The position numbers were made by a program, and so were the translations under genes. Source: a candidate division WWE3 bacterium (lineage in GTDB: Bacteria > Patescibacteriota > WWE3 > 2-01-FULL-39-13). Taken from it: a stretch of DNA of 64,000 bases. The stretch is taken from NCBI GenBank assembly GCA_943354835.1, contig CALRDH010000001.1:46460-110459 (forward strand), given 5' to 3'. Below the pieces are notes generated by a model. The model searched no databases. It was not told where the DNA came from and was given only the letters and a program-made list of their open reading frames with translations. Positions 1 to 64,000 of the stretch are shown here, piece by piece (positions within the stretch are counted from its first letter, which is position 1; the number at the start of each line of letters is the position of its first letter).

Positions 1-169
1 CTGTAAATGAAAGAACCCATCCACGACCGGTATTATCGTGTATATCGCCGACTTCCTCTAAAGTCTCTTTAATTCCTTGGCCAATTAACCAATTAAATGA
101 ATTAAGTTGAACCTCTATTGGATTCGGCAGTGGGAATTCTATGTTTTGTTTTGAGAAAGCAATTCTCAT
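1..169 (-). CDS. rpoB: DNA-directed RNA polymerase beta subunit, N-terminal fragment; the gene continues beyond the window start
   Basis: Reverse-complement translation from the ATG at 169 reads MRIAFSKQNIEFPLPNPIEVQLNSFNWLIGQGIKETLEEVGDIHDNTGRGWVLSFT. This matches the conserved RpoB N-terminal pattern (LELPNLIEIQ..SF.WF...GL.E.F..I.D.TG...L.F). Confidence 0.65.
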   Translation of the reverse strand, partial: MRIAFSKQNIEFPLPNPIEVQLNSFNWLIGQGIKETLEEVGDIHDNTGRGWVLSFT

Positions 170-325
170 TAAAGTATTTTTCCTTAATAAATTCGAAAGC
201 TCAATCTACGCGAGTGCAAATATAACAAACAGGCTGTCTTAGTGTCAATACACAAAATACACAACTTTTTTGGCTATGCGAATGATTCTACCCTATCATA
301 ATCGCAAGAGCAAGCAACAGAAATT

Positions 326-1441
326 TCAACTTAGGCCGAGTACTAATCCTAAAAGTCCAAGTATCATACTAATTATCCAAAATCTTGCTGTTACTTTTGT
401 TTCTGGCCAGCCAAGTTTCTCAAAATGATGATGAATTGGAGCTACTAAAAACAACCTTTTTTTGAATAGTTTTACAGCCCATTGTTGAGAAACACTTGAA
501 AGTATTTCTATAACGAAGATCCCTCCAATTAGTAAAAGCGTTGCTTCCCTATGAATTAACGAAGCAATCAAAACCATAACCATGCCAATTGGTAAGGTTC
601 CGACATCAGACATTTCAAATCTTGCAGGGTTAATATTGAAGTATAAAAAGGCTAGTTCTGTTCCAAGTAGTATGAAAGATAATGTAGCCACTTCGGAATA
701 TCCAAGGTAACTTGCTAAAATTCCGTAACACAAAAATGCAACAGAATGAGTTCCGGCCGAAAGGCCATCCATGCCGTCAGTTATCCCTAGTGCTGTTCCG
801 AATCCGAATAGCAAGAATGCTAAAAGGACATAATAAAAATAGCCTAATTCAAAAGAGCCCAAAAACGGTATATAAAGTGAAGTAATATGTCCATTTTGTT
901 CCATATAGATAATCGGAATTATGGCGACAGACAAATACATTAAAAACTTAAAGTGATTTTTTAAACCGCGCTGTTCTCCACCCATAATTCGCAAAGTTTC
1001 TTCAAAAAGTTTCCAAGGAACAAGCAATGTCTTTTTTATATGATTTAATATTCCCCTTGTTGGGAAAAAGCTTTTCATAACTTTGTCGGTACTTTGACTT
1101 ATTCTTAATGCCAAAATCGTTCTACCCAAAGTATTTACATATTCATCAATCCCGCCAAAAATCGCCCCAAAAATTAAGACGAGAATGATCATTGGCAAAT
1201 AATTCCAATCATTTAGAAGAAAAAGCGACATGACAATTGTTGAAAAAATGATAACAAATCCTCCCATAATCGGAGTTCCCATTTTAATTGTTCGACCCGG
1301 AAGCAACTTTTCTAAATCAAGCTTAGAAACACGTCTAATATTAAACTTGTACAAAAGACTTATAAATGGAAGAGTAACTGCAAAACTCAAAAAAAACGAA
1401 GCCAAAATAGTTAAAACATAATCAATCATTTGGAACTCCAC
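326..1441 (-). CDS. mraY: phospho-N-acetylmuramoyl-pentapeptide transferase
   Basis: Polytopic membrane protein carrying the TDGMDGL and PIHHHFE motifs typical of MraY/GT4-family translocases. It sits beside other peptidoglycan genes. Confidence 0.85.
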   Translation of the reverse strand: MEFQMIDYVLTILASFFLSFAVTLPFISLLYKFNIRRVSKLDLEKLLPGRTIKMGTPIMGGFVIIFSTIVMSLFLLNDWNYLPMIILVLIFGAIFGGIDEYVNTLGRTILALRISQSTDKVMKSFFPTRGILNHIKKTLLVPWKLFEETLRIMGGEQRGLKNHFKFLMYLSVAIIPIIYMEQNGHITSLYIPFLGSFELGYFYYVLLAFLLFGFGTALGITDGMDGLSAGTHSVAFLCYGILASYLGYSEVATLSFILLGTELAFLYFNINPARFEMSDVGTLPIGMVMVLIASLIHREATLLLIGGIFVIEILSSVSQQWAVKLFKKRLFLVAPIHHHFEKLGWPETKVTARFWIISMILGLLGLVLGLS

Positions 1442-1527
1442 CTTTCATCCTGACGAACTAATAGACTTTGGGCGATATATATCAATGATATCACTACAAC
1501 GAATTATATACTGCATAATGCATTGTA

Positions 1528-2670
1528 GTGTATATTTGTGGCATGAATGAAAAAGCTTCAACCTGGGTCGAAATTAATAAAAATGCCGTAAGTCAAAATA
1601 TTAAGGTAATAAGAACAATTCTGAAAACAAATGTTATGTTGACTACGGTAGTGAAAGCAAACGGTTACGGACACGGAGCTATTGAGATTTCAAGAATCGC
1701 ACTAGAAAACGGCACAGATAGATTAGCTGTTGCACGCGTTGAGGAAGGGATCGAACTTAGGAAAGCAAGCATTAATGCACCAATCTTGATATTGTCAGCA
1801 ATACCTTTCGACGCTATTTCTGATGCAATCGAAAATACTCTAATATTTAGCGTAGCTAGTTTAGAATTTGCAAAGGAAATTTCCCGAGTCGCAAAAGAAA
1901 AAAATAAAATCGCAACCGTTCACATAAAAATTGATAGCGGAATGAGACGATACGGAGCACTAGAAAGCGAGTCAGTCCAATTAGTTAAAGAATTGGCATT
2001 GTTACCAAACATAAATATCGAAGGCATTTTTACACACTTTGCTTCTGCAGATGAAAATGACTTAAGCTTTACTCACGAACAAGCCACAAAATTTGAATCT
2101 ATAATAAATAATTTAAGCAAAGAAGGAGTAAACATCCCAATAGTTCATACCTCAAACAGCGCTGCTACTCTGCAATTGCAACAATATCATTACAATATGG
2201 TGCGAGTTGGCCTTGCAACTTATGGCATATCACCCATTTCAGATTTACCGATAGGTATTTCTTTACAGCCAGCATTGTCCTTTAAAAGCAGAATTGGATT
2301 GATAAAGGAAATTGAAGCTAGAGATACCATTGGATATGGCAGAACTTTTAAGACCAATAAAAAAATTAAAGTAGCCTTAATAATGTGCGGGTACGCAGAC
2401 GGACTACCCCGTTCGTTATCCAATAAAGGTCTTGTACTTATAAATGGCAAACGATGCAAAATATGTGGAAGAGTAAGCATGGACCAGACAGTTGTAGATA
2501 TATCAAGTGTCCAAGAAGTAAAAATCGGAGACGAAGTTGTCCTAATAGGCACACAAGGACATGAGACTATAACTGCAGAAGAAATTGCAAAATTGGCAGA
2601 AACAATTCCATATGAAATCCTAACTGGCATAAATCAATTAAATTCCAGAGTTCCAAAATTTTATTACTGA
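1528..2670 (+). CDS. alr: alanine racemase
   Basis: Has the VVKANGYGHG PLP-lysine motif of alanine racemase. It lies directly upstream of ddl. The true start may be the internal MNEKAS at about 1543. Confidence 0.85.
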   Translation: MYICGMNEKASTWVEINKNAVSQNIKVIRTILKTNVMLTTVVKANGYGHGAIEISRIALENGTDRLAVARVEEGIELRKASINAPILILSAIPFDAISDAIENTLIFSVASLEFAKEISRVAKEKNKIATVHIKIDSGMRRYGALESESVQLVKELALLPNINIEGIFTHFASADENDLSFTHEQATKFESIINNLSKEGVNIPIVHTSNSAATLQLQQYHYNMVRVGLATYGISPISDLPIGISLQPALSFKSRIGLIKEIEARDTIGYGRTFKTNKKIKVALIMCGYADGLPRSLSNKGLVLINGKRCKICGRVSMDQTVVDISSVQEVKIGDEVVLIGTQGHETITAEEIAKLAETIPYEILTGINQLNSRVPKFYY

Positions 2671-2683
2671 TATAATTCACACT

Positions 2684-3877
2684 ATGGAAAAACAAAAAAT
2701 CGCAGTTATCTTTGGGGGCAAGTCTACAGAACATGAAGTATCGGTAATTACAGGGCTTCAAGTTTTTAAAAATATCGACACAGATAAATATGATCCAATT
2801 GCAATTTATATTTCAAAATCTGGAACTTGGCATATTGGCGACGAATTAAAAAATCCAGATACGTATAAACAATTAGAAACCATCCCCTCGAAAACAAGCG
2901 AAGTTATCCTTTCTCAAAATCCGCAAAAGAAAGAATTATCATTTGTAAACAAAAGCGAATCATTTTTATCATTCGGAAAACAAAACCCAATTAAAATAGA
3001 TGCAATTTTCCCTTGCCTGCACGGAGGCCTTGGAGAAAACGGTGGACTTCAAGGATTATTCGAGTTATCAGAAATCCCATATATCGGATCTGGCATATTA
3101 AGTTCCGCAACCGGAATGGACAAAATAATTATGAAAGGACTTTTCATACAAAATGACATACCGGTCGCAAAATTTCATTCATTTTATAGAACTAATTGGG
3201 GAAAAAATAGCCCTGATGTAATTTCTGATATCGAATCAAAACTTAATTACCCAATGTTCGTTAAACCTGCCAATTCAGGATCAAGCATCGGCATAAGTAA
3301 AGTTAATAATCAAAAAGAATTAACAAATGGGATTGAAGTAGCAGCAGCATTTGATAGAAAAATCATAATTGAGGAAGGTTTCGAATTCACAAAAGAAATT
3401 AATGTCTCCATAATAGGAAATAGCGATTCAGATGTAATGACTTCAGCATGTGAAGAAGTCTATTCATCAAACGCATTTCTCAATTACGACGATAAATATA
3501 AAGGAAATTCAAAATCTGAAGGAATGGCTTCAACAAAAAGGCAAATCCCAGCTGAAATATCAAAAAAGCTAGAAAATGAAATAAAGGAAACCGCAATCAA
3601 AACCTTTAAATGCCTTGATTGCTCCGGTCTTGCCCGTATAGACTTTTTAGTTGACGACGAAAAAGGAAAATTTATAGTGGTTGAAATCAATACTCTTCCA
3701 GGAAGCATCTCGTTCTATCTGTGGGAAAAGAGTAATTTGAAATTTAAAGAGCTTACTACAAAGCTAATAGAATTAGCATTTGAAAAATTTCAAGACAATA
3801 AAAATACTATAGTTAACTTTTCAAGTAATATCTTAGAAAATTTTGGATCTGGGACAAAAGGATCAAAATCAAATTAA
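2684..3877 (+). CDS. ddl: D-alanine--D-alanine ligase
   Basis: N-terminal IAVIFGGKSTEHEVSVITG motif followed by an ATP-grasp C-terminal half (EINTLPG). Confidence 0.85.
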   Translation: MEKQKIAVIFGGKSTEHEVSVITGLQVFKNIDTDKYDPIAIYISKSGTWHIGDELKNPDTYKQLETIPSKTSEVILSQNPQKKELSFVNKSESFLSFGKQNPIKIDAIFPCLHGGLGENGGLQGLFELSEIPYIGSGILSSATGMDKIIMKGLFIQNDIPVAKFHSFYRTNWGKNSPDVISDIESKLNYPMFVKPANSGSSIGISKVNNQKELTNGIEVAAAFDRKIIIEEGFEFTKEINVSIIGNSDSDVMTSACEEVYSSNAFLNYDDKYKGNSKSEGMASTKRQIPAEISKKLENEIKETAIKTFKCLDCSGLARIDFLVDDEKGKFIVVEINTLPGSISFYLWEKSNLKFKELTTKLIELAFEKFQDNKNTIVNFSSNILENFGSGTKGSKSN

Positions 3878-5268
3878 TAATTATCCGGCAAGTCATTTTC
3901 CAACAAAACGACTGGGTGATTTAAATTTAATTTTTTTACTTCCTGCCAAAGTAAATTTATTTTTTCAATATAAATCACTTTCTTTTTATTTTTAACGCCA
4001 GCTTCAATAGATATAGTTCTTTCGTTTCTGCCAACTAAAAAGATATAGTCACAAATTGAATCAGCAATTCCACCTAACTCAACGTGGGTTTCTTTTGTCT
4101 TATTTCCTAATTCAACAATCCCTGGAGTTACCAAAACTTTAGGTCTATTTTCAAATAAATTTAATGTATTTATTGCTTCTCTAAATCCAGTCGGATTACT
4201 GTTATATGCATCATCTATTATTGTTGCATCGTTTTCTTTGTTCTCACTTATTTCTAATCTATGCGCAACGGACTTCAACAAACCTATTTGCTCAACGATT
4301 TTTTCAGGCTTCACGCCAAGTAAAAATGACATGGTCGAAGCCGCAAGAATATTCGATAAATTACTATTCCCTATCAAATTAGTTTTAACCTTGTGTGCTT
4401 TTGAATCTAAAACCAAATCGAAATTGGTTACACCTTTAGACAAGGTAATATTTCTAACACTAAATTCAGAGTTTGAAAATCCATATGCGATAATTTTTCC
4501 CTGATATTTGATGTAGTTATCTTTTACAATCTCGTTATCAATATTTACGATCGAAAAACCATCTGACGGTACCGCTTCTACCAGCTCAAATTTTGCTTTT
4601 GTTGTATTTTCTATAGACCCAAACCTCTCCAAGTGTTGTTCATTGATGCCAGACAAAATTCCGAAATTTGGAGATGTCATTTCACAAAGTTCTTTTATCT
4701 CACCAATTGTATAAGCGCCCATCTCGCAAATGAAAAAATCATAATTGTCATCGAGTTCATAATCTACAACTTTAGAAATACCGAATAATGTATTGTAACT
4801 TTCAGGTGTTTTTAAAACTTTATATTGCGATTTCAAAATAAAATATAAAAATTCTTTAATGCTCGTTTTTCCATACGAACCAGTTACTCCAATTACTTTT
4901 AAATTTTTAAATGATTTAATTTTTTGTCTGGTTTTATTTTTCACCAAATACTTATTTAAAATTTCATATGGTTTAATGAGAACGATTGCCATAGATAAAT
5001 AAATGTAACTCTGTGTTGATAATAAAAACCCGAACAACAATCCATAATTGCCAAATATTTGATAAAAAATACCGGTTAAAACTAAGGCAGAGATAATGCT
5101 CACTCTTAAAATAAGCTTGGCTTTATTAGTCCAAACTAATTGTTTTTTTCCCTCTAAATCTCTTTTAAGAAAATTACTTAATATCCAAGTCCAAAATCTT
5201 GAAATCTCGTAACCTTCCAGTTGCAAAATGTTTAAATGAATTTTATATGGAAATATTTTTTCAATCAT
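3874..5268 (-). CDS. murF: UDP-MurNAc-tripeptide--D-alanyl-D-alanine ligase with an atypical hydrophobic N-terminus
   Basis: Mur ligase P-loop GVTGSYGKTS, then DFFICEMGA and DAYNSNP. It ends the mur cluster next to ddl. The first ~110 aa contain two predicted transmembrane helices in place of the usual MurF domain 1. Confidence 0.7.
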   Translation of the reverse strand: MIEKIFPYKIHLNILQLEGYEISRFWTWILSNFLKRDLEGKKQLVWTNKAKLILRVSIISALVLTGIFYQIFGNYGLLFGFLLSTQSYIYLSMAIVLIKPYEILNKYLVKNKTRQKIKSFKNLKVIGVTGSYGKTSIKEFLYFILKSQYKVLKTPESYNTLFGISKVVDYELDDNYDFFICEMGAYTIGEIKELCEMTSPNFGILSGINEQHLERFGSIENTTKAKFELVEAVPSDGFSIVNIDNEIVKDNYIKYQGKIIAYGFSNSEFSVRNITLSKGVTNFDLVLDSKAHKVKTNLIGNSNLSNILAASTMSFLLGVKPEKIVEQIGLLKSVAHRLEISENKENDATIIDDAYNSNPTGFREAINTLNLFENRPKVLVTPGIVELGNKTKETHVELGGIADSICDYIFLVGRNERTISIEAGVKNKKKVIYIEKINLLWQEVKKLNLNHPVVLLENDLPDNY

Positions 5269-5978
5269 AAATATTCATTCAAAATATCTAAAAATACTTT
5301 TGGTTTTTCGATATGTGGACTGTGATTTGCGCCCCAAACAATTCTTACAGTTGAATTTGGGATTTGCTTCTTGAAAACCTTTGTCTGACTTACATCTAAA
5401 ACGCTGTCTTTATCTCCCCATGTAATTATAGTTGGCGTTTTTATTTTATTAAAAAGAAATGTTAAGTCTTGATTAACAACTTTTACAAATGTTTCTTTTA
5501 ATTTACCGGATGATTTATAGTCTGCACTTCCTAGTTTCATTTTTATTTTTTCAGGAATAAATTTCTTAATTGGATTTAAGAGTGAATTAGCTAAACGAAC
5601 ATATAAAGATTTATTTTCAATTCCTGCACTGTCGACCAAAACAAGTTTATTTATACCTTTTATTTTACTAGCAAGAATTATTCCTAACCTTCCACCAAAT
5701 GAATGACCAATCAGTGAATATTTATTTATATCAAGTTTTTTTAAAAAGTTTTCGACAAAATCTGCATATTCATATGTATCATATGGTCTCTCTGGTAATT
5801 GTGTTCCACCAAATCCAGGAAGGTCCAATAAAATAACTCTATATCGAGTCGAAAGATTTTGCGCCACAGGAACCCATTCGTTTAAGGATCTACCCCATCC
5901 ATGAAGAATTATTAAAACATTATCTCCATGACCGAACTCTTCATAATTTGTAAGTATTCTATCTACTACAATCTGCAT
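5265..5978 (-). CDS. alpha/beta-fold hydrolase
   Basis: HGWG oxyanion motif and GHSFGG nucleophile elbow. Overlaps murF by 4 bp, so likely translationally coupled. Confidence 0.6.
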   Translation of the reverse strand: MQIVVDRILTNYEEFGHGDNVLIILHGWGRSLNEWVPVAQNLSTRYRVILLDLPGFGGTQLPERPYDTYEYADFVENFLKKLDINKYSLIGHSFGGRLGIILASKIKGINKLVLVDSAGIENKSLYVRLANSLLNPIKKFIPEKIKMKLGSADYKSSGKLKETFVKVVNQDLTFLFNKIKTPTIITWGDKDSVLDVSQTKVFKKQIPNSTVRIVWGANHSPHIEKPKVFLDILNEYL

Positions 5979-5987
5979 ATCTAAATT

Positions 5988-6404
5988 TCAACTATCTACT
6001 ACCTTCAACCATTTTATTTTTTTAAAGTCGCTATCGAATGTTGCGATTTTTTTGATACCTAACTTTTTACAATAGTATGCATGATATGCATCGAATGTTT
6101 TAAGATTGTATTTTTTGGCCAAGCCAAGGATATCAATCACGTCGGTTGAGACCAATTCTAAATCAATCAATGCTATCCGTTTCATTTTCAAAATATCTTT
6201 ACAAAGCCTGAGTGCGACCTCTTGACCATCTTTCCTTAAGAAAAAGTAGTGTAACTCATTTAGTATATACGGAGTAATAATCCCGATTTCATTTCTATTA
6301 CTGAATTCATGAACTAAATTACAAGCCTGTTCATAAAACTCGGCGTTACTTTTGAGCATGTTTATAAAGATATTTGAATCTACAAATATCCTGCTTTCAT
6401 TCAT
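5988..6404 (-). CDS. vapC: PIN-domain ribonuclease toxin (VapC-like)
   Basis: N-terminal IFVDSNIFI motif with an acidic residue, and PIN-domain size. Overlaps the upstream small antitoxin-like ORF by 8 bp. Confidence 0.65.
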   Translation of the reverse strand: MNESRIFVDSNIFINMLKSNAEFYEQACNLVHEFSNRNEIGIITPYILNELHYFFLRKDGQEVALRLCKDILKMKRIALIDLELVSTDVIDILGLAKKYNLKTFDAYHAYYCKKLGIKKIATFDSDFKKIKWLKVVDS

Positions 6405-6714
6405 AAATGCCCTCTAGAAATTCCTCAAGCTCTTCTATAGACATTGCTTTACCTTTAAATCCATATTTTTTTTGAAGATCGCGAAGTTCATTTCCCCAAG
6501 TGTCCTTTTCGGTCACAGCATTTTTTTCCTTTTTCACAAAAGTAATAGACTCCCCTTCATAAGAAACATTCAAAGTGTCTCCTATTTCGAAAGGAAATTC
6601 AGCAGGAATTGTTACAACTTTGCTGTTTCCGCTTTTATAAATAGTTAATGGTTCATCGTGGACATAAAAACCATTGGCGTCTTTTAAATTTTTCTTTTTA
6701 GGGTTTTTTGTCAT
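6397..6714 (-). CDS. vapB: AbrB/MazE-type (swapped-hairpin) antitoxin, VapB-like
   Basis: 105 aa with a KVVTIPAEF core. It lies immediately upstream of the PIN gene, overlapping it, and overlaps the murE stop by 4 bp. Confidence 0.5.
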   Translation of the reverse strand: MTKNPKKKNLKDANGFYVHDEPLTIYKSGNSKVVTIPAEFPFEIGDTLNVSYEGESITFVKKEKNAVTEKDTWGNELRDLQKKYGFKGKAMSIEELEEFLEGIYE

Positions 6715-8150
6715 GACAAAAGCTTATCATCGTCATTACGCATACTCAAGAAAAAACTTTCGGCTTCTTTTATATCAGACCAAGGATATTCTGTGCCACC
6801 GATGTTAATAGATTCCTCATGACCTTTTCCTAAAATCAAAACCCAGTCACCTTTTTGCGCCATGCCAATACCTTTAAATATTGCACTATGCCTATCAGGT
6901 TCAACAATGAAATTGTAATCAGGATTCCCAGAAACAATTTGCTTTATAATTTCGTTAACATCTTCAGAACGCGGATCTTCTGCGGTTAAAATTACGGTAT
7001 CCGAAAACTCCGATGCGGTCTTTCCCATGTTTGGCCTTTTATAAAAATCTCTTTCCCCTGCACATCCAAAAACAGTAATCAATTTTTCGTTTGGCTTTTT
7101 CATTTTCAAAACAGCAGACAAAACTTTTCGCATTGCATTTTCTGTATGAGCAAAATCAACAATTGCATTTATGCCTGCTGAATTTTTAATTCGTTGAAAA
7201 CGCCCCTTTGGAGGAGTCGCATTTGAAACAGCCTTAATCGCGATGTCATTATCAACTCCAAGCTTCTTTGAAATCTCTATTGCTAAAGATGCATTTTGTA
7301 AATTATATTCACCAGGAAAAATTTCGCTGAAGGAATCTGTAAGCGACGAAATAAATTTATCATCAGGATTGCTATAAACTATTTCTTTCTTTGCATACTT
7401 TGAAATTTCTGGAATTCCGGTTCCAACTTTATTCAAAACAATGTTTTCAGAAACATCAAAAAGCAAAGACTTATCTTTTATCAATTGTTCATAACTTCCA
7501 TGTGCATCTAAATGCTCTGGAGTAACATTTGTGACTCCACAAACATCAAAGCGAATTCCGAAAAATCTTTTTTGAACTAAAGCATGAGAAGTAACTTCCA
7601 AAACAACATACTCAACCCCAGCGTCAGCCATATCGGAAAGTAGTTTAAATAAAACATCAGGATCAGGCGAAGTTGTATGAAGCCCAGTTGAAACATCTGT
7701 GTCTCCATACTTTGCAGAAACAGTTGAGACTATGCCAACTTTTTTACCATCACTTTTTAGAATTTCATAAACGAAATTAGAAGTTGTTGTTTTTCCGTCA
7801 GTTCCAGTGATGCCTATAAACTTTAATTTATCTTGCGGATTATTATATTTTTGAGCTGAAAGAATCGCCCATTCTTCACGAGAACTATCGACTTTAATAA
7901 GGGTAGCCCCTTTCACGAAAGGGTAGCCCTCATCGTAAACTATGACGCTCGCGCCATTTTCAACTGCCTGATTTATATAATCATGGCCATCAACCTTGAC
8001 GCCTTTGTATGCAATAAACAAATCTCCTTTTTGAACCTTTCTTGAATCAGTTCTTATTTCGTTAACTTCATATGAATTTCCATTTATATCAATTTTCATT
8101 TTTAAGCTTTTCAAAAAAATCCTTAAACTTATCTCCACGGTCAAACTCAT
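6711..8150 (-). CDS. murE: UDP-MurNAc-L-Ala-D-Glu--2,6-diaminopimelate (or L-Lys) ligase
   Basis: Mur ligase P-loop IGITGTDGKTTT. The longest ORF overlaps murD by 62 bp, so the real start is probably the internal ATG at 8099 (MKIDING). Confidence 0.8.
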   Translation of the reverse strand: MSLTVEISLRIFLKSLKMKIDINGNSYEVNEIRTDSRKVQKGDLFIAYKGVKVDGHDYINQAVENGASVIVYDEGYPFVKGATLIKVDSSREEWAILSAQKYNNPQDKLKFIGITGTDGKTTTSNFVYEILKSDGKKVGIVSTVSAKYGDTDVSTGLHTTSPDPDVLFKLLSDMADAGVEYVVLEVTSHALVQKRFFGIRFDVCGVTNVTPEHLDAHGSYEQLIKDKSLLFDVSENIVLNKVGTGIPEISKYAKKEIVYSNPDDKFISSLTDSFSEIFPGEYNLQNASLAIEISKKLGVDNDIAIKAVSNATPPKGRFQRIKNSAGINAIVDFAHTENAMRKVLSAVLKMKKPNEKLITVFGCAGERDFYKRPNMGKTASEFSDTVILTAEDPRSEDVNEIIKQIVSGNPDYNFIVEPDRHSAIFKGIGMAQKGDWVLILGKGHEESINIGGTEYPWSDIKEAESFFLSMRNDDDKLLS

Positions 8151-9414
8151 TTAAAAACATTCCAAAACTTGCAGTTCCCGGAGAAAGCAAAACAATACCA
8201 TTTTTATTTTTTGCGATATTAAAAGCACAAGAAATAGCTACTTCAAAATTATCGTAAACCTTATTTGAATCAAGACCCAAACTAATATAAATATCAGTTG
8301 CCGTGCCTTTTAAAAGGACGTAATCGACTTTAGTTTCTAGTACATAATTAACCAAGCCAGAATAATCTAACTTTTTATCTGCTCCTCCTAAAATCACAAC
8401 TGGGTTTCTGTCTAAATAAGTTTTAATGCCAGAGATGGCGGCGACCGGAGCGGTCGCCGCTGTATCATTAACAAACAAAACACCTTTAATTTCACTAAGC
8501 TCTTCCCCCCTATAAGGAACTCCTTTAAAATTCAAAATCGCATCTTTAGTTTTTTGCAAATCTAAATTCAAAGCTTTTGAAATCTCAAAACATAACGCCA
8601 TATTTCTAACGTTATGCTCGCCTTTTAGAATTGAGCCAGAAAAATCATATCCTCCGCTTATCACATCAATCAAAATATTTTTTGATTTAGAAATCTGCAA
8701 ATAATCATTTGTAAACTCACCATCCTTAATAGTTACAAAAAAATCTTCAGATTTTTGATATTTAAATATTGAGGCCTTTGACATTGCATAATCTTTATAC
8801 GACGCATATCTATTCAAATGATCATGTGAAATATTTGTAATAACTCCAACATGTGGAGAAACTTGATTCTCATCTAAGCCTTCACAATCCCAGCTTGAAA
8901 CTTCCAAAACAACCCAATCATCTTCATTAACTTTTGAAACTAAATCCATTGCCGAATTTCCAGGAGTTCCAGCCTGGTAAACATTTAGACCTTGCGATCT
9001 AATAATTTCCGTTAATAAAGTTGATGTTGTAGTTTTTCCTTTTGTTCCAGTTACACCGATAACATTTTTTGTTTTGGAATACTTCAAAAAGAAACCTTCA
9101 GACATTTGAATTTCAATATTATGATCTTTTATGAACTTGAAAAGTGGAACCTCTCTTGGAATTGCAGGAGATCTAAAAACAATGTCTGCATTTAAAAAAT
9201 CAGATTCTTTGTGCTCACCTAAAACATATTCAATATTAGGAAGATCTTTAATCTCGTCTAAAGATTCTTTTAAATCGGATTCGGTTTTTAAATCTGTCAC
9301 TAAAATTTTTGCGCCATTTTGCGAAAAGAACTTAACTGCAGCTGGTCCATTTCCATGAGTTCCAAAACCCCAAATAACTATTTTTTTATCTTTAAATTCA
9401 GGAAAAATATTCAT
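8089..9414 (-). CDS. murD: UDP-MurNAc-L-alanine--D-glutamate ligase
   Basis: Rossmann-like N-terminus (KIVIWGFGTHG) and Mur ligase P-loop GVTGTKGKTTT. Position in the mur cluster. Confidence 0.8.
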   Translation of the reverse strand: MNIFPEFKDKKIVIWGFGTHGNGPAAVKFFSQNGAKILVTDLKTESDLKESLDEIKDLPNIEYVLGEHKESDFLNADIVFRSPAIPREVPLFKFIKDHNIEIQMSEGFFLKYSKTKNVIGVTGTKGKTTTSTLLTEIIRSQGLNVYQAGTPGNSAMDLVSKVNEDDWVVLEVSSWDCEGLDENQVSPHVGVITNISHDHLNRYASYKDYAMSKASIFKYQKSEDFFVTIKDGEFTNDYLQISKSKNILIDVISGGYDFSGSILKGEHNVRNMALCFEISKALNLDLQKTKDAILNFKGVPYRGEELSEIKGVLFVNDTAATAPVAAISGIKTYLDRNPVVILGGADKKLDYSGLVNYVLETKVDYVLLKGTATDIYISLGLDSNKVYDNFEVAISCAFNIAKNKNGIVLLSPGTASFGMFLNEFDRGDKFKDFFEKLKNEN

Positions 9415-9417
9415 AGA

Positions 9418-10767
9418 TCACAAAGCCTCCAATAAATTTTTTACAATTAAATCTCCATGACCGACAGCAAGAACCAAAACCAGATCTCCTTCGTTAGATT
9501 TCTCAACCGCTAATTTTACGGCATCGTCTAGTGAATTACACAAAACGGAACTAACAGTCCCAGACTTTGTTACATTAAAAAAATCTTCGTTCGAAATTGG
9601 ATATGGAAGATTTTCTCTAGATGCATAAATTGGACATTGAATTAAATCAACACCATTAAAAACTCCGCTGAATTCATTTAAAAGTTCCGCACATCTTTTG
9701 TATTGATGAGGTTCATATATAACGATCACATTTTTTCCTGTTGAAATTGCTGCATCAACAGTCACCTTAATTTCAGTTGGATGGTGACCGTAGTCATTTA
9801 CAACTGTAATTCCATTTTTAATTGAGGATTGAAACCGGCGGCCCGTCCCTTTAAATAAGTTTAATTTTAAGATTGCATCATTGATATCAAAACCCATAAT
9901 CATACAAACAACCAGGGCCGCCGTAGCATTGAATGCGTATTGCTTTCCCGGAAACGGAATTTTTGCATTATAAACATTTTCTCCGATATTAATTTTCCAT
10001 GACGACTCAAATCCATTTATCTCAATTCCACTTATCACTACATCATTTGATTTATCTTCTCCATATGTCATGAAATTTCCAGCAAAATTAGTTTTGATTT
10101 TCTCAACTGGAGTCTGATCTCCCCACATTAAAACATGACCACCCGACTTCACATTTGAAACAAATTTACAAAAAGAATTAATGTACGAATCATAATCTTT
10201 GAAATAATCATGATGATCCATTTCCAATGATGTAATAACAGCGATTTTTGGTTCAAGGCCTAAAAATGCATCAGCAAATTCATCAGCCTCAATCACGAAA
10301 TTTTTTGACATTCCATTTCTCCCGTTTGTTTCAAAATTGATTGAAGTTCCACCAATTCCAAATCCGCATTTATCACCTAAAGAATCTAGCAAAAAAGAAG
10401 TTAATGAAGTTGTTGTCGTTTTTCCATGTGTTCCAGAAATCGCAATAACATCTTTATCATTTAATAATATTGGCAAAAATTCATTTCTCTCATAACTTTT
10501 AACTCCAACATTTATGGCTTCATCAAGTTCCTTTTTATTTTCCTCGTTATATTTAATTGCAGAAGTGTATAAAAACGCATCCAAATTGGATTTAATATGA
10601 GAAGGTGAATTTCCTAAATCAAGATCTTTAAGGCCTAATTCAAATAATTCTTTAACTCGTTCATTTTCATCTAAGTTACAACCAGAAACATCCCAACCCT
10701 TTTCAAGCAAAATTTTTGCAATCCACGACCAACCTTCTCCTCCAATTCCTGCAATATGAACTTTCAT
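9418..10767 (-). CDS. murC: UDP-N-acetylmuramate--L-alanine ligase
   Basis: N-terminal HIAGIGGEGWS (the MurC GIGG motif) and Mur ligase P-loop GTHGKTTTTS. Confidence 0.8.
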   Translation of the reverse strand: MKVHIAGIGGEGWSWIAKILLEKGWDVSGCNLDENERVKELFELGLKDLDLGNSPSHIKSNLDAFLYTSAIKYNEENKKELDEAINVGVKSYERNEFLPILLNDKDVIAISGTHGKTTTTSLTSFLLDSLGDKCGFGIGGTSINFETNGRNGMSKNFVIEADEFADAFLGLEPKIAVITSLEMDHHDYFKDYDSYINSFCKFVSNVKSGGHVLMWGDQTPVEKIKTNFAGNFMTYGEDKSNDVVISGIEINGFESSWKINIGENVYNAKIPFPGKQYAFNATAALVVCMIMGFDINDAILKLNLFKGTGRRFQSSIKNGITVVNDYGHHPTEIKVTVDAAISTGKNVIVIYEPHQYKRCAELLNEFSGVFNGVDLIQCPIYASRENLPYPISNEDFFNVTKSGTVSSVLCNSLDDAVKLAVEKSNEGDLVLVLAVGHGDLIVKNLLEAL

Positions 10768-11750
10768 ATAACAACAACCTCTCTTTCTATGTCTATATCA
10801 AATATCGATTTCACTTTATCTTGAATTAATTTCGAAAATTCAAAAACTTCAAGACCTGTTGCACCGCCAAAATTAATTAAGACCAAAGCTTGTTTTTCAT
10901 AAACCCCGCAATTGCCATACCTCTGTCCCTTAAAACCAGCTTTTTCTATAAGCCAACCTGTTGGAATTTTATACTTCTCATTTTCTTCTAGAAAAAACGG
11001 GACATCAGGATAATTTTTTTGTAAGATTTCAAACTTATCTTTTGAAATTATTGCGTTTTTGAAAAAAGAACCTGCAGTACCAAATTTAATAGTATCTGGA
11101 AGTTTTTCGCTTCGAATTTTTATAACGGCATTTCTTACATCAAGTATCGTCGGATTATTATTTTTTATGAGATCAAAATAGTCCTTCAAAGCTTTATACG
11201 ATAAATTAATAATTGGCTTTTTAGATAATTTATACAAAACAGAAACCACGACGTATTGATTCTTTAATTCATTTTTAAAAACGCTATCTCTGTATCCAAA
11301 TTTACATTCATCCAAATTGAAGAATCTAGTTTCACCTGTATTGATATTAATTGCTTCAAGTGATTCAAAAGAACTTTTAATTTCAGATCCATAAGCGCCA
11401 ATATTTTGAATAGGAGTTGCACCAACAAGGCCAGGAATTCCCGACAAATTTTCAAATCCACCATAACCTTTTTCAACACTATACGAAACTAGATCATCCC
11501 AAATTTCACCAGCATATGCCTTTACATAGACATTATTTTCATCTTCTTTTTCTACGTTAATTCCTTTTAATGAAATTTTAATTACAAGTCCATTAAAATC
11601 TTGTGTAAACAAAACATTACTTCCGCCTCCAAGAATAAATTTGTCTACGTTTTGATATAAAGGATTCTTTAAAATATTAATAAGCTCTGAAAGTGTATCT
11701 GCGTCTTCAAAATACAATGAATTGGCCTTTACGCCAAATGTGTTATACAT
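10764..11750 (-). CDS. murB: UDP-N-acetylenolpyruvoylglucosamine reductase
   Basis: FAD-binding GGGSNVLF motif. Size and position between murC and murA. Confidence 0.8.
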   Translation of the reverse strand: MYNTFGVKANSLYFEDADTLSELINILKNPLYQNVDKFILGGGSNVLFTQDFNGLVIKISLKGINVEKEDENNVYVKAYAGEIWDDLVSYSVEKGYGGFENLSGIPGLVGATPIQNIGAYGSEIKSSFESLEAININTGETRFFNLDECKFGYRDSVFKNELKNQYVVVSVLYKLSKKPIINLSYKALKDYFDLIKNNNPTILDVRNAVIKIRSEKLPDTIKFGTAGSFFKNAIISKDKFEILQKNYPDVPFFLEENEKYKIPTGWLIEKAGFKGQRYGNCGVYEKQALVLINFGGATGLEVFEFSKLIQDKVKSIFDIDIEREVVVI

Positions 11751-11759
11751 ACAAAAATT

Positions 11760-13070
11760 TCACAACAAAGTTATATCAGCACCAAGGCTCTTATATGTTT
11801 CGAAAATATCTGGGTATCGTCTTTTTAAAATATCAACACCGTGAATTGTTGTTTCGACGGGATCACAAAGGCTTGCCAAAAAGATTGCCTTACAAGCCTG
11901 AATTACACCAGGTGAAACAAGTTCTCCACCTTTAAAATTTATTGGCCCACGAATTATAACTCTTTGAGGATCTAAAACTAAAATATCAGCGCCTAACGCA
12001 TTAAGCTCACGTGCAAAATCAAGTCCTGTTTCATACATCCAATTTGAAAGCAGAAGTTGACCACGAACTTTACACGCCAAAGTTGCCATAACTGGAATTA
12101 CATCAACCGGAAAACCTGGCCACGGTCTTGGATAAAGCTTAGGCAAATTATTTCCAGCAAGTGGAAAACCTGATGCTTCAACATCAATTTTTAACTCTCC
12201 ATTATTCTTTACAATCAAATCTTCACCACTTTGAGTAATACTAATATTAAATTTCTCAAACCACTGAATAATTCCACCTATAAAATCAGGTTTATTTGCA
12301 CCTTTTATTGTGATTTCTCCATTTGTTATAGCTGTTGCCACAATATATCCTGCTATATCGACAAAATCAGGCTCCGGTGTAAAACTTGCGCCTTTTAATT
12401 TTCTACTGCCATCAATAATCAGTTTGTTAGAACCAATGCCAGAAACATCTGCGCCCATATCAGAAAGAAGTCTTAACAATTGTGAAACATGAGGTTCGCA
12501 AGCGGCATCGACAATTTCATATTTATTTTCCATACCACTTGCATACATTGCAAGATTTTCCGTAGCTGTAACACTTGCTTCTGTTTGCCAAATAAAATAA
12601 TCTTTTTTGTCATTTTTTGGAGCAGTGAATCTTACAAAACCATCACAGTATTCAATCTTTACCCCAGCTTTTTGAAAAGCATCAACGTGAGCAGAAATCG
12701 ATCTTGCGCCAAGTACGCATCCACCAGGAACAGGAATTTCAGCTAAACCAAAGCGTGAAAGGAGCGGTCCTGCGAACATAATTGAGGCTCTAATTTTCTC
12801 ACCCAAAACTTTATCGACTTTGTAAGTATTTATTTTTGAACAGTTTATTTTCAGGTTATCGTAATTGCTATCATCAACGCTTGCTCCTAAAAGCTTCATC
12901 ATTTCTAAAAGCTTTTCTACATCGGTTGATTTTGGAACATTGTGATAGATAACGGTTTCATCTGTCAAAATTGCTGCGGGAATTGCTGCAACAATAGCAT
13001 TTTTATTTGGTATTAGATTTACGGAACCCTTTAGAGGTTTGCCACCTCGGATTTTTACAGTGCCATTCAT
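11760..13070 (-). CDS. murA: UDP-N-acetylglucosamine 1-carboxyvinyltransferase
   Basis: N-terminus MNGTVKIRGGKPLKGSV is typical of MurA. Length 436 aa. Confidence 0.85.
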   Translation of the reverse strand: MNGTVKIRGGKPLKGSVNLIPNKNAIVAAIPAAILTDETVIYHNVPKSTDVEKLLEMMKLLGASVDDSNYDNLKINCSKINTYKVDKVLGEKIRASIMFAGPLLSRFGLAEIPVPGGCVLGARSISAHVDAFQKAGVKIEYCDGFVRFTAPKNDKKDYFIWQTEASVTATENLAMYASGMENKYEIVDAACEPHVSQLLRLLSDMGADVSGIGSNKLIIDGSRKLKGASFTPEPDFVDIAGYIVATAITNGEITIKGANKPDFIGGIIQWFEKFNISITQSGEDLIVKNNGELKIDVEASGFPLAGNNLPKLYPRPWPGFPVDVIPVMATLACKVRGQLLLSNWMYETGLDFARELNALGADILVLDPQRVIIRGPINFKGGELVSPGVIQACKAIFLASLCDPVETTIHGVDILKRRYPDIFETYKSLGADITLL

Positions 13071-13113
13071 ATTGAATCAAAACTAGCACAACAAGGGCAG
13101 TTTAACAATCCAA

Positions 13114-13998
13114 TCAAAAAGTTTTTTTGTTTCGCAAAAAAACGAGCAACAACGGAACAGCTACAAATGTTGATGAATATGTTCCAGTAACAGTTCCAAC
13201 TAATAGTGCGACTGAAAACCATTTTATAGATGCACCGCCTAATAACGAAAGTGCAGTAAGCATAAAAATGATTGTCATTGAATTATTAATTGACCTAGAA
13301 AGTGTTTGTGTAACTGCCTTATTTACTACATCAACGGGTTTTGCATTTGGACTTTGTTTTAAAGATTCGCGAATTCGATCAAAAACAACTATAGTGTCGT
13401 GAACGCTAAAACTTAATGTTGTTAAAACTGCTGTTACAAATAAAGTATCGATTTCAACATTAAATATTTTTCCAAATATTGAAAATGAACCTATCAAAAT
13501 TATAGTGTCATGAAGCATAGCCAAAATTGCAGACAAACCATAAATTCTACTTTTAAATTGATAAGCAACGTAAAGGAGTATCAATACTGCGGCGATTGAA
13601 ATCGCAGACAGAGTTTTTATCATAAGTTCTTTTCCGAGTGTTGGACCTACAGTTTCGAATCTAGCTTCTTTAACATTTTTATATTCATCATTTAACTTAG
13701 TAATAATCTCTGTTTTTTTAGATTCATCTATATTATTTAATTTTATTATGTAATTTTTTGTATCTTTTACTGATTGAATTGAGCTTACATTTACATCATT
13801 AACCTGAAGAACAAGTTCTTCCATCTTATCAGTTGCAACAGAAACTTCTGTATTTTCAATTGTAACTTCAAGTAAAGCTCCACCTGTAAAATCAATTGAT
13901 GGTTTTAATCCCCAAAAGATCAAAGATAAAATGGATGCTAACAAAAATGTCCCTGATATTAGAAAATATAAATTTCGAAACTTCATGAAGTTAATCAT
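13114..13998 (-). CDS. secF: protein translocase subunit SecF
   Basis: Six-transmembrane protein immediately downstream of secD. SecD/SecF family architecture, ~294 aa. Confidence 0.7.
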   Translation of the reverse strand: MINFMKFRNLYFLISGTFLLASILSLIFWGLKPSIDFTGGALLEVTIENTEVSVATDKMEELVLQVNDVNVSSIQSVKDTKNYIIKLNNIDESKKTEIITKLNDEYKNVKEARFETVGPTLGKELMIKTLSAISIAAVLILLYVAYQFKSRIYGLSAILAMLHDTIILIGSFSIFGKIFNVEIDTLFVTAVLTTLSFSVHDTIVVFDRIRESLKQSPNAKPVDVVNKAVTQTLSRSINNSMTIIFMLTALSLLGGASIKWFSVALLVGTVTGTYSSTFVAVPLLLVFLRNKKTF

Positions 13999-15401
13999 CT
14001 CTTAATCCTCAAGCTACGCTTATAAAAAACTCTTACGAGGTTTCTCGTAATTATTACTCCTGTAAATAAACTTATAAATATTCCAAGTGCCAAGGTTAAA
14101 GCAAATCCTCTGACAGGCCCAGAAGTTGGCAGAAAGCCCCATTCAAATGGATTAAACAATATGAATGCTGTAATAATAGTTGCAAGATTAGCGTCGCGGA
14201 TTGAATCCCATGATCTTCCAAATCCATTTTCTAAAGCAATACTTAATGGTTTATCGAGTCGTAGTTCTTCTTTTATTCTTTCAAAAATCAAAATGTTTGC
14301 ATCAACAGCCATACCAATTGATAAAATAAAGCCGGCAAGACCCGGAAGCGTTAATACAACAGGTACAAATTTATAAATGGCTAGAGTAACAAGCCCGTAT
14401 ATTACAAGCGCAACGCTTGCCATAACGCCAAGTCTTCCATAATAGAAAATCATAAAAGCTACAACAAGCGAAAGACCAACAAGTCCTGCAAATAGACTTT
14501 TGTTAACAGACTCTTGGCCTAAAGTTGGACCAACAGTTCTTTGTTCCAAAACTTTTACAGGAACAGGTAAAGCCCCTGCATTTAATTGTGTAACAAGTAT
14601 TTTTGCATTTTCAACCGAAAATTGTCCTGAAATAATAGCTTTCCCATCTAGTATTGCGCTTTGAACTACAGGCGCTATAACGATTTGATTATCTAAATAA
14701 ATCGCGACTCTTTTTCCAATATTTTTCTCTGTTATGTCTCTGAATTTCTTAGCACCTTCAGAATTAAATTGAAGCTGAATTTTGGGCTCGCCTGTACTAA
14801 CTGTTTGATTTTGATCAAAAACTACAGTCGCTTTTTGCAAATTCGCACCGCTTAAATCAGCATGGATAAAGTTTGGAATTGCATTTGGTTCAGTCGGTGG
14901 GTTATCAGTATCTTCAACTCTAAAATCTAGCTGTGCGACCTGACCAATTGTTGTAAGTGCTTGGTTCGTATCAAAAACGCCAGCTAATTCAACGATTATT
15001 CTGTATTTTCCAGAAACGCTAGAAGTTTGAACAGAAGCTTCTGAAATACCAAGCAAGTTAACTCTTCTTTCGATTACGTCTTTTAAAGAATTAAGAGCAT
15101 CAGCTCTATCGGCTTCGGAAACATTTGACATGTCAGCATCCATAAGAACGCTTACGCCTCCTGCAATATCAAGACCTTTTCGAATTGACAAATCTCTTTG
15201 AATTTTTCCGTTTAATGCATATAAATCATATCCGCCAATTATTCTGTCGTATTTAATTTCATATCCACCTAAAAGCTGTGGAAGTTTATAATTTATTTTT
15301 AAAGGAATTAATGGCAGATCAATCATTACAACAAAAGCCACAAGAACCATAACCATAATTAAAACATTCCGTGGGTTTTGATTTTGAAAAGGTTTCTTCA
15401 T
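13995..15401 (-). CDS. secD: protein translocase subunit SecD
   Basis: N-terminal transmembrane helix, a large periplasmic domain, then a C-terminal six-helix bundle (GMAVDANILIFERI). Overlaps secF by 4 bp. Confidence 0.8.
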   Translation of the reverse strand: MKKPFQNQNPRNVLIMVMVLVAFVVMIDLPLIPLKINYKLPQLLGGYEIKYDRIIGGYDLYALNGKIQRDLSIRKGLDIAGGVSVLMDADMSNVSEADRADALNSLKDVIERRVNLLGISEASVQTSSVSGKYRIIVELAGVFDTNQALTTIGQVAQLDFRVEDTDNPPTEPNAIPNFIHADLSGANLQKATVVFDQNQTVSTGEPKIQLQFNSEGAKKFRDITEKNIGKRVAIYLDNQIVIAPVVQSAILDGKAIISGQFSVENAKILVTQLNAGALPVPVKVLEQRTVGPTLGQESVNKSLFAGLVGLSLVVAFMIFYYGRLGVMASVALVIYGLVTLAIYKFVPVVLTLPGLAGFILSIGMAVDANILIFERIKEELRLDKPLSIALENGFGRSWDSIRDANLATIITAFILFNPFEWGFLPTSGPVRGFALTLALGIFISLFTGVIITRNLVRVFYKRSLRIKR

Positions 15402-15410
15402 TTTAGAATT

Positions 15411-15992
15411 TTATGTAAACGATATTTTCGTTATATCTCCGAGCAGAAAGATATTAGGTGAAACTAAAAACGAAAGCAAAAATGCATCTCTTCGATTTTT
15501 CAAATATTCAAATTCTGACTCACTTAAAACAGTATAGTTTATTTCCCTTTTTGAAAGGGCCGAAACTTCCTTAACAATCTCCGAAAGCTTTGGCAAGTTT
15601 ATATCTCCAACAACCAAAAGATCTAATTCATTCTTTTGGGATTCTCTTCCTTCTGCATATTCAGATGACAAAAGTGCGAGTTTTACTTTCCCTAAATCAG
15701 AAGCGTTTTCAACAATACTTTTTCCAATTCCGACTTCTTTGGAAACCATACCAGTCAACTCATAATAAAATGGATGATCTTTTCTTAGCAAATAGTATAG
15801 CCTATTTCCACGTTTTTCTTTCCTTATTATCCCTGCTTTGTTTAAACGTTTTAGTTCTCTTCTAACAGCATTAATTTCAGTTCCAACTCTTCGAGTTAGT
15901 TCTCTTACGTATAAATGTTTTCTTGTTTCAGAAAAAAGCTCTATTAGAAGCTTAATTCTAACTTCAGATGTAATGATGTCAGATAGATACAT
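15411..15992 (-). CDS. winged-helix DNA-binding protein (putative transcriptional regulator)
   Basis: RELTRRVGTEINAVRRELKRLNKAGIIRKEKRGNRLYY resembles an ArsR/PadR-like winged HTH. The C-terminal half could not be assigned. Confidence 0.35.
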   Translation of the reverse strand: MYLSDIITSEVRIKLLIELFSETRKHLYVRELTRRVGTEINAVRRELKRLNKAGIIRKEKRGNRLYYLLRKDHPFYYELTGMVSKEVGIGKSIVENASDLGKVKLALLSSEYAEGRESQKNELDLLVVGDINLPKLSEIVKEVSALSKREINYTVLSESEFEYLKNRRDAFLLSFLVSPNIFLLGDITKISFT

Positions 15993-15993
15993 T

Positions 15994-17364
15994 TTATTGT
16001 GACATTATGGTTGCCGCTTTTTCATACGTAATAACGTTATCCGTAGGAACTAGCTGTACCCAAATTTGCCCTCTTACAAATTCGAACTCTTTGGAACTAA
16101 GATCAGTATACACATCCATGGTGTCAGGATTTGATCTAGCCCAATTTGCATTTATGACATTTCCATCCTGAAAAATCAAGGCTTTTCCGGCACCCGCGAT
16201 ATCATGATACAAATGGCTCTTCTTATCACCGACTAATTCTTGTTTAGTAAATCTTATAATCACAACCTTAGCGCGAAGCTCTTCACCAGAAAGACCATCT
16301 ATTTGCTTGACGTCTCCTTGATATCTTATATATTCGTTTTTATCACTGTCATAAACCCATTTAACATTAAAACCAGCCATTGTGTCCCAATAATTGAAAG
16401 TAATTGGCGTTTCCTTTCCGACGGTTCCACGATCCTTTAAAGATGCTTCATCTTTAAATTTCCAAGGAGTAAACGGCGTAAATGTATTCCAGCTATCTTG
16501 AGGCCTTATCTTTTTCGCCAATTCATAAATTAATGGAAGTCTAGTGAATGCGGTGTGTTCTAGTGGAATTTTTCCAACTTTATTTGGATCGCGTCCAAAA
16601 GCACAACTTTCGCTGTCACATGAATAATTTCCGCCATCTAGATTTGGAACTCCAAGCTTCACAATCATGTCGTATGCATCAACTGCAGGCTCAGTTTCGA
16701 CAACGCCATTTACTGGCGGACAATATGAGCTCGAAGTTACTGGAGCTTTTTGGCAATCAGGAACATGAGCAGCTCCCCAATGGGCATAGATCGGGCTATA
16801 TGCTGATGCTAACTGGACAAAATAATATCTTGCCGATCTTACAGAACTTACAACACTTGGAATTCTTGAATAAAAAATCGGCATTAACCTTGTTATTCCG
16901 CCTTCAGCAACAGCTTCATAAACAATATCTGCCTTTGATAAACCAGAGCTTGGCCTTGCAACAACATAATTATTTACCATTACAGCAATAGGTTTATTAT
17001 TTTGGAATTTCTTTGCCTCTTCTTTTGAAAAAATCATACCGTTTATAGGATTTTCAAAAGTCTCTCCCTTTGAAACAATTCCGCCAGAATCTGGGCCATT
17101 TGAACCATTCTTATCAGGAAGAGGATTTATAATACTTCCACCTGAAAATACAAAAGCATAAATCAAAGCTGAAATTAAAACTACAGAAACTATCGATAAA
17201 ATAGCAACGATTTTCTTCTCTTTTCCAGATGCATTTGAACTTCCATTTGAAATAACTCTTATAACGTCTTTCTTTTTCGAAGGACTTTGCACAAGACTAC
17301 TCACGGAATCTAGCTCTTTTTTGGGCTGGTTGTTTGTAATATTTTCATCATTCATTGAGTACAT
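15994..17364 (-). CDS. membrane-anchored exported hypothetical protein
   Basis: Single N-terminal transmembrane/signal-anchor (KKIVAILSIVSVVLISALIYAFVF) followed by a large soluble domain. No catalytic motif recognised. Confidence 0.4.
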   Translation of the reverse strand: MYSMNDENITNNQPKKELDSVSSLVQSPSKKKDVIRVISNGSSNASGKEKKIVAILSIVSVVLISALIYAFVFSGGSIINPLPDKNGSNGPDSGGIVSKGETFENPINGMIFSKEEAKKFQNNKPIAVMVNNYVVARPSSGLSKADIVYEAVAEGGITRLMPIFYSRIPSVVSSVRSARYYFVQLASAYSPIYAHWGAAHVPDCQKAPVTSSSYCPPVNGVVETEPAVDAYDMIVKLGVPNLDGGNYSCDSESCAFGRDPNKVGKIPLEHTAFTRLPLIYELAKKIRPQDSWNTFTPFTPWKFKDEASLKDRGTVGKETPITFNYWDTMAGFNVKWVYDSDKNEYIRYQGDVKQIDGLSGEELRAKVVIIRFTKQELVGDKKSHLYHDIAGAGKALIFQDGNVINANWARSNPDTMDVYTDLSSKEFEFVRGQIWVQLVPTDNVITYEKAATIMSQ

Positions 17365-17406
17365 TTTAGCGTCACTTGGGAGCTCAAGTCAAAGATGAAA
17401 TAAGAA

Positions 17407-18417
17407 TTAAAAGAAAAAATCTGTATTAACTGCGTTTTGGATTTCATCTATTACTTCACCAGTCGATTCGTTCAACAAAATTGAATAAGTTTCCTTGACG
17501 CCAAGATCATACCCTGGAATAAACATCCCACCACCTATACCCCACTTTGATTCAGGATTTTGAGGTTCTCCAGTATAATATTCGAGTAAAACTAAGTCGT
17601 TAAGGAGATCTTCCGACCAAAATAATTTGTAGCCTGGTTTGCTATAGCTTGATTTCTCGAAATATTCAAAATTATATGCTCCGGGAAAATCCTCAATAAT
17701 TGCACCTCCGCTTCCAAGAACCGCAACATAATAATTACAAAAATCAATATATTTTTGTTTATGACCTTCACAAGAAGCCTCTACCTTAAATGTATCAACA
17801 AGATTACCAACCAAAATCTCCTGCGCGGTATTTACATCGTAAATATATACTTTTCCATCATTCGATGGATCAGTACTGATAATACCATTTCCAAAGAGCA
17901 CCATTCCTAATTGGAGTGAATCTGTAGACCACACCAACCTACTAGAAAAATGATTAAATCCTAACGTAAACATTTTTTCCGTTTTGCCATCAACATCTGA
18001 AATGTACAGTGGGTATCTCGGAAATCCCCCTGTCACATAACCTATTCCAGAGTACGTTACATATTTACCATTTGGAGAAAATTTAGGATCCTCAACTTTT
18101 CCCGATTTCGAAATCTTTTTTTCACTGTTGGTTGAATAGTCTTTTACCCAAATTTCACCATTTCGCATAAAAGCAGATAGTTTAGGTGAATAAGCTTTCT
18201 TCTCTGACGAAACAGAAACTGTCGGGACAACTTCAGAATTCGCAACCTCAGATATTTTTTTTACTGTATTTTTAACTCCTAGTAAATATCCAATTAAGCC
18301 TGCTATCAAAACAACAAAAACAATAAAGCAAAATACTAATAACTTGTTAATTAAACGTTTAAAGTCTCCTTGAGTAAACGAAGACTTATTAGCACTATTC
18401 TCTATTTTTTCATTCAT
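17407..18417 (-). CDS. membrane-anchored beta-propeller (TolB-like) protein
   Basis: N-terminal transmembrane helix, then repeated xFSPNGKYVTYSG-like blades typical of TolB/WD40-like periplasmic propellers. Confidence 0.4.
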   Translation of the reverse strand: MNEKIENSANKSSFTQGDFKRLINKLLVFCFIVFVVLIAGLIGYLLGVKNTVKKISEVANSEVVPTVSVSSEKKAYSPKLSAFMRNGEIWVKDYSTNSEKKISKSGKVEDPKFSPNGKYVTYSGIGYVTGGFPRYPLYISDVDGKTEKMFTLGFNHFSSRLVWSTDSLQLGMVLFGNGIISTDPSNDGKVYIYDVNTAQEILVGNLVDTFKVEASCEGHKQKYIDFCNYYVAVLGSGGAIIEDFPGAYNFEYFEKSSYSKPGYKLFWSEDLLNDLVLLEYYTGEPQNPESKWGIGGGMFIPGYDLGVKETYSILLNESTGEVIDEIQNAVNTDFFF

Positions 18418-18898
18418 AAAGTCATGATAACATACCCGAATTATATTGATTTACAAGAAAATAATAGGTTCTTATTAATTTGATAACCTGTTGAACTTAC
18501 AATTATAAGTCGAATTGGCATGTTCTTTTTTATCATCGCCTACTGAAGGCCCACTGGGATCACACGCGAGACCCACTGGAGTGGGTAACGAGTGTGCGGT
18601 CAAAAAAAGACAATGGGAATCCTAAGGATTAATAACCGTTTTCTTGTGAGATTTTAGTTTAAAAAGGGACGTTTTTGCCCCAGAACCAACCAAAACCATC
18701 TTCCCGACGTCAGGAAAATGGCCTATATATCATTTTTCGATGTTTTACATACCATTTTAGCTTTCAATATTACGTTACTTTTATTAAAATAATTTCACCA
18801 AGGAGTCTTATACACTCGACACCTCTATTAATAAAAAATCTATATTGAGCATCTTGAAGCCGTGAAATGGCGTCTTCCAATACAGAAAATATTTTAAC

Positions 18899-19678
18899 TT
18901 AGGCATCACGATTTTCTATTAACTCTAGAGGAAACTCCCCTCTCTGCATTATTCTAAGGCGATCTATAAACTGACTGAAATTCCGTTTATTAAGATTTCC
19001 AAGTTCTGACATTCCAGCAACTCCGGGAACATACTCAATATATTGACAATCAACAGGAACAATCCTAGCCGAACCGGAAGGCTCAACTACGATAAACCAA
19101 CTATCCGGAAATTGAAAGTGTATCCCTTGCTTATTAGCTAATTCTATCTGATTCTCTAAATAAAACTGTTCTATTGCGTCCAAGTCTATGGACCTAAATA
19201 GCTCTAGTCCAACAGGATTGCTTGATATCATTCCACGATACGAAGGCATATTTACATCGTTAAGGGATATAACCGTATTTGCACCATTATTTGTTAGGTC
19301 ATCCATCAACAGACCGTCGTCAACAATCCAAAAATTATCGAGGACATCAAGTCCTGCCTCACGCATAGTGCGACAAATTTCAACAAATTTGGATTTGCCC
19401 TCTTGGGAGATGAGCACCTTATGTACCATCAGTAACCTTCGCCCAGTCTCTTTTACTGTCACATTAGAAAGAAAGGCTTCTCCTTCATACCCCCTTCCCA
19501 AAAGTTTAATATGTTCAATGCTGACAGGAACCTCGGCATTATCACCACGCACAATTGCATCTTTATTTTCCGAACCGTACGCCACTTGTTCCTCATTAGA
19601 AAACGAGCTGTCTTCATTATTTACTTTGTCACCTAATATTGATGTAATACTACTTTGATTTTGGTCCACTCTATACAA
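18899..19678 (-). CDS. hypothetical protein with a Gly-rich-loop-like motif
   Basis: 259 aa. LLGRGYEGEAF...VHKV weakly resembles a kinase-like nucleotide-binding loop. Not confidently assigned. Confidence 0.3.
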   Translation of the reverse strand: MYRVDQNQSSITSILGDKVNNEDSSFSNEEQVAYGSENKDAIVRGDNAEVPVSIEHIKLLGRGYEGEAFLSNVTVKETGRRLLMVHKVLISQEGKSKFVEICRTMREAGLDVLDNFWIVDDGLLMDDLTNNGANTVISLNDVNMPSYRGMISSNPVGLELFRSIDLDAIEQFYLENQIELANKQGIHFQFPDSWFIVVEPSGSARIVPVDCQYIEYVPGVAGMSELGNLNKRNFSQFIDRLRIMQRGEFPLELIENRDA

Positions 19679-19782
19679 GATTATAGCTTATGAAAATTGT
19701 TTTAACTAATACAATACTCATTCAACACGTGTTTAAATAAATGGTTTACAAAAGTTAAATGGTTTGCTAATGTTAAACCATT

Positions 19783-20022
19783 ATGAAGTCGCAAATGTCA
19801 AAGCAATACCAAACAACCATTCCCTCGAAGATAAGAAAACAACTGGGCGTAAAACCTGGCAATAGGCTAGCATGGGGAGTTGTTAAAGATGCACTCGGTG
19901 TGGAATATGCAACACTAACTCCTGAAACAAATAATACACTTAAATCACTTAAGGGAATATCTGAAAAAATGTATAAAAGCAGCAAGGGCTACTTGGGTAA
20001 CGAACGAAATTCGTGGAATTAG
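19783..20022 (+). CDS. vapB: AbrB/SpoVT-type antitoxin (VapB-like)
   Basis: 79 aa. TTIPSKIRKQLGVKPGNRLAW swapped-hairpin motif. Overlaps the downstream PIN gene by 10 bp. Confidence 0.55.
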   Translation: MKSQMSKQYQTTIPSKIRKQLGVKPGNRLAWGVVKDALGVEYATLTPETNNTLKSLKGISEKMYKSSKGYLGNERNSWN

Positions 20023-20432
20023 TCGAAAATTCAAAAATCTATATAGATACAAACTTGTTTATATACTTCTTTGAAAATAATCCCGAATACGCCAATAAGG
20101 CAGAAACTATCTTCGAAGAATCAATAAATAAAAACGTGCAACTTATAAGTAGCGAATTGATATACTTAGAATTGTTGGTTTTGCCAAATAAGAAAAAGAA
20201 TAACAATATACTAAATTTATATAAAAATATAGAGGATTACATTCCAAATTTAAAACTGGTTCCTATTTCAAAAGAAATATTGATTTGTGCTTCAGAAATA
20301 AGGGCTGAGTATAACTACAGATCCCCAGATTCGATACATCTAGCAACTGCAAAAATTATAAAGTGTAAATACTTTTATCGAGCCGACAAAAATTTAAAAT
20401 CATTTAAAGACATAAAAATTGTATTAATCTAA
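20013..20432 (+). CDS. vapC: PIN-domain toxin (VapC-like)
   Basis: IYIDTNLFIYFF N-terminal PIN motif, 139 aa. Confidence 0.65.
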   Translation: MELVENSKIYIDTNLFIYFFENNPEYANKAETIFEESINKNVQLISSELIYLELLVLPNKKKNNNILNLYKNIEDYIPNLKLVPISKEILICASEIRAEYNYRSPDSIHLATAKIIKCKYFYRADKNLKSFKDIKIVLI

Positions 20433-20460
20433 TTTATACACATGTTATTATTATTCCAAC

Positions 20461-20730
20461 ATGCCAAAACCAGAAACTAAAAACACTAGAGAATTAAGGC
20501 GAGAAGTTGAAGCGTTACGTGCGCAGTTGAAGTCGGGAGGGCTAGTGTCTACAAAAAAAGAATCGTCCTCTAAAACTAAAACTCTTGAAGCCGGATTTTC
20601 ACCAAAATTGCCAGCAATCGACATTAATCTTATTAAAAAAGATTTTGTTAAAACTATTATTTTGTCTATTTTTGCGTTTGGCATAATAATTTCACTTTGG
20701 TTTTTTAAGGTTAATCTTTCATTTCTATAA
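20461..20730 (+). CDS. possible small membrane protein
   Basis: 89 aa with a charged N-terminal half and a C-terminal transmembrane helix (IILSIFAFGIIISLWFF). Sits in an otherwise empty gap. Weak support. Confidence 0.2.
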   Translation: MPKPETKNTRELRREVEALRAQLKSGGLVSTKKESSSKTKTLEAGFSPKLPAIDINLIKKDFVKTIILSIFAFGIIISLWFFKVNLSFL

Positions 20731-22252
20731 ATCTGTATTGCAATGCTTCGGCTAAATGATTGATGGATATTGACTCTGCTTCCGCAAGGTCGGCGATTGT
20801 GCGCGCGACTTTTAGAATTTTATAATAGGCGCGCGCCGATAATCTAAAATTAGTCACTGCTTTCGCCATTAATGCTTTCTGCCCAAATCCAAGTTCACAA
20901 AATTTTTTGATATCCGAACCGTTTAAATCGGCATTGCAATATACATTCTCAATATTTTTATATCTTTTAGCTTGAAGGTCACGAGCCATCTGAACGCGCT
21001 TTTTTATTTCAAGTGAAGATTCAAGTCCGGGTTCTTCTTCAAGTTCCAAAACAGAAATCATCTGGCAAGCAAAATGCAAATCAATTCGATCAATTATTGG
21101 ACCACTTAGTTTTTCTTGATATCTTTTGACTCTATATTGTCCACAATTACATTCCTTTTGAGGATTTCCAAAATGTCCGCACGGACAAGGGTTTGACGCA
21201 ATAACAAGCATAAAATTGCACGGAAATATAACAGCACCCGAAGCCCTGCTAATTCTAATTTCATGATTTTCAATTGGCTGTCTTAATGCTTCAATATGTT
21301 CTCTTGGAAGTTCTGGGAATTCATCTAAAAACAAAACTCCACGATGAGCCATAGAAATCTCCCCGGGGACAATAGGATTTCCACCCCCAATAAGTCCTGC
21401 CTTGCTTGTCGAATGATGAGGAGATCTAAATTGTCTTGACACAATAAATGGTTGCTCTTTTTTGAGCTGTCCTGCAATTGAATATATTTTTGTAACTTCA
21501 AATGCTTCTTTTTCATGAAGCTTTGGCAAAATCGATACTAATGCTTTTGATAATAATGTTTTACCAGTTCCAGGTGGACCAATTAAACTTATATTGTGTC
21601 CACCCGAAGCAGCAATTTCCAAAGCTCTTTTTGCGAAGGCTTGCCCTTTTATATCTTTAAAATCAACTTCAAACTTCTCATCAATATTTAAATCTTCAAT
21701 ATATTCTAAATACGAACGGATTTTAATTAAGTCTATATTTTTTTCTTCGTTTATATCATTTACAACATCACTTAACGTTTTAACAGGTTTAGCATTTAAT
21801 CCTTTTATAAAAACTACTTCTAATGAATTTTCCTCTGGTAAGAAAATATATTCGAAATTATCCTTTGCAAAAAGCGAAAGTGGTATAACTCCAGCAACTT
21901 TGTTTACGTCTCCGTTTAAAGAAAGTTCGCCAATTATAAAATACTTAGAAATATCTTTAGTTAGAGCTCCAGACGCGACTAAAATCCCTATAGCAATTGG
22001 CAAGTCATAAAACGCCCCTTTTTTAGGCAGATCGGCTGGTGCTAAATTTACAGTAATTTTTCGGTTTGGAAATTGATATCCTGAATTTTTTATAGCTGAA
22101 CGAACCCTTTCTTTTGCTTCATCAATTTCTTTTGCGGGAAGACCCACAATTACAAACCCAGGAAATCCATGATAATCAATATTTACTTCAACCTCGACCA
22201 AATGCGCATCAAGGCCAACAATTGATCCTGTAAAAACTTTACTAAATGACAT
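20711..22252 (-). CDS. comM: YifB/ComM-family Mg-chelatase-like AAA+ ATPase
   Basis: N-terminus MSFSKVFTGSIVGLDAHLVEVEVNI, Walker A GPPGTGKT, and a CxxC-containing C-terminal domain typical of ComM/YifB. Confidence 0.85.
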   Translation of the reverse strand: MSFSKVFTGSIVGLDAHLVEVEVNIDYHGFPGFVIVGLPAKEIDEAKERVRSAIKNSGYQFPNRKITVNLAPADLPKKGAFYDLPIAIGILVASGALTKDISKYFIIGELSLNGDVNKVAGVIPLSLFAKDNFEYIFLPEENSLEVVFIKGLNAKPVKTLSDVVNDINEEKNIDLIKIRSYLEYIEDLNIDEKFEVDFKDIKGQAFAKRALEIAASGGHNISLIGPPGTGKTLLSKALVSILPKLHEKEAFEVTKIYSIAGQLKKEQPFIVSRQFRSPHHSTSKAGLIGGGNPIVPGEISMAHRGVLFLDEFPELPREHIEALRQPIENHEIRISRASGAVIFPCNFMLVIASNPCPCGHFGNPQKECNCGQYRVKRYQEKLSGPIIDRIDLHFACQMISVLELEEEPGLESSLEIKKRVQMARDLQAKRYKNIENVYCNADLNGSDIKKFCELGFGQKALMAKAVTNFRLSARAYYKILKVARTIADLAEAESISINHLAEALQYRFIEMKD

Positions 22253-22283
22253 ACAGAAAAGATATCAAATAGAAATGAAATAT

Positions 22284-23291
22284 TTATAAATATTTCGTAA
22301 CATTTTGGTTATGTTTTTCTAAAGTTTCTGCGTACCTTGTAACACCATTGCTACCTGTTATATAAAACCAATATGGCGTTTCCACATATTTAACAACAGC
22401 TTCAATTGAATTTAAGCTAGGATTGCAAATTGGCGCTGGCGGTAAACCTTTTTGCAAATACGTATTGTAGGGGGAATCTACTTTTCTCAAGTCTTCACGT
22501 GTAACTTTTGGCCACCAATTTCCACTAAAACCTTTTGCATATTGAACCGTTGCATCGGCTTGGATTGCCCAATTACTTTTCCATCTTTTAATTAAAATTC
22601 CGGCAACCATTGGCCTTTCTGAATGTATATTCATCTCTCTTTCTAAAATCGATGCAATAATAATAACTTCATCTTTTGAAAGACCTCGAAGTTCGGCCTT
22701 TGCAAAAAGTTCTTCGGAAACCTTTTTATCAAATGTATTTCTCATCCACGAAGCAAGGTTTCCCGGATCATAACTTTGATCAACAATATAAGTATCAGGA
22801 AACATATAGCCTTCTTTTACATAATTACTTTTTGAAAATTTATCGGCAAATTCAAATCCCATTTGTTTTTCTAGATAATCTTTATATTCTTCAGTTCGCC
22901 AACCTTCTATGAATGTAAGTTTTCTTTCAAAAGAACCTTTCTGAAAAACTTCAATAAGCTTTACTAATGTTAAATCTTTCGAATCAACTTCATAATACCC
23001 AGCCTGAAGTTCCATTTTTGGATTTAAATACATATATGCTTTTAACATAAGCGGATATTTTATTAATTTTTGATTTTTAAGATATTCACCAACTTTGCTT
23101 ACACCCATACCTTTTTCTATAACCAACTTAATTTTCCCAGAAGATGCAGTATTTATTGGCGCATTAATTTCATTCAAATAATATGCATAAACCAAAACTG
23201 CAGATATAATACAAACAAGAAAAAATCCGCAAAATGCGATAGTCAACTTACTTGAAAGTGTTCTTTTGGGCTTTTCGTCTATTAATTCCAT
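22284..23291 (-). CDS. mltG: endolytic murein transglycosylase (YceG-like)
   Basis: N-terminal transmembrane helix plus YceG-like domain (GYMFPDTY, WPKVTREDL, SPYNTY motifs). Confidence 0.75.
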   Translation of the reverse strand: MELIDEKPKRTLSSKLTIAFCGFFLVCIISAVLVYAYYLNEINAPINTASSGKIKLVIEKGMGVSKVGEYLKNQKLIKYPLMLKAYMYLNPKMELQAGYYEVDSKDLTLVKLIEVFQKGSFERKLTFIEGWRTEEYKDYLEKQMGFEFADKFSKSNYVKEGYMFPDTYIVDQSYDPGNLASWMRNTFDKKVSEELFAKAELRGLSKDEVIIIASILEREMNIHSERPMVAGILIKRWKSNWAIQADATVQYAKGFSGNWWPKVTREDLRKVDSPYNTYLQKGLPPAPICNPSLNSIEAVVKYVETPYWFYITGSNGVTRYAETLEKHNQNVTKYL

Positions 23292-23312
23292 GAGTACAAG
23301 AAGATTATCATT

Positions 23313-24035
23313 ATGAATAAAAATGATCTACGGTTTTTACAAAAAGATAAACCAAACTACACACAAAAAGATGTTGAGCTTTTGGAATCTGGATATCCTC
23401 TTTCTTACATTATTGGATACGTGGATTTTTTAAAGGCTAAGATTAATCTAAATCATAAAGTGTTAATTCCAAGACCAGAAACCGAATATTGGGTTTCAAA
23501 AGTTTCTCCTGAAATAAAAGAACTGAAATCTGGCAAAATCCTAGATATCTTTTGTGGATCAGGATGCATTGGAATTTCGCTTCTTCTTGAGAATACAAAT
23601 ATCCATGTGACTTTTTCTGATATTGATGAAAATGCGATTCTTCAAACCAAAGAAAATTTAATTGAAAATAAAATAAGTGAAAATAGATACGAAATCATAA
23701 AATCTGATCTGTTCGAAAATATTTCCGGAAAGTTTGATTATATTTTTGCTAACCCTCCGTATGTTGGGATTAATGATGAAGTCGGAGAAGAAATCAAACA
23801 CGAACCAAAGCACGCAATTTATAGTGAGAATGATGGAATGTATTTGATTGAAAAATTTCTAGGCAGTGCAAAAGATTATCTTAATGAAGACGGAACGATT
23901 TATTTGGAATTTGGATCAAGTCAAAAAACAAAAATGGCGGAGTATGTTGAAATTAATTCAACATACTCCGCTTCTTTTTTTAACGATCAATACGGTAAAG
24001 ACAGATTCGCGAGAATTAGTCCGAAAGTTTTCTAA
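23313..24035 (+). CDS. prmC: release-factor glutamine N5-methyltransferase-like (HemK/PrmC family)
   Basis: SAM-binding DIFCGSGCIG and the NPPY motif (FANPPYV). Confidence 0.7.
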   Translation: MNKNDLRFLQKDKPNYTQKDVELLESGYPLSYIIGYVDFLKAKINLNHKVLIPRPETEYWVSKVSPEIKELKSGKILDIFCGSGCIGISLLLENTNIHVTFSDIDENAILQTKENLIENKISENRYEIIKSDLFENISGKFDYIFANPPYVGINDEVGEEIKHEPKHAIYSENDGMYLIEKFLGSAKDYLNEDGTIYLEFGSSQKTKMAEYVEINSTYSASFFNDQYGKDRFARISPKVF

Positions 24036-24726
24036 TTCCAAAACCTACAAGTACAAGTCCTATTGATAAACCGAGTGCGAAAACATTTTCACCTCCGGTT
24101 GTAGGAAGCTTAGAAATCTTAGATTTAGAAGTTCCTAATACTTTACCTAAAGTTATACAGAAGTTTGCATAATCGGCAGAGTCTTCTGATTTTTTCAAAT
24201 CGTCAGCTCTTTTACCTTTAGCGGTTGCAATATTTGATAAACAAATCTTGTCGCTTTTTGGTGAAATACCGTCATTTTCGATTTTGGCTTTAAATGTGAA
24301 GCTCTTTTTTTCACCTGGCTTTAAATCGCCAACTTCGAATTTAACTTCTTTACCATCTTTTCTGTCATCTCCATCTCCACTGTCATATACTAAAAATGCT
24401 GGTAATGCATCGTAAGCATTAATATCTTTGATTTCTATATCTCCAACATTTTTGATGGTTATTCTGAATTTGAGCTTTTCGCTTGACTCAAATATATATG
24501 GATATGATCCACCGCTTGATTTGATATCACTTTCATACTCACCACTTTTTGGATTGTATATTGTTTTCTCAACTTCAAGGTCTGGATTGTCTGCAACATT
24601 AATACAAGTTTCTCCGCCACCATATTGAGTTGTACAGATTTGCTTCGCGTATGATGTACTAGAAAATACACCAAACATTGCGATAGCTAAAATCAGTACT
24701 GAAAAGCTTTTTATATTTGCTTTCAT
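24016..24726 (-). CDS. LPXTG-anchored surface protein with a DUF11-like repeat domain
   Basis: Signal peptide, a beta-rich domain (ITIKNVGDIEIKDINAYDALPAFL), and a C-terminal LPTTG motif followed by a hydrophobic segment and a charged tail (RKLSD). Confidence 0.65.
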   Translation of the reverse strand: MKANIKSFSVLILAIAMFGVFSSTSYAKQICTTQYGGGETCINVADNPDLEVEKTIYNPKSGEYESDIKSSGGSYPYIFESSEKLKFRITIKNVGDIEIKDINAYDALPAFLVYDSGDGDDRKDGKEVKFEVGDLKPGEKKSFTFKAKIENDGISPKSDKICLSNIATAKGKRADDLKKSEDSADYANFCITLGKVLGTSKSKISKLPTTGGENVFALGLSIGLVLVGFGIRKLSD

Positions 24727-24968
24727 TATATATTTTCTGGGCAGAAAACAGGGCAGTTAACTTAAATAACAAACGGAATAATACAGGCTATAGGATACTT
24801 TGTAAACCCTTAAAAAAGTATAAAAAGCCTGGATATAAAGACATTATACTTAGATATTTCTAATACTAAAAACGATATGATATCATTATTGCCAATTATG
24901 TTTTTAGAATTTGATGAAGAATTTCATGCACCTAGCGAAACCGGGGGGGTATTGCCTTTGAATCCGCT

Positions 24969-25355
24969 ATGGAGGCATTAAAATCGATTTCAGGACAAAT
25001 ATTGGTTCCAGACGCTTTTATGCCACTAATAAGTGATGACCCTGTTCGATCAATTCAATTTAAACAAACAGTAACAAAAGGTATTGCCTTATATGAAAAT
25101 GAAGATCCTATCGGAATATTAAGAGTTGGAGTAGCAAAAAATAAAGATAATGGTATTCGTGTTGTAGTTTCTGGAGAATATGAACTTATCTACCCAGGGT
25201 CACCAATTCGCTTTGATTATCGAAGAATTGGCACAAAAGAGCCGGTACGAACTCAAATAGGCGAAAGTAATTTTATGTTTGTAAGAAAAATGAGAATGGC
25301 TGAAAAAGATTTTAGAAAAGGCCCTTGGGGATATGCTTTTTATCTGGCTGAATAA
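24969..25355 (+). CDS. hypothetical protein
   Basis: 128-aa ORF with no recognisable motif. Lies in the toxin-antitoxin-rich accessory stretch. Confidence 0.3.
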   Translation: MEALKSISGQILVPDAFMPLISDDPVRSIQFKQTVTKGIALYENEDPIGILRVGVAKNKDNGIRVVVSGEYELIYPGSPIRFDYRRIGTKEPVRTQIGESNFMFVRKMRMAEKDFRKGPWGYAFYLAE

Positions 25356-25419
25356 TAAACAAGCTAACATTTCGTACTTTTTAATCCAAATTACACATAT
25401 ATCGAATGTGTCCCTATGT

Positions 25420-25734
25420 CTATAAAGGTAACGGCATCAAGCTTTGATTTTTCTTCTCGGTTTTATAAATACATATAGAATCCATAGCATCTGCAAACTC
25501 GGCTTTTATTGCAAATTCACTTAAACTTTCTATTTTGGATAGATGCACTGGCTTTCTTTTTACCAAAGTGATTTTATCTACAGTCGCCTCACTAGCATTT
25601 TCTAAATTAATATCCAATTCTTTTCTAATCTTGGAAACCGCTCTCTTTAAACCTGGAACACACTTTGCATATTTTTTAAAAGCTTTGTCTCTCATAATAG
25701 AAACAAGGCTACATATATCGACTAAATAATGCAA
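25420..25734 (-). CDS. hypothetical protein
   Basis: 104-aa ORF, divergent from the degraded brnA-like gene. No motif recognised. Confidence 0.3.
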   Translation of the reverse strand: MHYLVDICSLVSIMRDKAFKKYAKCVPGLKRAVSKIRKELDINLENASEATVDKITLVKRKPVHLSKIESLSEFAIKAEFADAMDSICIYKTEKKNQSLMPLPL

Positions 25735-25768
25735 TAATTAGGTTTAATAAGTTATATGGAGGTAAAAA

Positions 25769-26051
25769 ATGAAAAAACAAATAAAAGATCCTTTTGACGG
25801 ATTGGTATTAGATGAATACGAGCAAGCAATAGAAGACTCTGTAGTAGCCGATGGCGATTATTTCTCAATATCAAAAGCTGAAAAAGACGACTTTGCAAAA
25901 ATAGCCAAAATGCATAATCAATTTCAAGTGTCAAAAAAAATAAATATTAGAATAAATAATCAAGATTTAGCAAAAGTAAAATCAAAAGCAAAACACTAAT
26001 AAGCTCAATTGTGCACAAATATGCAAACGGGGAAATTGGAGTAAGTCTGTA
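25769..26051 (+). pseudogene. degraded BrnA-family antitoxin paralog (frameshifted, lacks a BrnT partner)
   Basis: The N-terminal 76 aa (KDPFDGLVLDEYEQAIEDS...KINIRINNQDLAKVKSKAK) are paralogous to the intact BrnA at 27685-28005. The C-terminal helix (LISSIVHKYANGEIGVSL vs LIGSLIRQYAEGRSELVL) continues in a different frame after the stop at 25997-25999. Confidence 0.45.
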
Positions 26052-26119
26052 AGAATCACGGCAGAAAATCCCTCCCCTTACTTGCAAATCTATTCCTTAC
26101 ATGGTAGATTTTCCTTATA

Positions 26120-26371
26120 ATGCATATGATAACTATTACAAGCAAAAACCAAATAACAATTCCAAAATATATTGTAGACGAGCTTAATGCCGAAATGGGT
26201 GATAAGCTAATTGTTTCATTAAAAGATAATTTAATTACCCTAAGGCCAATTAAATCAGTAATGGATGACCTATACGGTAGTCTCTCAATACCGAAGCACT
26301 TAAAAGGTAAAGACATTGACGAAGTCATAAACGAATCCAAGTTAAAACGCTTTTCAACTCATAATTCATAA
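26120..26371 (+). CDS. vapB: AbrB/MazE-type antitoxin (VapB-like)
   Basis: ITIPKYIVDELNAEMGDKLIVSL swapped-hairpin motif. Immediately followed by a PIN gene. Confidence 0.55.
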   Translation: MHMITITSKNQITIPKYIVDELNAEMGDKLIVSLKDNLITLRPIKSVMDDLYGSLSIPKHLKGKDIDEVINESKLKRFSTHNS

Positions 26372-26772
26372 TGAAAATATTTGTTGATACAAATTACTTT
26401 TTACGATTCCTAGTAAAAGATATAGAAGAACAATCATTAATTGTAAAAACCCTCTTTAATGACGGAAAAGATGGTAAAGTCAAACTTTTTTCATCCTCAA
26501 TAGTATTTTTCGAAATTTATTGGGTTCTTGTTAGTAGTTATAAAGTAGAAAATATCAAAGCTATCGATATACTATCCAAAATACTTGAAATGGATTTCAT
26601 CGAATTTAAAGAAAGAAAACTTTTACAATCCGCTCTAGAAATATACTGTAAAAACAATCTAGAATTAGAAGACTGTTATAACCTTGCATACGCGATACGC
26701 TTTGACAAAGAAATCGATATAGCGACCTTTGATATCAAATTACAAAAAGCCTTTAAAAAGCTGATTCAATAA
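26371..26772 (+). CDS. vapC: PIN-domain toxin (VapC-like)
   Basis: MKIFVDTNYFLRFLV N-terminal PIN motif, 133 aa. Confidence 0.65.
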   Translation: MKIFVDTNYFLRFLVKDIEEQSLIVKTLFNDGKDGKVKLFSSSIVFFEIYWVLVSSYKVENIKAIDILSKILEMDFIEFKERKLLQSALEIYCKNNLELEDCYNLAYAIRFDKEIDIATFDIKLQKAFKKLIQ

Positions 26773-27670
26773 ATCCACACACCTGCGACATGATTTCATC
26801 GTCTACCTGATGTGAAAGATCGTCTCTTTTGATAGTGGTTACACTAATTCCAAGTTCTTTTAAACGCAAAACATATCTTTCATACATTTCAACCTTATTA
26901 GCCCCAAGTACTGGCTTAAGTCTTGTAATCACATCTTCATCGTAATTCAAATCATGCGAAAACGAGTTGTTTCTTGGATCATTATCTTTTCCACCAACGA
27001 AAATGAAATGCTTAATTCTTTTGAATTCTACAAAACTAAAACGCTGCCCTTGTATCTGCTCTATATCTGCCGTACCAAAAGGATAACCAACACGCACACC
27101 ATTAATTTCTGATTCAGGATAAGAATCTCCTGCAAGTAAAACAGCCGAAGCCTTTACAATATCTGGATAAAGCAAAGAAAACCGATTGGCTAAACCACCG
27201 CCAGCCGAAATTCCACCTACTATAATTTTATTAGCAATTTTATGTCCCGTTTTCAACATTCTTAACTTTGATTGATTAAGCATTTTTAAAATTTCTATAT
27301 CTGGCCTTCTATAAAATTCTGGACAACTTTCATCAAATAATATAGTCGGCCTAGTCAACATCTGAGTGTCAAAATTTGATCCATCTATTCTTGTCCTAGG
27401 TAAAATCGGCATCAAACATGCAATTTGTTTACGTTCGCATAATTCTTTTATCGCCCGCGGAACACCACCTTCAATTTCCTTCATGTGTTCCACTTGCGAA
27501 TCAAAATCACCTTTTGAATACGACCCATGTCCCCAAAGAAGAACATTAGTAACTTCCGCGTCACTACCAACCGATGGCGTATAAAGAAAATATGGATATT
27601 ATATTTCTTCAGATGATGGAATAAATTCAAACGACCAAGGAGTTAGGGCTTCAGTTGTAAGAAGTGACAT
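26753..27670 (-). pseudogene. alpha/beta hydrolase (esterase-like) interrupted by an in-frame TAA
   Basis: The ORF 26753-27493 carries the GISAGG nucleophile elbow. The same frame upstream encodes ...VLLWGHGSYS (oxyanion HG motif) with no start codon. It is preceded by an in-frame TAA (complement of 27599-27601), and upstream of that lies a 23-codon ATG-initiated N-terminus (MSLLTTEALTPWSFEFIPSSEEI). Confidence 0.5.
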
Positions 27671-27684
27671 CAAAGTATTAATAA

Positions 27685-28005
27685 TTATAGAACTAATTCG
27701 CTTCGACCTTCAGCATACTGTCTAATCAATGACCCAATTAATGTTTGGTATGGAATATTATTCCTTTTAGCTTTTGCTTTGATCGCCAATAAATCATCAA
27801 CATTAACCCTTAAGGAAATTTGTTTAGTTTCCGCCTTTACAAGGTAATTTCGTACAGATTCTTCTAGCATATTCTTTCTTTGAGTAAAATCTGCATCTTT
27901 GATGTAGTCGCCTTTTGCAATCGAATCTTCTATTTTTTGTTCGTATTCATCCAATACTAACCCTTTAAAAGGGTCCTTTGTTTGTTTCTTGTTTTCATTC
28001 ACCAT
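27685..28005 (-). CDS. brnA: BrnA-family antitoxin (ribbon-helix-helix)
   Basis: KQISLRVNVDDLLAIKAKAKRNNIPYQTLIGSLIRQYAEG is a close match to the BrnA C-terminal consensus. Downstream partner of brnT. Confidence 0.7.
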   Translation of the reverse strand: MVNENKKQTKDPFKGLVLDEYEQKIEDSIAKGDYIKDADFTQRKNMLEESVRNYLVKAETKQISLRVNVDDLLAIKAKAKRNNIPYQTLIGSLIRQYAEGRSELVL

Positions 28006-28011
28006 AATTAT

Positions 28012-28302
28012 TTAACTACTTCCAATTAAATACACTTTAGTAAAATACCTAGAAGGATAAACGGTTTTCAAAAAGATAACCTCTCTCTTATCATCCTCAA
28101 CGTACGGGACAACGTAACAATATCCATCAAAATTAATAATCAAAATCCTTTGCTTTGGATATTTCCCTTTGTTTTTATGGACAATATCATCGATCAAATA
28201 CCCTAAACTAATTAACTTTATTGCATCATCGAAATTTATTCCTCTAGTTGCTTTTAATACATCATTTTTATATGAATCAAATTCGATGATGTTGTACTTC
28301 AT
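28012..28302 (-). CDS. brnT: BrnT-family ribonuclease toxin
   Basis: 96 aa. IEFDSYKNDVLKATRGINFDDAIKLI and the C-terminal REVIFLKTVYPSRYFTKVY fit the BrnT (DUF497) pattern. Precedes brnA in the usual order. Confidence 0.65.
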   Translation of the reverse strand: MKYNIIEFDSYKNDVLKATRGINFDDAIKLISLGYLIDDIVHKNKGKYPKQRILIINFDGYCYVVPYVEDDKREVIFLKTVYPSRYFTKVYLIGSS

Positions 28303-28365
28303 AAGAATAGTATATGAATTGCATATACAATGTCAACCAAGTACCCCGCAAATTGTAACGCTTCT

Positions 28366-31300
28366 CTACGCTCGGCTAGCAGTTTTTGCCTTTTTATAAT
28401 ATAAAGAAAATCCAATTACAAAGATAAACACAATAAATACCAAATACCCTAAAAACTGTAAGTATTGTGGCCAGAAGATGATCACATAACTAGCAGAGAC
28501 CCCAGGAACAATCCAAGAATTTGCCCAGTTTTTTGCTAAAACATGACTTGCGGTAGATTTTTTACACGTAAATGGAGTTGTCATTCCTAACAAACATGAA
28601 TCTTTTTCATATAATCCCCAACCATTTTCAAATGATTGATTTAAAATAATAAGTCCGCCTTCTTTTACATCGGCTTTCTCTGATTTCTCAACTTTAACTT
28701 CATATTTATAAATAGCCTTTTTATCGACATTCAAAAGCTTCACACCATTTTCATAAAATTCTGGTGCATTTTTCGGCTTTACATAAATCCCTTTAAGCCA
28801 CTTATATGGGAAATATTTAACATCAACTCCATAAAGCTCATTTTCAGTTGGAGCATTGCCTATAGACTGATTGCCTATGTTGATTCCAACACTTTCGGCA
28901 GATGGATATGAAGGTAGAATAAAAGATTCCCTCCCATTTCCATTTAGTCTTTCTTGAATTAAGCATTTATCAAGATCAATTCCAGCAATACAAATATCTA
29001 AATTCTTACCAATTATATTTTTAGAATCAAATGTAATTAAATAGTCGGAATTTGCGTTTATAACTGTTGTTTCCAGGTTATCACAACTTATTGCATCAAT
29101 TGCTGAATATTTATATAAAGGCCGGTCGTCAAAAAGGCCTAAATCACGAGCAAATTTCTTTTCGTTAAAATTATCACAATTTTTTGCCTCAATATTATAT
29201 CCAAAATCACCAGGAATATATAACTTACTAAGGTTTCTATATTCTGGCAATATAACTTTAAGGGGCAGTTGCTCTTTTGTAACAATTATCTTTTGACTAC
29301 TTGAATAAGCCAACTCCGATGGTGAAAATATTTTAATCTGGGTTAATGGATACCTATAAACTTTTATATCCTTAAATGTTACTTCCTCTGATTTTGTACT
29401 ATTAAATTGATCAGAAATTAAGCTAAACCGCAATTTATCTTGACCTTTGGCAATTACATAATCAATAGATTTTTTAAATTGACCATCGATACTTATAGTT
29501 CCATTATATTTCTCATTCAAACACTTCTTTTCATTTTCGCTGTATAGGCAATAAGTCTGTTTTGAATCAGAAACATTTTTATATAAATAACTTATCTCAT
29601 AAACAAAATCAGTCGTATTCTCAATTCTTTCATCAAAATCCAAACAAACTGAACCGCCATCGCTTGAAACGATTACGCTTCCTGGATATTTATCATATGA
29701 CTTAGCAACGTTTTCGAGCGAACCAGAACAATTATTTACCTCACTACTGTATATTTGGTCACTAAAATCGTAAAAATCCGACGAAAATGAATCATAAGAA
29801 ACAATTGTAGAATTAGGTTTTATTAAAAACGAACTTCCAGTTTCTGTTAATTTAACGGGTTTATTATTAAATAATATCTTTTTGGATGGATCTAAAATGA
29901 CATCGATTACCTCATTAAATTGATTTTCATAAATATCATTATTCTTTGAATCAACAATCTTTGGCCTTAAATAAGAAACCTCAATATTATCGGAATTAAA
30001 AGATACCAAAGCAGGAAGAGGACTATTAAAATCAAAACCTGGAGCGACAACGGAATAAATATCATTCGAAGCGAAAGACGGATAATCAATTAAATAATCT
30101 TCCAGACTAGCCAAAACACGATCATCTGAAAATGGGAAATGCAAGGGCTTTTTGTCGTTTATCGAATCAACTAAAATATAATTAGAAAACCCGGATAAAT
30201 AAATAGGATCGAGATTAGAAAAATTATACCTTGTCAAAATATTGCTCGACTCTTTGGGAGTATATACATACGATATTGAAGGTTCCTTATGATCTACTTT
30301 ATATATAAATATGAAATCTCCAAACTTTGTGTCAAGTGAAATCCGATTAGAACGGGATAATAGTTCTTTGGTTGCCTCATAGAATAAAGCGCGTTTGGCA
30401 TCTGGTGTAATAACACTTTCATCTATTAAGAGATAATCAATTTGATATTTATTCAAAACAGAATCAAATAAATCAATATTTTGTGAATAAATCGCGTATT
30501 GAAGTTCGTTATAGAACTGCTCATTTTTATAATTCCACCCATCAAAAGCCCTATCTGTTATAGCTTGCTCAATACCGTACCACATAAATCCGCTACCCCT
30601 ATATCCCCAATTATGAAATCTCCACCCCCAAAAAGTGTGTTGCGGCAAATTTACAATTCGTTTTGAAATATCTTGTGATTTAAAATAAGCAAATAATTGT
30701 TTATATTCATTCGGCAATTCGATTTTTAAATTTTCGTATATGAAATTTCCACGGAATATAGGATATGATTGTAATAATATAGCCGAAATAATAATTGCCG
30801 CCAATACGTAACTATTATTTTTAAACTTTTCAAAAGTTTTTGCAAAAAAGACAAACCCAAATCCAAGAAAAATACTGTAGGTTAATGAAGCAGGGACAAT
30901 CCACTTTGTAAAAGCAAATCTAAAAACTTCTCCAAAAACTGGAAATTTATCTACTATAAAGCTATATAGAAATCCTGTCGGCCAAGCAGTACCAATCAAA
31001 AAGAATAACGACAAAAAAAACATACACAAAAGGCCCAAAATAAACAAACGTCGATGAGAAAAGGTTGCAAATATAACTCCAATAATTATTATAAGAAATA
31101 GAAAGTATCCAATAAATGCGATAAAGTTGTAACTAATCCAACCTATCCAAGGCTGTAACATGTATTCAAATTGCCCCTCATTATTTGGATAATAGTCGAT
31201 GTACGAAAACCAAAAACCACGCAATTTTGATACATCGGAAATATTTCCATATCTGTTGTTGTATTGGTATGCGTTTTCACTACTAATACGATTGATTATG

Positions 31301-32103
31301 GAATCAAATCTAGAATCTACTCCACCGCTAAATAAATAATAACCAAAAGGAGCTAACCAGTATAAATTTATAAAAAAGAACACCATCCAGAAAACGACTT
31401 GTCTTTTTATGAGTATAAAATTCTTCGTAATCAGGGACTTAATAAAAATACCTAGATTCAAAGGCAGAAAAAGCAAACAAAACACAAAAAATAATGTAGG
31501 GATAAAAAAAGCTGTTGTTATTGCAAGTAAAGCTGTAAGCATTAACCCATTTTTGAATCCAAATCCTTTATATACATATAAATAAAAAATTAATATTGAT
31601 AGCGGTAAAAAAGCATAAAAAGCAGAAAAAGCTTCAAGTGGGGAATAAAAATTCTGAACCGTACCAAGATTTAGCATGTAAAACAAAGCGACAATAAAAG
31701 ACACTAACGAACTATGTTTATATTTCTCAAAAATAGCCAATTTAGATAAAAAATATGTTGAATACACGCCAATTGCGAGCAGTATAAATTGGAAAACATA
31801 TCTGTATAGCCACTGCGGAAGCAGTAATAATGGAGAAAATAAGATAATTCGAACAACTTCTGTAGAATGCCCATGACCTGCAACCAAACCCAAACCCTGA
31901 TATTCTTCCCATACAGAACTAAAATTTCGAGTAAGATTTAATATTGGATCAAACTCAACTTGCTGATTATCCCAACCCAAAAGATATGTATTAGGTCTTA
32001 TATTGCTAATTGCCAGAAAAACTAACACTAAAAATAGTATTAGGACAGGATTAAAAATACGTTTTATTCTTGTTTTCATTGAATTCAAAGCCATATTTGC
32101 CAT
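28366..32103 (-). CDS. large polytopic membrane protein with a big extracytoplasmic domain (GT-C/YfhO/PTPS-related-like)
   Basis: 1245 aa. About 14 N-terminal transmembrane helices, then a ~750-aa soluble region and a C-terminal transmembrane helix. Last gene of a glycosyltransferase operon. Family assignment is tentative. Confidence 0.55.
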   Translation of the reverse strand: MANMALNSMKTRIKRIFNPVLILFLVLVFLAISNIRPNTYLLGWDNQQVEFDPILNLTRNFSSVWEEYQGLGLVAGHGHSTEVVRIILFSPLLLLPQWLYRYVFQFILLAIGVYSTYFLSKLAIFEKYKHSSLVSFIVALFYMLNLGTVQNFYSPLEAFSAFYAFLPLSILIFYLYVYKGFGFKNGLMLTALLAITTAFFIPTLFFVFCLLFLPLNLGIFIKSLITKNFILIKRQVVFWMVFFFINLYWLAPFGYYLFSGGVDSRFDSIINRISSENAYQYNNRYGNISDVSKLRGFWFSYIDYYPNNEGQFEYMLQPWIGWISYNFIAFIGYFLFLIIIIGVIFATFSHRRLFILGLLCMFFLSLFFLIGTAWPTGFLYSFIVDKFPVFGEVFRFAFTKWIVPASLTYSIFLGFGFVFFAKTFEKFKNNSYVLAAIIISAILLQSYPIFRGNFIYENLKIELPNEYKQLFAYFKSQDISKRIVNLPQHTFWGWRFHNWGYRGSGFMWYGIEQAITDRAFDGWNYKNEQFYNELQYAIYSQNIDLFDSVLNKYQIDYLLIDESVITPDAKRALFYEATKELLSRSNRISLDTKFGDFIFIYKVDHKEPSISYVYTPKESSNILTRYNFSNLDPIYLSGFSNYILVDSINDKKPLHFPFSDDRVLASLEDYLIDYPSFASNDIYSVVAPGFDFNSPLPALVSFNSDNIEVSYLRPKIVDSKNNDIYENQFNEVIDVILDPSKKILFNNKPVKLTETGSSFLIKPNSTIVSYDSFSSDFYDFSDQIYSSEVNNCSGSLENVAKSYDKYPGSVIVSSDGGSVCLDFDERIENTTDFVYEISYLYKNVSDSKQTYCLYSENEKKCLNEKYNGTISIDGQFKKSIDYVIAKGQDKLRFSLISDQFNSTKSEEVTFKDIKVYRYPLTQIKIFSPSELAYSSSQKIIVTKEQLPLKVILPEYRNLSKLYIPGDFGYNIEAKNCDNFNEKKFARDLGLFDDRPLYKYSAIDAISCDNLETTVINANSDYLITFDSKNIIGKNLDICIAGIDLDKCLIQERLNGNGRESFILPSYPSAESVGINIGNQSIGNAPTENELYGVDVKYFPYKWLKGIYVKPKNAPEFYENGVKLLNVDKKAIYKYEVKVEKSEKADVKEGGLIILNQSFENGWGLYEKDSCLLGMTTPFTCKKSTASHVLAKNWANSWIVPGVSASYVIIFWPQYLQFLGYLVFIVFIFVIGFSLYYKKAKTASRA

Positions 32104-32107
32104 TTTA

Positions 32108-33385
32108 TTAAAAAGAGGAGATTCCTATTAATAATAGGAAAAAAGTAAATAAAACACATTGAATAGCAACTAAGATAAAAATGCCAAGAGAAGACAATAG
32201 TTTACTAATCTTAAAATCGCTCCATATTACCGACATAATAGCTATTACTTGAAAACCAGGCAAAGAATACCTAATGATACTCGCCATGCTACCTATAGAG
32301 CTTATACTAAAAGTATATACGCACAAAAAAATTGTCATCGTTACTAATTGCTTACGAACATTAGCTGGTAACTTTTTAAATGATGGATGAAAAAGTTTTA
32401 AAAAATAAAACAGCGTGAAAATGATTAAAGAGATGAAACTAACAACTATGAAAATTGTTTGTATTAGTAAATTATTGCTATATGCATTTAAATAATCAAT
32501 AACAATTGCGAATGGATATTTTACACCGTTATCCCAAACTTTCTGTATATCGAATGAAGCAAAAAAATTCCCGGATACCGATTTCAGATGATAAAAAAAC
32601 AATGCTATAGGAAGAAGTGACACAAAACTATACAACACAATTTTAGAAATTGACGAAAATTTGAAATTGTTTTGATAAAAAAGCCCAGATAGATAAAAAT
32701 AGGCGAACGGAAAAACCAAGGTATATCCAATTGGTTTAGTAATCATAGCTAAACCAATACATAAAGAAGATATTAAATATCTTTCTTTAAATAGAAAATA
32801 AAACATACTAATCATTAATAATAAAAACAGACTTTCGGTATAAGCAATACTTGTGAAATAAGCTGCCGGAAAAGCAAGCAGAAATATTATCACTCCATAT
32901 ATCTTATCTTTAGGGACCTTCAGATTTGATAATACTTTATAAACAATAAGATAATTGATATAGATCGCAATATTAGAGACAATGACCCCTGATACAAGTG
33001 CATTCTTATAAGACAAATCGCCCCAAACCCACGTAAAGATAAACACTAACAATGGATACAGTGGATAAAATGCCCAATTGTGATAAGAATTAGTATTAAA
33101 TTTTACTCTGTCGTAACCATCTACAGCAATACGTAGATAATAATTGGTGTCCCATTTCGCCCACAAATCATATATATGATAAGAAGGGCTTAGATTTTGA
33201 AAGACTCTTGGAACAGAAAATAAGCCAGTTGGAGTGGCTTCCTGCCAAATCCTTGCCGGCAGTGTGTAAATTATAAAAACAGAAAAGAAATACCTAGTAA
33301 AAAAAATAACTATGACAAAAATGAGAATTAAAACCTTATAATCAAATAAAAAGCTGATAATTGGCTTTAATCGATTCATTTTCAA
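32108..33385 (-). CDS. polytopic membrane protein, likely a GT-C-fold glycosyltransferase
   Basis: 425 aa with about 11 transmembrane helices and no soluble domain. Operon context with GT4 and the 1245-aa membrane protein. Confidence 0.45.
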   Translation of the reverse strand: MKMNRLKPIISFLFDYKVLILIFVIVIFFTRYFFSVFIIYTLPARIWQEATPTGLFSVPRVFQNLSPSYHIYDLWAKWDTNYYLRIAVDGYDRVKFNTNSYHNWAFYPLYPLLVFIFTWVWGDLSYKNALVSGVIVSNIAIYINYLIVYKVLSNLKVPKDKIYGVIIFLLAFPAAYFTSIAYTESLFLLLMISMFYFLFKERYLISSLCIGLAMITKPIGYTLVFPFAYFYLSGLFYQNNFKFSSISKIVLYSFVSLLPIALFFYHLKSVSGNFFASFDIQKVWDNGVKYPFAIVIDYLNAYSNNLLIQTIFIVVSFISLIIFTLFYFLKLFHPSFKKLPANVRKQLVTMTIFLCVYTFSISSIGSMASIIRYSLPGFQVIAIMSVIWSDFKISKLLSSLGIFILVAIQCVLFTFFLLLIGISSF

Positions 33386-33388
33386 TTT

Positions 33389-34177
33389 TTAGTTAACTCG
33401 GAAAATTTCCGTTGTTTCGTCAGCAAATATTTTTGAAAAAAACTCCATTGTATTGACATCGTCATATATAGGGTCAAACGCATACCAATAGGTTAAAAAA
33501 TAAGTTTTTTCTTGCGGCCTATCAAAATTGAGCGAAATAGAATCGCCTCTTTTAACGTCGTAAGTAAAAACTGGCTCAAATTTGTGGACATTTCCTTCTA
33601 AAGTTTCTTTAAAATCTGCAATCTGTTTTTGGTCACTTGGAGTAGTTAAGTAAACATTTGCCGAATTATCTAGTGAAGTCATTAAACCATCAATATAAAA
33701 TTTTCCGCTTCTTAAAAAAGTGAAATTGGGTTTTGATATATCTTGGCCTGGTATAACTTCTATAGATTTTTGAATGTATCCATTCGTATATTCGCTCTCA
33801 AAGTTATAACTATCAGCTATGTATGACCATGATTTAAAAAACTGCGGACATGGTGTTTTCATGGATTTGTCAAAAATTATTATCTTAATATTTTTTGACT
33901 TAAAATAGTTGTTAGCTTCCTGTCTAGAAATTTCGGTTTCTTTTAAAGATTCACAAGAGAAATATCGATCTTCTTTACTTGCACTAGAACTAATTGATTT
34001 TAATGGGAGTGTAATAGATAAATCGCTTTGGCTAGAGTTAAAAGAAGTATCAACTCCTCTATTATGCCACTTGTTCATATTGAATATGAATAAAGCTAAC
34101 AAAACGATATATGCAACCAAAAGAGCAATGGAAAAACGAGCCACAAAATCTCTAATTCCAAACAAAAAAGACCGCAT
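33389..34177 (-). CDS. membrane-anchored hypothetical protein
   Basis: N-terminal transmembrane helix (IALLVAYIVLLALFIF) then a soluble domain. Operon member. Confidence 0.4.
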   Translation of the reverse strand: MRSFLFGIRDFVARFSIALLVAYIVLLALFIFNMNKWHNRGVDTSFNSSQSDLSITLPLKSISSSASKEDRYFSCESLKETEISRQEANNYFKSKNIKIIIFDKSMKTPCPQFFKSWSYIADSYNFESEYTNGYIQKSIEVIPGQDISKPNFTFLRSGKFYIDGLMTSLDNSANVYLTTPSDQKQIADFKETLEGNVHKFEPVFTYDVKRGDSISLNFDRPQEKTYFLTYWYAFDPIYDDVNTMEFFSKIFADETTEIFRVN

Positions 34178-34189
34178 TATAGAATTCCA

Positions 34190-35509
34190 TTAACTAACGG
34201 TTACTACTAAAGGCTTTAACTCAACATTCACTAATTTAAGTTTAGCATATTGATTAAAAATAAGGGCACAATAGTCTAACGACAAAGATTCCCACTGTCT
34301 CTTTATAAAAACAGATTTAGAAAACGCAACATATTTTTCTATATTTCCTTCTAATTTTGTTAGCCTAGATCTAAAACTTTTTGAATTTATATTAAATATA
34401 ATATCTTCATTTTTCAAACCAGAATTTGCAAGAGAATACTTTATATCATTGCTTTTAAAATACTCGCTCAAAACATTCGATAATAAGACAGGTTTATTGT
34501 ACGAAAAAGCCAATGATAATGGCCCCGAAGATGACATAAACGTTTTGTATGGCAATATAACGGCTTCACAAGCATTATAATAATAATCAACCATATCGTC
34601 AGGAACAAAACCCGTCATTATTGCACCTTTTTCTTTTGCAAGTTTTTTTATCTTTTCTATAAATTCTTGATAAAAAGCATCACTTGCATATGCCGGATTT
34701 TCTCCGCCTGCAATTATTAGTTCATACCCTGTGTTTTTGTCCCAGATTTGAAGTAAATCATCAATTCCTTTATATAAAGATAAAAAGCCAAAGTATAATA
34801 AGTATTTTTTATTTGCATCTAAACCTAATTTCTTTTTCGCAATCGATTTATCTATTATTTTTTTTGGTTCAACAGCTAATGCTATAACAGAAATTTTGTC
34901 ACTATCTCCCAAGTGTTCTTTCATACTCTGCTCAAAAACAATAACGTTTTCACATGGAAACATGATTAAATTGTAAAAAGCACTTCTTAAATTATTAAAG
35001 ATAAAAGCTTTAGCTTTATTATGTTCAAAAACACCTATATCAGAAACAACATTGTGGAATATTAAAGTAACATCTTTACCTATAATCTTTGAAAGATAAA
35101 TTAAACCTATATATATAGGTAAATATATTAAATTCCCAACGATAAAAAATTCAAAAGGAAATAATATCTTATTAGATTTTGACTTTACTATCTCTTTTGC
35201 AATACTAAATAAACCCTTAAGGCTATTAATTTTCCACTTTCTTTGAACGTTAATCCCATCTTCGTCTACGTATGCTTCTGGTTTATTGAAAATATTAGCA
35301 ATAACCTTAACATTTAATTCAGGCATCGCTTTTTTCATCCATTTAAGGGTTTTTTGTGTATGCCAGGCAATTCCACCTGTCATATTTTTATATTTTTTAT
35401 TTCTACTTGGATAACTTGAAATTACTAACAAGCTATCGGTTTCTTTAATATTATTCATAAATTTCATATTTCTATTTACGAGATTAAAATCTCTCCTAAA
35501 TAAAAACAA
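34190..35509 (-). CDS. glycosyltransferase family 4 (GT-B fold)
   Basis: C-terminal GT1/GT4 signature region (LIIAGGENP...FVPDD...AVILPY). A possible later start at MKFMNN, about 35467. Confidence 0.7.
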   Translation of the reverse strand: MFLFRRDFNLVNRNMKFMNNIKETDSLLVISSYPSRNKKYKNMTGGIAWHTQKTLKWMKKAMPELNVKVIANIFNKPEAYVDEDGINVQRKWKINSLKGLFSIAKEIVKSKSNKILFPFEFFIVGNLIYLPIYIGLIYLSKIIGKDVTLIFHNVVSDIGVFEHNKAKAFIFNNLRSAFYNLIMFPCENVIVFEQSMKEHLGDSDKISVIALAVEPKKIIDKSIAKKKLGLDANKKYLLYFGFLSLYKGIDDLLQIWDKNTGYELIIAGGENPAYASDAFYQEFIEKIKKLAKEKGAIMTGFVPDDMVDYYYNACEAVILPYKTFMSSSGPLSLAFSYNKPVLLSNVLSEYFKSNDIKYSLANSGLKNEDIIFNINSKSFRSRLTKLEGNIEKYVAFSKSVFIKRQWESLSLDYCALIFNQYAKLKLVNVELKPLVVTVS

Positions 35510-35611
35510 GCGGTCGAGATCGAAAAGGGAATGTGCATAAGCACAAATAGCAAAATCTGCTACCCTAGTCGACCTCGACCCTAACAGAAAAGCACAAATT
35601 GTACTACGGAA

Positions 35612-35782
35612 CTACGGCTGCGGTGTTGCAGTCACAATCGCACTCGGCTGGGGAGCCGGGAGTTGTGGGGCCGAAGGCTCCTGCTCTCCTATCCCTAGTG
35701 GGTTGTACACGAATTGCAACACGATCAGTAGGACTAGCAGTCCAGCTGCAATTGCTGATTTAACACCGAAATACGCTTTCAT
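35612..35782 (-). CDS. small hypothetical exported or membrane peptide (56 aa) in the high-GC island
   Basis: Reads MKAYFGVKSAIAAGLLVLLIVLQFVYNPLGIGEQEPSAPQLPAPQPSAIVTATPQP. Preceded by GAGGAG six nucleotides upstream of the ATG. GC-rich codons. Shorter than 60 aa, so absent from the ORF track. Confidence 0.3.
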   Translation of the reverse strand: MKAYFGVKSAIAAGLLVLLIVLQFVYNPLGIGEQEPSAPQLPAPQPSAIVTATPQP

Positions 35783-36042
35783 GGAAATCTCCTCGTTGTT
35801 GTGTTGTTGAATAAAAAAAGCACGTTTAAGCTAACGAGGTTGTGACCTCATTCTCTTAATTCGTGCTTTCTAAGTATTCGCAACATTCCAAAAAAGGATT
35901 TCAAAGTCAATGCGAACGCACGCTTTTTCTTTCCGTAATATTTGTGCCGTGTTTACATAATTCTTTGAATTGGCTCAAGCTTATTGAGCTTATCTCTGAA
36001 AAAGCAAACACTATATGAACGTACTTTTACCTTGCGGTAAAT

Positions 36043-36080
36043 CTAAACCAACGAACGAATTGTTCCTTGGCTAGTTTTTA
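36043..36080. repeat. copy A of a conserved ~35-nt upstream motif (AACGAACGAATTGTTCCTTGGCTAG)
   Basis: Shares the CGAACGA(A/T)TTGTTCC core with the copies at 37613 and 39586. Lies about 260 bp 5' of the small ORF start. Confidence 0.35.
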
Positions 36081-36116
36081 ACTGAGATGAAAAGATCGCA
36101 AATCAAAAACTACTGT

Positions 36117-36190
36117 GGGACTGTGACTTTTAAAAACTGATTGCTTGCGCAACCAAAACTCATACGAAATCGCATGAGAGTCACAGTCCC
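36117..36190 (-). terminator. long stem-loop downstream of the island gene: a 12-bp perfect stem enclosing nested small hairpins
   Basis: GGGACTGTGACT (36117-36128) pairs with AGTCACAGTCCC (36179-36190). The 50-nt loop contains the CTCAT...ATGAG and TTGCGCAA palindromes. On the minus strand it is followed by AGTTTTTGATTT. Confidence 0.3.
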
Positions 36191-36212
36191 TTGAGGCACT
36201 ACATCCTACTGA

Positions 36213-37280
36213 CTACTGATTTTTGAACACCAATGGCAAGTTTGTCCTGTAAAGACATTCTTGCTCCTCACCGCCGCCTTCGTACACGTAGCACACGTAA
36301 ATCGGTGTTGGCGTCGGGGTTACCGTCGCTGTTGCCGTCGGCGTGCTGGTTGGTGTCGACGTGCTCGTCGGTGTCGGCGTCGAACTCGGAGTACTGCTGG
36401 GTGTCGCACTCGGCGTCGGGGTAGCCACTGGCTCCTCAACATTCCAAATGGACGATCCACCCGCTGCGATAGTCGCACTTCGCGCCTCTGCCCATGTCGG
36501 CCAAGTCTTTCCATCCACTGCAGGGGAACCTGTTGTAAGGTACCAACCCCCTGGCGTGCACGGATCTGACATCGGCAATCTATTGGCTTCGGCCAAACTA
36601 CTTGTCACCCACGGGGATGACCCATCACAGAACCCACTCGGTGCCGCATCGAACATTGCTGTCGCGGTCGGGGTCGCTGTGGACGTGCTCGTCGGAGTAC
36701 TGCTTGGTGTCGCGGTTGGCGTGTTCGTCGCTGTGCTGGTCGGGACCGGCGTACTCGTTGACGTATTCGTCGCTGTGCTAGTCGGAACCGGCGTACTCGT
36801 TGACGTGTTCGTCGCTGTGCTAGTCGGAACCGGCGTACTCGTTGACGTATTCGTCGCTGTGCTGGTCGGGACCGGCGTACTTGTTGACGTATTCGTCGCT
36901 GTGCTAGTCGGAACCGGCGTACTCGTTGACGTGTTCGTCTCTGGGGTGGCTGTTGCCTCCCAGTGAATGCGCCATATCGACGATCCGCCTGCACTCACAG
37001 TTGCGTTTCTCGCTCCAGTCCATTCCGGCCACCTAACTCCGTTAAGGGTACCCACTCCTATTGTGAGGAATGGCCCTCCGGCTGGTGAACACGGGTCTTG
37101 AACGGGGAGCGCATCTGCCTCTTGCTGCGTACTCGAAACCCAAGGGGCCGATCCTGCACAGAATTGTGCGAGATTCGGCGATCCGGCGGTAACGATACGT
37201 GCAACGTAAGGCGAAAGCGTACTTCCTACGATGATTGCAAACGCAATCAAAGCCCTCAAAAACTTACTAATCTGAAACAT
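36213..37280 (-). CDS. secreted protein with two homologous ~70-aa Cys-containing domains joined by a Thr/Pro-rich tandem-repeat linker
   Basis: Signal peptide (MFQISKFLRALIAFAIIVGS) with AAGGAG 7 nt upstream of the ATG at 37280; the ORF track extends to a GTG at 37310. Domains: CAGSAPWVSSTQQEADALPVQDPCSPAGG...ARNATVSAGGSSIW and CDGSSPWVTSSLAEANRLPMSDPCTPGG...ARSATIAAGGSSIW. The linker is TNTSTSTPVPTSTA five times. GC3-rich codons. Confidence 0.6.
   Translation of the reverse strand: MFQISKFLRALIAFAIIVGSTLSPYVARIVTAGSPNLAQFCAGSAPWVSSTQQEADALPVQDPCSPAGGPFLTIGVGTLNGVRWPEWTGARNATVSAGGSSIWRIHWEATATPETNTSTSTPVPTSTATNTSTSTPVPTSTATNTSTSTPVPTSTATNTSTSTPVPTSTATNTSTSTPVPTSTATNTPTATPSSTPTSTSTATPTATAMFDAAPSGFCDGSSPWVTSSLAEANRLPMSDPCTPGGWYLTTGSPAVDGKTWPTWAEARSATIAAGGSSIWNVEEPVATPTPSATPSSTPSSTPTPTSTSTPTSTPTATATVTPTPTPIYVCYVYEGGGEEQECLYRTNLPLVFKNQ
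36716..36940. repeat. 42-bp tandem repeat (~5.3 copies) encoding the TNTSTSTPVPTSTA linker
   Basis: Direct reading shows GTTGACGT(A/G)TTCGTCGCTGTGCT(A/G)GTCGG(A/G)ACCGGCGTACT(C/T) repeated head-to-tail. Confidence 0.75.
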
Positions 37281-37612
37281 TCTGATTTTCTCCTTACTAC
37301 GAAAAAACACGGGTAGAGGTACTTCAACAACTAACTTATCCCGAGTTTTTTTCCGGATAATTTAGTTGCTGAAGTGTCTATCTTTTGTTTTTCTGTTCTT
37401 TGAAGATTGAATGTCTCTACATTGTCTCTATCTAACTTAGTTTGTAATATAACGCCTTGCACTTGCGTGCGCGGCTACTATTACTCACTTCGTTTGTAAT
37501 ATAGTGCCTCGTATGAGCATAAAGATTCCTAAAGATCCAGTCAGAATTTGATTGGCCTTTATTCGTCTAACTCATACTATTTAAAAGAACTACGCCTTTC
37601 GGCGTTTCCGAT

Positions 37613-37660
37613 TGCTAACGAGCGATTTGCTCCTTAGTCGGTTGAAGGATTTCCCGTCCT
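37613..37660. repeat. copy B of the conserved upstream motif (CTAACGAGCGATTTGCTCCTTAGTCGGTTGAAGGATT)
   Basis: 33 of 37 positions match copy C, and every mismatch is a transition. About 330 bp 5' of the 36213-37280 gene. Confidence 0.4.
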
Positions 37661-38078
37661 GCCCTTCGGAAAACCCTTCAATCGTTTTTGCTACTTATTA
37701 GGTTTTATTTAATGATCGATATCCTGTGAGGTTAACTTAATGGTTGCGGCCTGACAGGACCTTTCACTTAAAAAGCTATCAGTCGCTACAACTTGTGTTT
37801 GTAGCGTACTGCAGTATTAATACTGTAGGCTATTCAAGTGAAGGCTAATATTACTATAGGGCAATCAAGATGTCAAAGGCATGTACAGGCCGGGTACATG
37901 GGTAACACTTTTGAAAAACTATTGTACGAGTTTATCACCTTCTGTACATATTCTACTGGCGTGTCCTGTCCATGGCTCTCATGTGGCTTTTATGTATTGT
38001 ATTCATAGATTCCAAACTTGAAACTGCGGGTGTAAGCCCGTGGAGATTCATATAAAAGAATAATCGTCTACCTCTTTC

Positions 38079-39407
38079 TTAAAATAAGAACTTCTCAAGA
38101 TAGTTAACCATGTAAAATGGCAAAGAAAGAACATTATACCCATGTGCGGTTAGCTCTTTTTTAGGGTGTCCAGAATACAGTTTTACTGCAATTCCACCAT
38201 TGGTATCCGATAAAAAGCTGTCAATAGATTTCCCCTTCGAATCGTTATATTTAACTTCTATGGCTGTTATTTTACTGCTTCCTTGTATGCAGTAATCGAC
38301 TTCGGCACTCCCCTTTTTAGAGTCTTTCGTCCAATAATATAGCTGCTGTCGATTAGCCATATTATTTGCCAATATATTCTGCCCGATTATCTGCTCATAA
38401 ATCGATCCTTTATATGTATATCTGGTCTTGTCAATTTGTTCTGGTGTTTTAACTTGATACAAATAGTTCGTAAACCCTGCGTCAATAAATAATAACTTGT
38501 GTGGTGGCTTATTCTTTTTGTGAATCGGGACCTCTGTAGACCACGTTGCTGGTACCAAAGTTAATAACATGACTTTTTCTAGCAAAGTAAAAGCCTCTCT
38601 TACTTCTCTACTTTTATAGCCCGAATCCGCAAAATTATCGAATTTTATTAAAGAACCAGCATAATATGGTCCTTGTGTAATTATCAAATCGAGGTATTTT
38701 GTTTTAGAGGATGTCGCATACTTATACACATCATCTGCATACCCAGAAAGGATAGAATTGTATATGCTAGTTAATAAATTATTATTTCTATGTTCTGCAT
38801 AATTCGCAACTATTTCTGGCATTCCTCCTATTAAGGTATACAGCCTAAATAACTCTATTAATTCGACATGGATAACATCGATTACTTCGAGATTTAGCAA
38901 ATCAATTTTTTCGATATAACTTACAAATTCTTCTTTCCCTAAGGCCACAAGAAATTCTATAAAAGTTAATGGATTAAGATACGCATACTCAATCCGCCCA
39001 ACCGGAATAGAGACTCCAGTTTCGGTTATTGTGGCTTCGAAAAACGACCCAGCCGCTATAACATGGATATTGGGTCTTAATTCATAAAAGAACCGCAACA
39101 GTGTAATTAAATAAGGATTTACTTGTATTTCGTCGATAAAAACTAATGTTTTTTCGTTTACAAGCGATTTATTATATTTGGTTTTTAAAATATCTTCAAA
39201 TTGCTCTATGCTAATTTCCCCATCAAAGTTATCTCTATCTGCAATATTTTCTAAATTTAAATATATGTAATTTTCGAAATGCTCTGCGAAAATATTTACA
39301 GCCATAGTCTTTCCAACTTGCCTGGCTCCTCTAAGTATTAATGGTTTACGATCGGCTTTATCTTTCCAGTTAAGTAAATATTTATGAATAGCTCGTTTTA
39401 TTCTCAT
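38079..39407 (-). CDS. AAA+ ATPase of the AAA_14/DUF4143 type
   Basis: Walker A LILRGARQVGKT, Walker B VFIDEIQ, and a C-terminal DUF4143-like region. 442 aa. Confidence 0.65.
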   Translation of the reverse strand: MRIKRAIHKYLLNWKDKADRKPLILRGARQVGKTMAVNIFAEHFENYIYLNLENIADRDNFDGEISIEQFEDILKTKYNKSLVNEKTLVFIDEIQVNPYLITLLRFFYELRPNIHVIAAGSFFEATITETGVSIPVGRIEYAYLNPLTFIEFLVALGKEEFVSYIEKIDLLNLEVIDVIHVELIELFRLYTLIGGMPEIVANYAEHRNNNLLTSIYNSILSGYADDVYKYATSSKTKYLDLIITQGPYYAGSLIKFDNFADSGYKSREVREAFTLLEKVMLLTLVPATWSTEVPIHKKNKPPHKLLFIDAGFTNYLYQVKTPEQIDKTRYTYKGSIYEQIIGQNILANNMANRQQLYYWTKDSKKGSAEVDYCIQGSSKITAIEVKYNDSKGKSIDSFLSDTNGGIAVKLYSGHPKKELTAHGYNVLSLPFYMVNYLEKFLF

Positions 39408-39585
39408 CTTAAAAGAATACTACTTTAGTTTTCAAGTTGCAACTTACTTGTAACACACCAGGGAACAAACTAGTACTTACTTAAGACATTCCCGGGGTTA
39501 CAATTCAAGTGTAAGCGAAGAATTGCTAGCCGAACACGTAAGTGTGAGGCGTTAAATTGGATTTCTGTTCCGATCTACAAGCTAT

Positions 39586-39640
39586 TGCTTCTAGCGAACG
39601 ATTTGTTCCCTAGTTGGTCGAAAGATTCATCCTTCGATCA
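39586..39640. repeat. copy C of the conserved upstream motif (CTAGCGAACGATTTGTTCCCTAGTTGGTCGAAAGATT)
   Basis: About 180 bp 5' of the AAA ATPase gene 38079-39407. Also shares the TTCCGAT...ATTGCT block with copy B. Confidence 0.4.
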
Positions 39641-39833
39641 TTAATTTTTCATTCAAATATCCAATAAAACTCACTTTAAAAACGAACTTTAGTAGATACC
39701 CGACTCATTGTAATGATTAAAATTTGTTTTTTTTTGCTGGCTCGAATTGAGTCAACGAAACAAATCTTCTACAAGAAGTTGTCGCAAATGTCTTGGGACA
39801 TTAAGGGGGAAAATAAATTATAAACTAAAAATT

Positions 39834-41012
39834 TTACTGAATATAACCGCCCCACAGGTAGTCGTTAAATCTAGCAGACTCTTCTTTTCCTATCAACCGA
39901 TAATCTTTTATGCCCAGACTTTCACTTTTAGCACTTAGCTTAGACGAATCAATATCTGTCGGAGTTTCTTTTGCCTCTAACGATAGGCTTCTATTCAATA
40001 TAAAATCGATTTCGCCGTCTCTTTTTGAATAGTAGTTCAGATTTCCATAAAAAGATAATTGGTGGCATAATGTATTTTCGTATTTACTTCCGGATGATAT
40101 GTCTGCATTTAAATTTGCTATTCCCGTATCCACAAAATAAATTTTCCCAGCTTTTCTTGTCTGAACATTTATGGATTTAGAATATACTTCTATATTTCTA
40201 ATTAAATAAGTCTTTTCCAAAAATTCAATATAAGAATCTATCGTTGGTCTGCTAATGCCTAATATCTTTGAAATTTCGTTAACATTTGTATTACTTCCTA
40301 TACGTGAAGCAAGTAACTTTATTAATTTTCTTAAATTACTAGAAGATTTAAAATCTGCAATTGCTTCGATGTCTAAAGTAATATACGAACTAAATATTTC
40401 TTCCAGCAATAATCTTTTTCTTTCAATGTCTTCGGTAAGAACTATTTTAGGTAAACCACCATATTCTATGTATTCTCTATACAGTGGTGATAGAAGGTTA
40501 TATGCATTTTTATTAAATTCACCGTTTGTATCAATTTTTTCTGGCAAATCATAACCAACCCCTTTAAAATTTAGAAACTCTTGAAATCTTAATGGAAACA
40601 TTTCATAAATAACTTTTCTTCCTGCCATAGATTCAGAGAATTTATTTTTGATATAAAAAGAGCTCGATCCTGTTAAGAAAAATTTAATATTATAGTGATC
40701 ATGTAGGTATTTAACGATATCCGGAATTGTTTCGAGTAATTGTATTTCGTCAATAGCGATATATAACTTTTCGGCTATATTCAAACCCCTATTTTCAAAC
40801 TCATTTACCAAAGCATCAAAGTTTTTAGTTTCGAAAAGTTCTCTATCTGAAATATTTTGAAGATCGAAATAGATTTTATTCTTTGATTCAAGCTGGTCTA
40901 AAAGCCAATATATGGTTGTAGTTTTTCCGACCTGCCTTGGACCAGTTATTACAATAACCTCCTCCGTAGTTAGCTCTTTTTTCAATTTTGCCCAAATTAA
41001 ACGATTTTTCAT
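39834..41012 (-). CDS. AAA+ ATPase of the AAA_14/DUF4143 type (paralog)
   Basis: Walker A VITGPRQVGKTT, Walker B IAIDEIQ. Its leader sequence is related to that of the upstream paralog. Confidence 0.65.
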   Translation of the reverse strand: MKNRLIWAKLKKELTTEEVIVITGPRQVGKTTTIYWLLDQLESKNKIYFDLQNISDRELFETKNFDALVNEFENRGLNIAEKLYIAIDEIQLLETIPDIVKYLHDHYNIKFFLTGSSSFYIKNKFSESMAGRKVIYEMFPLRFQEFLNFKGVGYDLPEKIDTNGEFNKNAYNLLSPLYREYIEYGGLPKIVLTEDIERKRLLLEEIFSSYITLDIEAIADFKSSSNLRKLIKLLASRIGSNTNVNEISKILGISRPTIDSYIEFLEKTYLIRNIEVYSKSINVQTRKAGKIYFVDTGIANLNADISSGSKYENTLCHQLSFYGNLNYYSKRDGEIDFILNRSLSLEAKETPTDIDSSKLSAKSESLGIKDYRLIGKEESARFNDYLWGGYIQ

Positions 41013-41219
41013 GCTACTACTTTACATAAATGGACGGTTTTTGTAAAGTACAACTTGCACTACGCACACTTAACTATTCCTGTTTCTTCCGTATTCTTTT
41101 TTGTAATCTTTTGCAACCGCCCTAAGATTTATCCAGTTTTGAATCGTCATAGTAATTAAAAAGTGCACATTCTGCCCAATGTGTTACCTGTGTTTCTCAA
41201 CCTGTGCAGGGGGGCCAAT

Positions 41220-41933
41220 TCAAACAAATCGTCCTAATTCATTTCTAAAAACAACGTCGAAGTTACCAATAATATTATGCAAGCTTCTTGGAAGAAAAGC
41301 TTTTAGTTCAGATGAGAAATTTATCTTTGTGGTATTAAAGACATTTAAAACCTGTTTTAACAACTTTCTTTGATTTAGAGTTATCAATCCATTACGTAGC
41401 ATAAAATAGATATCGTAAAAATCCCTTGGCTTCTTTCGACTTATAGAAGCTTTTATCTTTTCTTCGACTAAATAATCTTGAGATAAAGAAAGTAACGTAT
41501 AGTCATTTACGAATTCGCTTGATATTACATGCATATCAGATTTCAATTCACCATTTTGTCTAAGCGACACCTGTATGCTTATTTCAATATTATAATCAAA
41601 AAATTTATAATAAATATTCGATAAATACTCACCAGACGTAGCTTTCGATACTAAAACGCCTACATCAAAGCCTTCTTTTGCAGAACAATCTAACGCCACA
41701 AGTATAGCTCCTTCAATTTTTTTTACAGTTAATGCAGAAGAAAATTCTAAATCTTCAGAAAACCTTGAACTGTTAAACACTATTCGCAAGGCGGTTCCAC
41801 CATTAAAATAAATTTCAGGATTACTAGCATAAAAATAAGACAAAAAAACATGTTGGCAATATTCTCTCGCTATATTTATTTCTGCCGTTTGAAATTTAAT
41901 AGATTTTTTCTTTATTTCCTGCTTGTCTATCAT
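41220..41933 (-). CDS. abiEii: AbiEii-like nucleotidyltransferase toxin (type IV toxin-antitoxin)
   Basis: YFNGGTALRIVFNSSRFSEDLEF matches the GGTAL...RFSEDxDF nucleotidyltransferase motif of the AbiEii/DUF1814 family. Overlaps the upstream antitoxin gene. Confidence 0.65.
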   Translation of the reverse strand: MIDKQEIKKKSIKFQTAEINIAREYCQHVFLSYFYASNPEIYFNGGTALRIVFNSSRFSEDLEFSSALTVKKIEGAILVALDCSAKEGFDVGVLVSKATSGEYLSNIYYKFFDYNIEISIQVSLRQNGELKSDMHVISSEFVNDYTLLSLSQDYLVEEKIKASISRKKPRDFYDIYFMLRNGLITLNQRKLLKQVLNVFNTTKINFSSELKAFLPRSLHNIIGNFDVVFRNELGRFV

Positions 41934-42746
41934 AATTTTCCTTAATCCACTTACTCAAACTCTTAGAATCAAATAATTCGGCATACTCTACAACATCTTT
42001 TTTATTCACTTTCTCTAGGTTTAATCTGTCGTTAAATGCAATCCTGCCCAATGAAACAAAATATAGATAATCAGCAACAGCTTTCTCTGGTTTAGCCATA
42101 TAATAGTTATCCATTTTGGTATATCCCGTAAAAGCTTTTGTTTTAACACTCCTGTATAAATATGACATATTATTTACATCAAACTCATTTGTGGTTTTAG
42201 TTGTCACACATGTAATTGAATAAACAACTTCAGGAATAAGCCCATATACAGAAAGGGCTGATTCTAAGGATATATACGAAGGTTTAATCAGATATGCCGA
42301 AATCGAATACGTACTCGGAATAAAGTCCTTTGAATAATAAAGTCCGTTCTTAATTTTTATAAAAAATCCATAAATTGCTCTTACTTTGAAATTCGTTAAA
42401 CGTGTTGTATCTCATTGGGGAAAGTATACAAAAGTGTATACTTTCCCCAATGAGAATACGAGTCATGAAAGTTATCGCACCAGTCTTTGTTAAATTGCTT
42501 TATGCTTTGATTTAAAGTGTTATCACTTTCAGGAACCAACATCTTTAATGTGTTTTTCATAAAGTATGGAAGGCTTTTTAGTTTTAAAATATCTGCGCTT
42601 TTCATTTTAGTAATGGTACTAAATACATGCCAATTCCAAAACGCGTCGAACAAATTGTCAAACACATGAAACTCCACGGGCTTAGGCCATAGTTTCATAC
42701 AGGGCATAAATTCTGGTATTTTTTGGATCCATATTAGTAACGGCAC
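41896..42746 (-). pseudogene. abiEi: AbiEi-like antitoxin gene split by a 44-bp palindromic insertion or frameshift
   Basis: The 103-aa ORF (AKPEKAVADYLYF) continues upstream in-frame without a start codon (...IKIKNGLYYSKD...SYISLESALSVYGLIPEVV) to a TGA at 42414-42416. The 116-aa ORF 42396-42746 is in the other frame. Deleting 42411-42454 joins them into one ~267-aa AbiEi-like ORF with wHTH TTRLTNFKVRAIYGFFIKIKNGLYY. Confidence 0.5.
42411..42454. repeat. perfect 19-bp inverted repeat with a 6-bp spacer (44 bp)
   Basis: CTCATTGGGGAAAGTATAC aaaagt GTATACTTTCCCCAATGAG. There are no mismatches in the arms. Confidence 0.85.
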
Positions 42747-42755
42747 TAAAAATCT

Positions 42756-43568
42756 TTATTGATATTCGGGTTCTACAACTTCGTATCTGAATCCAGGGTT
42801 TTGGATTCCTCCTGGGACTATCTGCGTAAGCACTGAATTTGGGACATACATAACAAGCGTATCGACCAACATACCCTCTGATGCGGGAATTATTACTATC
42901 GGAACAGCAATTGGAGCTGAATGACTACCGTCAGGACTCGTCATTTGAGGGAAATTCCCTAGCTCTGTTACACGAACACCACTACCACCAAGTCCATTCA
43001 TATGTGTTATATATTTGCTCAAAGGTGTTCTATCAGAAATAAAAGCTTGAGTATGCGATCCAGTATCTTCAATTCTTTGTACCCATAAACCAAAACCTCT
43101 ATCCTGAAAATTTTCGGTAACTCCTGGCACATTTTTAGGTTTGGGATTGATACCTTCTGGTGTGAAAGACATTTTCCATGCAGATCCGTCTGGATTATCT
43201 TGGTGTTTTGCTGGTGGTAATGGTATAAACATAAATAGATCACCAGATGGAAATTGTTCAGATGAAACGAAATCTTCACCGTACGCAACAGAATAAGCAT
43301 GCCTAACAACAGTTGAAACGCTGTCATAAACACCCGCGTAATTTTCGGCAACATACGCATTCGCATCCTTAAACGCTGGTTCAGGGCGATATCCTTGCTT
43401 TTCAGGGTTAGAAACAGACGGAACACAGGCAGCAACTAAAGCTGCTGCCGCGGCAACTCCTGCAGAACCTGCCAAAAATTGTCGTCTAGTCATACCACCC
43501 GAACCATCCGTACTACCCTGCCCAAAAGGTTCTTCTGTTGGATTTATTGTCATTAATTGATTACTCAT
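42756..43568 (-). CDS. Tat-signal lipoprotein, hypothetical
   Basis: Twin-arginine motif TRRQFLAGSAGVAAAAALVAAC with a lipobox-like VAAC. 270 aa. Intermediate GC. Confidence 0.45.
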   Translation of the reverse strand: MSNQLMTINPTEEPFGQGSTDGSGGMTRRQFLAGSAGVAAAAALVAACVPSVSNPEKQGYRPEPAFKDANAYVAENYAGVYDSVSTVVRHAYSVAYGEDFVSSEQFPSGDLFMFIPLPPAKHQDNPDGSAWKMSFTPEGINPKPKNVPGVTENFQDRGFGLWVQRIEDTGSHTQAFISDRTPLSKYITHMNGLGGSGVRVTELGNFPQMTSPDGSHSAPIAVPIVIIPASEGMLVDTLVMYVPNSVLTQIVPGGIQNPGFRYEVVEPEYQ

Positions 43569-43593
43569 AACGAAAAAATGATATCATAAAAAT

Positions 43594-46500
43594 ATGCCTG
43601 TCACATCAATTACTGGGCTTACGCCAGAAAATCAAGCTGAACCTTCGCCAATCGAAATAGCAATTCAAGCAATGGATTCAATAGATTTCGATCAACAATT
43701 GCCATTTGAAGCACGCACTGGATTAACAAGCACTTCACGAAAAGCATATGATCTGCCCCCAGAAAAGGCCGCTGAAATAGTAGCCTATGAAGCAGAACAA
43801 AACAAGGGATATGCCATCGATCAAACCTCACCACCGAGAACTTTTTTCCAAACCCCTACAGAAATTATAGAATACACTGGCACTGATATCGACCAATCTA
43901 GGTTAGCAACGGTAACAGCGATTTATTACGCCACAAGTGCCAGAGAAGGCTTAAATGAAACTGAAGCAACAGCCCAAGCTGGTAAAAAAGAAAACCAAGG
44001 GGCAGGCAGTCATAATTTTGGCCTGAAATTTCTTGCTAATTTAGTAATAACTATTGGTAAGGCTCGATTAAAAATCCTATCGAGATACAACCATCCAAGA
44101 CAAGGACCTGTTGTTTGGGCCGGTGAATACAAGCAAAAAGAAGCTCATAGTGGCATAGGACATCAACTAGCTCTTGATTATCTGAAAGAACAAGATGGAA
44201 AGGGTGATTTACCGCATATAGCATATTCAACATTAATGAAAATAGAAAATCCACCAACAGAATTAGTGCAAGCAGCAGCAAACATGCATAAACGTTACAT
44301 ATTATCTGATCCACATTACCAACATGCCAAATTAGTACAGCCGGCAGAAAACACTTTAGTAAATATAACGGAATTCGATTATAGCCATGCTCACTATGAA
44401 CTACTACCAAGGGGCATACATGCACTCGAAGCCAGTGTAGACAGAAACGGATTATACAAAGCTGCTGCGGTTGACTGGCTAGCTCTTGAAGACCGTGAAA
44501 TTAGATTTCTTTTGCCTTTGGCAATAAGACCATCACCAGAATCAACATACTCGCCGACAAGAAGCCTAGACAGCGGATCCATGTTAAATGGTGAATACAC
44601 AAGATACGCAATCGAAGATCAAATGGAGAAAGGTAATATCCCTTTATTACAACAAATTGTTTTGCGAATGCGCGAGAGTGGATTATATACAGATTTAATC
44701 GTAGGAATAGACGATAAATGGGACAAACGACTAGTTAACTTACCAATCGAATTACGTACTAGAAGTTATAAGACTTCGCCTTGGACAAGGGAAACAAAAA
44801 ACTTTTTTGACGAATTTATAAGTCATGATATGGATGTAATTGCGATGGGTAGCCTATCAGAATACGCCCGTTTATGTGATCTATACAATAGATTAAGCCC
44901 TCAAGTAAGGGTCAAACTTAAAAATTACAAGTTAGCTTTAGTCGGAGATGATTTAAAAGCACAAATGTGCCTTTCTGGCGCAATAACCATCGACACACTC
45001 GAACGCCGCATTGACGACATGGCTGAAATTCAAAGCTGGAAACACGATGAAACCTTTAATCAAGTGCCATTTAATCTTCCATTATTATTACAAGACGTAG
45101 CTAAAGATCCAGGCTTAAAAATAAGCTTTAGTGGATCAACGATAAGTGTTTCACAATCAGGTTATCACCCAATTCGATTAGATCCTCATCGTCAGTTGAT
45201 GCATGGCGATTTGTTCACTTTAGTAGAACAAACTGCTCAAAACGCTCTGTTACGGGACCTCATTAAATTCATATTATGGGCTGAAGCAAAGCGCAATACA
45301 AGAACGATGGCAATCGCAAGAGTATCGATGTCTCAAGGCAAAACCAAACTTGAGTCAAGTTATCGACCGATAAAAGGTACCAATCAAATCCCAATATTAA
45401 GCCATACAGAACAGATCAAAAACAGAAGAAACATTGCGTACCCGCAAATAATGGTAAGAATAGATGGATTAAGCGATGAAACCTTTGAAGAAGTTAGTAG
45501 ATTGTATGAAGATTTCCGTGCGGCCATTTTGAAAGAAAAAGAGATAAAAAAAGAAAATTTAGACAGAAATCTAAAACTCAAAGTTGCGGAACTATGGCGA
45601 AGGAAAAAAGAAAACAGACAAAAATTAACCCGTGACAAAAAGATTCGAATGGAACAAAGTGTGGCGCAAAGCCCTGAAGAAAGAGTGTCTACAGAAACAC
45701 TTAATGTTTGGCAAGCAAGGGCTTCATCAGCAATCCATCATCTAACTTGGATATTATCAACATCTATACTGGCCGGCTCACACGGAAGAAGCCGAGAGGC
45801 GCCAAAACAGCCGAGCAGGCGAGACCTGTTTAGATCAGCCTTTTCAAGTATCGAGTTGAATAACGACAAGGCAAGACCATTGGTGGCTGGGAGGCTTGAT
45901 GATAATGCGGCAAGCAACTCACCAATATCATTTGGAAGTGCTCTGTTACCTGGTCGATCAGAATCACTCGAAAACGCCACGGTTCCCGACCCTATCGAGC
46001 TAAAAGCGTCTCATCCAGGTGTCTTAAAATCCGGCTATTATCTCAATCGTTTATATCATAAAATGCCGGTTGATCCATATCACTTTATAGATCCTCCAGC
46101 CGAAATGACACGTATACAAATAAGAAACGGAAAACCAGAAAGCGAACATCACATTGCAGTTGTATATGATTCAAAAGCAGATGAAGTGACAATACCATTA
46201 AAGCTTGGCGCCACTGTGAATTCTTATACTGGTCCATCCGCGGAGTTCTTTGTTGACACAAACTCACAAACATTAAAAGCAAAAATACTTGGGGATAAAA
46301 GCAAACCCTTAAAGGCTTATATTACTGAAAAAGGAGATTCTAGCGATGTCTATTCACCATGGGCAAATATAGCTAATATGCCAGTAACAGAAGATGATGT
46401 CGCTCCTCTCATTGACATAAGCTTATTATCAAACGAAAATGACCGTCTTGCATTGCAAGCAATAAGAGACTTAGATGCACATACAGATATAAAAATAGCA

Positions 46501-47319
46501 ATGATAACGAAATTTTGGGAGCTCAAGTACGCATACTCTAAATTCACACCACCAGACATGACTTACGAAACATTAGTCACAATGGCCGAAGGCCCATGTG
46601 GGCTATCTGCAATTGGACTCGTTGCCTGCTTACGCGCTGTCGGAATCCCCGCAATTTATGCGAGTGGATTCCTAAACGACAAAGACAACGAACTGACAGA
46701 CAAAGAATTGCATGGTTTTGTATACGTCCATGATGGTTCTATATGGCGCGCGATCGAACCACAAAACGGAAGATTCACTCAAGAAGAAATTCAGACTGCC
46801 GAGATAATAAATCGTGGTGCGCCAACATTTGCGATATCAAATTCAGCAGGACAGCTTACACAAGTAAAACTTGGTGGAAACCCACTAACACTTCGCGATG
46901 CTTCAGGGGTACTTACATCTGCTGAAAACACAGCAAATCCAGCTATCATGGCTACACTTGAAACCGTCCTTAACGTTCCACAAAATGGCGAGACTATGGC
47001 AAATACTAAGGGCAATTCCGTAACTCAGCGTTTACAAACGCCACAAGAAAAGCAATTAGCAAGCAATCAACCTGAAGAGGAGAACCTGAGCGATGCGTCA
47101 CTAACATTACCAACAACCACAGATGGCAACAATGTTATTACAACTATCCTTTCTGAAAATAAAAAAACGGCGACTTATGCGGGTGGAGTACTTCTGGCCG
47201 CAGCTGGAGTAGGCGGAGTACTTAAAGGCATACAAATTGCTACACGGCGTGCATACGCAAGAGGATTTGATGAAGCATATGATGAGGTACTTCATGCAAT
47301 CCAGGATACATTGCTATAA
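43594..47319 (+). CDS. giant hypothetical protein (1241 aa) with a C-terminal transglutaminase-like cysteine peptidase core
   Basis: GPCGLSAIGLVACLRAVGIPAIYASGF...HGFVYVHDGSIWRAIEP fits the Cys/His/Asp transglutaminase-like superfamily signature. No N-terminal signal peptide. A hydrophobic segment lies near the C-terminus (YAGGVLLAAAGVGGVL). Confidence 0.55.
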   Translation: MPVTSITGLTPENQAEPSPIEIAIQAMDSIDFDQQLPFEARTGLTSTSRKAYDLPPEKAAEIVAYEAEQNKGYAIDQTSPPRTFFQTPTEIIEYTGTDIDQSRLATVTAIYYATSAREGLNETEATAQAGKKENQGAGSHNFGLKFLANLVITIGKARLKILSRYNHPRQGPVVWAGEYKQKEAHSGIGHQLALDYLKEQDGKGDLPHIAYSTLMKIENPPTELVQAAANMHKRYILSDPHYQHAKLVQPAENTLVNITEFDYSHAHYELLPRGIHALEASVDRNGLYKAAAVDWLALEDREIRFLLPLAIRPSPESTYSPTRSLDSGSMLNGEYTRYAIEDQMEKGNIPLLQQIVLRMRESGLYTDLIVGIDDKWDKRLVNLPIELRTRSYKTSPWTRETKNFFDEFISHDMDVIAMGSLSEYARLCDLYNRLSPQVRVKLKNYKLALVGDDLKAQMCLSGAITIDTLERRIDDMAEIQSWKHDETFNQVPFNLPLLLQDVAKDPGLKISFSGSTISVSQSGYHPIRLDPHRQLMHGDLFTLVEQTAQNALLRDLIKFILWAEAKRNTRTMAIARVSMSQGKTKLESSYRPIKGTNQIPILSHTEQIKNRRNIAYPQIMVRIDGLSDETFEEVSRLYEDFRAAILKEKEIKKENLDRNLKLKVAELWRRKKENRQKLTRDKKIRMEQSVAQSPEERVSTETLNVWQARASSAIHHLTWILSTSILAGSHGRSREAPKQPSRRDLFRSAFSSIELNNDKARPLVAGRLDDNAASNSPISFGSALLPGRSESLENATVPDPIELKASHPGVLKSGYYLNRLYHKMPVDPYHFIDPPAEMTRIQIRNGKPESEHHIAVVYDSKADEVTIPLKLGATVNSYTGPSAEFFVDTNSQTLKAKILGDKSKPLKAYITEKGDSSDVYSPWANIANMPVTEDDVAPLIDISLLSNENDRLALQAIRDLDAHTDIKIAMITKFWELKYAYSKFTPPDMTYETLVTMAEGPCGLSAIGLVACLRAVGIPAIYASGFLNDKDNELTDKELHGFVYVHDGSIWRAIEPQNGRFTQEEIQTAEIINRGAPTFAISNSAGQLTQVKLGGNPLTLRDASGVLTSAENTANPAIMATLETVLNVPQNGETMANTKGNSVTQRLQTPQEKQLASNQPEEENLSDASLTLPTTTDGNNVITTILSENKKTATYAGGVLLAAAGVGGVLKGIQIATRRAYARGFDEAYDEVLHAIQDTLL

Positions 47320-49185
47320 GAATAACCCATACTTATTAATTCGCTCTTCCACCGCATCTTTGTTTACCGACGGCGCGGCTTTTTGTATTAGTTCGCTGGC
47401 TTTTTGAATGTCACCTTTTTTAATTTGCATATCGGCCATATATACATAATCGTCGCTGAAGTTTCTGGCGTCAAGTTTGATTGTTTTTTCGAAGTTTGCA
47501 TAAGAATCATCGTAGTTTTGACGGGCATAGTATAAAACTCCTAGATAGTGATAGCTTAATGGATCACGCTTATTAAGCGAAACTGCCTTGCTTAAGGATT
47601 CTATAGATCTATCGTCGGCTTTTTTCAAGTAATACATTCCCAAATAGAAATTTGTCTTAAAATCATCAAATCCTGCATACTTTATGTCTATTTTCTCTTT
47701 CATTTTCTCAATATCTCCGCTCCAATATAGAAGAGCAATATATTTGCTAAAAAGGCTTTGCTTAAAAGGATTGTATTTAATAGCTTCTTCTTGAAGTTTT
47801 AAAGATTTTCTAAAATCCCCTTCTAACATAGATGCTTTTTCAAATTTCTCGGAATAACCAATTTGGCTAAACATCAAAGCGCTAAGAAGAAGCGGGAAAA
47901 TCATAAAAAGGACGAAAAGCTTTGATATTAGGGCTTTTTTTATTGTTCCATTTGAAAAAGCTAATAAAGAACCAATAAAAAAAGCCGCGTAAACATAGTT
48001 TATAACGGAATAAAATTCAAACATTCCTTTAACAAAGGTTATTAGAATCGCAAATTTTATATATTTTGATAAATAGAAATCCTTGGAATCGACAATAAAA
48101 AACACATACACAAAAAATGCCGACATAGCTAAAAGCCCAATTAAGCCAGTTTCCACAAGTATATCGACGATTTGGTTGTGAGAACTTTCAACTTCCAAAA
48201 ATAAAACTTCCTTTTTATCATTCATTGGATCCAAGTACATTGGATAAACGTTTTGAAAGTTCGCATTTCCATATCCAAAAATTGGCCTATCTTTAAATGC
48301 TCTAATTCCTACTCCCCACAGGTCAAAACGCTTGTCGTATAACCCGTTTCTGTCTTTGAAGCTTAAGAATCTTTCTACGTTATATGGCAAATCTAGCTTT
48401 TCAGTATCGATTGGAGGAGTTAATACCAAAAGTGCGAATAATAAAAACGGCACAACAATCCAAGAAATCCGAATCTTTTTATTGCGGATAAATGAAAAGG
48501 CTTCTAAATAAGCAAATATTGCGATTCCGATTATAGCGCCTCTTGATCCTGTAATGAAAACTCCAGTAAAAAGTATGGCCAATGAAATCAGGTTCCATTT
48601 TGATTTAAATTTCGATGATTTTAGTAAACCGTAAATTATAGGAATAACACTTGCCAAAATTCCGCCGAGTAAATTTGGTTGTCCAATTGTTGCTGTAGCT
48701 CTTCCGTCGTAGCTTAAATCAATAATTTCAAAATACAATAAAGTGCCATGGATAATGGTTAATGTTCCAAGTAAAACAGCTCCAAAAATCAAAAATTTAA
48801 GTGATTTATTTGTTTTTTCAAGCTTTCCTGAATGAGCAAAATAGAAAACAAGTCCTAGATAACTTATAAGTGCCAATATTGAATCGTTTTGAATGGCGTC
48901 TCCAGCAAAACTTCTGAATGGAATTATAGAACTCGAAAGGTTCAAATAGCTCAATGCAAAAAACGCTAACGCTGCAATTAAAACTGAAATCTTGAGTTCT
49001 GTTTTTTTAAACAGCAAAAAACCGCACAAAATAGCGGAAATCAAAGACACATACATAAGCTTTGGAAGCTCATAAACGCTCAACAGTGATCCCGAAAAAA
49101 GCAATGGAACAAAAACAAAAAGAAAAAACAAAACTAAATTTTCGATTCCAAAAAACAAACTTTTCACACTTTTCACATAATTCAT
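47314..49185 (-). CDS. polytopic membrane protein, O-antigen ligase/Wzy_C-like with C-terminal TPR repeats
   Basis: About 12 transmembrane helices with a large loop, then TPR-like repeats (YHYLGVLYYARQNYDDSYANFEKTIKLD). Confidence 0.55.
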   Translation of the reverse strand: MNYVKSVKSLFFGIENLVLFFLFVFVPLLFSGSLLSVYELPKLMYVSLISAILCGFLLFKKTELKISVLIAALAFFALSYLNLSSSIIPFRSFAGDAIQNDSILALISYLGLVFYFAHSGKLEKTNKSLKFLIFGAVLLGTLTIIHGTLLYFEIIDLSYDGRATATIGQPNLLGGILASVIPIIYGLLKSSKFKSKWNLISLAILFTGVFITGSRGAIIGIAIFAYLEAFSFIRNKKIRISWIVVPFLLFALLVLTPPIDTEKLDLPYNVERFLSFKDRNGLYDKRFDLWGVGIRAFKDRPIFGYGNANFQNVYPMYLDPMNDKKEVLFLEVESSHNQIVDILVETGLIGLLAMSAFFVYVFFIVDSKDFYLSKYIKFAILITFVKGMFEFYSVINYVYAAFFIGSLLAFSNGTIKKALISKLFVLFMIFPLLLSALMFSQIGYSEKFEKASMLEGDFRKSLKLQEEAIKYNPFKQSLFSKYIALLYWSGDIEKMKEKIDIKYAGFDDFKTNFYLGMYYLKKADDRSIESLSKAVSLNKRDPLSYHYLGVLYYARQNYDDSYANFEKTIKLDARNFSDDYVYMADMQIKKGDIQKASELIQKAAPSVNKDAVEERINKYGLFL

Positions 49186-49212
49186 ATTACAGATAACTTA
49201 CCAAAATGGATA

Positions 49213-50730
49213 TTAATTACTTATTGGAAAACTTAAAATATCAGAAAGAACATCCGAAATAGTCTCGGAAATTGGAGTTGAGACGATGTCTGAAATAATC
49301 TCCGAGATTGGATTACTTATAACATCGCTGGTTGGAGTCGATGTTATGCCAGAAATTGGATTGCTGATGACATTAGAAATTCCGTCCGAAATTATTTCTG
49401 AGATTGGGTTACTCACGATGTTGCTAATTCCATCGCTAATTGGAGTTGATGTAATTTGTGATATTGGATTGCTGATAACATTTGAAATTCCATCCGAGAT
49501 AATCTCCGAAATCGGGTTACTAACGATGTTGCTGATTCCATCACTAATTGGATTTGAGGTTATTTGTGATATTGGACTTGAAACGATGTCCGAGAGAATC
49601 TCCGAAATTGGGTTACTAATTACATTCGAAATCCCATCCGAGATGATTTCCGAAATCGGGTTGCTTACGATATTGCTTATTCCATCGCTGATTGGATTTG
49701 AAGTTATATCAGATATTGGACTCGAGATGATGTCCGAGATTATCTCTGAAATTGGATTACTTACGATATTTGAGATTCCATCAGAGATGATTTCTGAAAT
49801 TGGATTACTTAGGATGTTACTAATTCTATCACTGATTGGGCTTGATGTTATGCCGGATATTGGGCTTGAGACGATGTCAGAAATTATTTCTGAGATTGGG
49901 TTACTTACAATATTACTGATTCCATCGCTGATTGGACTTGAGACAATGTCTGAAATTATCTCCGATAATGGATGACTTACGATATTACTAATTCCATTAC
50001 TTAACGGAGTACTTAAAATTACAGATGTCGGATTTGATAGTGGATCTGAAATTATTGGAGAAATAATATCTCCCTGTACTTCAACAAAAAACAAATGTTT
50101 TGATGTTTTTGAAGACTGATTTGCCTTGTCTATTGCTTGAACTTGCACTTCATAAATTCCAAGTGCTGGCCTTACTAAAATAAAAGTGTGAACAGGCTTT
50201 TCAATCACTTCAGAAACCATCGACCCATTAATAAAAAGTCTTGTGTACTTCAAATCATTATCAATTACACGAACAGAAATATTTACATTTTGCCCAAATT
50301 TATACCTTGCCGCAATAAATGACGTATCAGTAAACAAAATAATTGGAGGTGTATTTATTCCGGAAGAATCATCGTTATCGTCGTCGTCATCATCGTCGTC
50401 GGAATCTTCATCGTTATTATCATCATTATTATTGCTTGTATTTTGAATAGTTGAACTTTTTGCGTTTCTTCTACCTGAAGAAAGTACTAGATTCTCAACC
50501 TTTTTAATAACCTCATCAATTTTGCTATCGGACAAAACACTTCCTAAATTTGACTCTACATCATTCGTGACATAATCATCACCATTAATTTTATTAATAA
50601 AATATCCAATTGAAAGTCCAAGAGAAACCCCTGCAATAGAGGTCAAAAGCCAATAAATCCACTTACTCTGTAATTTTAATAACAAGCTTATAATTTTATT
50701 CACGAAAATGTTTATGGACAGAACATTCAA
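49213..50730 (-). CDS. membrane-anchored repeat protein: poly-acidic stretch, Ig-like segment, and a long C-terminal (x-x-I-S)n tetrapeptide-periodic array
   Basis: N-terminal transmembrane helix, NDDNNDEDSDDDDDDDDNDD, then about 280 aa of NPIS/EIIS/DGIS/NIVS units with a 12-nt period. Confidence 0.5.
   Translation of the reverse strand: MNVLSINIFVNKIISLLLKLQSKWIYWLLTSIAGVSLGLSIGYFINKINGDDYVTNDVESNLGSVLSDSKIDEVIKKVENLVLSSGRRNAKSSTIQNTSNNNDDNNDEDSDDDDDDDDNDDSSGINTPPIILFTDTSFIAARYKFGQNVNISVRVIDNDLKYTRLFINGSMVSEVIEKPVHTFILVRPALGIYEVQVQAIDKANQSSKTSKHLFFVEVQGDIISPIISDPLSNPTSVILSTPLSNGISNIVSHPLSEIISDIVSSPISDGISNIVSNPISEIISDIVSSPISGITSSPISDRISNILSNPISEIISDGISNIVSNPISEIISDIISSPISDITSNPISDGISNIVSNPISEIISDGISNVISNPISEILSDIVSSPISQITSNPISDGISNIVSNPISEIISDGISNVISNPISQITSTPISDGISNIVSNPISEIISDGISNVISNPISGITSTPTSDVISNPISEIISDIVSTPISETISDVLSDILSFPISN
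49216..50050. repeat. 12-nt-periodic degenerate tandem repeat array within the coding sequence
   Basis: Units such as ATTGGATTACTTACGATATT / ATCTCCGAAATTGG recur throughout. This produces a long antisense ORF artefact (49286-49975). Confidence 0.6.
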
Positions 50731-50740
50731 AACCTAAAGT

Positions 50741-52507
50741 TTGCGGGATTATACGCTGAAAATGCACAAATCGCAACACGTTATGACTTTCCCACCATGC
50801 TATTCTTTTTTAATGCAGGATTACGTATGGCAGTTTTTAAATGACTCAGAAATTAAAAATAAAGAAGACATCATTAAAGTTGTTCTAAAAAACAGGCAAA
50901 TTGAAGATGTTTCAGAGTTTCTTAATCCTAAAACACCATTTGAATTCATAAAAAACGATAAAGAAATGGTGGCACTTATAAAAGAGCACGTAATTCCAGC
51001 AAAAAAACTAATACTTGAAGCAATTAAAAAAGGACAGGAAATAATAATTCATGGCGATTATGACGTAGATGGACAAACAGCAACAGCAATTCTGTGGAAA
51101 ACGATTTATGAAGATCTTGGATACAAAAACGTAAAACCATTTATACCAAACAGATTCGATGACGGATACGGACTAAGCATAAAAAGCCTGGCGAATATAG
51201 GAGCTACACTTTCAAAAAGGGCAGGCCAAGCTTTAGCTAGGCCTGCCCTCTTAATAACGGTCGACTGTGGCATAGTTTCTATTGATGAAGTTCTGGAAGC
51301 AAAAAAGCTTGGATTTACGGTAATAATCACAGATCATCACGAATCACACAAAAATCTTCCAAAAGCAGATGAAATCATTCACACAACAAATGCAACTGGA
51401 GCTGGAATCGCGTGGGTACTTGCAAACGAACTTTCGCCAGAAACATCAATAAAAAAGCTAGGGCTCGCCGCACTTGGAACAATCTGCGATCTTCAACCTC
51501 TAATTGGATTTAATCGATCAATTGTTAAACATGGACTTTTAGAATTAAACCTAAACATGCCAATAGGAATAAACGCCCTTTCGCAAATTGCAGGAATAAA
51601 AGAAAAAATCGGCGAATACGAAGCAGGATGGCAAATCGGGCCAAGACTTAATGCTACTGGCAGAATGGAAGACGCAATGGATTCCTTAAGACTTTTATCA
51701 ACAAATTCAATGGAACAAGCTATTATACTTGCCAAAAAACTAAATTCGATTAATACACAAAGACAAGACAAAACAATTTCAGACACATTTTCGGCAATAC
51801 AAGAAATTGAAAAAGAAAATTCTGACGGAGTAATAAAGAATTTTATAGTTACATCAAGCACAAACTATCACGAAGGAATAATAGGACTTGTAGCAGGAAA
51901 ACTAACACAAAAATATCACAGGCCTGGAATTGCGATTGCTATAAACGAAAAGGAAGATATTGCAAAAGGTTCTGCAAGATCAATATCTGGGATATCAATT
52001 GTCGATGTGTTAAGAAAATTTAATGAACTTTTTGAAGGACTCGGCGGCCATGAAATGGCCGCCGGCTTTTCCATAAAACCTTCAAATATCCCTTTATTAA
52101 AAGAAAAACTCTACTCACTCAACGACTGGCCGTCTGAAATTTTTAACAAAACTCTAAAAATCGACGCGATTTTAGATACAAATTTAATATCACTTGATTC
52201 CTTAAACGAAATAAACAACCTAAAACCATTTGGCGCCGGGAATTTCGAGCCAGTCTTTTGCATAAAAAACATTACAGTTACTAACTTTTCAAGGTTCGGT
52301 AAAGAAAACGACCACCTAAAACTATTTCTTGAAGATAAGAATCACAATCAATTCACTGGCCTCGCTTTTGGAAAAGGAAACCTATCAAACTCACTTAAAA
52401 ATGGCCAAACTACAGACATCGTCTTTAATCTCTCTCAAAACACATGGAACGAAAAAACCACAATAGAAATAAAAATTAAGGATTTGAAAAAGAGCATTGA
52501 CGGTTAA
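50741..52507 (+). CDS. recJ: single-stranded-DNA-specific exonuclease RecJ (DHH/DHHA1)
   Basis: DHH motifs IIIHGDYDVDGQTA and ITDHH, plus a DHHA1 region with GGH (GLGGHEMAAG). The start is probably the internal MQDYVWQ. Confidence 0.8.
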   Translation: MRDYTLKMHKSQHVMTFPPCYSFLMQDYVWQFLNDSEIKNKEDIIKVVLKNRQIEDVSEFLNPKTPFEFIKNDKEMVALIKEHVIPAKKLILEAIKKGQEIIIHGDYDVDGQTATAILWKTIYEDLGYKNVKPFIPNRFDDGYGLSIKSLANIGATLSKRAGQALARPALLITVDCGIVSIDEVLEAKKLGFTVIITDHHESHKNLPKADEIIHTTNATGAGIAWVLANELSPETSIKKLGLAALGTICDLQPLIGFNRSIVKHGLLELNLNMPIGINALSQIAGIKEKIGEYEAGWQIGPRLNATGRMEDAMDSLRLLSTNSMEQAIILAKKLNSINTQRQDKTISDTFSAIQEIEKENSDGVIKNFIVTSSTNYHEGIIGLVAGKLTQKYHRPGIAIAINEKEDIAKGSARSISGISIVDVLRKFNELFEGLGGHEMAAGFSIKPSNIPLLKEKLYSLNDWPSEIFNKTLKIDAILDTNLISLDSLNEINNLKPFGAGNFEPVFCIKNITVTNFSRFGKENDHLKLFLEDKNHNQFTGLAFGKGNLSNSLKNGQTTDIVFNLSQNTWNEKTTIEIKIKDLKKSIDG

Positions 52508-52531
52508 TAACATACATCATAATGTATAGAC

Positions 52532-52789
52532 ATGAAGCGCACACAAATTTACCTAAAAGATACACAATATAGAAAACTAAAGGAATACTCCGATGCTAAA
52601 TCTGTAAGCCTTTCTGAAAGTGTTCGAGAGATGGTTGATGTTGGCTATGAAGTTACAACAAAAACTAAACAAATAAAAGTAAAAAAATTCGGTGTCGGAG
52701 ATCTCCTTTTAAATAGCAGAAATAGTATTGCCTTTAATGGCCCAAAAGATTTATCCCAAAATATTGATAAATTCGTATATGAAATCTGA
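52532..52789 (+). CDS. ribbon-helix-helix antitoxin (CopG/VapB-like)
   Basis: 85 aa. RTQIYLKDTQYRKLKEYSDAKSVSLSESVREMV fits an RHH N-terminus. Followed by a PIN gene. Confidence 0.45.
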   Translation: MKRTQIYLKDTQYRKLKEYSDAKSVSLSESVREMVDVGYEVTTKTKQIKVKKFGVGDLLLNSRNSIAFNGPKDLSQNIDKFVYEI

Positions 52790-53198
52790 TAATGAAATTT
52801 TCATAGATGCTAGCTTTTTTTGCGCATTTTATAACGAAAATGACGCATTATTTAAAAAAGCCTCATCATACATTGAACTTTTAAACACAAAAAAAATATT
52901 CACATCGAACTTTATCCTGCTTGAAAGTTACACTGTTATCTCACAACGTGTGTCAAAAAAAGCAGCAATTGAATTTGGCAAGACAATTCAAAACATGCCA
53001 GAAATTAAAATAATAAAAGTTGACCAAGATCTAGAAAAATCATCCTGGGGCATTTTTGAAATAATATCCGACAAAAACATGTCCTATGTTGATTGCTCAA
53101 CAATTGCATTAATGCAAGAATACTCAATTAAGCAACTTCTTACTTTCGATTCACACTTCAAAAAACATACAAAACAATTTGGATACAAAATTGTATAA
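52779..53198 (+). CDS. vapC: PIN-domain toxin (VapC-like)
   Basis: EIFIDASFFCAFYNEND N-terminal PIN motif. Start chosen at MKSDNE to limit the overlap; the ORF track starts at 52728. Confidence 0.6.
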   Translation: MKSDNEIFIDASFFCAFYNENDALFKKASSYIELLNTKKIFTSNFILLESYTVISQRVSKKAAIEFGKTIQNMPEIKIIKVDQDLEKSSWGIFEIISDKNMSYVDCSTIALMQEYSIKQLLTFDSHFKKHTKQFGYKIV

Positions 53199-53206
53199 TA
53201 TCTAGA

Positions 53207-54754
53207 ATGTCTTCTTTATATTCCAAAATTAAAATTGCTCTTGATTCAAAAAAAATAATATATAAGGAATTAAGACACGAAGCTGTTTTCACAAGCGAGG
53301 AAGCCGCAAAAATTCGAGGCACGAGTCCCGAAGAAGGCGCAAAGGCACTAATTTTTCAGGCAAAAAGATCTGGCCAAAACGAAAAGATTTTTATACAACT
53401 CGTAATTCAAGGAAATAAGCGCGTAGACAAAGAAAAATTTAAAGCACGCTTTGGATTCGAAACTTTAAAAATGGTTTCCGGTGACGAAGTTGAAAAAATA
53501 TCTGGAGTAAAACCAGGCGCTGTTGCACCATTTGGAAATTTATTTGAACCCGCAATTCAAGTTTTTGTCGAAGCAGGAATTATAAGAACTTCGGAAATAG
53601 AATTTAACGCAGGAGATCACAAAATAAGCATAAGAATGAATACTGGCGATTGGGTTAAAATTGTAAAACCAACCCTTGGAAAATTCGCTGAAAAAGAGGT
53701 TCAAGAAAAACGAAAAAATACAGAAGAAGTGAAATTGCTTCCTGCTCCAGAAGTTCATACAGAAGAAACTCATGCGAAAAAGCAGACAGAGCAACCCGAA
53801 TCAAAACATAAGTTCAAAAGAAACAAAATTGTAGCTCATAAATACGTCTATTCATTTTTGGTAGGAACTCTAATGGTTGCCTCTTTTACAGCAGGGAATT
53901 TATTAAAACCAGAAAAACAGGTTCCAGTGCAAATCGTATCCAATCAAGATTTACCTGAAGTTTTAGGTATAGCAGATGCATCGACCAATGTTGATTCTGA
54001 AACGCCAAAAATCGAAGTAGCTCCACCAGAGGTTTCTGCAAAAGCATACGGAATCTTTGACATGAAAAAAGACACGTCAATTTATACAAAAAATCCTGAT
54101 CTTCCACTTCCTCCAGCGTCTGTTACAAAAGTTATGACTGCAATTGTTGCAATGGATCAAGACGATCTCGAAAAACCGGTTCAAATCCCAGAGAATTGTA
54201 CAAAAATTAATGCAAGTAAAGTTGGATTTGTGGCAAACGAAGTTTTGACACTTGAAGATGTTTTATATGGACTTTTAGTCAGATCAGGAGCCGATGCCGC
54301 ATGTGCTTTGGCAAATTTATACAACGAAACGGATTTCATAGATAAAATGAACCAAAAAGCAAATGAGATTGGAATGGAAAAAACGATTTTTGAAAATCCA
54401 ATAGGCCTTGATTCAGACAAGTTTCAGTTTTCAACTGTTAATGATTTAGAAAAGCTAACGAAATACAGTCTTAAATACGGCGTTTTTAGAAAAATCGTCG
54501 GCACTAAAGAAATAACTTTGAGATCTCTAACCAATCCAAATAGAACTTACAAAATAAAAAATACGAATGATCTTCTTTTCACAATTCCTGGAACTGTTGG
54601 CGTAAAAACAGGTTTTACAACAGGCGCAAGAGAATGCTTAATCTACTTATATGAAGATAATGACAACCAATTTCTAATCGTTGTTTTAGGTTCTGAAGAC
54701 AGATTCGGCGATACTACAAAACTTATCAATTGGACAAAGGAAAACCTTCAATAA
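53207..54754 (+). CDS. fusion of a YbaK/ProX-like aminoacyl-tRNA deacylase domain, a transmembrane helix, and a D-alanyl-D-alanine carboxypeptidase (peptidase S11, PBP5-like)
   Basis: The N-terminal ~170 aa match the YbaK pattern (SEEAAKIRG...GAKALIF...KPGAVAPFGN). Transmembrane helix VYSFLVGTLMVASFTAG. The C-terminal half has SVTK (SxxK), SGAD (SxN-like) and KTGFTTGA (KTG). Confidence 0.55.
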   Translation: MSSLYSKIKIALDSKKIIYKELRHEAVFTSEEAAKIRGTSPEEGAKALIFQAKRSGQNEKIFIQLVIQGNKRVDKEKFKARFGFETLKMVSGDEVEKISGVKPGAVAPFGNLFEPAIQVFVEAGIIRTSEIEFNAGDHKISIRMNTGDWVKIVKPTLGKFAEKEVQEKRKNTEEVKLLPAPEVHTEETHAKKQTEQPESKHKFKRNKIVAHKYVYSFLVGTLMVASFTAGNLLKPEKQVPVQIVSNQDLPEVLGIADASTNVDSETPKIEVAPPEVSAKAYGIFDMKKDTSIYTKNPDLPLPPASVTKVMTAIVAMDQDDLEKPVQIPENCTKINASKVGFVANEVLTLEDVLYGLLVRSGADAACALANLYNETDFIDKMNQKANEIGMEKTIFENPIGLDSDKFQFSTVNDLEKLTKYSLKYGVFRKIVGTKEITLRSLTNPNRTYKIKNTNDLLFTIPGTVGVKTGFTTGARECLIYLYEDNDNQFLIVVLGSEDRFGDTTKLINWTKENLQ

Positions 54755-55142
54755 ATCTTTTAATAATTTGACAGGCAGCTATTGAGTCATCTACTTTTCT
54801 ACGCTTCATAGAAACACCAGAAGCCACTGCAATCTCTGACGACTCGTTTGTCGTTCCGAACTCATCGACATAAACTAACTTTATATTTTCTGGCAGCTTG
54901 CTCTTTAAGAAGTCTCCGAAAGCTTTGACTTTTTCTGATGATTTAGTTGGAACGCCGTTAATATATGGAAGACCTATTACTACAATTTCAATTCTTTCGT
55001 CGTTTATTATTTTTAGTATCGAATTTTGTATATCGGATTGAAAAATCCCAAAAGGAGAAACGATATCATTTACGCCAAGAGCTACACCAACATTCTTTTC
55101 ACCATAATCGATTCCGAGTATCCGCATATTACTTTTTATCAA
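54726..55142 (-). CDS. ruvX: putative pre-16S rRNA nuclease / Holliday-junction-resolvase-like YqgF
   Basis: MRILGIDYGEKNVGVALG N-terminus and RNase H-like fold size (138 aa). Confidence 0.8.
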   Translation of the reverse strand: MIKSNMRILGIDYGEKNVGVALGVNDIVSPFGIFQSDIQNSILKIINDERIEIVVIGLPYINGVPTKSSEKVKAFGDFLKSKLPENIKLVYVDEFGTTNESSEIAVASGVSMKRRKVDDSIAACQIIKRFIEGFPLSN

Positions 55143-56622
55143 TTACTATTTCGATGTTTTTGGAAAGATGAGGCATAGTTTGTATAATCGCAGGCATTTT
55201 TGGACTTAGTGTAATCTCAAATCCCTTAATACTCGAAATAGAATTTAAATAACTTTGTGCTTGATCTAATTTCATACCAGTCATGTCTGATATTATTTTC
55301 TTTTCATCAAGGTTTGGCGTTATATAACTTCGAAGTTTGATTTGAAGGTCAACAATGCCTGTTCCTGCTTTTGCTTTTGTGGCAGCAACTTCATATTCAG
55401 GCTTGCCTCCATCTAAACTATATTCTGAAGGCACAACTGTTTTAACAAGTTCGGATACAATTTCATCAAGATTTTTTTGATCATAAACAATTCCGACACC
55501 CTTTGTTGTCATTTCCAAAGTTAACTCATCTCCTTCTTCGGCAAGTTTTTTATCAAAAGTTCCTGATACAGTTGTAAATTCAATTGAAGATTCAGGTAAC
55601 GTTTGACCTGTTACAACTTTCTTTTTTATCGCTTCTATGACTTTCGTTTTCATAAATTCATCAAGAGTTCTTTTTAGCCCATCTAAATCGGCTTGTGCGA
55701 CAACATTTGCTTCTTTCAGTGTTCCACCTTCAAGATTTTCTTTATTTTCACCAACCAATTTTTCTGTGTTGTAATTATCAACTTCAAATTTTTCTTCTTT
55801 ATCTTGATTATATTTATCACCATACGAAACGGCAGTAATACTTACCTCTTTACTACCGTATTCTGTAGTAGAACCGCCAGTTCCTGTTGGTGTCTTTATT
55901 TGTGCAGGAATATCAATGTTTTCTTGAATTTCATACTTTAAACTTTCGTTATCTGTTGAAATAAGTTTTATAACCTTACCCTTTTTAAGCGTTATAACTT
56001 CGTCTGTCTTGTTAAAAAGCGTAACTTTTCCTTTGGCACTATCTCCAATTTCCTTTTTTCCAGTTGTCGGAATAGTCTGGGAATCAGAAACCGTAACATC
56101 AACATTAATTGCTGGAATAGTTGAATCAGCTACAGAAACAGAAGTCGCAGTTGGACTTGCCTTGATATCTAGAATTTTAACTAATATTTGAGAATCAATA
56201 GAAACAGTAACCTTTGCAGACGGCAAATACCACCACAATGCAAATCCACCACCAAAAAATATTAATAAAAAGGCAGCAACATATATCAAAACTTTTGCAC
56301 CTTTAATATTAAGTTTAAATTCTCTTCTTTCTTTTTTAGGTTTTTGATCCATATTTAAATCTACCGATTCGTCTGGTGTTTGCATAAAATCTCCGTTTAC
56401 GGCATCAATATAGTCTTTGTGTGATTTATTTTCAACATCGAAAGTAACTGTTTTATTTTTTTCGTTAGCTAATTTTTGGAGAATTTTTAAATTTAAAGAT
56501 TTTAAATATAACGTTGATTTCTTCTTGAAAAGGATTTTGACATCAGATTCTACTGCATCGTCAATTGCAATAATCAAATCATTAATTTCTGTAGTTTCAT
56601 CGGCCGTAATATTATAATTCAT
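55129..56622 (-). CDS. membrane-anchored hypothetical protein, possibly cell-division-associated
   Basis: Cytoplasmic N-terminus, a single transmembrane helix (VLIYVAAFLLIFFGGGFALWWYL) and a ~350-aa external domain. Directly downstream of the ftsA-like gene. Confidence 0.35.
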   Translation of the reverse strand: MNYNITADETTEINDLIIAIDDAVESDVKILFKKKSTLYLKSLNLKILQKLANEKNKTVTFDVENKSHKDYIDAVNGDFMQTPDESVDLNMDQKPKKERREFKLNIKGAKVLIYVAAFLLIFFGGGFALWWYLPSAKVTVSIDSQILVKILDIKASPTATSVSVADSTIPAINVDVTVSDSQTIPTTGKKEIGDSAKGKVTLFNKTDEVITLKKGKVIKLISTDNESLKYEIQENIDIPAQIKTPTGTGGSTTEYGSKEVSITAVSYGDKYNQDKEEKFEVDNYNTEKLVGENKENLEGGTLKEANVVAQADLDGLKRTLDEFMKTKVIEAIKKKVVTGQTLPESSIEFTTVSGTFDKKLAEEGDELTLEMTTKGVGIVYDQKNLDEIVSELVKTVVPSEYSLDGGKPEYEVAATKAKAGTGIVDLQIKLRSYITPNLDEKKIISDMTGMKLDQAQSYLNSISSIKGFEITLSPKMPAIIQTMPHLSKNIEIVIDKK

Positions 56623-57781
56623 CTGCTTGATCTAGCTCTAATTTAATAACTCCTAAAGTCCCCGTAACAAACATGCGAGATTTATCTAAAACATTAAGTT
56701 CATCTAGTATATTTTTATCTAGCGACTTTCCATCTGTAGATAAAATTTCGACATCATTTGCAAATGGGATTGCTTTTCTCCATTCATCTTCAAGCATAAC
56801 TTCCTGAATTAATGGAAGCATTGATCCTCCACCGCTTAAATAAATCTTATGAGGAAAGCTTTTAATTCCAGACATAGACTCAAGTGAAGTCGCAAATGCT
56901 GTTCTCCAAACTTTTGAAGCATCATACAGGCAGTCGCCGAATTTATCCATCGATTCCTCATCTAGCGTGCCAAAAGCAAATGCCTCTTTTTTTGAATTTG
57001 CAGCGGCAAAATCAAATCCATGTTTATCGACTAAATGTCTTGAGAAATAACTTCCGCCAATTTCAAATGATCTCGATTGAATAATGTTTTTACCTAATAT
57101 ACATGCGACATCAGTATAGTCTTTTCCAATATCAACAAGTAAGAAATTTTTAGCATCTTCCGAAAGAAGCTTTGATTGTGAATAAATCGTAGTTGTAACT
57201 GTTATAGATGAGAATTTTAGATCGTTAATCAAACTTAAAATCCATCTGTAATATTTTTTGCTTGAGTAAGAACAAAATGCGCTAATTTTTACAAACTCGC
57301 CAGTTACTCCCACAGGTTCGGAAACGACAGCGTCATCAACTTGTATTAAAGTAACAACCAAATCTAAAGGTTCAAACCCATCATCATCTGCTGACCAAAA
57401 GGACCACTTCTTTTTTGCTTGTTCATAGCACGAATCGCGAACTTGATCATAAATCGTTGAAATTTCTTTTTCGGTAATTTGCTTTTCTGCATTTTTTCTT
57501 TTAATTTTGGCAATTAGAGTAAATCCAAAAACTTCAGGACCACTTAAACCAATAATGGCATCGGTTGCTTTTAAATTTGATTGAGACAAACATTCTTTAA
57601 CGGAACTTCGAACGACTTCTTTTCGTAATAAATCTTTGTAGCTATCAGAAATTGAAAAGCCTTTTAAAGAGAGCTTTTTAGAATCTAGATCTTCCTCAAA
57701 CGATAACGTCTTTAAAGAAGTCGGAGAAAAATCCAAAACTAAATATCCATTCGTGTGAGATTTTGATTTTGGCAGTTTCAC
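56612..57781 (-). CDS. actin-fold ATPase, FtsA/PilM-like
   Basis: LLVDIGKDYTDVACI and KIYLSGGGSMLPLI correspond to the FtsA phosphate-2 and adenosine motifs. Confidence 0.5.
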   Translation of the reverse strand: MKLPKSKSHTNGYLVLDFSPTSLKTLSFEEDLDSKKLSLKGFSISDSYKDLLRKEVVRSSVKECLSQSNLKATDAIIGLSGPEVFGFTLIAKIKRKNAEKQITEKEISTIYDQVRDSCYEQAKKKWSFWSADDDGFEPLDLVVTLIQVDDAVVSEPVGVTGEFVKISAFCSYSSKKYYRWILSLINDLKFSSITVTTTIYSQSKLLSEDAKNFLLVDIGKDYTDVACILGKNIIQSRSFEIGGSYFSRHLVDKHGFDFAAANSKKEAFAFGTLDEESMDKFGDCLYDASKVWRTAFATSLESMSGIKSFPHKIYLSGGGSMLPLIQEVMLEDEWRKAIPFANDVEILSTDGKSLDKNILDELNVLDKSRMFVTGTLGVIKLELDQADEL

Positions 57782-57790
57782 AATCGAATT

Positions 57791-59602
57791 TTAGCACAAA
57801 GCCTTAATACGTCTAACACCCTTGGAAACGGCTTCTTCCTTAATGATTTTAAAGCTTCCAAGCTCTGAAGTGTTCGTGACGTGAGGGCCTCCGCAAAACT
57901 CTTTAGACCACGCATTTTCAATAGAATCGCCAATAAAATATATGCTGACCTCATCGCCATACTTATCACCAAAAAAATGCAAAGCGCCAGTTTTTTCGGC
58001 ATCTGCCTTTAACATAACAACCTTATTTACAGGCAATGCTTCCTTAATTTTTTGATTAACAATTTCTTCGACCTTTTTAACTTCATCATCTGTCATTTTT
58101 GTATCGTTGGAAAAATCAAATCTTAAACGTTCTGAAGTAATATTACTTCCCATTTGGTGAACAAGGTCCCCTAAAACTTCTCGCAAAGCTTGATGTAAAA
58201 GATGAGTAGCTGTATGAAGCTTTGTTGTTTCGATTGAATGATCACCAAGGCCGCCTTTGAATCGTTGCGACATATTTGATCTTGATTTATCTTGATGAGA
58301 AGCAACATCACTATCAAAATTACTAAAATCAATACTGATGCCTTGCTCTATAGCGAGATTCTCAATCAAATCTCTAGAAGCACCCTGGGATTGATAAATA
58401 TCAAAAGGATTAATAATATCTTTCACACCTTTTTTTACATAATTCTTGATAATAAATGATCTAGTTCGATCAGTTGCTAATTTATATTGATCAATTTCTG
58501 TCTTAAAAACACCTGTAATAAAATCTAGCTTATCGATTTCTGGATATCTTTCTTTATTTATTTCTATAACAGTTGGAATGATTTCAATAATTTTTGAACT
58601 ATCAATATCAAGTTTCCAAACGCATTCATCAAAAACTCTTCTGATTAACCTTCTTAAAACATAACCTTGATCTTTGTTAGAAGGATACAATCCTTCAATT
58701 ATTAAAAAAGTAGAAGCTCTAATATGATCCGCCACCCGCTGTACTGATTTTTTCGTTTCGCCTGAACTTTTCTCACCAACCAAAGATACAATCTTTTCAA
58801 TAATCGGCCTAAAAAGATCTGTTTCATAATTACTATCCACATTCTGTAATAAGACTGATAAACGTTCGAGTCCGCTACCGGTATCGACACTCATTTTTGC
58901 AAGTGGAACTAATTCCCCGGCTTCATTGCGATTAAATTGCATGAATACACCAGCATTCCATATTTCTAAATAACGAGGATTATCAGTAAGGCCAGGAACA
59001 CTTTCCTCTGGACCAAAATCTTCGCCTCTATCATAAATGACTTCAGTACATGGACCACATGGACCAACCGGCCCAGGTGCCCACCAGTTTTCGGAAGCAG
59101 GAAGCTTTGGGATTCTATTTTCAGGAATACCTACAGATTTCCAAGCCTCTATAGTTTCTGAATCTTCTGGCGCATCCTCATTCCCAGCAAACACAGTTGG
59201 GTAAAAACGGCTTGGATCTAGGCCAAAACCATAATCCTTATTTGTCAAAAGTTCAAAAGAAAATCTAACAGCCTCTTTCTTACCATAATCACCAATTGAC
59301 CAATTCCCCAACATCTCAAAATACGTATGGTGATACTTACTGATTCCGACAATATCCAAATCTCCAGTCCTTATACATTTTTGTGCAGAACATAATCTTT
59401 TTGATCCAAAATCGGAAACAGGATTTTTCTCTCCGAGAAAATAAGGTGTAAATTGGACCATTCCAGAATTAGTAAAAAGTAGAGTTGGATGATTTTCTGG
59501 AATTAAAGAACTAGATGGAACTTCGACATGCTCCATGTTTTCGCGGGCTAAAATTTTAACAAAATATTCTAAAAACCTTTTGCGGATTTCTGTTGATGTC
59601 AT
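57791..59602 (-). CDS. alaS: alanine--tRNA ligase, short form lacking the C-Ala domain
   Basis: N-terminal VPSSSLIPENHPTLLFTNSGMVQF class II AlaRS core and the editing-domain HTATHLLHQAL motif. 603 aa. Confidence 0.8.
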   Translation of the reverse strand: MTSTEIRKRFLEYFVKILARENMEHVEVPSSSLIPENHPTLLFTNSGMVQFTPYFLGEKNPVSDFGSKRLCSAQKCIRTGDLDIVGISKYHHTYFEMLGNWSIGDYGKKEAVRFSFELLTNKDYGFGLDPSRFYPTVFAGNEDAPEDSETIEAWKSVGIPENRIPKLPASENWWAPGPVGPCGPCTEVIYDRGEDFGPEESVPGLTDNPRYLEIWNAGVFMQFNRNEAGELVPLAKMSVDTGSGLERLSVLLQNVDSNYETDLFRPIIEKIVSLVGEKSSGETKKSVQRVADHIRASTFLIIEGLYPSNKDQGYVLRRLIRRVFDECVWKLDIDSSKIIEIIPTVIEINKERYPEIDKLDFITGVFKTEIDQYKLATDRTRSFIIKNYVKKGVKDIINPFDIYQSQGASRDLIENLAIEQGISIDFSNFDSDVASHQDKSRSNMSQRFKGGLGDHSIETTKLHTATHLLHQALREVLGDLVHQMGSNITSERLRFDFSNDTKMTDDEVKKVEEIVNQKIKEALPVNKVVMLKADAEKTGALHFFGDKYGDEVSIYFIGDSIENAWSKEFCGGPHVTNTSELGSFKIIKEEAVSKGVRRIKALC

Positions 59603-60657
59603 AGCGTTATTATTTTAGCATTGTTTTTTATGCTGTCAGGTATGGAATTAATGTCTGCACTTGTAATAATTGTCTGATTTGGTCCGATTACTTTTTCGAT
59701 TGCTGATTTATAGTTTTCGTCGAGTTCACTAAAAATATCGTCTAGCAATAGAATTGGGCGGAGATTTGAAGCTTCAAACATATACTTCTCTTCTAAAATT
59801 TTCATACACAAAACGCCAGTTCGTTGTTGTCCACGCGAACCATAATGTTTTAAATCCAAAACGTGATGATTTCTTAATATAAAAGAATAATCGTCTCTGT
59901 GAGGTCCGATTTGCGTTGTACCGTAAACCAAATCTCTTTGCCTTGTACGAGTTAAACTATCACGCGATAAAAAACTTGGAGAATAATTTGTAGAAAGGGA
60001 AAAACCATCGCTGAACAAATTTATACTTATAGCCTTTAGATTTTGGTTTGAAAAATCAAAAAAATTACGTCTGTGAGTTTGAACAATCTGCGCACACTCC
60101 AAAAGTTGAGCATCCCAGACTAAAAGTTGAGCTTCATGACCATGTTCTAAAACTTTATTTCTATGTTTTAAAACTCTTCCATACTTTAATAGCGCCTTAT
60201 GATAATTAACATTAACTTGACTTAAAATTCTATCGATATAATCTCTACGTCTTTGAGGAGAACCTGCGACAAGGCGAATATCTTCTGGCGCAAAAAACAC
60301 AACCTTCGCACGGCCGACAAATTGAACACCTGTTTTTTGCGCCCCATTAATCTTAAAAGTCTTCACAACTCTTCTTGACTCCGCATTCTTGTTTAAAACA
60401 GCTTCTAACTTAACTTCGTCACCATCAAAGTCCTCATAAATTCCAACGACTCTAGCAAAATCAGAATCGATGTTAATCAAATCCGCTTCAAGACCGCTTC
60501 TAACTGGCTTTGCCAAAGACAGCAAAGCTATAGATTCCAACAAATTAGTTTTACCTGAACCATTTAGACCAACAATAATTGTTACATTTTTTGAAAATTC
60601 AAAAGTGGATTTTTTATGACTTCTAAAATTCTCGAGTTCGATAGACCTAATAAACAT
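59599..60657 (-). CDS. recF: DNA replication and repair protein RecF
   Basis: MFIRSIELENFRSHKKSTFEFSKNVTIIVGLNGSGKTNLLESI (Walker A) and the C-terminal LLLDDIFSELD. Confidence 0.85.
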   Translation of the reverse strand: MFIRSIELENFRSHKKSTFEFSKNVTIIVGLNGSGKTNLLESIALLSLAKPVRSGLEADLINIDSDFARVVGIYEDFDGDEVKLEAVLNKNAESRRVVKTFKINGAQKTGVQFVGRAKVVFFAPEDIRLVAGSPQRRRDYIDRILSQVNVNYHKALLKYGRVLKHRNKVLEHGHEAQLLVWDAQLLECAQIVQTHRRNFFDFSNQNLKAISINLFSDGFSLSTNYSPSFLSRDSLTRTRQRDLVYGTTQIGPHRDDYSFILRNHHVLDLKHYGSRGQQRTGVLCMKILEEKYMFEASNLRPILLLDDIFSELDENYKSAIEKVIGPNQTIITSADINSIPDSIKNNAKIITL

Positions 60658-60875
60658 GCAATGATTTTACATGGAATTTGCGAGGAAAGAAAAATAATTT
60701 TTTTAAATTATGTCGTAACGTATTTTAATCCAAGTCTTCGCCATGCACACTTTTTTGGTGATGCCACTACAGGGCCACTGGGTGGCATCACCAAAAAAAC
60801 ACCTAGGCGGAAGGGTGAACCATATTTTGTCATACAAGCAGTTTAAAAAAATGTAAAAATTCGTTAATTATTAAA

Positions 60876-61157
60876 TTGTATAATCAAGTAATGACAGATA
60901 TTATCAATTTAACCGAGCAAGTCACATTCGCCGGAAGAGGTATGGGGTTCAAAAAGGTTCACGTAACTATACCCATAGAACTCTACGATGCATTTTCAAA
61001 AAGGTATCCATACGGTTGTCGAAGCAGGATATTATCGGTCGCATTAGCGGATAAACTTAAAAAAGCTGAGGAAGAAGACATAAAAATTAAACAATGGTTA
61101 CTCAAAAAACGACTTTTAATAAATACAAATTGGGATGAAATCACTGAAAATGAATAA
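60876..61157 (+). CDS. hypothetical small protein, possibly RHH-like
   Basis: 93 aa. KKVHVTIPIELYDAFSKRYP...ILSVALADKLKK suggests a ribbon-helix-helix. Weak support. Confidence 0.3.
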   Translation: MYNQVMTDIINLTEQVTFAGRGMGFKKVHVTIPIELYDAFSKRYPYGCRSRILSVALADKLKKAEEEDIKIKQWLLKKRLLINTNWDEITENE

Positions 61158-61716
61158 TGAAGAAAATCTTGAAAACATCTCAAATGAAATTTCCTTGTGT
61201 ACAAAGTGTGCATTATGTAAATCCGCGATACAGGCAGTTCCTGGAAGTGGAAATCCAAATACAAAGATTGTTTTTATTGGTGAGGCGCCTGGGTTTTATG
61301 AAGACCAACTAGGTCTATCTTTTGTAGGCAGATCCGGGAAATTATTAGATTTTTTATTAGGTCAAATCAAATTAAATAGGAATGATGTTTGGATCGGGAA
61401 CATTATAAAGCACAGGCCGCCTGAAAACAGGGATCCAAGCCCTGAAGAAATAAAAATCTGCAAATCTTTTTTAACTAGGCAACTTGATGTTATTAATCCT
61501 AAAATTATTATCACATTAGGCAGGTTTTCGATGAATTATTTCTTGCCTGATGCAGTAATTTCAAAGGCACACGGAAAAACGCACCAAGTTGGAAGATTTG
61601 TAATTTATCCTTTGTATCATCCGGCGGCGGGACTTAGAAATCCAAACATGAAACTTCAGCTTATAGAGGACTTTTTAAAAATACCTGATATTATAGAGAT
61701 GACAAATTTAATATGA
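61135..61716 (+). CDS. uracil-DNA glycosylase, family 4
   Basis: CxxC (CTKCALCKS), GEAPG motif (FIGEAPGFYED) and the C-terminal HPAAGLRN. Confidence 0.75.
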   Translation: MKSLKMNNEENLENISNEISLCTKCALCKSAIQAVPGSGNPNTKIVFIGEAPGFYEDQLGLSFVGRSGKLLDFLLGQIKLNRNDVWIGNIIKHRPPENRDPSPEEIKICKSFLTRQLDVINPKIIITLGRFSMNYFLPDAVISKAHGKTHQVGRFVIYPLYHPAAGLRNPNMKLQLIEDFLKIPDIIEMTNLI

Positions 61717-63344
61717 ATATAAGCGAAAGACCATCTTTAAAAATTATTCCAATCGGCGGAACAACAACAGTTCAAAAGAATATGTACGTTTACGAATGCG
61801 GAAACGACATGATCGTCATGGACTGTGGAATTGGATTTCCAGATATGGAAACTCCTGGAGTTGACGTTACAATACCTGATTTTACTTACATACTAGAAAA
61901 TCGACATAAAGTTCGCGGTGTTGTAATAACACATGGCCATGAAGATCATAGAGGTTCACTGCCATACTTACTTCAAGAACATAAGTTCGATGTTTATGCT
62001 GTTCCATTTGTAAAGGCATTAATAGAAAAATCATTAGAAGAGTATACAAATCTTGGAGATTACAAAGTTAAAGCTTTTGATCCTAATCAATCATTCCAAC
62101 TTGGATGTTTTAGGTTGACACCATTTAGAGTTAACCATTCAATCCCAGATACGCTCGGATTTGCAATCGATACACCACAAGGAAGAATTTTCCACAATTC
62201 AGATTTTAAATTTGACTGGTCACCTGTAATGGACAAACCTTTTGATGTACAAAAGGCGGCTCGCCTTGCAGGCGAGCCGCAAGAAGGCGTCTTAGCTCTT
62301 CTTTCAGACTGTTTAGGAGCTACTTCTGAAGGTTTCACAGAATCTGAAAGCAAAATCCAAGAAACTTTCGAAAAAGTATTAAAAAATTCAAAAGACAAAC
62401 AAGTATTCATTACAACAATCTCCTCAAACATTTCAAGAATCCAACAGGCAATTAATGCTGCTGAAAAATTTGGAAGAAAAGTTGTATTAAGTGGAAGATC
62501 AATAAGAAACACAATCGAAATAGCACAACAAATGGGATATATAAAAGAAGCAAAAGACACAATTATTGATGAGCGCGACGCGCATAACCACAAACAAGAA
62601 ACATTAATCTACATTATAACTGGATGCTACGGCCAAAAAGAAGCGGGCCTGTGGCGCGTCGCCCTAGGCGAACACAAAAGTATTACTATTTCAGATAAAT
62701 CAGTAGTAATTTTTTCTGCTGATCCAATACCGAATTCCGTTTCGGCAGTAAATTCACTAATCGACGAACTATATTTAAAAGGCGTTGATGTTTATTATTC
62801 AGAAATCCAAGATGATCTTCACGTTTCTGGCCACGGCGGTCAAGGCGACATGGTGCTTCTTGCCAATATTGTTAGACCAAAATATTTTATTCCAATTGGT
62901 GGAAGCATAAAGCACATGAGGGCATATGCAAATTTAATCGATGCAAATGGTTTTGACAAAAGAAATGTAGCTCAACTACTTGATGGTCAAAGCATCGTTT
63001 TTAAAGATGGAAAAGCGGCACTTGGAGACAGACTAAAACTTAAAGAAGTATACGTAGACGGAAATTTAGTTGGTGATGTTGGCGCAAGCGTTCTTAAAGA
63101 TAGAATTCAAATGGCAAATCATGGAATGGTAGCTGTCGTAATTCACGGCCAAAATATCGAAATAATAACAAGAGGATTTGTTTTCATTAAAGGTTCTAAG
63201 AAGCTTCTAGAATCAGCAGAAAACATAATCAGAAAATCCTTAACAGAAAAGAAGGATGAAAGAAAAATAGAAAATAAACTTCAACAATTTCTATTCAAAG
63301 AAACAGGCAGAGAACCAATTGTCGTCGTCACAATAGCTAACTAA
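61713..63344 (+). CDS. rnj: ribonuclease J (metallo-beta-lactamase/beta-CASP)
   Basis: HxHxDH motif VITHGHEDHRGSLPYL, the beta-CASP region, and HVSGHGGQ. Confidence 0.85.
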   Translation: MNISERPSLKIIPIGGTTTVQKNMYVYECGNDMIVMDCGIGFPDMETPGVDVTIPDFTYILENRHKVRGVVITHGHEDHRGSLPYLLQEHKFDVYAVPFVKALIEKSLEEYTNLGDYKVKAFDPNQSFQLGCFRLTPFRVNHSIPDTLGFAIDTPQGRIFHNSDFKFDWSPVMDKPFDVQKAARLAGEPQEGVLALLSDCLGATSEGFTESESKIQETFEKVLKNSKDKQVFITTISSNISRIQQAINAAEKFGRKVVLSGRSIRNTIEIAQQMGYIKEAKDTIIDERDAHNHKQETLIYIITGCYGQKEAGLWRVALGEHKSITISDKSVVIFSADPIPNSVSAVNSLIDELYLKGVDVYYSEIQDDLHVSGHGGQGDMVLLANIVRPKYFIPIGGSIKHMRAYANLIDANGFDKRNVAQLLDGQSIVFKDGKAALGDRLKLKEVYVDGNLVGDVGASVLKDRIQMANHGMVAVVIHGQNIEIITRGFVFIKGSKKLLESAENIIRKSLTEKKDERKIENKLQQFLFKETGREPIVVVTIAN

Positions 63345-63348
63345 AAGC

Positions 63349-64000
63349 TTATCTCTCCATAACCTTCCAAAAAACATCTTGAGGTATATCAATATTTCCA
63401 AATCTCTTTAAACGTTTCTTTCCACGTTTTTGTTTTTCCAAAAGCTTCATCTTTCTTGTAACATCCCCACCGTATAAATAACCTGTAACATCTTTTCTAA
63501 AAGCAGAAACATCTTCACGCGCGAGTATTTTTCCGCCAACTGCAGCTTGAATTGAGATTGCAAATTGTTGACGCGGAATTATTGTCTTAAGTTTAGAAAC
63601 AATTCGTTTTCCTTCTGTTTCAGCATATTGTCTTTGAACAAGTGTCGAAAGAGGTGCAACAATATCTCCACCTATTAAAATATCCAATTTTGAAACCACT
63701 GATTCTCTATAATCAATTAAAGAATAATCAATCGAAGCGTATCCAGATGAAATCGACTTCAACTTATCATAAAAATCTATAATTAATTCAATAAGTGGAA
63801 TTTCGTAAGAAACCTTCATGCGTTTTCCATCAAGTTGTGATGTGGAAATATAAATAGCTCTTCTTTCTTTACACAAATTCATAATTTCACTCATATATTC
63901 AATCGGAGTATAAATGCTCAAACTTGCCCAAGGCTCTTTTGTTTTTTCTATCGTTGTAATTTCAGGAAATTCTGCAGCCGACTTAATTTCCATTTCTTCT
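63349..64000 (-). CDS. lepA: elongation factor 4 (LepA), C-terminal part; the gene continues beyond the window end
   Basis: IIPRQQFAISIQAAVGGKILAREDV...YGGDVTRKMKLLEKQKRGKKRLKRFGNIDIPQDVF matches the LepA-specific C-terminal domain. Confidence 0.8.
   Translation of the reverse strand, partial: EEMEIKSAAEFPEITTIEKTKEPWASLSIYTPIEYMSEIMNLCKERRAIYISTSQLDGKRMKVSYEIPLIELIIDFYDKLKSISSGYASIDYSLIDYRESVVSKLDILIGGDIVAPLSTLVQRQYAETEGKRIVSKLKTIIPRQQFAISIQAAVGGKILAREDVSAFRKDVTGYLYGGDVTRKMKLLEKQKRGKKRLKRFGNIDIPQDVFWKVMER

Follow-up and report, generated by a model that had tools for sequence, protein, structure and literature searches.

Islets of atypical GC content that consist of ORFan genes are common in bacterial genomes. 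Among better-described systems that come close to the locus reported here are the cellulases and xylanases of Cellulomonas and other Actinobacteria, in which a CBM is connected through a linker to the catalytic domain and the Pro/Thr linkers are typically O-glycosylated, as well as the variable surface adhesins of host-associated bacteria, which display repeat-length polymorphism. To our knowledge, WWE3 has no cultured representative, and the molecules by which CPR cells make contact with other cells are so far largely unknown. Horizontal gene transfer (HGT) and genomic islands have been documented in Patescibacteria (PMC12455944), the present locus reveals no new mechanism, and the WWE3 passages of the review PMC13293708 name no host. 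The carrier is a small-genome bacterium of WWE3 (Katanobacteria, CPR), from which a stretch of 64,000 nucleotides (hereafter, the window) was analysed.

The initial annotation of the window had described AT-rich surroundings and a strongly GC-rich gene, and this description holds. The main gene, correctly placed there with its minus strand unstated (Table 1), deviates by z = 8.2 from a background of 299 same-size windows with a mean GC content of 0.339, a standard deviation of 0.029 and a maximum of 0.429; in 300-bp windows at 36150-37200 the GC content is 0.55-0.61 vs 0.24-0.36 in the flanks, and the z-score of the tetranucleotide distance peaks at 12.3. The compositional checks proposed at that time (sliding-window GC, GC3 and tetranucleotide usage) set the gene apart from its flanks. 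The preference for G or C at third positions was likewise confirmed, with the GC3 of the main gene lying above the range of 0.18-0.35 that covers the remaining 46 ORFs of 120 aa or longer, and with ACG accounting for 45% of the Thr codons (11% in the host genes), CCG for 65% of the Pro codons (14%) and GCG for 44% of the Ala codons (12%), besides GTG, which is also favoured among synonymous codons. A high GC content might be a mere by-product of a composition rich in Thr, Pro, Ala, Ser and Gly and of the expansion of a GC-rich repeat, as could be suggested by the GC2 of 0.69 over the whole gene and 0.85-0.95 in the linkers, and by the repeats that occupy about 20% of the gene. However, the two globular domains, which are free of repeats, each have a GC3 of 0.51, and the C-terminal tail has one of 0.62 (0.45 in the signal peptide), values that neither the Thr/Pro linkers nor the amino-acid content explain, and the synonymous codons themselves are shifted to NCG and GTG; the by-product reading was refuted by these tests and is considered very improbable. 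The GC content rises again, to 0.49, in a smaller patch at 35550-35850, which corresponds to the short ORF2. Thus, the island drawn at 35.52-37.32 kb is not one continuous block, since a host-like non-coding block of 317 nt splits the two high-GC coding stretches.

Table 1. Features of the locus, with positions counted from the first letter of the window
Feature	Position	Strand	Remarks
ORF2	35612..35782	minus	56 aa; GC3 0.53; GAGGAG ribosome-binding site
Conserved ORF-free block	35812..36128	minus	317 nt; GC 0.36; may be a structured RNA or a leader
Hairpin with perfect 12-bp arms, GGGACTGTGACT / AGTCACAGTCCC	36117..36190	minus	T-run GTAGTTTTTGATTT within ~10 nt; probably terminates transcription of the main gene
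Main gene	36213..37280	minus	355 aa + stop; GC 0.576; GC3 0.57
C-terminal 29-aa module, IYVCYVYEGGGEEQECLYRTNLPLVFKNQ	36216..36302	minus	two Cys
Thr/Pro/Ser linker 2 (aa 284-326)	36303..36431	minus	43 aa
Domain D2 (aa 212-283)	36432..36647	minus	paralogue of D1
Thr/Pro/Ser linker 1 (aa 109-211)	36648..36956	minus	103 aa; holds the 42-bp tandem repeat
Domain D1 (aa 34-108)	36957..37181	minus	orphan module of ~72 aa
Sec-type signal peptide (aa 1-33), predicted	37182..37280	minus	read from the sequence
Promoter-like element and structured stretch of ~260 nt	37585..37876	minus	TTGACA-17-TAATAT (37876-37848), then the stretch; possible small RNA or main-gene leader

The architecture of the encoded protein had also been read correctly as a predicted signal peptide, two paralogous domains of ~70 aa with two Cys each and AGGSSIW ends, and a linker with five units encoded by a 42-bp repeat. 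The two domains are 54% identical (E 4e-25), and each module carries four invariant Trp besides its Cys pair and the terminal AGGSSIW. The repeat is present in 5.5 copies at 36715-36943, its five full units each encode TNTSTSTPVPTSTA, and all the nucleotide differences among them are synonymous. The ATG at 37280 is preceded, 9 nt upstream, by an AAGGAG ribosome-binding site (37290-37295), which is kept in the allele of a sibling species described below, and translation is unlikely to begin instead at the in-frame GTG at 37310. The signal peptide consists of a basic n-region (K6, R9) followed by a hydrophobic core, and its AXA-like cleavage is predicted before the G of V-T-A-G in the window allele and of A-F-A-G in the sibling allele. 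An LPXTG-type signal is absent: the C-terminus ends in ...CLYRTNLPLVFKNQ and the stop codon, having no TG, hydrophobic stretch or basic tail, and the NCBIfam sorting-signal models do not match the protein. Other ORFs of the 64-kb window contain no second occurrence of the domain, the tail or the Thr/Pro linkers, and a BLAST of 35500-38100 against the whole window for silent cassettes or a template repeat, as known from antigenic variation and diversity-generating retroelements, returned internal repeats only.

As regards function, no catalytic domain was found, and the four Trp and two Cys in each 72-aa module lead us to infer an extracellular binding protein, i.e., an adhesin or a glycan binder. 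Such a protein would be exported via the Sec signal peptide and displayed or released outside the cell, with the two Trp/Cys modules spaced by Thr/Pro/Ser stalks, the first of which varies in length as 42-bp units are gained or lost. One neighbour of the main gene encodes a GT1 glycosyltransferase, and another shows similarity to a family of cell-surface glycopolymer formation, at a score of 24.7 bits that is far below the curated cutoff of 150; the stalks would probably be O-glycosylated through these adjacent cell-surface glycosylation genes.

The integrity of the assembly was considered with respect to a chimera or contamination, in which a cluster of high-GC reads is misjoined into an AT-rich contig. 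The short-read contigs are indeed fragmented at the locus, those of Logan breaking inside the linker 1 repeat, and the number of 42-bp copies varies between assemblies, the 13.6-kb ENA contig L001 being exactly 126 bp (three units) shorter in linker 1, with 2.5 vs 5.5 units. However, L001 spans both junctions at 99.97% identity; in the Logan contigs L002 and L005, from run ERR5863117, the gene is continuous at 100% identity with the AT-rich flank or with the conserved block; the sibling contig L003 from a second sample carries a divergent allele with the same AT-rich flanks; and the ribosome-binding site and terminator are in place. With the junctions seen in three independent assemblies, the gene is not a chimera, and a misjoin is the least credible of the explanations weighed here. 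The exact protein of the window (355 or 365 aa) has no database record, and a 313-aa version with three fewer repeats is on record.

The initial annotation had asked whether the best relatives belong to Actinobacteria or Chloroflexi; no homologue from these or any other group was found outside two WWE3 loci. An exhaustive profile search of 1.84 billion cluster representatives gave no donor homologue and a single 50%-identity cluster, the one true relative being encoded at the same locus of a sibling WWE3 species. No relative outside these two loci was detected in a word-indexed set of 5.8 billion queried with D1+D2 and the C-terminal module, nor in GTDB genomes, IMG/VR and JGI metagenomes with back-translated motifs, and tblastn against phage and plasmid records gave no match to the main gene. 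Pfam, NCBIfam and PHROGs contain no family matching the protein, and no recognised GH or CBM domain was found by Pfam, NCBIfam and a PDB profile search, the best PDB match being an endoglucanase at a noise-level E of 3.6. The structure model of the domain is of moderate confidence (pLDDT 72.8, the five models spanning 43-73), and the full-length model was unusable. Candidates that were rejected include P0002, a Calx-beta/BNR repeat protein with a short motif only (hhalign probability of 25% over 19 columns), and a supposed link of an 'LPLVxRN'-type motif to Chloroflexota proteins, which gained no support from the search with the C-terminal module. Judged by their sequence, the modules constitute a new protein family of their own, for which relatives are not detectable. 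The Thr/Pro linker, which had been taken as a mark of high-GC Gram-positive bacteria, is the sole such trait here and is not diagnostic. A search of representatives conceals any relative that shares more than 50% identity with the cluster representative P0001, and copies in a donor may thus lie unseen on high-GC contigs; as no collection searched contained a donor homologue, the foreign character of the gene is drawn from composition and an apparently patchy distribution. Concerning the latter, the gene has no match among the GTDB species representatives, including a WWE3 relative with 87% ComM identity, yet it is present at the same locus of the sibling species (backbone dS ~0.2), in a thinly sampled lineage whose sparse coverage makes absence from relatives weak evidence. 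That relative, a MAG of candidate division WWE3, is the nearest in GTDB by ComM, and the next homologue of the glycosyltransferase is only 44% identical.

The initial annotation had further proposed a recent, un-ameliorated horizontal acquisition from a high-GC donor, plausibly of the host lineage. The foreign synonymous composition supports a foreign origin, but a single recent event does not agree with the divergence of the two alleles, in a comparison of n = 2 with one allele taken from a 1.7-kb contig. Between the window and the sibling allele, dS amounts to 1.45 in D1, 3.3 in D2 and 1.8 in the tail and is saturated in linker 2, vs 0.19 in the glycosyltransferase gene and 0.25 in the next gene of the same strain pair (nucleotide identity 93.2%), i.e., the synonymous divergence of the main gene is about ten-fold the backbone level between two sibling species. 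The differences are spread across the whole gene and all codon positions, the C-terminal modules remain 75% identical, and dN/dS of about 0.09-0.17 in D1, D2 and the tail indicates that the gene is real and under purifying selection. As the sibling allele is likewise high in GC (GC3 0.54), a homologue at the same locus and of the same composition, whose occurrence across related AT-rich genomes had been named as evidence against foreign origin, does exist, in one related AT-rich genome. A mutation-bias amelioration model with an equilibrium GC3 of 0.24, in which synonymous sites are taken as neutral, predicts a GC3 of 0.31-0.46 after a dS of 1.45 and 0.25-0.27 after a dS of 3, vs the observed 0.45-0.67. 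Saturated dS between the alleles at a low backbone dS cannot be explained by a single recent acquisition inherited vertically in both, and a large dS with GC3 near 0.5 in both alleles implies that the divergence arose outside an AT-biased genome.

On this evidence we lean, with some reserve, towards a small accessory locus of the chromosome whose coding parts came from a GC-richer gene pool and were filled in or overwritten more than once by import or allelic replacement. The coding parts would have remained un-ameliorated since their arrival, and the alleles of the main gene would have diverged outside the AT-biased WWE3 genome; as for the direction and the number of transfers, we infer an inward course with at least two fillings or overwritings through recombination, rather than one acquisition followed by inheritance. 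The gene occupies the same position in both species, which is compatible with an older resident gene as well. Such a long-resident, lineage-specific WWE3 surface-protein gene, with old alleles preserved by balancing selection and strain recombination and a high GC3 maintained by selection or a GC-biased process, is unlikely but deserves to be weighed in earnest: both species have the same architecture and a high GC3 at the same locus, the flanks are backbone-like and the 317-nt block is conserved, the protein is under purifying selection, and neither a donor nor signatures of mobility were found in what was searched. Nevertheless, no known mechanism keeps NCG-ending codons in one gene of a genome with 34% GC, a neutral GC3 of at most 0.46 would be expected after a dS above 1.4 and of ~0.26 after a dS of 3, the gene was not found in the above WWE3 representative nor in other GTDB representatives, and its domain, tail and linkers recur in no other ORF of the 64 kb.

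The 317-nt block is 96.2% identical to L003, compared with 93.2% in the backbone and a neutral expectation of ~82%; its near-identity was at one stage taken for a signature of recombination, which was dropped after calibration on the backbone (93.2%, dS ~0.2), and a functional non-coding element under ordinary purifying selection accounts for it. It terminates in a long hairpin with a U-run ~35 nt ahead of the ORF2 start and has a fold z of -5.5 on the minus and -2.6 on the plus strand, and a 20-mer from it is absent from the JGI metagenomes and IMG/VR. The sibling strain keeps the arms of the putative main-gene terminator and varies in its loop. On the other side of the gene, the structured stretch, whose fold z is -6.8 on the minus and -5.5 on the plus strand, closes with a hairpin resembling a terminator (37605-37592), and the adjoining 37498-37567 is 100% identical to L003. 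In Rfam, nothing reached the gathering score anywhere in the window, and within 35500-38100 there was no match with E <= 1. The ORF2 product has a hydrophobic N-terminal helix and then a Pro/Gln-rich tail, its exact sequence is on record in NCBI, Logan and ENA, and it is probably a short allele or a remnant of a larger high-GC gene of the sibling strain. A third domain copy suspected in the sibling ORF2 ('WIGEWGARA...') was ruled out (hmmsearch score 0.5, E 2.9).

The locus adjoins accessory or defence-like genes (AAA_14/DUF4143, AbiEii), and it might have been carried in by a mobile element or phage with a different base composition, inserted between these and the glycosyltransferase cluster, in accordance with the break of Logan contigs near 35508, at the compositional edge, and with the content that differs between sibling strains, including ORF2. 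However, no integrase, transposase or phage family is found among the annotated neighbours, no tRNA in the 64-kb window, no convincing direct or inverted repeats flanking the locus, and no match in IMG/VR or in phage and plasmid records, while the conserved host-like block interrupts the high-GC parts; we regard mobile cargo as distinctly improbable. A bolder extension of the preferred reading, repeated import from a GC-richer pool, supposes a dedicated recombination-driven slot, in which the WWE3 episymbiont repeatedly installs genes of surface-binding proteins from its GC-richer host, the two conserved structured RNAs framing and regulating the slot. This is speculative and rather improbable; if true, the alleles would determine host range, and one could use their sequence and composition to find out which host an uncultured CPR lineage has.

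Being exported (as predicted), stalked, two-module, imported-looking and sharply different between sibling species, the main protein may reasonably be considered a candidate contact or binding factor. Should donor copies turn up in the same samples, they could help to trace the partner organism. Further candidates, in this case for new RNAs, are the two conserved non-coding stretches of strong structure that lie next to the gene.

Among known systems, the locus is akin to atypical HGT islets, including those of the Patescibacteria catalogue (PMC12455944), in its atypical GC, oligonucleotide and codon usage, apparently patchy distribution, accessory position beside defence- or TA-like genes and content variable between close relatives. 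It differs from them in that no donor, mobility genes, tRNA or repeat borders were found, in that the foreign-looking coding DNA amounts to only ~1-1.7 kb in two pieces around a conserved host-like non-coding block, and in the two deeply diverged, equally unameliorated alleles at the same site. The Calx-beta/BNR (Asp-box) repeat protein P0002, the only match outside the family (E 4e-6 summed over five repeats), shares with the main protein a motif of 19-35 residues, (G.T)W..A..ATI.AG.SS, but neither Pfam Calx-beta nor BNR matches the latter, and the similarity is a local resemblance rather than homology. With the Pro/Thr-linker enzymes of Actinobacteria the protein has in common the signal peptide, the small aromatic/Cys modules and the Thr/Pro linkers encoded by tandem repeats; unlike them, it has no detectable glycoside hydrolase or CBM, its modules match nothing in sequence or fold, and the whole of it consists of two binding-size modules and a tail. 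From variable adhesins it is set apart by a dN/dS of ~0.1-0.2, which is purifying and not diversifying, by the absence of an LPXTG or other recognised anchor and of silent cassettes in the 64 kb, and by a binding role that is presumptive; it resembles them, however, in its predicted export, in the difference in repeat number (5.5 vs 2.5 units), in the strongly divergent alleles of sibling species, and in its WWE3 carrier, which presumably also depends on contact with another cell.

Against an overall GC content of 34.4%, the window rises in 300-bp windows to 0.55-0.61 in a main peak at about 36150-37200 and to 0.49 in a lesser one at 35550-35850. The main gene, lying in the sole long ORF beneath the main peak (36213-37310, minus strand), has a GC of 0.576 against a background mean of 0.339 (sd 0.029, maximum 0.429; z = 8.2, n = 299 windows of the same size), with a tetranucleotide distance of up to z = 12.3 and a GC3 of 0.57 vs 0.18-0.35 in 46/46 other ORFs with a length of 120 aa or more. 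The codons ACG, CCG, GCG and GTG take shares of 45, 65, 44 and 38%, as compared with 11, 14, 12 and 9% in the host genes. The high GC is very improbably a by-product of composition, since GC3 still amounts to 0.51 in each of the two globular modules of the protein, D1 and D2 (0.62 in the C-terminal tail, 0.64-0.65 in the linkers), with the synonymous choice shifted to NCG and GTG, so that amino-acid content and repeat expansion do not account for the signal. A mildly raised GC (~0.41) is also seen at 42756-47319, where two proteins are encoded, one of 270 aa bearing a twin-arginine-like signal and a transglutaminase-like one of 1241 aa; the GC3 there is host-like (0.25-0.30), and the rise therefore comes from amino-acid content, not from foreign origin.

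The window is chromosomal and carries the genes of Alr, Ddl, four Mur-ligase-family proteins, MurA, MurB, SecD, a ComM-like ATPase, a YceG-family protein and RecJ. ComM places the host among the WWE3 (Katanobacteria) CPR bacteria, sharing 87% identity with its counterpart in 'candidate division WWE3 bacterium CG_4_9_14_0_2_um_filter_35_11' and 57% with the one in another WWE3 MAG. The high-GC locus is not an assembly artefact: a chimeric joining of unrelated DNA is scarcely credible, as a separately assembled ENA contig (L001, 13.6 kb) extends across both junctions at 99.97% identity and a Logan contig (L002, 52 kb) connects the AT-rich flank with the repeat at 100%, while another (L005, 1.2 kb) spans the repeat to ~35508. 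The sole difference of L001 is the lack of exactly 126 bp (three units of the 42-bp tandem repeat), i.e. 5.5 units in the window (36715-36943) vs 2.5 in L001 (4488-4590) and on a 430-kb contig, from which a 313-aa protein version is also on record; the Logan contigs end inside the array, and the difference reflects either true polymorphism by slippage or a collapse of short reads.

The main gene starts at the ATG at 37280, as fixed by an AAGGAG box 9 nt ahead of it that the related locus also keeps, and codes for a protein of 355 aa. Its modules are 54% identical (E 4e-25), with two Cys, four Trp and the AGGSSIW ending among the residues invariant in the four module copies compared, and the five full repeat units each encode TNTSTSTPVPTSTA, differing in nucleotides at synonymous positions only. 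Thus, the initial annotation described the locus accurately, both in the G/C third-position preference of a high-GC island and in the two-domain, repeat-linked architecture.

Features of the locus and their divergence between the window and the sibling strain
Feature	Position	Strand	Description	dS
Envelope-gene side	28366-35509		1245-aa protein, 425-aa hydrophobic protein, 262-aa protein, GT1 glycosyltransferase (GT)	
GT (backbone)			dN/dS ~0.15	0.19
Next gene (backbone)			dN/dS ~0.15	0.25
ORF2	35612-35782	minus	56 aa, membrane helix and Pro-rich, GC3 0.53	
ORF-free block	35812-36128	minus	317 nt, GC 0.36; between main gene's terminator hairpin and ORF2, parting the two high-GC coding stretches	
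Main gene	36213-37280	minus	parts in order below, read from sequence	
Signal peptide			Sec-type; AXA-like site VTA-G (AFA-G in homologue P0001), read from sequence	0.30
D1	aa 34-108		module	1.45
Linker 1			103 aa, Thr/Pro/Ser, between D1 and D2	0.40 (repeat alignment ambiguous)
D2	aa 212-283		module	3.3
Linker 2			43 aa, between D2 and tail	saturated
C-terminal tail			29 aa, IYVCYVYEGGGEEQECLYRTNLPLVFKNQ	1.8
Terminator-like hairpin	37605-37592	minus	ACGCCGAAAGGCGT and T-run	
Structured stretch	within 37585-37876	minus	~260 nt after promoter-like site, fold z = -6.8	
Promoter-like site	37876-37848	minus	near-consensus TTGACA-17-TAATAT	
Accessory, defence-like stretch	38079-42207		other side of locus	
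AAA_14/DUF4143 ATPases	38079-39407, 39834-41012		two, tandem	
AbiEii-family toxin	41220-41933			
103-aa ORF	41896-42207		upstream of and overlapping the toxin	

The modules gave no family match in Pfam, NCBIfam, PHROGs or a PDB profile search, and neither module, tail nor Thr/Pro run recurs in any other ORF of the 64-kb window. An AF2 model of the module from the four-copy alignment is of moderate confidence (pLDDT 72.8, pTM 0.63; range over five models 43-73), and the full-length model is unusable (pLDDT 36). A role in extracellular binding is suggested by the predicted export of the protein, by its small modules, rich in disulfides and Trp and carried on stalks, and by the lack of a catalytic domain; the stalks are predicted to be glycosylated by neighbouring genes. 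On the GT side lies a cell-envelope gene cluster with few or no annotated relatives, in which the 1245-aa protein is without a Pfam or PHROGs match, the 425-aa protein has a far sub-threshold similarity to a cell-surface glycopolymer formation family (24.7 bits; curated cutoff 150), and the closest GT homologue besides the sibling strain is merely 44% identical, indicating a poorly sampled lineage. On the other side, the 103-aa ORF could be the antitoxin of the AbiEii-family toxin. Transport of the locus as mobile-element cargo is improbable; repeats of the kind that flank mobile elements were not found at the locus, nor tRNAs in the window, nor phage families by PHROGs.

When 1.84 billion cluster representatives were scored with a profile built from D1 and D2, two proteins emerged. 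One of them, a Calx-beta/BNR repeat protein (P0002), was rejected as a homologue, only a 19-35-residue motif being common (hhalign probability 25%). The other, P0001 (280 aa), matches the main-gene protein in architecture all the way from signal peptide to tail, at 66-70% identity, and is encoded, with a GC3 of 0.54, on a 1.7-kb contig of a sibling sample (L003) between AT-rich flanks homologous to those in the window; a second contig of that sample, L010, carries the adjoining GT at 95% amino-acid and 93.2% nucleotide identity. The sibling counterpart of ORF2 is a much longer high-GC gene with a different N-terminus (L003 1516-1689; L010 1-354), of at least 175 aa as judged from the two contig ends; the high-GC (0.55-0.65) fragment upstream of GT on L010, at least 117 aa long, matches ORF2 only over the last ~14 codons, ORF2 being another allele or else what is left of a decayed gene. 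No relatives of the main gene were found in GTDB species representatives, IMG/VR, JGI metagenomes, phage or plasmid records, nor any match to the tail as a lone query, and no donor lineage can be named from the collections searched. However, any relative that shares more than 50% identity with P0001 is masked by it among the representatives, and the word-indexed search missed even known family members, so that donor copies could exist unseen.

The dN/dS of 0.09-0.17 across D1, D2 and the tail, together with a dS far above that of the backbone, indicates a functional, conserved protein, the alleles of which are far older than the host split. For divergence built up in situ, a simple mutation model with two rates and the host equilibrium GC3 of 0.24 predicts a fall of GC3 to 0.31-0.46 at a total dS of 1.45, even from a start of 0.6-1.0, and to 0.25-0.27 at a total dS of 3, whereas the modelled segments actually have 0.45-0.67 in both alleles. 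The divergence would therefore have arisen in a GC-richer background, unless the synonymous sites are under unusual selection, and at least one allele would then have entered the locus independently or displaced a resident copy via recombination. The single recent acquisition proposed initially does not fit two alleles with dS from 1.45 to saturated against 0.19-0.25 in the backbone, which would call for more than one event. A same-locus homologue of like composition in a related genome, regarded beforehand as an argument against acquisition, does exist, but vertical inheritance is not rescued by it, as follows from the dS and GC3 data. Thus, the main rival, a resident, clade-specific surface-protein gene with its GC somehow maintained, is rather unlikely.

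Two non-coding elements, without an Rfam match (none in the window), are candidates for host-encoded RNAs or leaders, two sequences of each being known. The 317-nt block is 96.2% identical between the strains vs 93.2% for the coding backbone (P = 0.016) and ~82% for the neutral expectation (P ~1e-14), and has GNRA-type hairpins and a fold z of -5.5 on the minus and -2.6 on the plus strand vs shuffles. It ends in a long hairpin with a U-run ~35 nt ahead of the ORF2 start, just before its RBS, and a 20-mer taken from it was not found in JGI metagenomes or IMG/VR; it may be a new structured RNA or an attenuator-type leader. The other element, at 37585-37876 in the 760-nt ORF-free region upstream of the main gene, is possibly a small RNA or a long leader of this gene; the 70-nt segment after its terminator-like hairpin (37498-37567) matches L003 at 100% identity. 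Such structured elements account for the slightly elevated GC at 37320-38080 without foreign DNA. At 37432-37509, a ~52-bp segment bounded by two 26-nt direct repeats (85% identical) is absent upstream in the sibling strain, as if a short stretch had been duplicated, or deleted between the repeats.

Taken together, the locus is somewhat more probably than otherwise unameliorated coding DNA of foreign origin that reached a WWE3 chromosome through repeated import or allelic replacement and specifies an exported binding-type protein with two modules on stalks. From the earlier proposal of foreign acquisition, the foreign composition stands, while the single event does not, and the donor is not supported, the gene having no relative besides the sibling locus in the collections searched. 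Horizontal gene transfer and genomic islands in Patescibacteria have been documented earlier (PMC12455944); transfer of this kind is thus already known there, and the modules of the main gene constitute a new orphan protein family.

Follow-up and report, generated by a model that had tools for sequence, protein, structure and literature searches.

The 64-kb stretch of DNA analysed here (the window) carries one conserved motif in three consecutive intergenic spacers of a gene island, each time in front of a minus-strand gene. The question is whether this motif constitutes a shared operator or promoter, the remnant of a mobile sequence by which the island genes arrived, or part of a regulatory RNA leader, all of which were considered in the original prediction. 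The motif is H2, the best-conserved hairpin of a structured 5' leader RNA on the minus, i.e., gene-sense, strand; that this leader acts in cis on the gene behind it is, as far as sequence can tell, very probable.

The motif copies and their genomic context

The core CGARCGAWTTGYTCCYTWG is found three times in the window (36052-36070, 37619-37637, and 39595-39613), all on the plus strand and with 0-1 mismatch each, vs. 0.26 occurrences predicted from shuffled sequence. A search of the whole window with an H2 covariance model, filters off, revealed no fourth copy, nor did the adjoining 10 kb of this genome contain an H2 copy, which amounts to three copies in 74 kb, in one orientation throughout. 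The core count and the model search thus establish the three copies as real and as the only ones in the window, more than expected by chance. Overall, 11 motif copies were found across five related Candidatus Levybacteria genomes.

The spacers are as long as had been described (35783-36212, 430 nt; 37311-38078, 768 nt; 39408-39833, 426 nt), and the genes concerned are indeed a small ORF, a T/P-repeat protein, and AAA_14+DUF4143 ATPases. The distance to the minus-strand start codons, originally given as 180-330 nt, is around 184 nt in C, 266 nt in A, and 335 nt in B. The TTCCGAT...ATTGCT block common to B and C is present; however, the similarity of these two copies had been overestimated, since 29 rather than 33 of 37 positions are identical (counted from 37613 and 39589), and the mismatches comprise seven transitions and one transversion instead of transitions only.

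The window contains two complete leaders, A and B, and the truncated copy C, in which neither the box nor the P domain follows downstream and model R2 matches at model positions 3-25 only (for coordinates, see Table 1). Copy C is a leader truncated beside an inserted ATPase cassette. Judging from its 92% nucleotide identity to positions 9912-11322 of the related genome L003, vs. 66-70% for the housekeeping genes of both genomes, this cassette is a horizontal acquisition; its borders, 39496 and 38086, do not fall at H2. Toxin-antitoxin genes and one solo IS inverted repeat also belong to the island, and an RNase J gene is situated at 61713-63344 of the window. No rRNA was found in the window or in the related loci analysed.

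All ten complete leaders precede genes for proteins with a signal peptide or a membrane segment, and T/P-rich linkers or SH3_3 domains are among the features of the products. The units behind the leaders are short and apparently monocistronic, with strong terminators of their own behind the genes. No Rfam family was matched, including those for EAR or riboswitches, and searches of GTDB genomes yielded no match, while JGI metagenomes yielded none beyond this Levybacteria clade. The leader RNA is previously undescribed and so far known from five genomes of one subgroup of Levybacteria, which are ultra-small CPR bacteria.

Table 1. Positions of leader parts and of the ATPase cassette in the window
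Feature	Position	Strand	Description
Sigma-70-type promoter, leader B (predicted)	37848..37876	-	TTGACA-17 nt-TAATAT, 10/12 matches (promoter scan)
H3, leader B	37642..37681	-	stem UUGAAGG/CCUUCAA, inner stem, conserved apical loop GGGCAGGAC (folding)
H2, leader B	37615..37637	-	CUAAGGAGC-AAAUC-GCUCGUUAG; core of the original copy B
H1, leader B	37592..37605	-	ACGCC-GAAA-GGCGU, GNRA loop, just 5' of box
Box, leader B	37574..37591	-	AGUUCUUUUAAAUAGUAU, boxA-like, predicted unpaired
P domain, leader B	37511..37577	-	67-nt three-tier hairpin, outer stem GUAUGAG/CUCAUAC
Rest of leader B	37281..37510	-	box2 pair, 21-bp hairpin, U-run, Shine-Dalgarno AGGAG, ATG at 37280
box2, leader B, two copies	37432-37457 and 37484-37509	-	UAUAUUACAAAC
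21-bp hairpin, leader B	37321-37375	-	
H2, leader A	36048..36070	-	CCAAGGAAC-AAUUC-GUUCGUUGG; original copy A
H1, leader A	36026..36041	-	UUUACC-GCAA-GGUAAA, GNRA loop
Box, leader A	36008..36025	-	AGUACGUUCAUAUAGUGU; same variant in L003_2, L013_1, L013_2
P domain, leader A	35949..36011	-	63 nt, outer stem GUGUUUGC/GUAAACAC, one G·U, apical loop UAAGC
Terminator-like structure inside leader A	35811..35869	-	stem AAAGCACG...CGUGCUUU, then U7 (sequence reading and fold)
H3, copy C, short form	39618..39637	-	UCGAAGG-AUGAAU-CUUUCGA; same short form in L009_2
H2, copy C	39591..39613	-	CUAGGGAAC-AAAUC-GUUCGCUAG; original copy C
ATPase cassette	38086..39496	-	AAA_14+DUF4143 gene and 89 nt upstream, between leader C and leader B promoter

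Structure and covariation of H2 and the P domain

Unremarked in the original prediction, the motif has the form of an inverted repeat, two 4-bp stem segments separated by a mismatch and closed by a 5-nt loop, and is only one module within a far larger conserved element. Read on the minus strand, H2 forms in the window a 9-bp hairpin with a central G·G mismatch; in general, a stem segment of 4 bp and one of 4-5 bp flank a purine·G mismatch, capped by a loop of 4-5 nt with the conserved sequence A(A/U)(A/U)(U/G)C. Among A, B, and C, all three variable stem positions are changed in both arms, such that the apparent transitions are compensatory pair changes. In 10 copies from five genomes, 98.8% of the cells are paired, with double changes at six of the nine pairs; none of 500 shuffles equalled the observed pairing, and slid controls reached 45% at most.

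The P domain, a three-tier hairpin of 62-67 nt that starts within the box, in its GU-rich 3' end, is supported by single-sequence folds, RNAalifold, and pair counts with controls. Independent single-sequence folds gave the same hairpin in ten of ten leaders. The alignment-based folding originally suggested as a check likewise recovers P from a plain MAFFT alignment, with compensatory changes at 14 of 18 pairs, and H2 covaries too. Pairing in P amounts to 87.5% of the cells, vs. 65% in shuffled and at most 50% in slid controls, and neither its 50 double-change cells nor its 36 extra pair types were reached in any of 500 shuffles. The apical loop reads UAAGC, AUUGC, or GUUGC.

Concerning the strand, 20 cells hold G·U pairs, and pairing would drop on the opposite strand to 96.3% in H2 and 81.2% in P. 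By our own reading, GNRA describes 10 of the 15 loops of accessory hairpins on the gene-sense strand and not a single one on the opposite strand. Fold stability z-scores are -4.6, -6.5, and -2.9 for the minus strand and -1.5, -4.3, and -2.0 for the plus strand. Selection on RNA is indicated by the G·U pairs, the GNRA loops, the varied loop lengths, and one inserted base pair. Of the readings originally offered, it is the cis-regulatory RNA leader that gains from the strong covariation of H2 and the neighbouring 65-nt domain across five genomes, from G·U pairs and ten GNRA tetraloops that fit the gene-sense strand only, and from canonical promoters predicted 40-190 nt upstream and directed into the element.

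Organization of the leader

Complete leaders consist, in this order, of a promoter, an optional H3, H2, 0-5 stable hairpins, the box, P, and a further 130-230 nt up to the start codon; the conserved structured element spans around 150-250 nt. The hairpins inserted between H2 and the box are mostly GNRA-looped, and the gap between these two parts ranges from 14 to 125 nt across copies. In every complete copy, a same-strand gene follows 190-300 nt beyond the box, and several copies possess, within the final 130-230 nt, a terminator-like stem and a U-run directly ahead of the Shine-Dalgarno. The terminator-like structure of leader A is situated around 30 nt ahead of the small-ORF ATG at 35782, and its GCACG...CGUGCUUU stem is found again in L003_1 and L003_2.

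Predicted promoters of the form TTGAC(A/T/G)-17 nt-TA(T/A/G)(T/A)AT are located upstream of seven leaders. For leader B, transcription would start near 37840, with the conserved modules around 160-330 nt downstream; its promoter stretch (37828-37879) exhibits 85% identity to L009, and L009, L003, L013, and L019 have TTGAC(A/T)-17-TAT(T/A)AT at the corresponding position. No convincing promoter of their own was found for leader A, copy C, L003_2, and L009_2. The H3 of leader B is kept in L003_1, L009_1, and L013_1, in the last of these with compensatory changes in the inner stem. The stem of H1 is wholly substituted in L003_1 (GGAAUC-GUAA-GGUUCC), and L009_1 lacks H1.

The box is predicted to be single-stranded and has the consensus (A)GUUCUUUUAAAUAGUAU, with two variants, (A)GUUCUUU(U/A)AAAUAGUAU and ACAUUCAUAUAGUGU. 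Across the window and all loci examined, the pattern CNTTNAWATAGTRT matches the leaders only, and G1, C4, T6, T7, A9, and A11 are invariant in an alignment by eye. A hairpin invariably precedes the box by 2-8 nt; the 3' half of the box reads UAGU(A/G)UG, and a GU-rich strand follows 3' of it (GUGUGGGU in L013_1). With respect to the boxA consensus GYTCTTTAANA (Baniulyte et al. 2017, PMC5725501), which may not be the host's own, the box of L003_1 is a perfect match, and those of leader B and L009_1 have one mismatch. NusB-NusE bind the 8-nt core (U/G)GCUCUUU (PMC3177189), to which AGUUCUUU corresponds in the first (GUUCUUU) variant; in the second (leader A, L003_2, L013_1, L013_2, and L019_1), two of the eight core positions deviate from boxA. 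The resemblance to boxA is only moderately informative because the consensus at up to one mismatch occurs 67 times in 225 kb, counting both strands, of these AT-rich genomes.

Possible functions of the leader

Situated between a strong predicted promoter and a surface-protein gene, the leader probably decides if transcription extends into this gene. The explanation favoured here as a whole, tentatively and with slightly less than even confidence, is a structured leader RNA that may function like a nut site: the boxB-like hairpin, the single-stranded boxA-like box, and the boxC-like segment rich in G and U would recruit Nus-type elongation factors to RNA polymerase, or a dedicated RNA-binding factor recognising H2 would be recruited instead. 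The polymerase would then escape termination in the long untranslated leader, whether Rho-dependent or intrinsic, and transcribe as far as the surface-protein gene. Taken by itself, this antitermination mechanism, proposed by analogy to the rrn and lambda nut leaders, is possible and somewhat doubtful. Terminator-like stems and U-runs before the start codon of several leaders provide a termination-related context, and Rho genes are present in related Patescibacteria; nusB, a nusG paralog, or rho were not found in the window. Short, monocistronic-looking units with own terminators are not the classical setting of processive antitermination, and the Nus model does not account for the strictly conserved sequences of H2 and of the apical loops of P.

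An attenuator responding to a factor or ligand in the manner of a riboswitch is an alternative: H2, box, and P would together sense a small molecule or an RNA-binding protein and decide, at the terminator-like stem or the Shine-Dalgarno, between termination or sequestration and expression. The conserved core is of aptamer size and covaries strongly, conserved nucleotides are found in the H2 loop, the P apical loop, and the single-stranded joiner (the box), terminator-like stems with U-runs lie close to the start codon, and in leaders with a long H3 an upstream UCCUG could form a local pairing or, alternatively, one with the conserved H3 loop GGGCAGGAC. However, the number of inserted hairpins (0-5), the optional H3, and an H2-to-box distance of 14-125 nt make for a loose architecture that is unusual in a ligand pocket; in addition, no pairing alternative is common to all copies, the downstream genes point to no metabolite, and no Rfam riboswitch matches. 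This explanation is regarded as unlikely.

Quite unlikely is a leader that stabilises or processes the mRNA of highly expressed surface-protein genes, like the 5' UTRs of S-layer genes, its hairpins blocking 5'-end-dependent decay and the long P stem possibly being an RNase III site. Near-consensus promoters, strong terminators after the genes, secreted or surface products, numerous very stable and often GNRA-looped hairpins, and the RNase J encoded in the window would suit such a role. Stabilisation requires structure rather than sequence, however, and leaves unexplained why the H2 sequence and its G·G mismatch are conserved, why certain box positions are invariant, and why P keeps a constant length (62-67 nt) and loop motif; moreover, the conserved modules are not situated at the extreme 5' end of the predicted transcripts (around 160-330 nt in for leader B).

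An independent gene for a trans-acting small RNA, ending after H1/H2 on the minus strand or at H3 and the adjoining T-run on the plus strand, is very improbable. H1 of leader B with AGUUCUUUU does score as terminator-like (a weak minus-strand hairpin plus U), and a T-run follows H3 of B and C on the plus strand, but conservation and covariation run on through the box into P and beyond, the second box variant is without the U-run, L003_1 and L009_2 do not keep the plus-strand T-run, the strand evidence is on the gene-sense side, and a same-strand gene follows every complete copy within the distance given above.

The least probable explanation, with hardly any likelihood left, is an element acting as DNA (a REP or MITE remnant, a recombination site like the attC of integrons delivering the island genes, or a palindromic operator): imperfect palindromes do recur in consecutive spacers of a variable island, which is also where the transferred cassette, the toxin-antitoxin genes, and the solo IS inverted repeat are found, but the cassette borders miss the motif, neither RYYYAAC/GTTRRRY core sites in the sequence nor an integrase in the neighbourhood were found, the copies are few and of single orientation, orthologous leaders accompany the same kind of gene in genomes with different neighbours (the L003 counterparts of B and A flank the same secreted-protein gene type with no ATPase there), the signs of RNA selection named above speak against it, and, concerning an operator or promoter, the motif sits downstream of the promoters, its arms covary for pairing without a fixed half-site, and the fact that stems differ in sequence between copies of one genome speaks against recognition by a single DNA-binding protein.

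Comparison with known systems

REP and attC elements are likewise imperfect palindromes repeated in consecutive spacers of variable gene islands, whereas the leader copies are few, fixed in orientation, situated downstream of promoters, and embedded in a larger covarying RNA; unlike attC, they possess neither core sites nor an integrase, and cassette borders are not marked by them. Riboswitches and orphan leaders of envelope genes (ydaO-type) and S-layer 5' UTRs share the covarying 5' leader of 150-500 nt in front of secreted or cell-wall genes, with terminator-like stems near the start codon; the differences are the loose, optional hairpins and the lack of any sequence or structure match to the described families.

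Conserved elements in long 5' leaders of cell-surface genes are also known from specialised antitermination systems that use a NusG paralog or RNA only, namely ops/JUMPstart-RfaH, the LoaP hairpins, EAR (eps), and HK022 put, all of which act on the elongating polymerase, the last three by means of RNA hairpins. The 3' half of ops is UAGCGUG, and the UAGU(A/G)UG of the leader box resembles it, though without the defining GGCGG part. Furthermore, no NusG paralog is encoded nearby, the leaders match neither EAR nor any other family in Rfam, and they precede single genes instead of long operons.

The rrn and lambda nut leaders (boxB, boxA, boxC; NusB-NusE/S10, NusA, NusG, SuhB) are similar as well, with several differences: the present leader is not situated beside rRNA, half of its copies deviate at core boxA positions, H2 (fixed sequence, G·G mismatch) and the P domain lack a counterpart, and the targets are short, apparently monocistronic surface-protein genes, Nus binding being predicted by analogy. 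In common with nut, it is a predicted transcribed leader after a strong promoter, and in both a single-stranded box is preceded by a hairpin at a distance of a few nt. BoxC is the 5' strand of the rrn leader-trailer helix, and the GU-rich segment of the leader equally goes on to form the 5' strand of a long helix. BoxA sites in front of targets other than rRNA are known as well, for example for suhB and CRISPR arrays (PMC5725501, PMC7665894).

The motif and its hairpin

The motif forms a hairpin, here called H2, that is more strongly conserved in sequence than any other hairpin of a leader RNA family situated before surface-protein genes of Levybacteria; the family is undescribed and supported by covariation. 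The motif repeat is real and non-random: its degenerate core is matched exactly three times in the 64-kb window (copies A, B, and C), always on the plus strand, with 0.26 matches expected from shuffles, and the three copies occupy three long spacers between minus-strand genes, as originally predicted. The similarity claimed between copies B and C is present as well, but the count of 33 out of 37 positions, with transitions only, has to be corrected to 29 out of 37 (from 37613 and 39589, respectively), with seven transitions and one transversion.

The inverted-repeat nature of the motif was not noticed at that time: 4 bp are followed by a single mismatch (C·C on the plus strand, G·G on the minus strand), another 4 bp, and a loop of 5 nt (copy B on the plus strand: CTAACGAGC-GATTT-GCTCCTTAG). 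Three stem positions differ among A, B, and C, each of them being changed on both arms together. The hairpin covariance model R1, applied with filters off to the whole window, found no copy besides these three.

Features of the window connected with the leaders and the surrounding island
Feature	Position	Strand	Remark
56-aa membrane peptide gene	35612-35782	-	spacer-flanking gene
Terminator-like stem AAAGCACG...CGUGCUUUUUUU	35869-35811	-	leader A
Core match, copy A	36052-36070	+	
Long hairpin GGGACTGTGACT...AGTCACAGTCCC	36117-36190	-	directly 3' of the T/P-linker gene
T/P-repeat secreted protein gene	36213-37280	-	spacer-flanking gene
Tandem 42-nt units	36673-36985		at least six units
Second box, two copies	37432-37457, 37484-37509	-	leader B
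32-nt inverted repeat	37446-37477, 39527-39558		81% complementary
Core match, copy B	37619-37637	+	
CC(C/T)ATAG, -10 context	37853-37860		
Promoter TTGACA...TAATAT	37876-37848		leader B
Two AAA_14+DUF4143 ATPase genes	38079-39407, 39834-41012	-	followed by the AbiEii toxin gene
ATPase cassette	38086-39496	-	442-aa ATPase gene and 89 nt upstream
Core match, copy C	39595-39613	+	
Solo inverted-repeat remnant TTAATGTCCCAAGACATTTGCGACAAC	39778-39804	-	
AbiEii toxin gene and small upstream ORF	41220-42207	-	beside the ATPases

Distribution among relatives

The window derives from a metagenome-assembled genome of Patescibacteria (CPR). Altogether, 11 motif copies are found in five genomes, every copy on the strand of its flanking genes. 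Extending the search beyond the window, as had been proposed, yielded copies in four related genomes; the adjoining 10 kb of the window's own genome contain neither a further copy nor rRNA. The strict 23-mer pattern had no matches in viral, GTDB-genome, or JGI-metagenome collections, and the relatives, which belong to Candidatus Levybacteria, were therefore reached through their proteins. Locus L003, from a different genome, was found via its ATPase, which is 95% identical to the 442-aa ATPase of the window, and possesses two motif copies, upstream and downstream of a secreted T/P-linker gene, an arrangement like that of B and A in the window. Three copies exist in a third genome, a named Levybacteria MAG (loci L009, L011, and L014), found with a relaxed pattern of H2 and the hairpin H3 (see below) that matched three JGI contigs, all of this clade. 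L013 (two copies) and L019 (one copy) were reached via orthologues of the neighbouring 1245-aa protein; the more distant syntenic loci L022, L024, L018, and L012 contain no copy. A pattern of H2 together with the box described below, which fits four known copies, had no matches in GTDB representative genomes and viral contigs. So far, the leader family is confined to one Levybacteria subgroup, and its known distribution is narrow. Literature searches revealed no earlier account of a leader of this kind from Patescibacteria.

Organization of the leader

The order of parts is identical among the ten complete leaders (read on the gene-sense strand). Seven of them begin with a canonical promoter whose hexamers are spaced by exactly 17 nt (in relatives TTGACA...TATTAT for L009 and L003 and TTGACT...TATAAT for L013 and L019; further leader promoters are TTGATT...TATAAT and TTGACG...TAGAAT). 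A 5' hairpin, H3 (UUGAAGG...CCUUCAA), follows in six copies, four of them with the conserved apical loop GGGCAGGAC, and is succeeded by H2 and by zero to five accessory hairpins, whose stems are wholly unlike between orthologous copies and whose loops are of the GNRA type in 10 out of 15 cases (GAAA, GUAA, GCAA, GAGA). The following single-stranded box exists in two variants, (A)GUUCUUU(U/A)AAAUAGUAU and AC(A/G)UUCAUAUAGU(G/A)U; across the window and every related locus analysed, the pattern CNTTNAWATAGTRT matches solely leader sites. The P domain, which starts within the final bases of the box, is a three-tier hairpin of 62-67 nt with outer stems such as GUAUGAG/CUCAUAC, GUAUGAA/UUCAUAC, GUGUUUGC/GUAAACAC, GUGUGGGU/GCUCAUAC, and GUAUUUC/GAAAUAC and with apical pentaloops UAAGC, AUUGC, or GUUGC. 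The 3' part comprises a further 130-230 nt, often with a second box AUAUUACAAAY.

A second conserved single-stranded box of the form (C)UAUAUUACAAAC, present twice in leader B, is found once 3' of the P domain in the leader copies L003_2, L013_2, and L019_1 and weakly in A. Concerning the promoters, CC(C/T)ATAG is situated directly 5' of the -10 hexamer in five of the seven (besides the window, at around 12565 in L003, 10510 in L009, 3815 in L013, and 2050 in L019), and the remaining two exhibit CC(C/T)ATAGTC, which directly precedes their -35 hexamer. The conserved box within the leader likewise ends with the heptamer ATAGT(A/G)T.

The complete leaders of the window are A and B. In copy C, H3, H2, and one small hairpin are all that is present, and the ATPase cassette begins 94 nt downstream of it; copy C is therefore a truncated leader. 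One arm of a 32-nt inverted repeat forms a GCAA-loop hairpin in leader B, and its reverse complement is situated just downstream of copy C, suggesting that sequence near the ATPase insertion was inverted or rearranged.

Downstream genes

In all ten complete leaders, a gene on the same strand starts 190-300 nt after the box, and all ten products possess a signal peptide at the N-terminus or membrane segments; in the majority, either T/P-rich linkers together with repeated domains containing Cys or an SH3_3 domain are present as well. Within the window, the gene of the secreted protein contains tandem units of 42 nt, which encode TSTATNTSTSTPVP-type linkers; L001, another and almost identical assembly of this genome, has three units fewer and a product of 313 aa, a difference reflecting either copy-number variation or assembly collapse. 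The long hairpin directly behind this gene encloses two smaller terminator-like hairpins, followed by a T-run, and its GTC(A/G)CAGTCC arms are found again behind analogous genes (L003 13445-13640, L013 5448-5516); the hairpin has the appearance of a conserved compound terminator.

Structure and strand

Covarying pairs were revealed in both H2 and the P domain by pair counts, and in the P domain also by alignment-based folding (RNAalifold), recommended in the original prediction as a check for covariation. In H2, 98.8% of cells are paired, with double changes in six of nine pairs (15 cells, ten copies); none of 500 shuffles reaches the observed values, and slid controls pair at 45% at most. For the P domain, three helices were predicted by RNAalifold on an unguided MAFFT alignment, with compensatory changes in 14 of 18 pairs. 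Its pairing amounts to 87.5%, compared to 65% in shuffled and at most 50% in slid controls, with 50 double-change cells and 36 additional pair types, the latter a rarely false-positive measure that none of 500 shuffles reached. When folded singly, each of the ten leader sequences exhibits this architecture, with the box remaining unpaired.

Concerning the strand, 20 cells are G·U, the opposite strand would pair worse, GNRA loops occur on the gene-sense strand only, and the promoters point in the same direction; folding of the minus strand is more stable than that of shuffled controls. The element is very probably a structured leader RNA that acts in cis and belongs to the gene-sense strand; among the explanations originally offered, covariation, strand evidence, and promoters single out the second, a cis-regulatory RNA leader.

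The ATPase cassette and the island

The cassette with the 442-aa AAA_14+DUF4143 ATPase is 92% identical in nucleotides to L003 9912-11322, whereas housekeeping genes (RuvX, RecJ) exhibit 66-70% DNA identity between window and L003. Its borders (39496 and 38086) are sharp, the neighbours differing completely (in L003 toxin-antitoxin genes and an NYN-domain gene), and the ATPase therefore represents a cassette of recent transfer, which, judging from the sequences, behaves as a single-gene unit moving horizontally with its own promoter region. The motif does not mark these borders; together with the few copies in a single orientation and the lack of an integrase among the island proteins, this speaks against the idea that the motif copies are remnants of a mobile sequence.

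The solo inverted-repeat remnant TTAATGTCCCAAGACATTTGCGACAAC matches at 24 of 27 positions the terminal inverted repeats of an rve-family IS (299-aa transposase), which adjoins the orthologous leader in L009 (around 10540-11490); the window contains neither a second IS repeat nor a transposase for it. Besides the window, AbiEii is also found in the equivalent islands of L003 and L019, that of L003 additionally possessing PIN, PhdYeFM, and MazE modules, and the leader-bearing surface-protein genes thus adjoin a variable defence/toxin-antitoxin island.

Known elements considered

Several known elements were rejected. Integron attC sites are contradicted by the lack of RYYYAAC...GTTRRRY core sites in and around H2 and by the cassette borders lying off H2; REP/BIME or MITE elements, which are dispersed through a genome in large numbers and frequently in either orientation, MITEs also with terminal inverted repeats and target duplications, by the presence of only three copies in 74 kb, within one island and in one orientation, and by matches restricted to this clade in JGI metagenomes and absent from genome and viral collections. 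Unlike an intrinsic terminator, a GC-rich hairpin with a U-run directly behind it, H2 has a central mismatch and, in A and C, no following U-run; only the accessory hairpin H1 of leader B scores terminator-like, and conservation runs past it. No tRNA was found in the window by ARAGORN, and the GGTTCGAATCC-like string that precedes the ATPase in both L003 and L009 lies outside the element, which speaks against a tRNA fragment or attachment site. The box is no second -10 or sigma-dependent pause site either, as the would-be hexamers are without conserved A-11/T-7 and no -35 is situated at a fixed distance; ATAGTAT also precedes the -10 hexamer in five promoters. Short ORFs starting from the box or P stem (leader peptide) are not conserved, the loops of H2 and P are alike instead of complementary (kissing interaction), and the Shine-Dalgarno mimic AAGGAG in H2 is not conserved (AGAGAG in L003_2, AAUAAA in L009_3). 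The ops element, involved in RfaH recruitment (JUMPstart), has 12 nt (GGCGGTAGnnTG), with the 3' half TAGCGTG; its GGCGG part is absent from all copies, and the 3' half is only resembled (TAGTRTG vs. TAGCGTG).

The box was further compared to boxA, for which a consensus GYTCTTTAANA (PMC5725501) and an 8-nt core (U/G)GCUCUUU contacted by NusB-NusE (PMC3177189) are described and which is established ahead of non-rRNA targets (PMC5725501, PMC7665894). The L003_1 box (GTTCTTTAAAA) matches the consensus perfectly, and those of B and L009_1 with one mismatch, although matches with up to one mismatch are common in these AT-rich genomes, the background being 67 per 225 kb on both strands; around three mismatches exist in A, L003_2, L013_1, L013_2, L019_1, L009_2, and L009_3. 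G1, C4, T6, T7, A9, and A11 are invariant across all box variants, and the variant-one box AGUUCUUU covers the NusB-NusE core. As far as predicted transcripts go, the setting is that of a boxA: the minimum-free-energy folds of all ten leaders leave the box single-stranded, seven of the leaders have a promoter upstream, and a boxB-like hairpin is situated 2-8 nt 5' of it. Neither the window nor any of the related loci analysed contains rRNA genes.

Possible function

Nus-type or other processive antitermination at the leader is a possibility that we put forward tentatively, by analogy. The boxA-like box would load Nus factors, as in a nut site, and on the long untranslated leader with its internal terminator-like stems, Rho-dependent or intrinsic termination could plausibly act; related Patescibacteria encode Rho, and no Nus gene is found near the leaders. 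Somewhat doubtful is a factor- or ligand-sensing attenuator. Several copies possess a terminator-like stem and U-run just 5' of the Shine-Dalgarno sequence. Rfam 15 had no match at the gathering threshold in the window, L003, L004, L009, and L011, permissive E-value scans (35500-41300, leader B alone, L019 leader) giving scattered matches far below threshold, none common to homologous leaders. We consider it unlikely that the leader stabilises or processes the mRNA of highly expressed surface proteins. A separate small RNA is very improbable, its plus-strand version, like a plus-strand terminator, being rejected because of the strand evidence and because the T-runs behind H3, which had suggested it, are not conserved. 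About as improbable is a DNA-level element, since an operator or recombination site accounts neither for the G·U pairs nor for the base pair inserted in L009_2, the variable loop length (4 or 5 nt), and the stems that differ within one genome.

Going further than antitermination, the leader might, with rather low probability, constitute a new leader class and a self-contained switch of the cell-surface proteome in an episymbiotic CPR bacterium, with H2 and P binding a ligand or a dedicated protein and the boxA-like box coupling this signal to polymerase processivity. Such a switch would join Nus-type antitermination to a sensor domain, a combination that, to our knowledge, is described in no organism. 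Patescibacteria possess tiny, compact genomes, and we know of almost nothing on their gene regulation and of very few described cis-regulatory RNAs. The leader, at least 150 nt long and with its own promoters, precedes genes of secreted and membrane proteins, the likeliest mediators of host attachment, and therefore offers a concrete handle on surface control in these organisms. If the box loads Nus factors, non-ribosomal Nus targets would be extended to CPR bacteria and to surface-protein genes. As this case illustrates, a far larger RNA may stand behind a short motif whose copies differ only by transitions.

Comparison with known systems

The nut antitermination site of rrn operons and lambda comprises a boxB hairpin, a single-stranded boxA, and a GU-rich boxC. 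There are serious caveats to a comparison with it: half of the leader copies deviate at core boxA positions, the targets are short single genes, and the conserved H2 and P modules are left unexplained by a Nus model. The nut site is the closest functional analogue of the leader layout known to us, and the element belongs to a known kind, the cis-regulatory leaders, and may be nut-like.

What the first reader, a model, noticed from the sequence alone, without database searches (positions are those of the whole stretch)
38079..42746. Accessory island: two tandem DUF4143-type AAA ATPase paralogs immediately next to an AbiE module
Two divergent paralogs (442 and 392 aa; Walker A RGARQVGKT and TGPRQVGKT), each with its own long leader, sit beside an AbiEii nucleotidyltransferase toxin and its split AbiEi partner. 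They are directly downstream of the foreign high-GC gene. AAA_14/DUF4143 ATPases have no characterised function. Their clustering with an abortive-infection-type module, within a compositionally mixed region, suggests a defence or accessory island that may include an uncharacterised ATPase-based system.
Basis: partly seen in the sequence, partly recalled or inferred. Interest (0 to 1): 0.5.

Follow-up and report, generated by a model that had tools for sequence, protein, structure and literature searches.

The report
Two known-candidate ATPase-nucleases beside decayed AbiE
The region holds two unrelated copies of a very common, already catalogued but unproven phage-defence candidate (an ATPase fused to a nuclease), next to a broken abortive-infection toxin-antitoxin module; the genes are real but ordinary and do not form a new system.

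Summary
Both ATPases carry AAA_14 + DUF4143 and match PADLOC's PDC-S01, a single-gene phage-defence candidate. The literature calls it one of the most abundant 'defence' calls in prokaryotes. It has not been validated: one test against T4/T5/T7 showed no protection.

Structure prediction shows a STAND/Orc-like NTPase with a winged helix, followed by a C-terminal PD-(D/E)XK nuclease with invariant catalytic residues.

The two copies are 25% identical, belong to different subfamilies and are not a conserved pair. Their closest orthologues occur singly, in different contexts. ATPase1 is a single-gene cassette acquired late by horizontal transfer (dS 0.33, against 1.5-2.2 for flanking core genes) and is under purifying selection (dN/dS 0.07).

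AbiEii is intact. AbiEi is a pseudogene: an 86-nt frameshifting deletion removes its winged helix. The ORF upstream of it is a relic of a second AbiE module.

The 'foreign' high-GC gene is syntenic in a relative, so it is native.

Verdict: a variable toxin-antitoxin/defence hotspot in a Patescibacteria-like chromosome, made of known kinds of genes. Low interest.

Side lead: the 768-nt ORF-free stretch at 37311-38078 is extremely hairpin-dense, with a core that shows compensatory changes in a relative.

The parts
38079..39407 (-). ATPase1: PDC-S01-type protein, 442 aa. It has a STAND/Orc-like P-loop NTPase, a helical domain, a winged helix and a C-terminal PD-(D/E)XK nuclease. Walker A is G27-T34, Walker B is D92-E93, and the nuclease motif is D371...E384-x-K386.
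39408..39496 (-). 5' region that travels with ATPase1. It is about 89-95 bp and conserved with the orthologue of a distant relative. Together with the ORF it forms a roughly 1.4-kb horizontally transferred cassette, 38086-39496.
   Evidence: 92.2% nt over 1411 bp, against 66-71% for core genes; similarity starts about 95 bp upstream and stops at the stop codon; dS 0.33 against 1.5-2.2.
39834..41012 (-). ATPase2: second PDC-S01-type protein, 392 aa, of a different subfamily and 25% identical to ATPase1. Walker A is G24-T32, Walker B is D88-E89, and the nuclease motif is D336...E346-x-K348. It has a clear HTH signal at residues 228-275.
   Evidence: (PDLC04789/04787, about 1e-62).
41019..41049 (.). 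Palindrome ACTTTACA-N15-TGTAAAGT, 6 nt upstream of the ATPase2 ATG. It reads as TTTACA-17-TAAAGT on both strands, so it is promoter/operator-like. It is 91% conserved with a relative's spacer between AbiEii and MazE.
   Evidence: (one match, 0 expected).
41220..41933 (-). AbiEii nucleotidyltransferase toxin, 237 aa. It is full length relative to its family. The GGTAL...SEDLEF and RDFYD motifs are present.
   Evidence: homologues are 235-252 aa, 100% coverage. The motifs were read directly from the translation.
41896..42415 (-). abiEi pseudogene. It starts at the ATG at 42415 (MRYNTFNEFQSKSNLWIF). An 86-nt frameshifting deletion at about 42362-42371 removes roughly 29 codons of the winged helix. 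The rest (GFFIKIKNGLYY... to the stop) is intact and overlaps abiEii by 38 nt.
   Evidence: (orthologues L095 and L096; L096 371-452 matches 42443-42362 and L096 529-1674 matches 42371-41223).
42410..42455 (.). Perfect 21-bp inverted repeat with a 4-nt loop. It overlaps the abiEi start codon and is also present just upstream of abiEi in L096. It is probably the abiE operator, or the terminator of the preceding module.
   Evidence: (I2).
42456..42605 (-). Relic of a second AbiE module. 42463-42496 encodes KDWCDNFHD, which is homologous to the C-terminal tail of a relative's 265-aa AbiEii. The preceding 38 codons look like an AbiEi N-terminus by eye only.
   Evidence: 11/16 aa identical, E 3e-6; 88.6% nt over 35 nt. 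No Pfam or PADLOC hit for the ORF.
38033..38051 (+). Left copy of a 19-nt inverted repeat, TAAGCCCGTGGAG(A/T)TTCAT, that brackets the four-gene block.
   Evidence: I6; 2 matches, 0.02 expected.
42666..42684 (-). Right copy of the same 19-nt inverted repeat. It lies within a small hairpin downstream of the TAT-signal protein gene.

Best explanation
The segment 38-42.7 kb is part of a variable chromosomal hotspot in a low-GC Patescibacteria-like genome. The hotspot has collected independent small defence and toxin-antitoxin genes. It holds two unrelated single-gene PDC-S01 units and the remains of two AbiE modules.

Each PDC-S01 protein is a STAND/Orc-like P-loop NTPase (nucleotide-binding domain, helical domain, winged helix) fused to a C-terminal PD-(D/E)XK nuclease.

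Proposed mechanism (inferred, not shown): the winged-helix/NTPase module binds nucleic acid or an invader-derived cue. ATP binding drives a conformational switch or oligomerisation, as in other STAND and Orc/Cdc6-type ATPases. This licenses the nuclease to cut DNA, which restricts invading DNA or kills the infected cell. Each gene acts alone, from its own promoter.

ATPase1 arrived late by horizontal transfer as a 1.4-kb promoter-plus-ORF cassette and is kept functional by purifying selection.

The AbiE module has an intact toxin gene. Its antitoxin/repressor gene has lost the DNA-binding winged helix through an 86-nt deletion, so the module is decaying. At best it relies on an internally initiated C-terminal antitoxin fragment.

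Shown: gene content, domain folds, conserved catalytic residues, lack of a conserved partner, horizontal transfer, the deletion. Inferred: the defence role, the trigger, the nuclease target.
For: Family and architecture:
- Pfam and PADLOC assignments.
- AF2 model with pLDDT 89.7.
- Walker A/B and D...ExK are invariant in both subfamilies.
- DUF4143 is listed as PD-(D/E)XK in PMC3424549.

Status as a defence candidate:
- PDC-S01 was catalogued by guilt-by-embedding (10.1101/2024.01.29.577857).
- It is described as an ATPase fused to PD-(D/E)XK and as the fourth most common defence call (PMC12988326).

Independence of the genes:
- 25% identity between the two ATPases.
- The ATPase1 orthologue (95% aa) in L003-L006 has no ATPase2 nearby.
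- ATPase2 orthologues (62-77%) occur alone next to glycosyltransferases, an integrase/Prim-Pol element, or RadA.

Horizontal transfer and selection:
- ATPase1 is 92% nt identical to the relative's copy, against 66-71% for RecJ and other core genes.
- dS 0.33 and dN/dS 0.07, against dS 1.5-2.2 for core genes.

Hotspot:
- The relative carries AbiE x2, Phd/PIN, MazE/PIN and NYN at the same place, next to RecJ.
- Immediate neighbours of 80 homologues hit 139 PADLOC families, against 44 for control ORFs 6-10 kb away.

AbiEi deletion.
Against: - No PDC-S01 member has been shown to defend against phage. One representative tested in E. coli B against T4, T5 and T7 was not among the four candidates that protected (10.1101/2024.09.26.614923).
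- Most immediate neighbours of homologues have no defence-model hit, and several homologues sit among housekeeping genes.
- The nuclease activity, the trigger and any oligomerisation are untested.
- 14 of 80 related loci carry a second, usually divergent, DUF4143 ATPase within 10 kb. Cooperation between copies is therefore not excluded.
- An intact AbiEii beside a broken AbiEi is unexpected if the toxin is active.
Confidence: 0.6

Rival explanations
1. The two ATPases, with or without AbiE, form one integrated multi-gene defence system. An example would be a sensor/helper pair like paired NLRs, or ATPases that control the AbiEii toxin.
For: - The genes share one strand in a compact block.
- 14 of 80 related loci have a second DUF4143 ATPase within 10 kb, mostly of a different subfamily.
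- 5 of 141 immediate neighbours are PDC-S01, against 1 of 148 control ORFs.
- AbiEi appears among immediate neighbours and not among the top control families.
- L018 (Kerfeldbacteria) has an ATPase1-type gene, an AbiEii-like gene and an ATPase2-type gene within 7 kb.
Against: - The closest orthologues of each ATPase lack the other.
- ATPase1 was transferred as a single-gene cassette whose similarity ends at its own promoter and stop codon.
- Spacers of 207 and 426 bp, each with its own promoter-like element, argue against an operon.
- Only 3 of 80 loci have an AbiEii nearby.
- AbiEi is a pseudogene here.
- The family is so abundant and multi-copy that some clustering is expected.
Confidence: 0.06
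2. DUF4143 ATPase-nucleases are selfish, self-propagating genes rather than host defence. They could be addiction-like or homing-like elements that use their own nuclease to spread or to persist. Their association with defence islands would then only reflect shared integration hotspots.
For: - Single-gene cassette transfer between genomes whose core genes are saturated at synonymous sites.
- Presence next to an integrase/Prim-Pol element and a TraG-like gene.
- No defence phenotype in the one published test.
Against: - No terminal repeats, target-site duplications or recombinase travel with the cassette.
- Strong purifying selection (dN/dS 0.07) fits both a host-beneficial and a selfish function.
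- Candidates found by being embedded in BREX, DISARM or type I RM systems validated as defences at a high rate in the Hma-embedded test set.
Confidence: 0.15
3. The ATPases are DNA-binding regulators or DNA-repair/maintenance factors with a housekeeping role. Their position next to AbiE would be accidental.
For: - Many homologues sit among ordinary metabolic or envelope genes.
- ATPase2 has HTH hits resembling ArsR/CasR-type regulators.
- The fold is closest to Orc/Cdc6-like and PF01637 ATPases.
Against: - The genes are not conserved at fixed loci, are absent from close relatives, and are horizontally transferred.
- They occur in multiple divergent copies per locus.
- The nuclease triad is conserved.
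- Immediate neighbours are enriched for defence-model hits relative to distant controls.
Confidence: 0.1
4. The whole four-gene block (38033-42684) is one non-autonomous mobile or invertible element, bounded by the 19-nt inverted repeats.
For: A 19-nt inverted repeat with one mismatch brackets the block exactly: 28 nt past the ATPase1 stop, and about 60 nt upstream of the first AbiE relic. About 0.02 matches are expected by chance.
Against: - There is no transposase or recombinase inside, and no target-site duplication was seen.
- The block's parts have different histories: ATPase1 was transferred alone, the ATPase2 orthologue sits at a syntenic glycosyltransferase-adjacent site without the rest, and the AbiE orthologues are elsewhere.
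- The repeat is absent from all related loci.
- Each copy is itself part of a small hairpin that could simply be a terminator.
Confidence: 0.05

Closest known systems
PADLOC phage-defence candidate PDC-S01 (Pfam AAA_14 PF13173 + DUF4143 PF13635; COG1373)
   Same: Both ATPases match PDC-S01 models end to end (1e-134 and 2e-62). They have the same two Pfam domains, the same ATPase plus PD-(D/E)XK architecture as described in the literature, and a single-gene organisation.
   Different: Nothing substantive differs. They are new sequence variants: 41-48% and 50-77% identical to their nearest non-orthologous relatives. The family itself remains functionally unvalidated.
Avs / antiviral STAND NTPases and NLR-type STAND proteins
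   Different: There is no large C-terminal repeat/TPR sensor domain. The nuclease is C-terminal rather than N-terminal. The protein is only about 400-440 aa. The best matches are the small archaeal PF01637 ATPases (2qen, 2fna), which have no known function.
PD-(D/E)XK effector nucleases of defence systems (Can2/Can1/Card1 of type III CRISPR, McrC of McrBC)
   Different: There is no CARF or SAVED ligand-sensing domain. In McrBC the ATPase and the nuclease are separate proteins and the ATPase is a GTP-specific AAA+ hexamer. Sequence identity is only 7-14%.
AbiE type IV toxin-antitoxin / abortive-infection system (AbiEi-AbiEii)
   Same: An AbiEii nucleotidyltransferase of typical length. The upstream abiEi overlaps it by 38 nt. 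A palindrome lies at the promoter/start, as expected for AbiEi autoregulation (own knowledge: Dy et al. 2014; Hampton et al. 2018).
   Different: abiEi carries an 86-nt frameshifting deletion that removes the winged helix. Upstream lies only a relic of a second module.

Membership tests
PDC-S01 (PADLOC candidate) | Significant full-length match to a PDC-S01 profile | tested here: met
   ATPase1 matches PDLC04788 at 1e-134 (residues 1-440 against profile 1-440 of 448). ATPase2 matches PDLC04789 at 1.8e-62 and PDLC04787 at 8.7e-62.
PDC-S01 (PADLOC candidate) | AAA_14 ATPase domain followed by DUF4143 | tested here: met
   Both domains score above the Pfam gathering thresholds in both proteins.
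PDC-S01 (PADLOC candidate) | Single-gene unit with no obligate partner | tested here: met
   The orthologues have different neighbours. ATPase1 was transferred alone.
PDC-S01 (PADLOC candidate) | Protection against phage or other invaders | not testable with these tools
   The literature says validation is pending (PMC12988326). One representative was not among the protective candidates against T4, T5 and T7.
STAND / Orc-Cdc6-like P-loop NTPase | Walker A and Walker B motifs conserved | tested here: met
   (G27-T34, D92-E93 invariant). (G24-T32, D88-E89 conserved in at least 97% of sequences).
STAND / Orc-Cdc6-like P-loop NTPase | Nucleotide-binding domain, helical domain and winged-helix architecture | tested here: met
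STAND / Orc-Cdc6-like P-loop NTPase | Nucleotide-dependent oligomerisation or switching | not testable with these tools
   Needs biochemistry or cryo-EM.
PD-(D/E)XK nuclease superfamily | Restriction-endonuclease-like alpha-beta-beta-beta-alpha-beta fold | tested here: met
PD-(D/E)XK nuclease superfamily | Catalytic D...(D/E)xK residues present and conserved | tested here: met
   (D371, E384, K386 invariant; E338 invariant). (E312, D336, E346, K348).
PD-(D/E)XK nuclease superfamily | Nuclease activity | not testable with these tools
Avs (antiviral STAND) | Large C-terminal repeat (TPR-like) sensor domain that recognises a phage protein | tested here: not met
   The model is fully accounted for by the NTPase, helical domain, winged helix and nuclease in 442 aa. 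There is no repeat domain. It may work like an Avs protein but is not filed as one.
AbiE (type IV toxin-antitoxin / abortive infection) | AbiEii nucleotidyltransferase toxin | tested here: met
   It is full length. The GGTAL...SEDLEF and RDFYD motifs are visible in the translation.
AbiE (type IV toxin-antitoxin / abortive infection) | Intact AbiEi with an N-terminal winged helix and a C-terminal antitoxin domain | tested here: not met
   There is an 86-nt deletion and frameshift relative to the orthologues L095 and L096. Only the C-terminal part is intact (PADLOC AbiEi positions 95-193).
AbiE (type IV toxin-antitoxin / abortive infection) | Bicistronic abiEi-abiEii arrangement with overlapping or adjacent genes | tested here: met
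   The abiEi frame ends at 41896 and abiEii starts at 41933, a 38-nt overlap.
Transposon / MITE bounded by terminal inverted repeats | Transposase or target-site duplication associated with the inverted repeats | tested here: not met
   There is no transposase-like ORF in 38033-42684. No flanking direct repeat was seen. The repeat is absent from related loci.

The most novel reading that the evidence does not exclude
Divergent DUF4143 ATPase-nucleases might cluster on purpose. Heterotypic copies, such as ATPase1 and ATPase2 here, could co-assemble or back each other up in the way paired NLRs do. Alternatively, these single-gene cassettes could spread autonomously using their own nuclease. Either reading would give the most abundant unvalidated 'defence' family a concrete and unexpected biology.
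Probability: 0.07. Interest if true: 0.6.

Novelty: new member of a known kind. Interest (0 to 1): 0.2.

Why it matters
For the finding as given, it matters little. A standard PADLOC run would label the region PDC-S01, PDC-S01 and AbiE.

Three results add modest value:
1. There is a clean case of a PDC-S01 gene moving as a 1.4-kb promoter-plus-ORF cassette between genomes whose core genes are saturated at synonymous sites, and under strong purifying selection. This supports the view that these abundant, unvalidated genes are functional, mobile, single-gene units.
2. Structure-based evidence shows that the family is a STAND/Orc-like NTPase plus a PD-(D/E)XK nuclease with no solved relative. That makes it a reasonable target for biochemistry.
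3. The AbiE module here is an example of toxin-antitoxin decay with the toxin still intact.

The hairpin-dense non-coding stretch next door may be the more original lead.

Tried and rejected
1. MITE insertion in abiEi. I first read the abiEi break as a 113-120-bp insertion flanked by AGCAATTTA repeats. Excising it does not restore the frame. The orthologues L095 and L096 show instead an 86-nt deletion plus a relic of another module. Rejected.

2. RNase P fragment. I considered that the TAAGCCCGTGGAG repeat could be a 3' fragment of RNase P RNA. There is no Rfam hit even at E<=1, and the motif is absent from the relative. Dropped.

3. Solved structures. Sequence searches of the PDB with either ATPase, or with a 36-sequence profile, found no relative.

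4. Wasted metagenome scan. My one metagenome-contig scan for the conserved RNA core was mis-specified: I wrote a gap of 8-12 where the true gap is 7. It returned 10 chance hits in unrelated high-GC DNA, so the scan was wasted. A correctly specified pattern (checked on the loci) found only a chance hit in viral contigs.

5. Promoter and terminator scans gave no more hits than shuffled sequence.

6. The 426-bp ATPase2-ATPase1 spacer, beyond the 89 bp conserved with the cassette, has no homologue in any fetched locus. It shows no gene remnant and only moderate structure (z -3.1).

7. Limits of the neighbourhood enrichment. It was measured only as family counts, using crude ORF calls and a 6-10 kb control. 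It is indicative, not a proper statistic.


Full report
**Observation.**
- ATPase1: 38079-39407, 442 aa, Walker A RGARQVGKT.
- ATPase2: 39834-41012, 392 aa, Walker A TGPRQVGKT.
- AbiEii: 41220-41933, 237 aa.
- A 103-aa ORF: 41896-42207.
- A 116-aa ORF: 42396-42746.

Pfam finds AAA_14 plus DUF4143 in both ATPases and PF08843 in AbiEii. PADLOC models call both ATPases PDC-S01 (1e-134 and 2e-62). They also call AbiEii, and they place the 103-aa ORF on the C-terminal half of AbiEi. The two ATPases are 25% identical.

The ATPase and AbiE genes have the local GC content of 29-35%. The GC-rich parts are 36-37.3 kb (55%), 37.3-38.1 kb (43%) and 42.8-47.3 kb (about 40%).

**Setting.** The rest of the window is core chromosome: four Mur ligases, MurB, Ddl, Alr, SecDF, AlaRS, LepA, RNase J, RecJ and RuvX, with four scattered PIN-domain genes. 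The named best hits of the ATPases and of AbiEii are Patescibacteria/CPR (Kuenen-, Woese-, Roizman-, Pace- and Levybacteria). The organism is therefore probably a Microgenomates-type CPR bacterium. This is an inference from hit names only. The same sequence occurs on two metagenome contigs.

**What the ATPases are.** PDC-S01 is one of 145 'phage defence candidates' added to PADLOC because members were found embedded in BREX, DISARM or type I RM systems (10.1101/2024.01.29.577857). Surveys describe it as follows:
- It is the fourth most common defence call in prokaryotes, an ATPase fused to a PD-(D/E)XK domain, with validation pending (PMC12988326).
- It is the most frequent single locus in rumen genomes (PMC13356809).
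- One representative was tested against T4, T5 and T7 and was not among the four candidates that protected (10.1101/2024.09.26.614923).
- DUF4143/COG1373 was already listed as PD-(D/E)XK in 2012 (PMC3424549).

No solved structure is detectable by sequence.

Walker A, Walker B and the nuclease residues are invariant among 36 ATPase1 relatives (G27-T34, D92-E93, E338, D371, E384, K386). The equivalents are at least 97% conserved among 120 ATPase2 relatives.

**Are the two ATPases, or the ATPases and AbiE, a unit? No.**

ATPase1 has a 95%-identical orthologue (P0001) on four contigs of a related organism. There it lies next to RecJ, in this string of genes: AbiEii(203 aa), Phd/PIN, AbiEi/AbiEii(265 aa), MazE/PIN, ATPase, NYN. 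No second ATPase is present.

At the DNA level the ATPase1 cassette (window 38086-39496) is 92.2% identical to that orthologue. RecJ, the S11 peptidase, RuvX and a 497-aa gene are only 66-71% identical. The similarity starts about 95 bp upstream of the ATG and stops at the stop codon.

Nei-Gojobori estimates:

| Gene(s) | dS | dN/dS | aa identity |
|---|---|---|---|
| ATPase1 | 0.33 | 0.07 | 95% |
| Four core genes | 1.5-2.2 | 0.17-0.29 | 45-59% |

ATPase1 therefore moved as a single promoter-plus-ORF cassette long after the two genomes diverged, and it is under purifying selection.

More distant ATPase1 relatives (41-48% identical) are solitary among unrelated genes. They occur in at least 593 species across many phyla.

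ATPase2 orthologues also occur alone:
- The 77% orthologue sits beside the same glycosyltransferase/1250-aa gene cluster as in the window, without ATPase1.
- The 73% orthologue sits beside a serine recombinase, Prim-Pol and NYN.
- The 62% orthologue sits beside RadA and a TraG-like gene.

In 80 genome loci fetched with the ATPase1 profile, 14 have a second DUF4143 ATPase within 10 kb, usually a divergent one. Three have an AbiEii detectable with my narrow profile.

The immediate neighbours of the 80 genes (141 ORFs) hit 139 PADLOC families at E<=1e-8. 148 control ORFs lying 6-10 kb away hit 44. PDC-S01 is found in up to 5 neighbours against 1 control ORF. AbiEi is found in at least 2 neighbours and is not among the listed control families.

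So there is mild co-localisation with defence genes and with other copies, as expected for hotspots. There is no obligate partner, and most neighbours have no defence hit. This analysis used crude ORF calls and family counts and is only indicative.

**AbiE.** AbiEii is full length compared with 120 relatives of 235-252 aa. It shows the expected GGTAL...SEDLEF and RDFYD motifs (read).

AbiEi is not simply split. The orthologues on L095 (79-83% nt) and L096 show the following:
- The real start is the ATG at 42415. The window reads MRYNTFNEFQSKSNLWIF where L096 reads MRYLDFLEFQQKNKLEIF.
- L096 371-452 aligns to 42443-42362, and L096 529-1674 aligns to 42371-41223. The window therefore lacks 86 nt.
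- The deletion shifts the frame and removes about 29 codons of the winged helix.
- The remainder, from GFFIKIKNGLYY to the stop at 41896, is intact.

A perfect 21-bp palindrome (42410-42455) overlaps the start codon. It is also found just upstream of abiEi in L096. From my own knowledge that AbiEi represses its promoter through inverted repeats (Hampton et al. 2018), this is probably the operator.

Upstream, 42463-42496 encodes KDWCDNFHD. This is homologous to the C-terminal tail of the relative's 265-aa AbiEii (88.6% nt; 11/16 aa). The 116-aa ORF is therefore largely a relic of a second, deleted AbiE module. Its first 38 codons look AbiEi-like only by eye.

Published work shows that the AbiEi C-terminal domain alone can neutralise the toxin (Dy et al. 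2014; own knowledge). An internally initiated fragment might therefore still protect the cell, but this is speculation.

**Other corrections.** The 'foreign' high-GC gene (36213-37310) encodes a signal peptide followed by Thr/Pro/Ser/Ala-rich repeats. The relative has a ~50% GC, T/P-rich secreted-protein region at the syntenic position. The gene is therefore native, and its GC content reflects its amino-acid composition.

The 'long leaders' break down as follows:
- The proximal 89 bp of the 426-bp spacer belongs to the ATPase1 cassette.
- The 207-bp spacer carries, 6 nt from the ATPase2 ATG, the palindrome ACTTTACA-N15-TGTAAAGT. It reads as TTTACA-17-TAAAGT on both strands.
- That palindrome is 91% conserved with the relative's AbiEii-MazE spacer.

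**Mechanism.** The best-supported reading is two independent single-gene NTPase-nuclease units. ATP-dependent switching of a STAND/Orc-like module with a winged helix would license a PD-(D/E)XK nuclease against invading or host DNA. Only the architecture, the conserved catalytic residues, the mobility and the selection are shown here. The defence role and the trigger are inferred, and the one published test was negative.

The rivals are an integrated multi-gene system, selfish mobile genes, a housekeeping regulator, and a mobile block bounded by inverted repeats. They are weighed in the rival section of this report.

**Verdict.** This is a variable toxin-antitoxin/defence hotspot built from known kinds of genes. 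A routine PADLOC run would annotate it. Interest is low.

**Side observation.** The ORF-free 768 nt between ATPase1 and the T/P-rich gene (37311-38078) is exceptionally hairpin-dense. The folding z-score is -8.3 on the minus strand and -7.4 on the plus strand. The syntenic spacer of the relative scores -7.6. No Rfam family, tRNA or tmRNA was found there.

A 116-nt core (37569-37684) is 77.5% identical to the relative. On the minus strand it forms three hairpins in both genomes (z -4.9 and -6.2):
- Hairpin 1 keeps the loop GGGCAGGA and shows a C-G to U-A change.
- Hairpin 2 shows a U-A to C-G change.
- Hairpin 3 keeps a GNRA tetraloop on a completely different stem and is followed by a conserved U-rich tail (and direct reading).

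With only two distinct sequences this remains a lead. My metagenome scan for more copies was mis-specified and wasted.

Noticed in passing
window 37311-38078 (core 37569-37684, minus strand); L003 12453-13091: A 768-nt ORF-free, 43% GC stretch that is extremely hairpin-dense: z -8.3 on the minus strand, -7.4 on the plus strand, and -7.6 for the syntenic spacer in a relative. There is no Rfam, tRNA or tmRNA hit. A 116-nt core conserved at 77.5% forms three hairpins in both genomes, with compensatory changes and a GNRA-loop hairpin followed by a U-rich tail. It may be a new structured RNA, or the leader of the downstream secreted-protein gene.
   Followed up: partly
window 38033-38051 (+) and 42666-42684 (-): A 19-nt inverted repeat, TAAGCCCGTGGAG(A/T)TTCAT, with one mismatch. 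It brackets the ATPase1-ATPase2-AbiE block exactly. About 0.02 matches are expected by chance, and the repeat is absent from related loci. Each copy lies in a small hairpin. Its meaning is unknown; it could be a pair of terminators, a recombination site, or chance.
   Followed up: partly
window 41019-41049; L003 8844-8886: The palindrome ACTTTACA-N15-TGTAAAGT lies 6 nt upstream of the ATPase2 start codon and reads as a sigma-70-like promoter on both strands. It would imply a leaderless or near-leaderless mRNA. It is 91% conserved with a relative's spacer between AbiEii and MazE/PIN, so it may be a promoter/operator module shared among hotspot genes.
   Followed up: partly
window 38050-38069 and 59877-59896: An exact 20-nt repeat, ATATAAAAGAATAATCGTCT, is shared between the spacer just past the ATPase1 stop and the inside of an ORF 21 kb away (59599-60657). 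The BLAST E-value is 4e-5. It is unexplained.
   Followed up: no
window 36213-37310; L003 13000-14100: The 55% GC gene encodes a signal peptide plus six 42-nt tandem repeats coding for NTSTSTPVPTSTAT. It is syntenic in a relative, so it is native. Assemblies break inside it (L002 ends there and L003 has Ns), so repeat number may vary.
   Followed up: partly
window 42756-50730 compared with L003 5315-5651: Between RecJ and the toxin-antitoxin hotspot, the window carries about 8 kb that the relative lacks. It holds a TAT-signal protein, a 1241-aa transglutaminase-like protein (~40% GC), a Wzy_C/TPR protein and a 505-aa protein. This is a second variable segment at the same hotspot.
   Followed up: no
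window 37432-37457 and 37484-37509: Two copies of a 26-nt direct repeat (CT[AC]ACT[TC][AC]GTTTGTAATATA..GCCT, 85% identical), 52 nt apart, inside the structured non-coding stretch.
   Followed up: no
window, elsewhere (for example 5988-6404, 20013-20432, 24969-25355, 26371-26772): Four PIN-domain ORFs and one PDC-M05A-type nucleotidyltransferase hit are scattered among core cell-wall and translation genes. Small toxin-antitoxin genes pepper this chromosome well outside the flagged block. Pfam and PADLOC returned counts only, so the listed ORF assignments are my guess from size.
   Followed up: no
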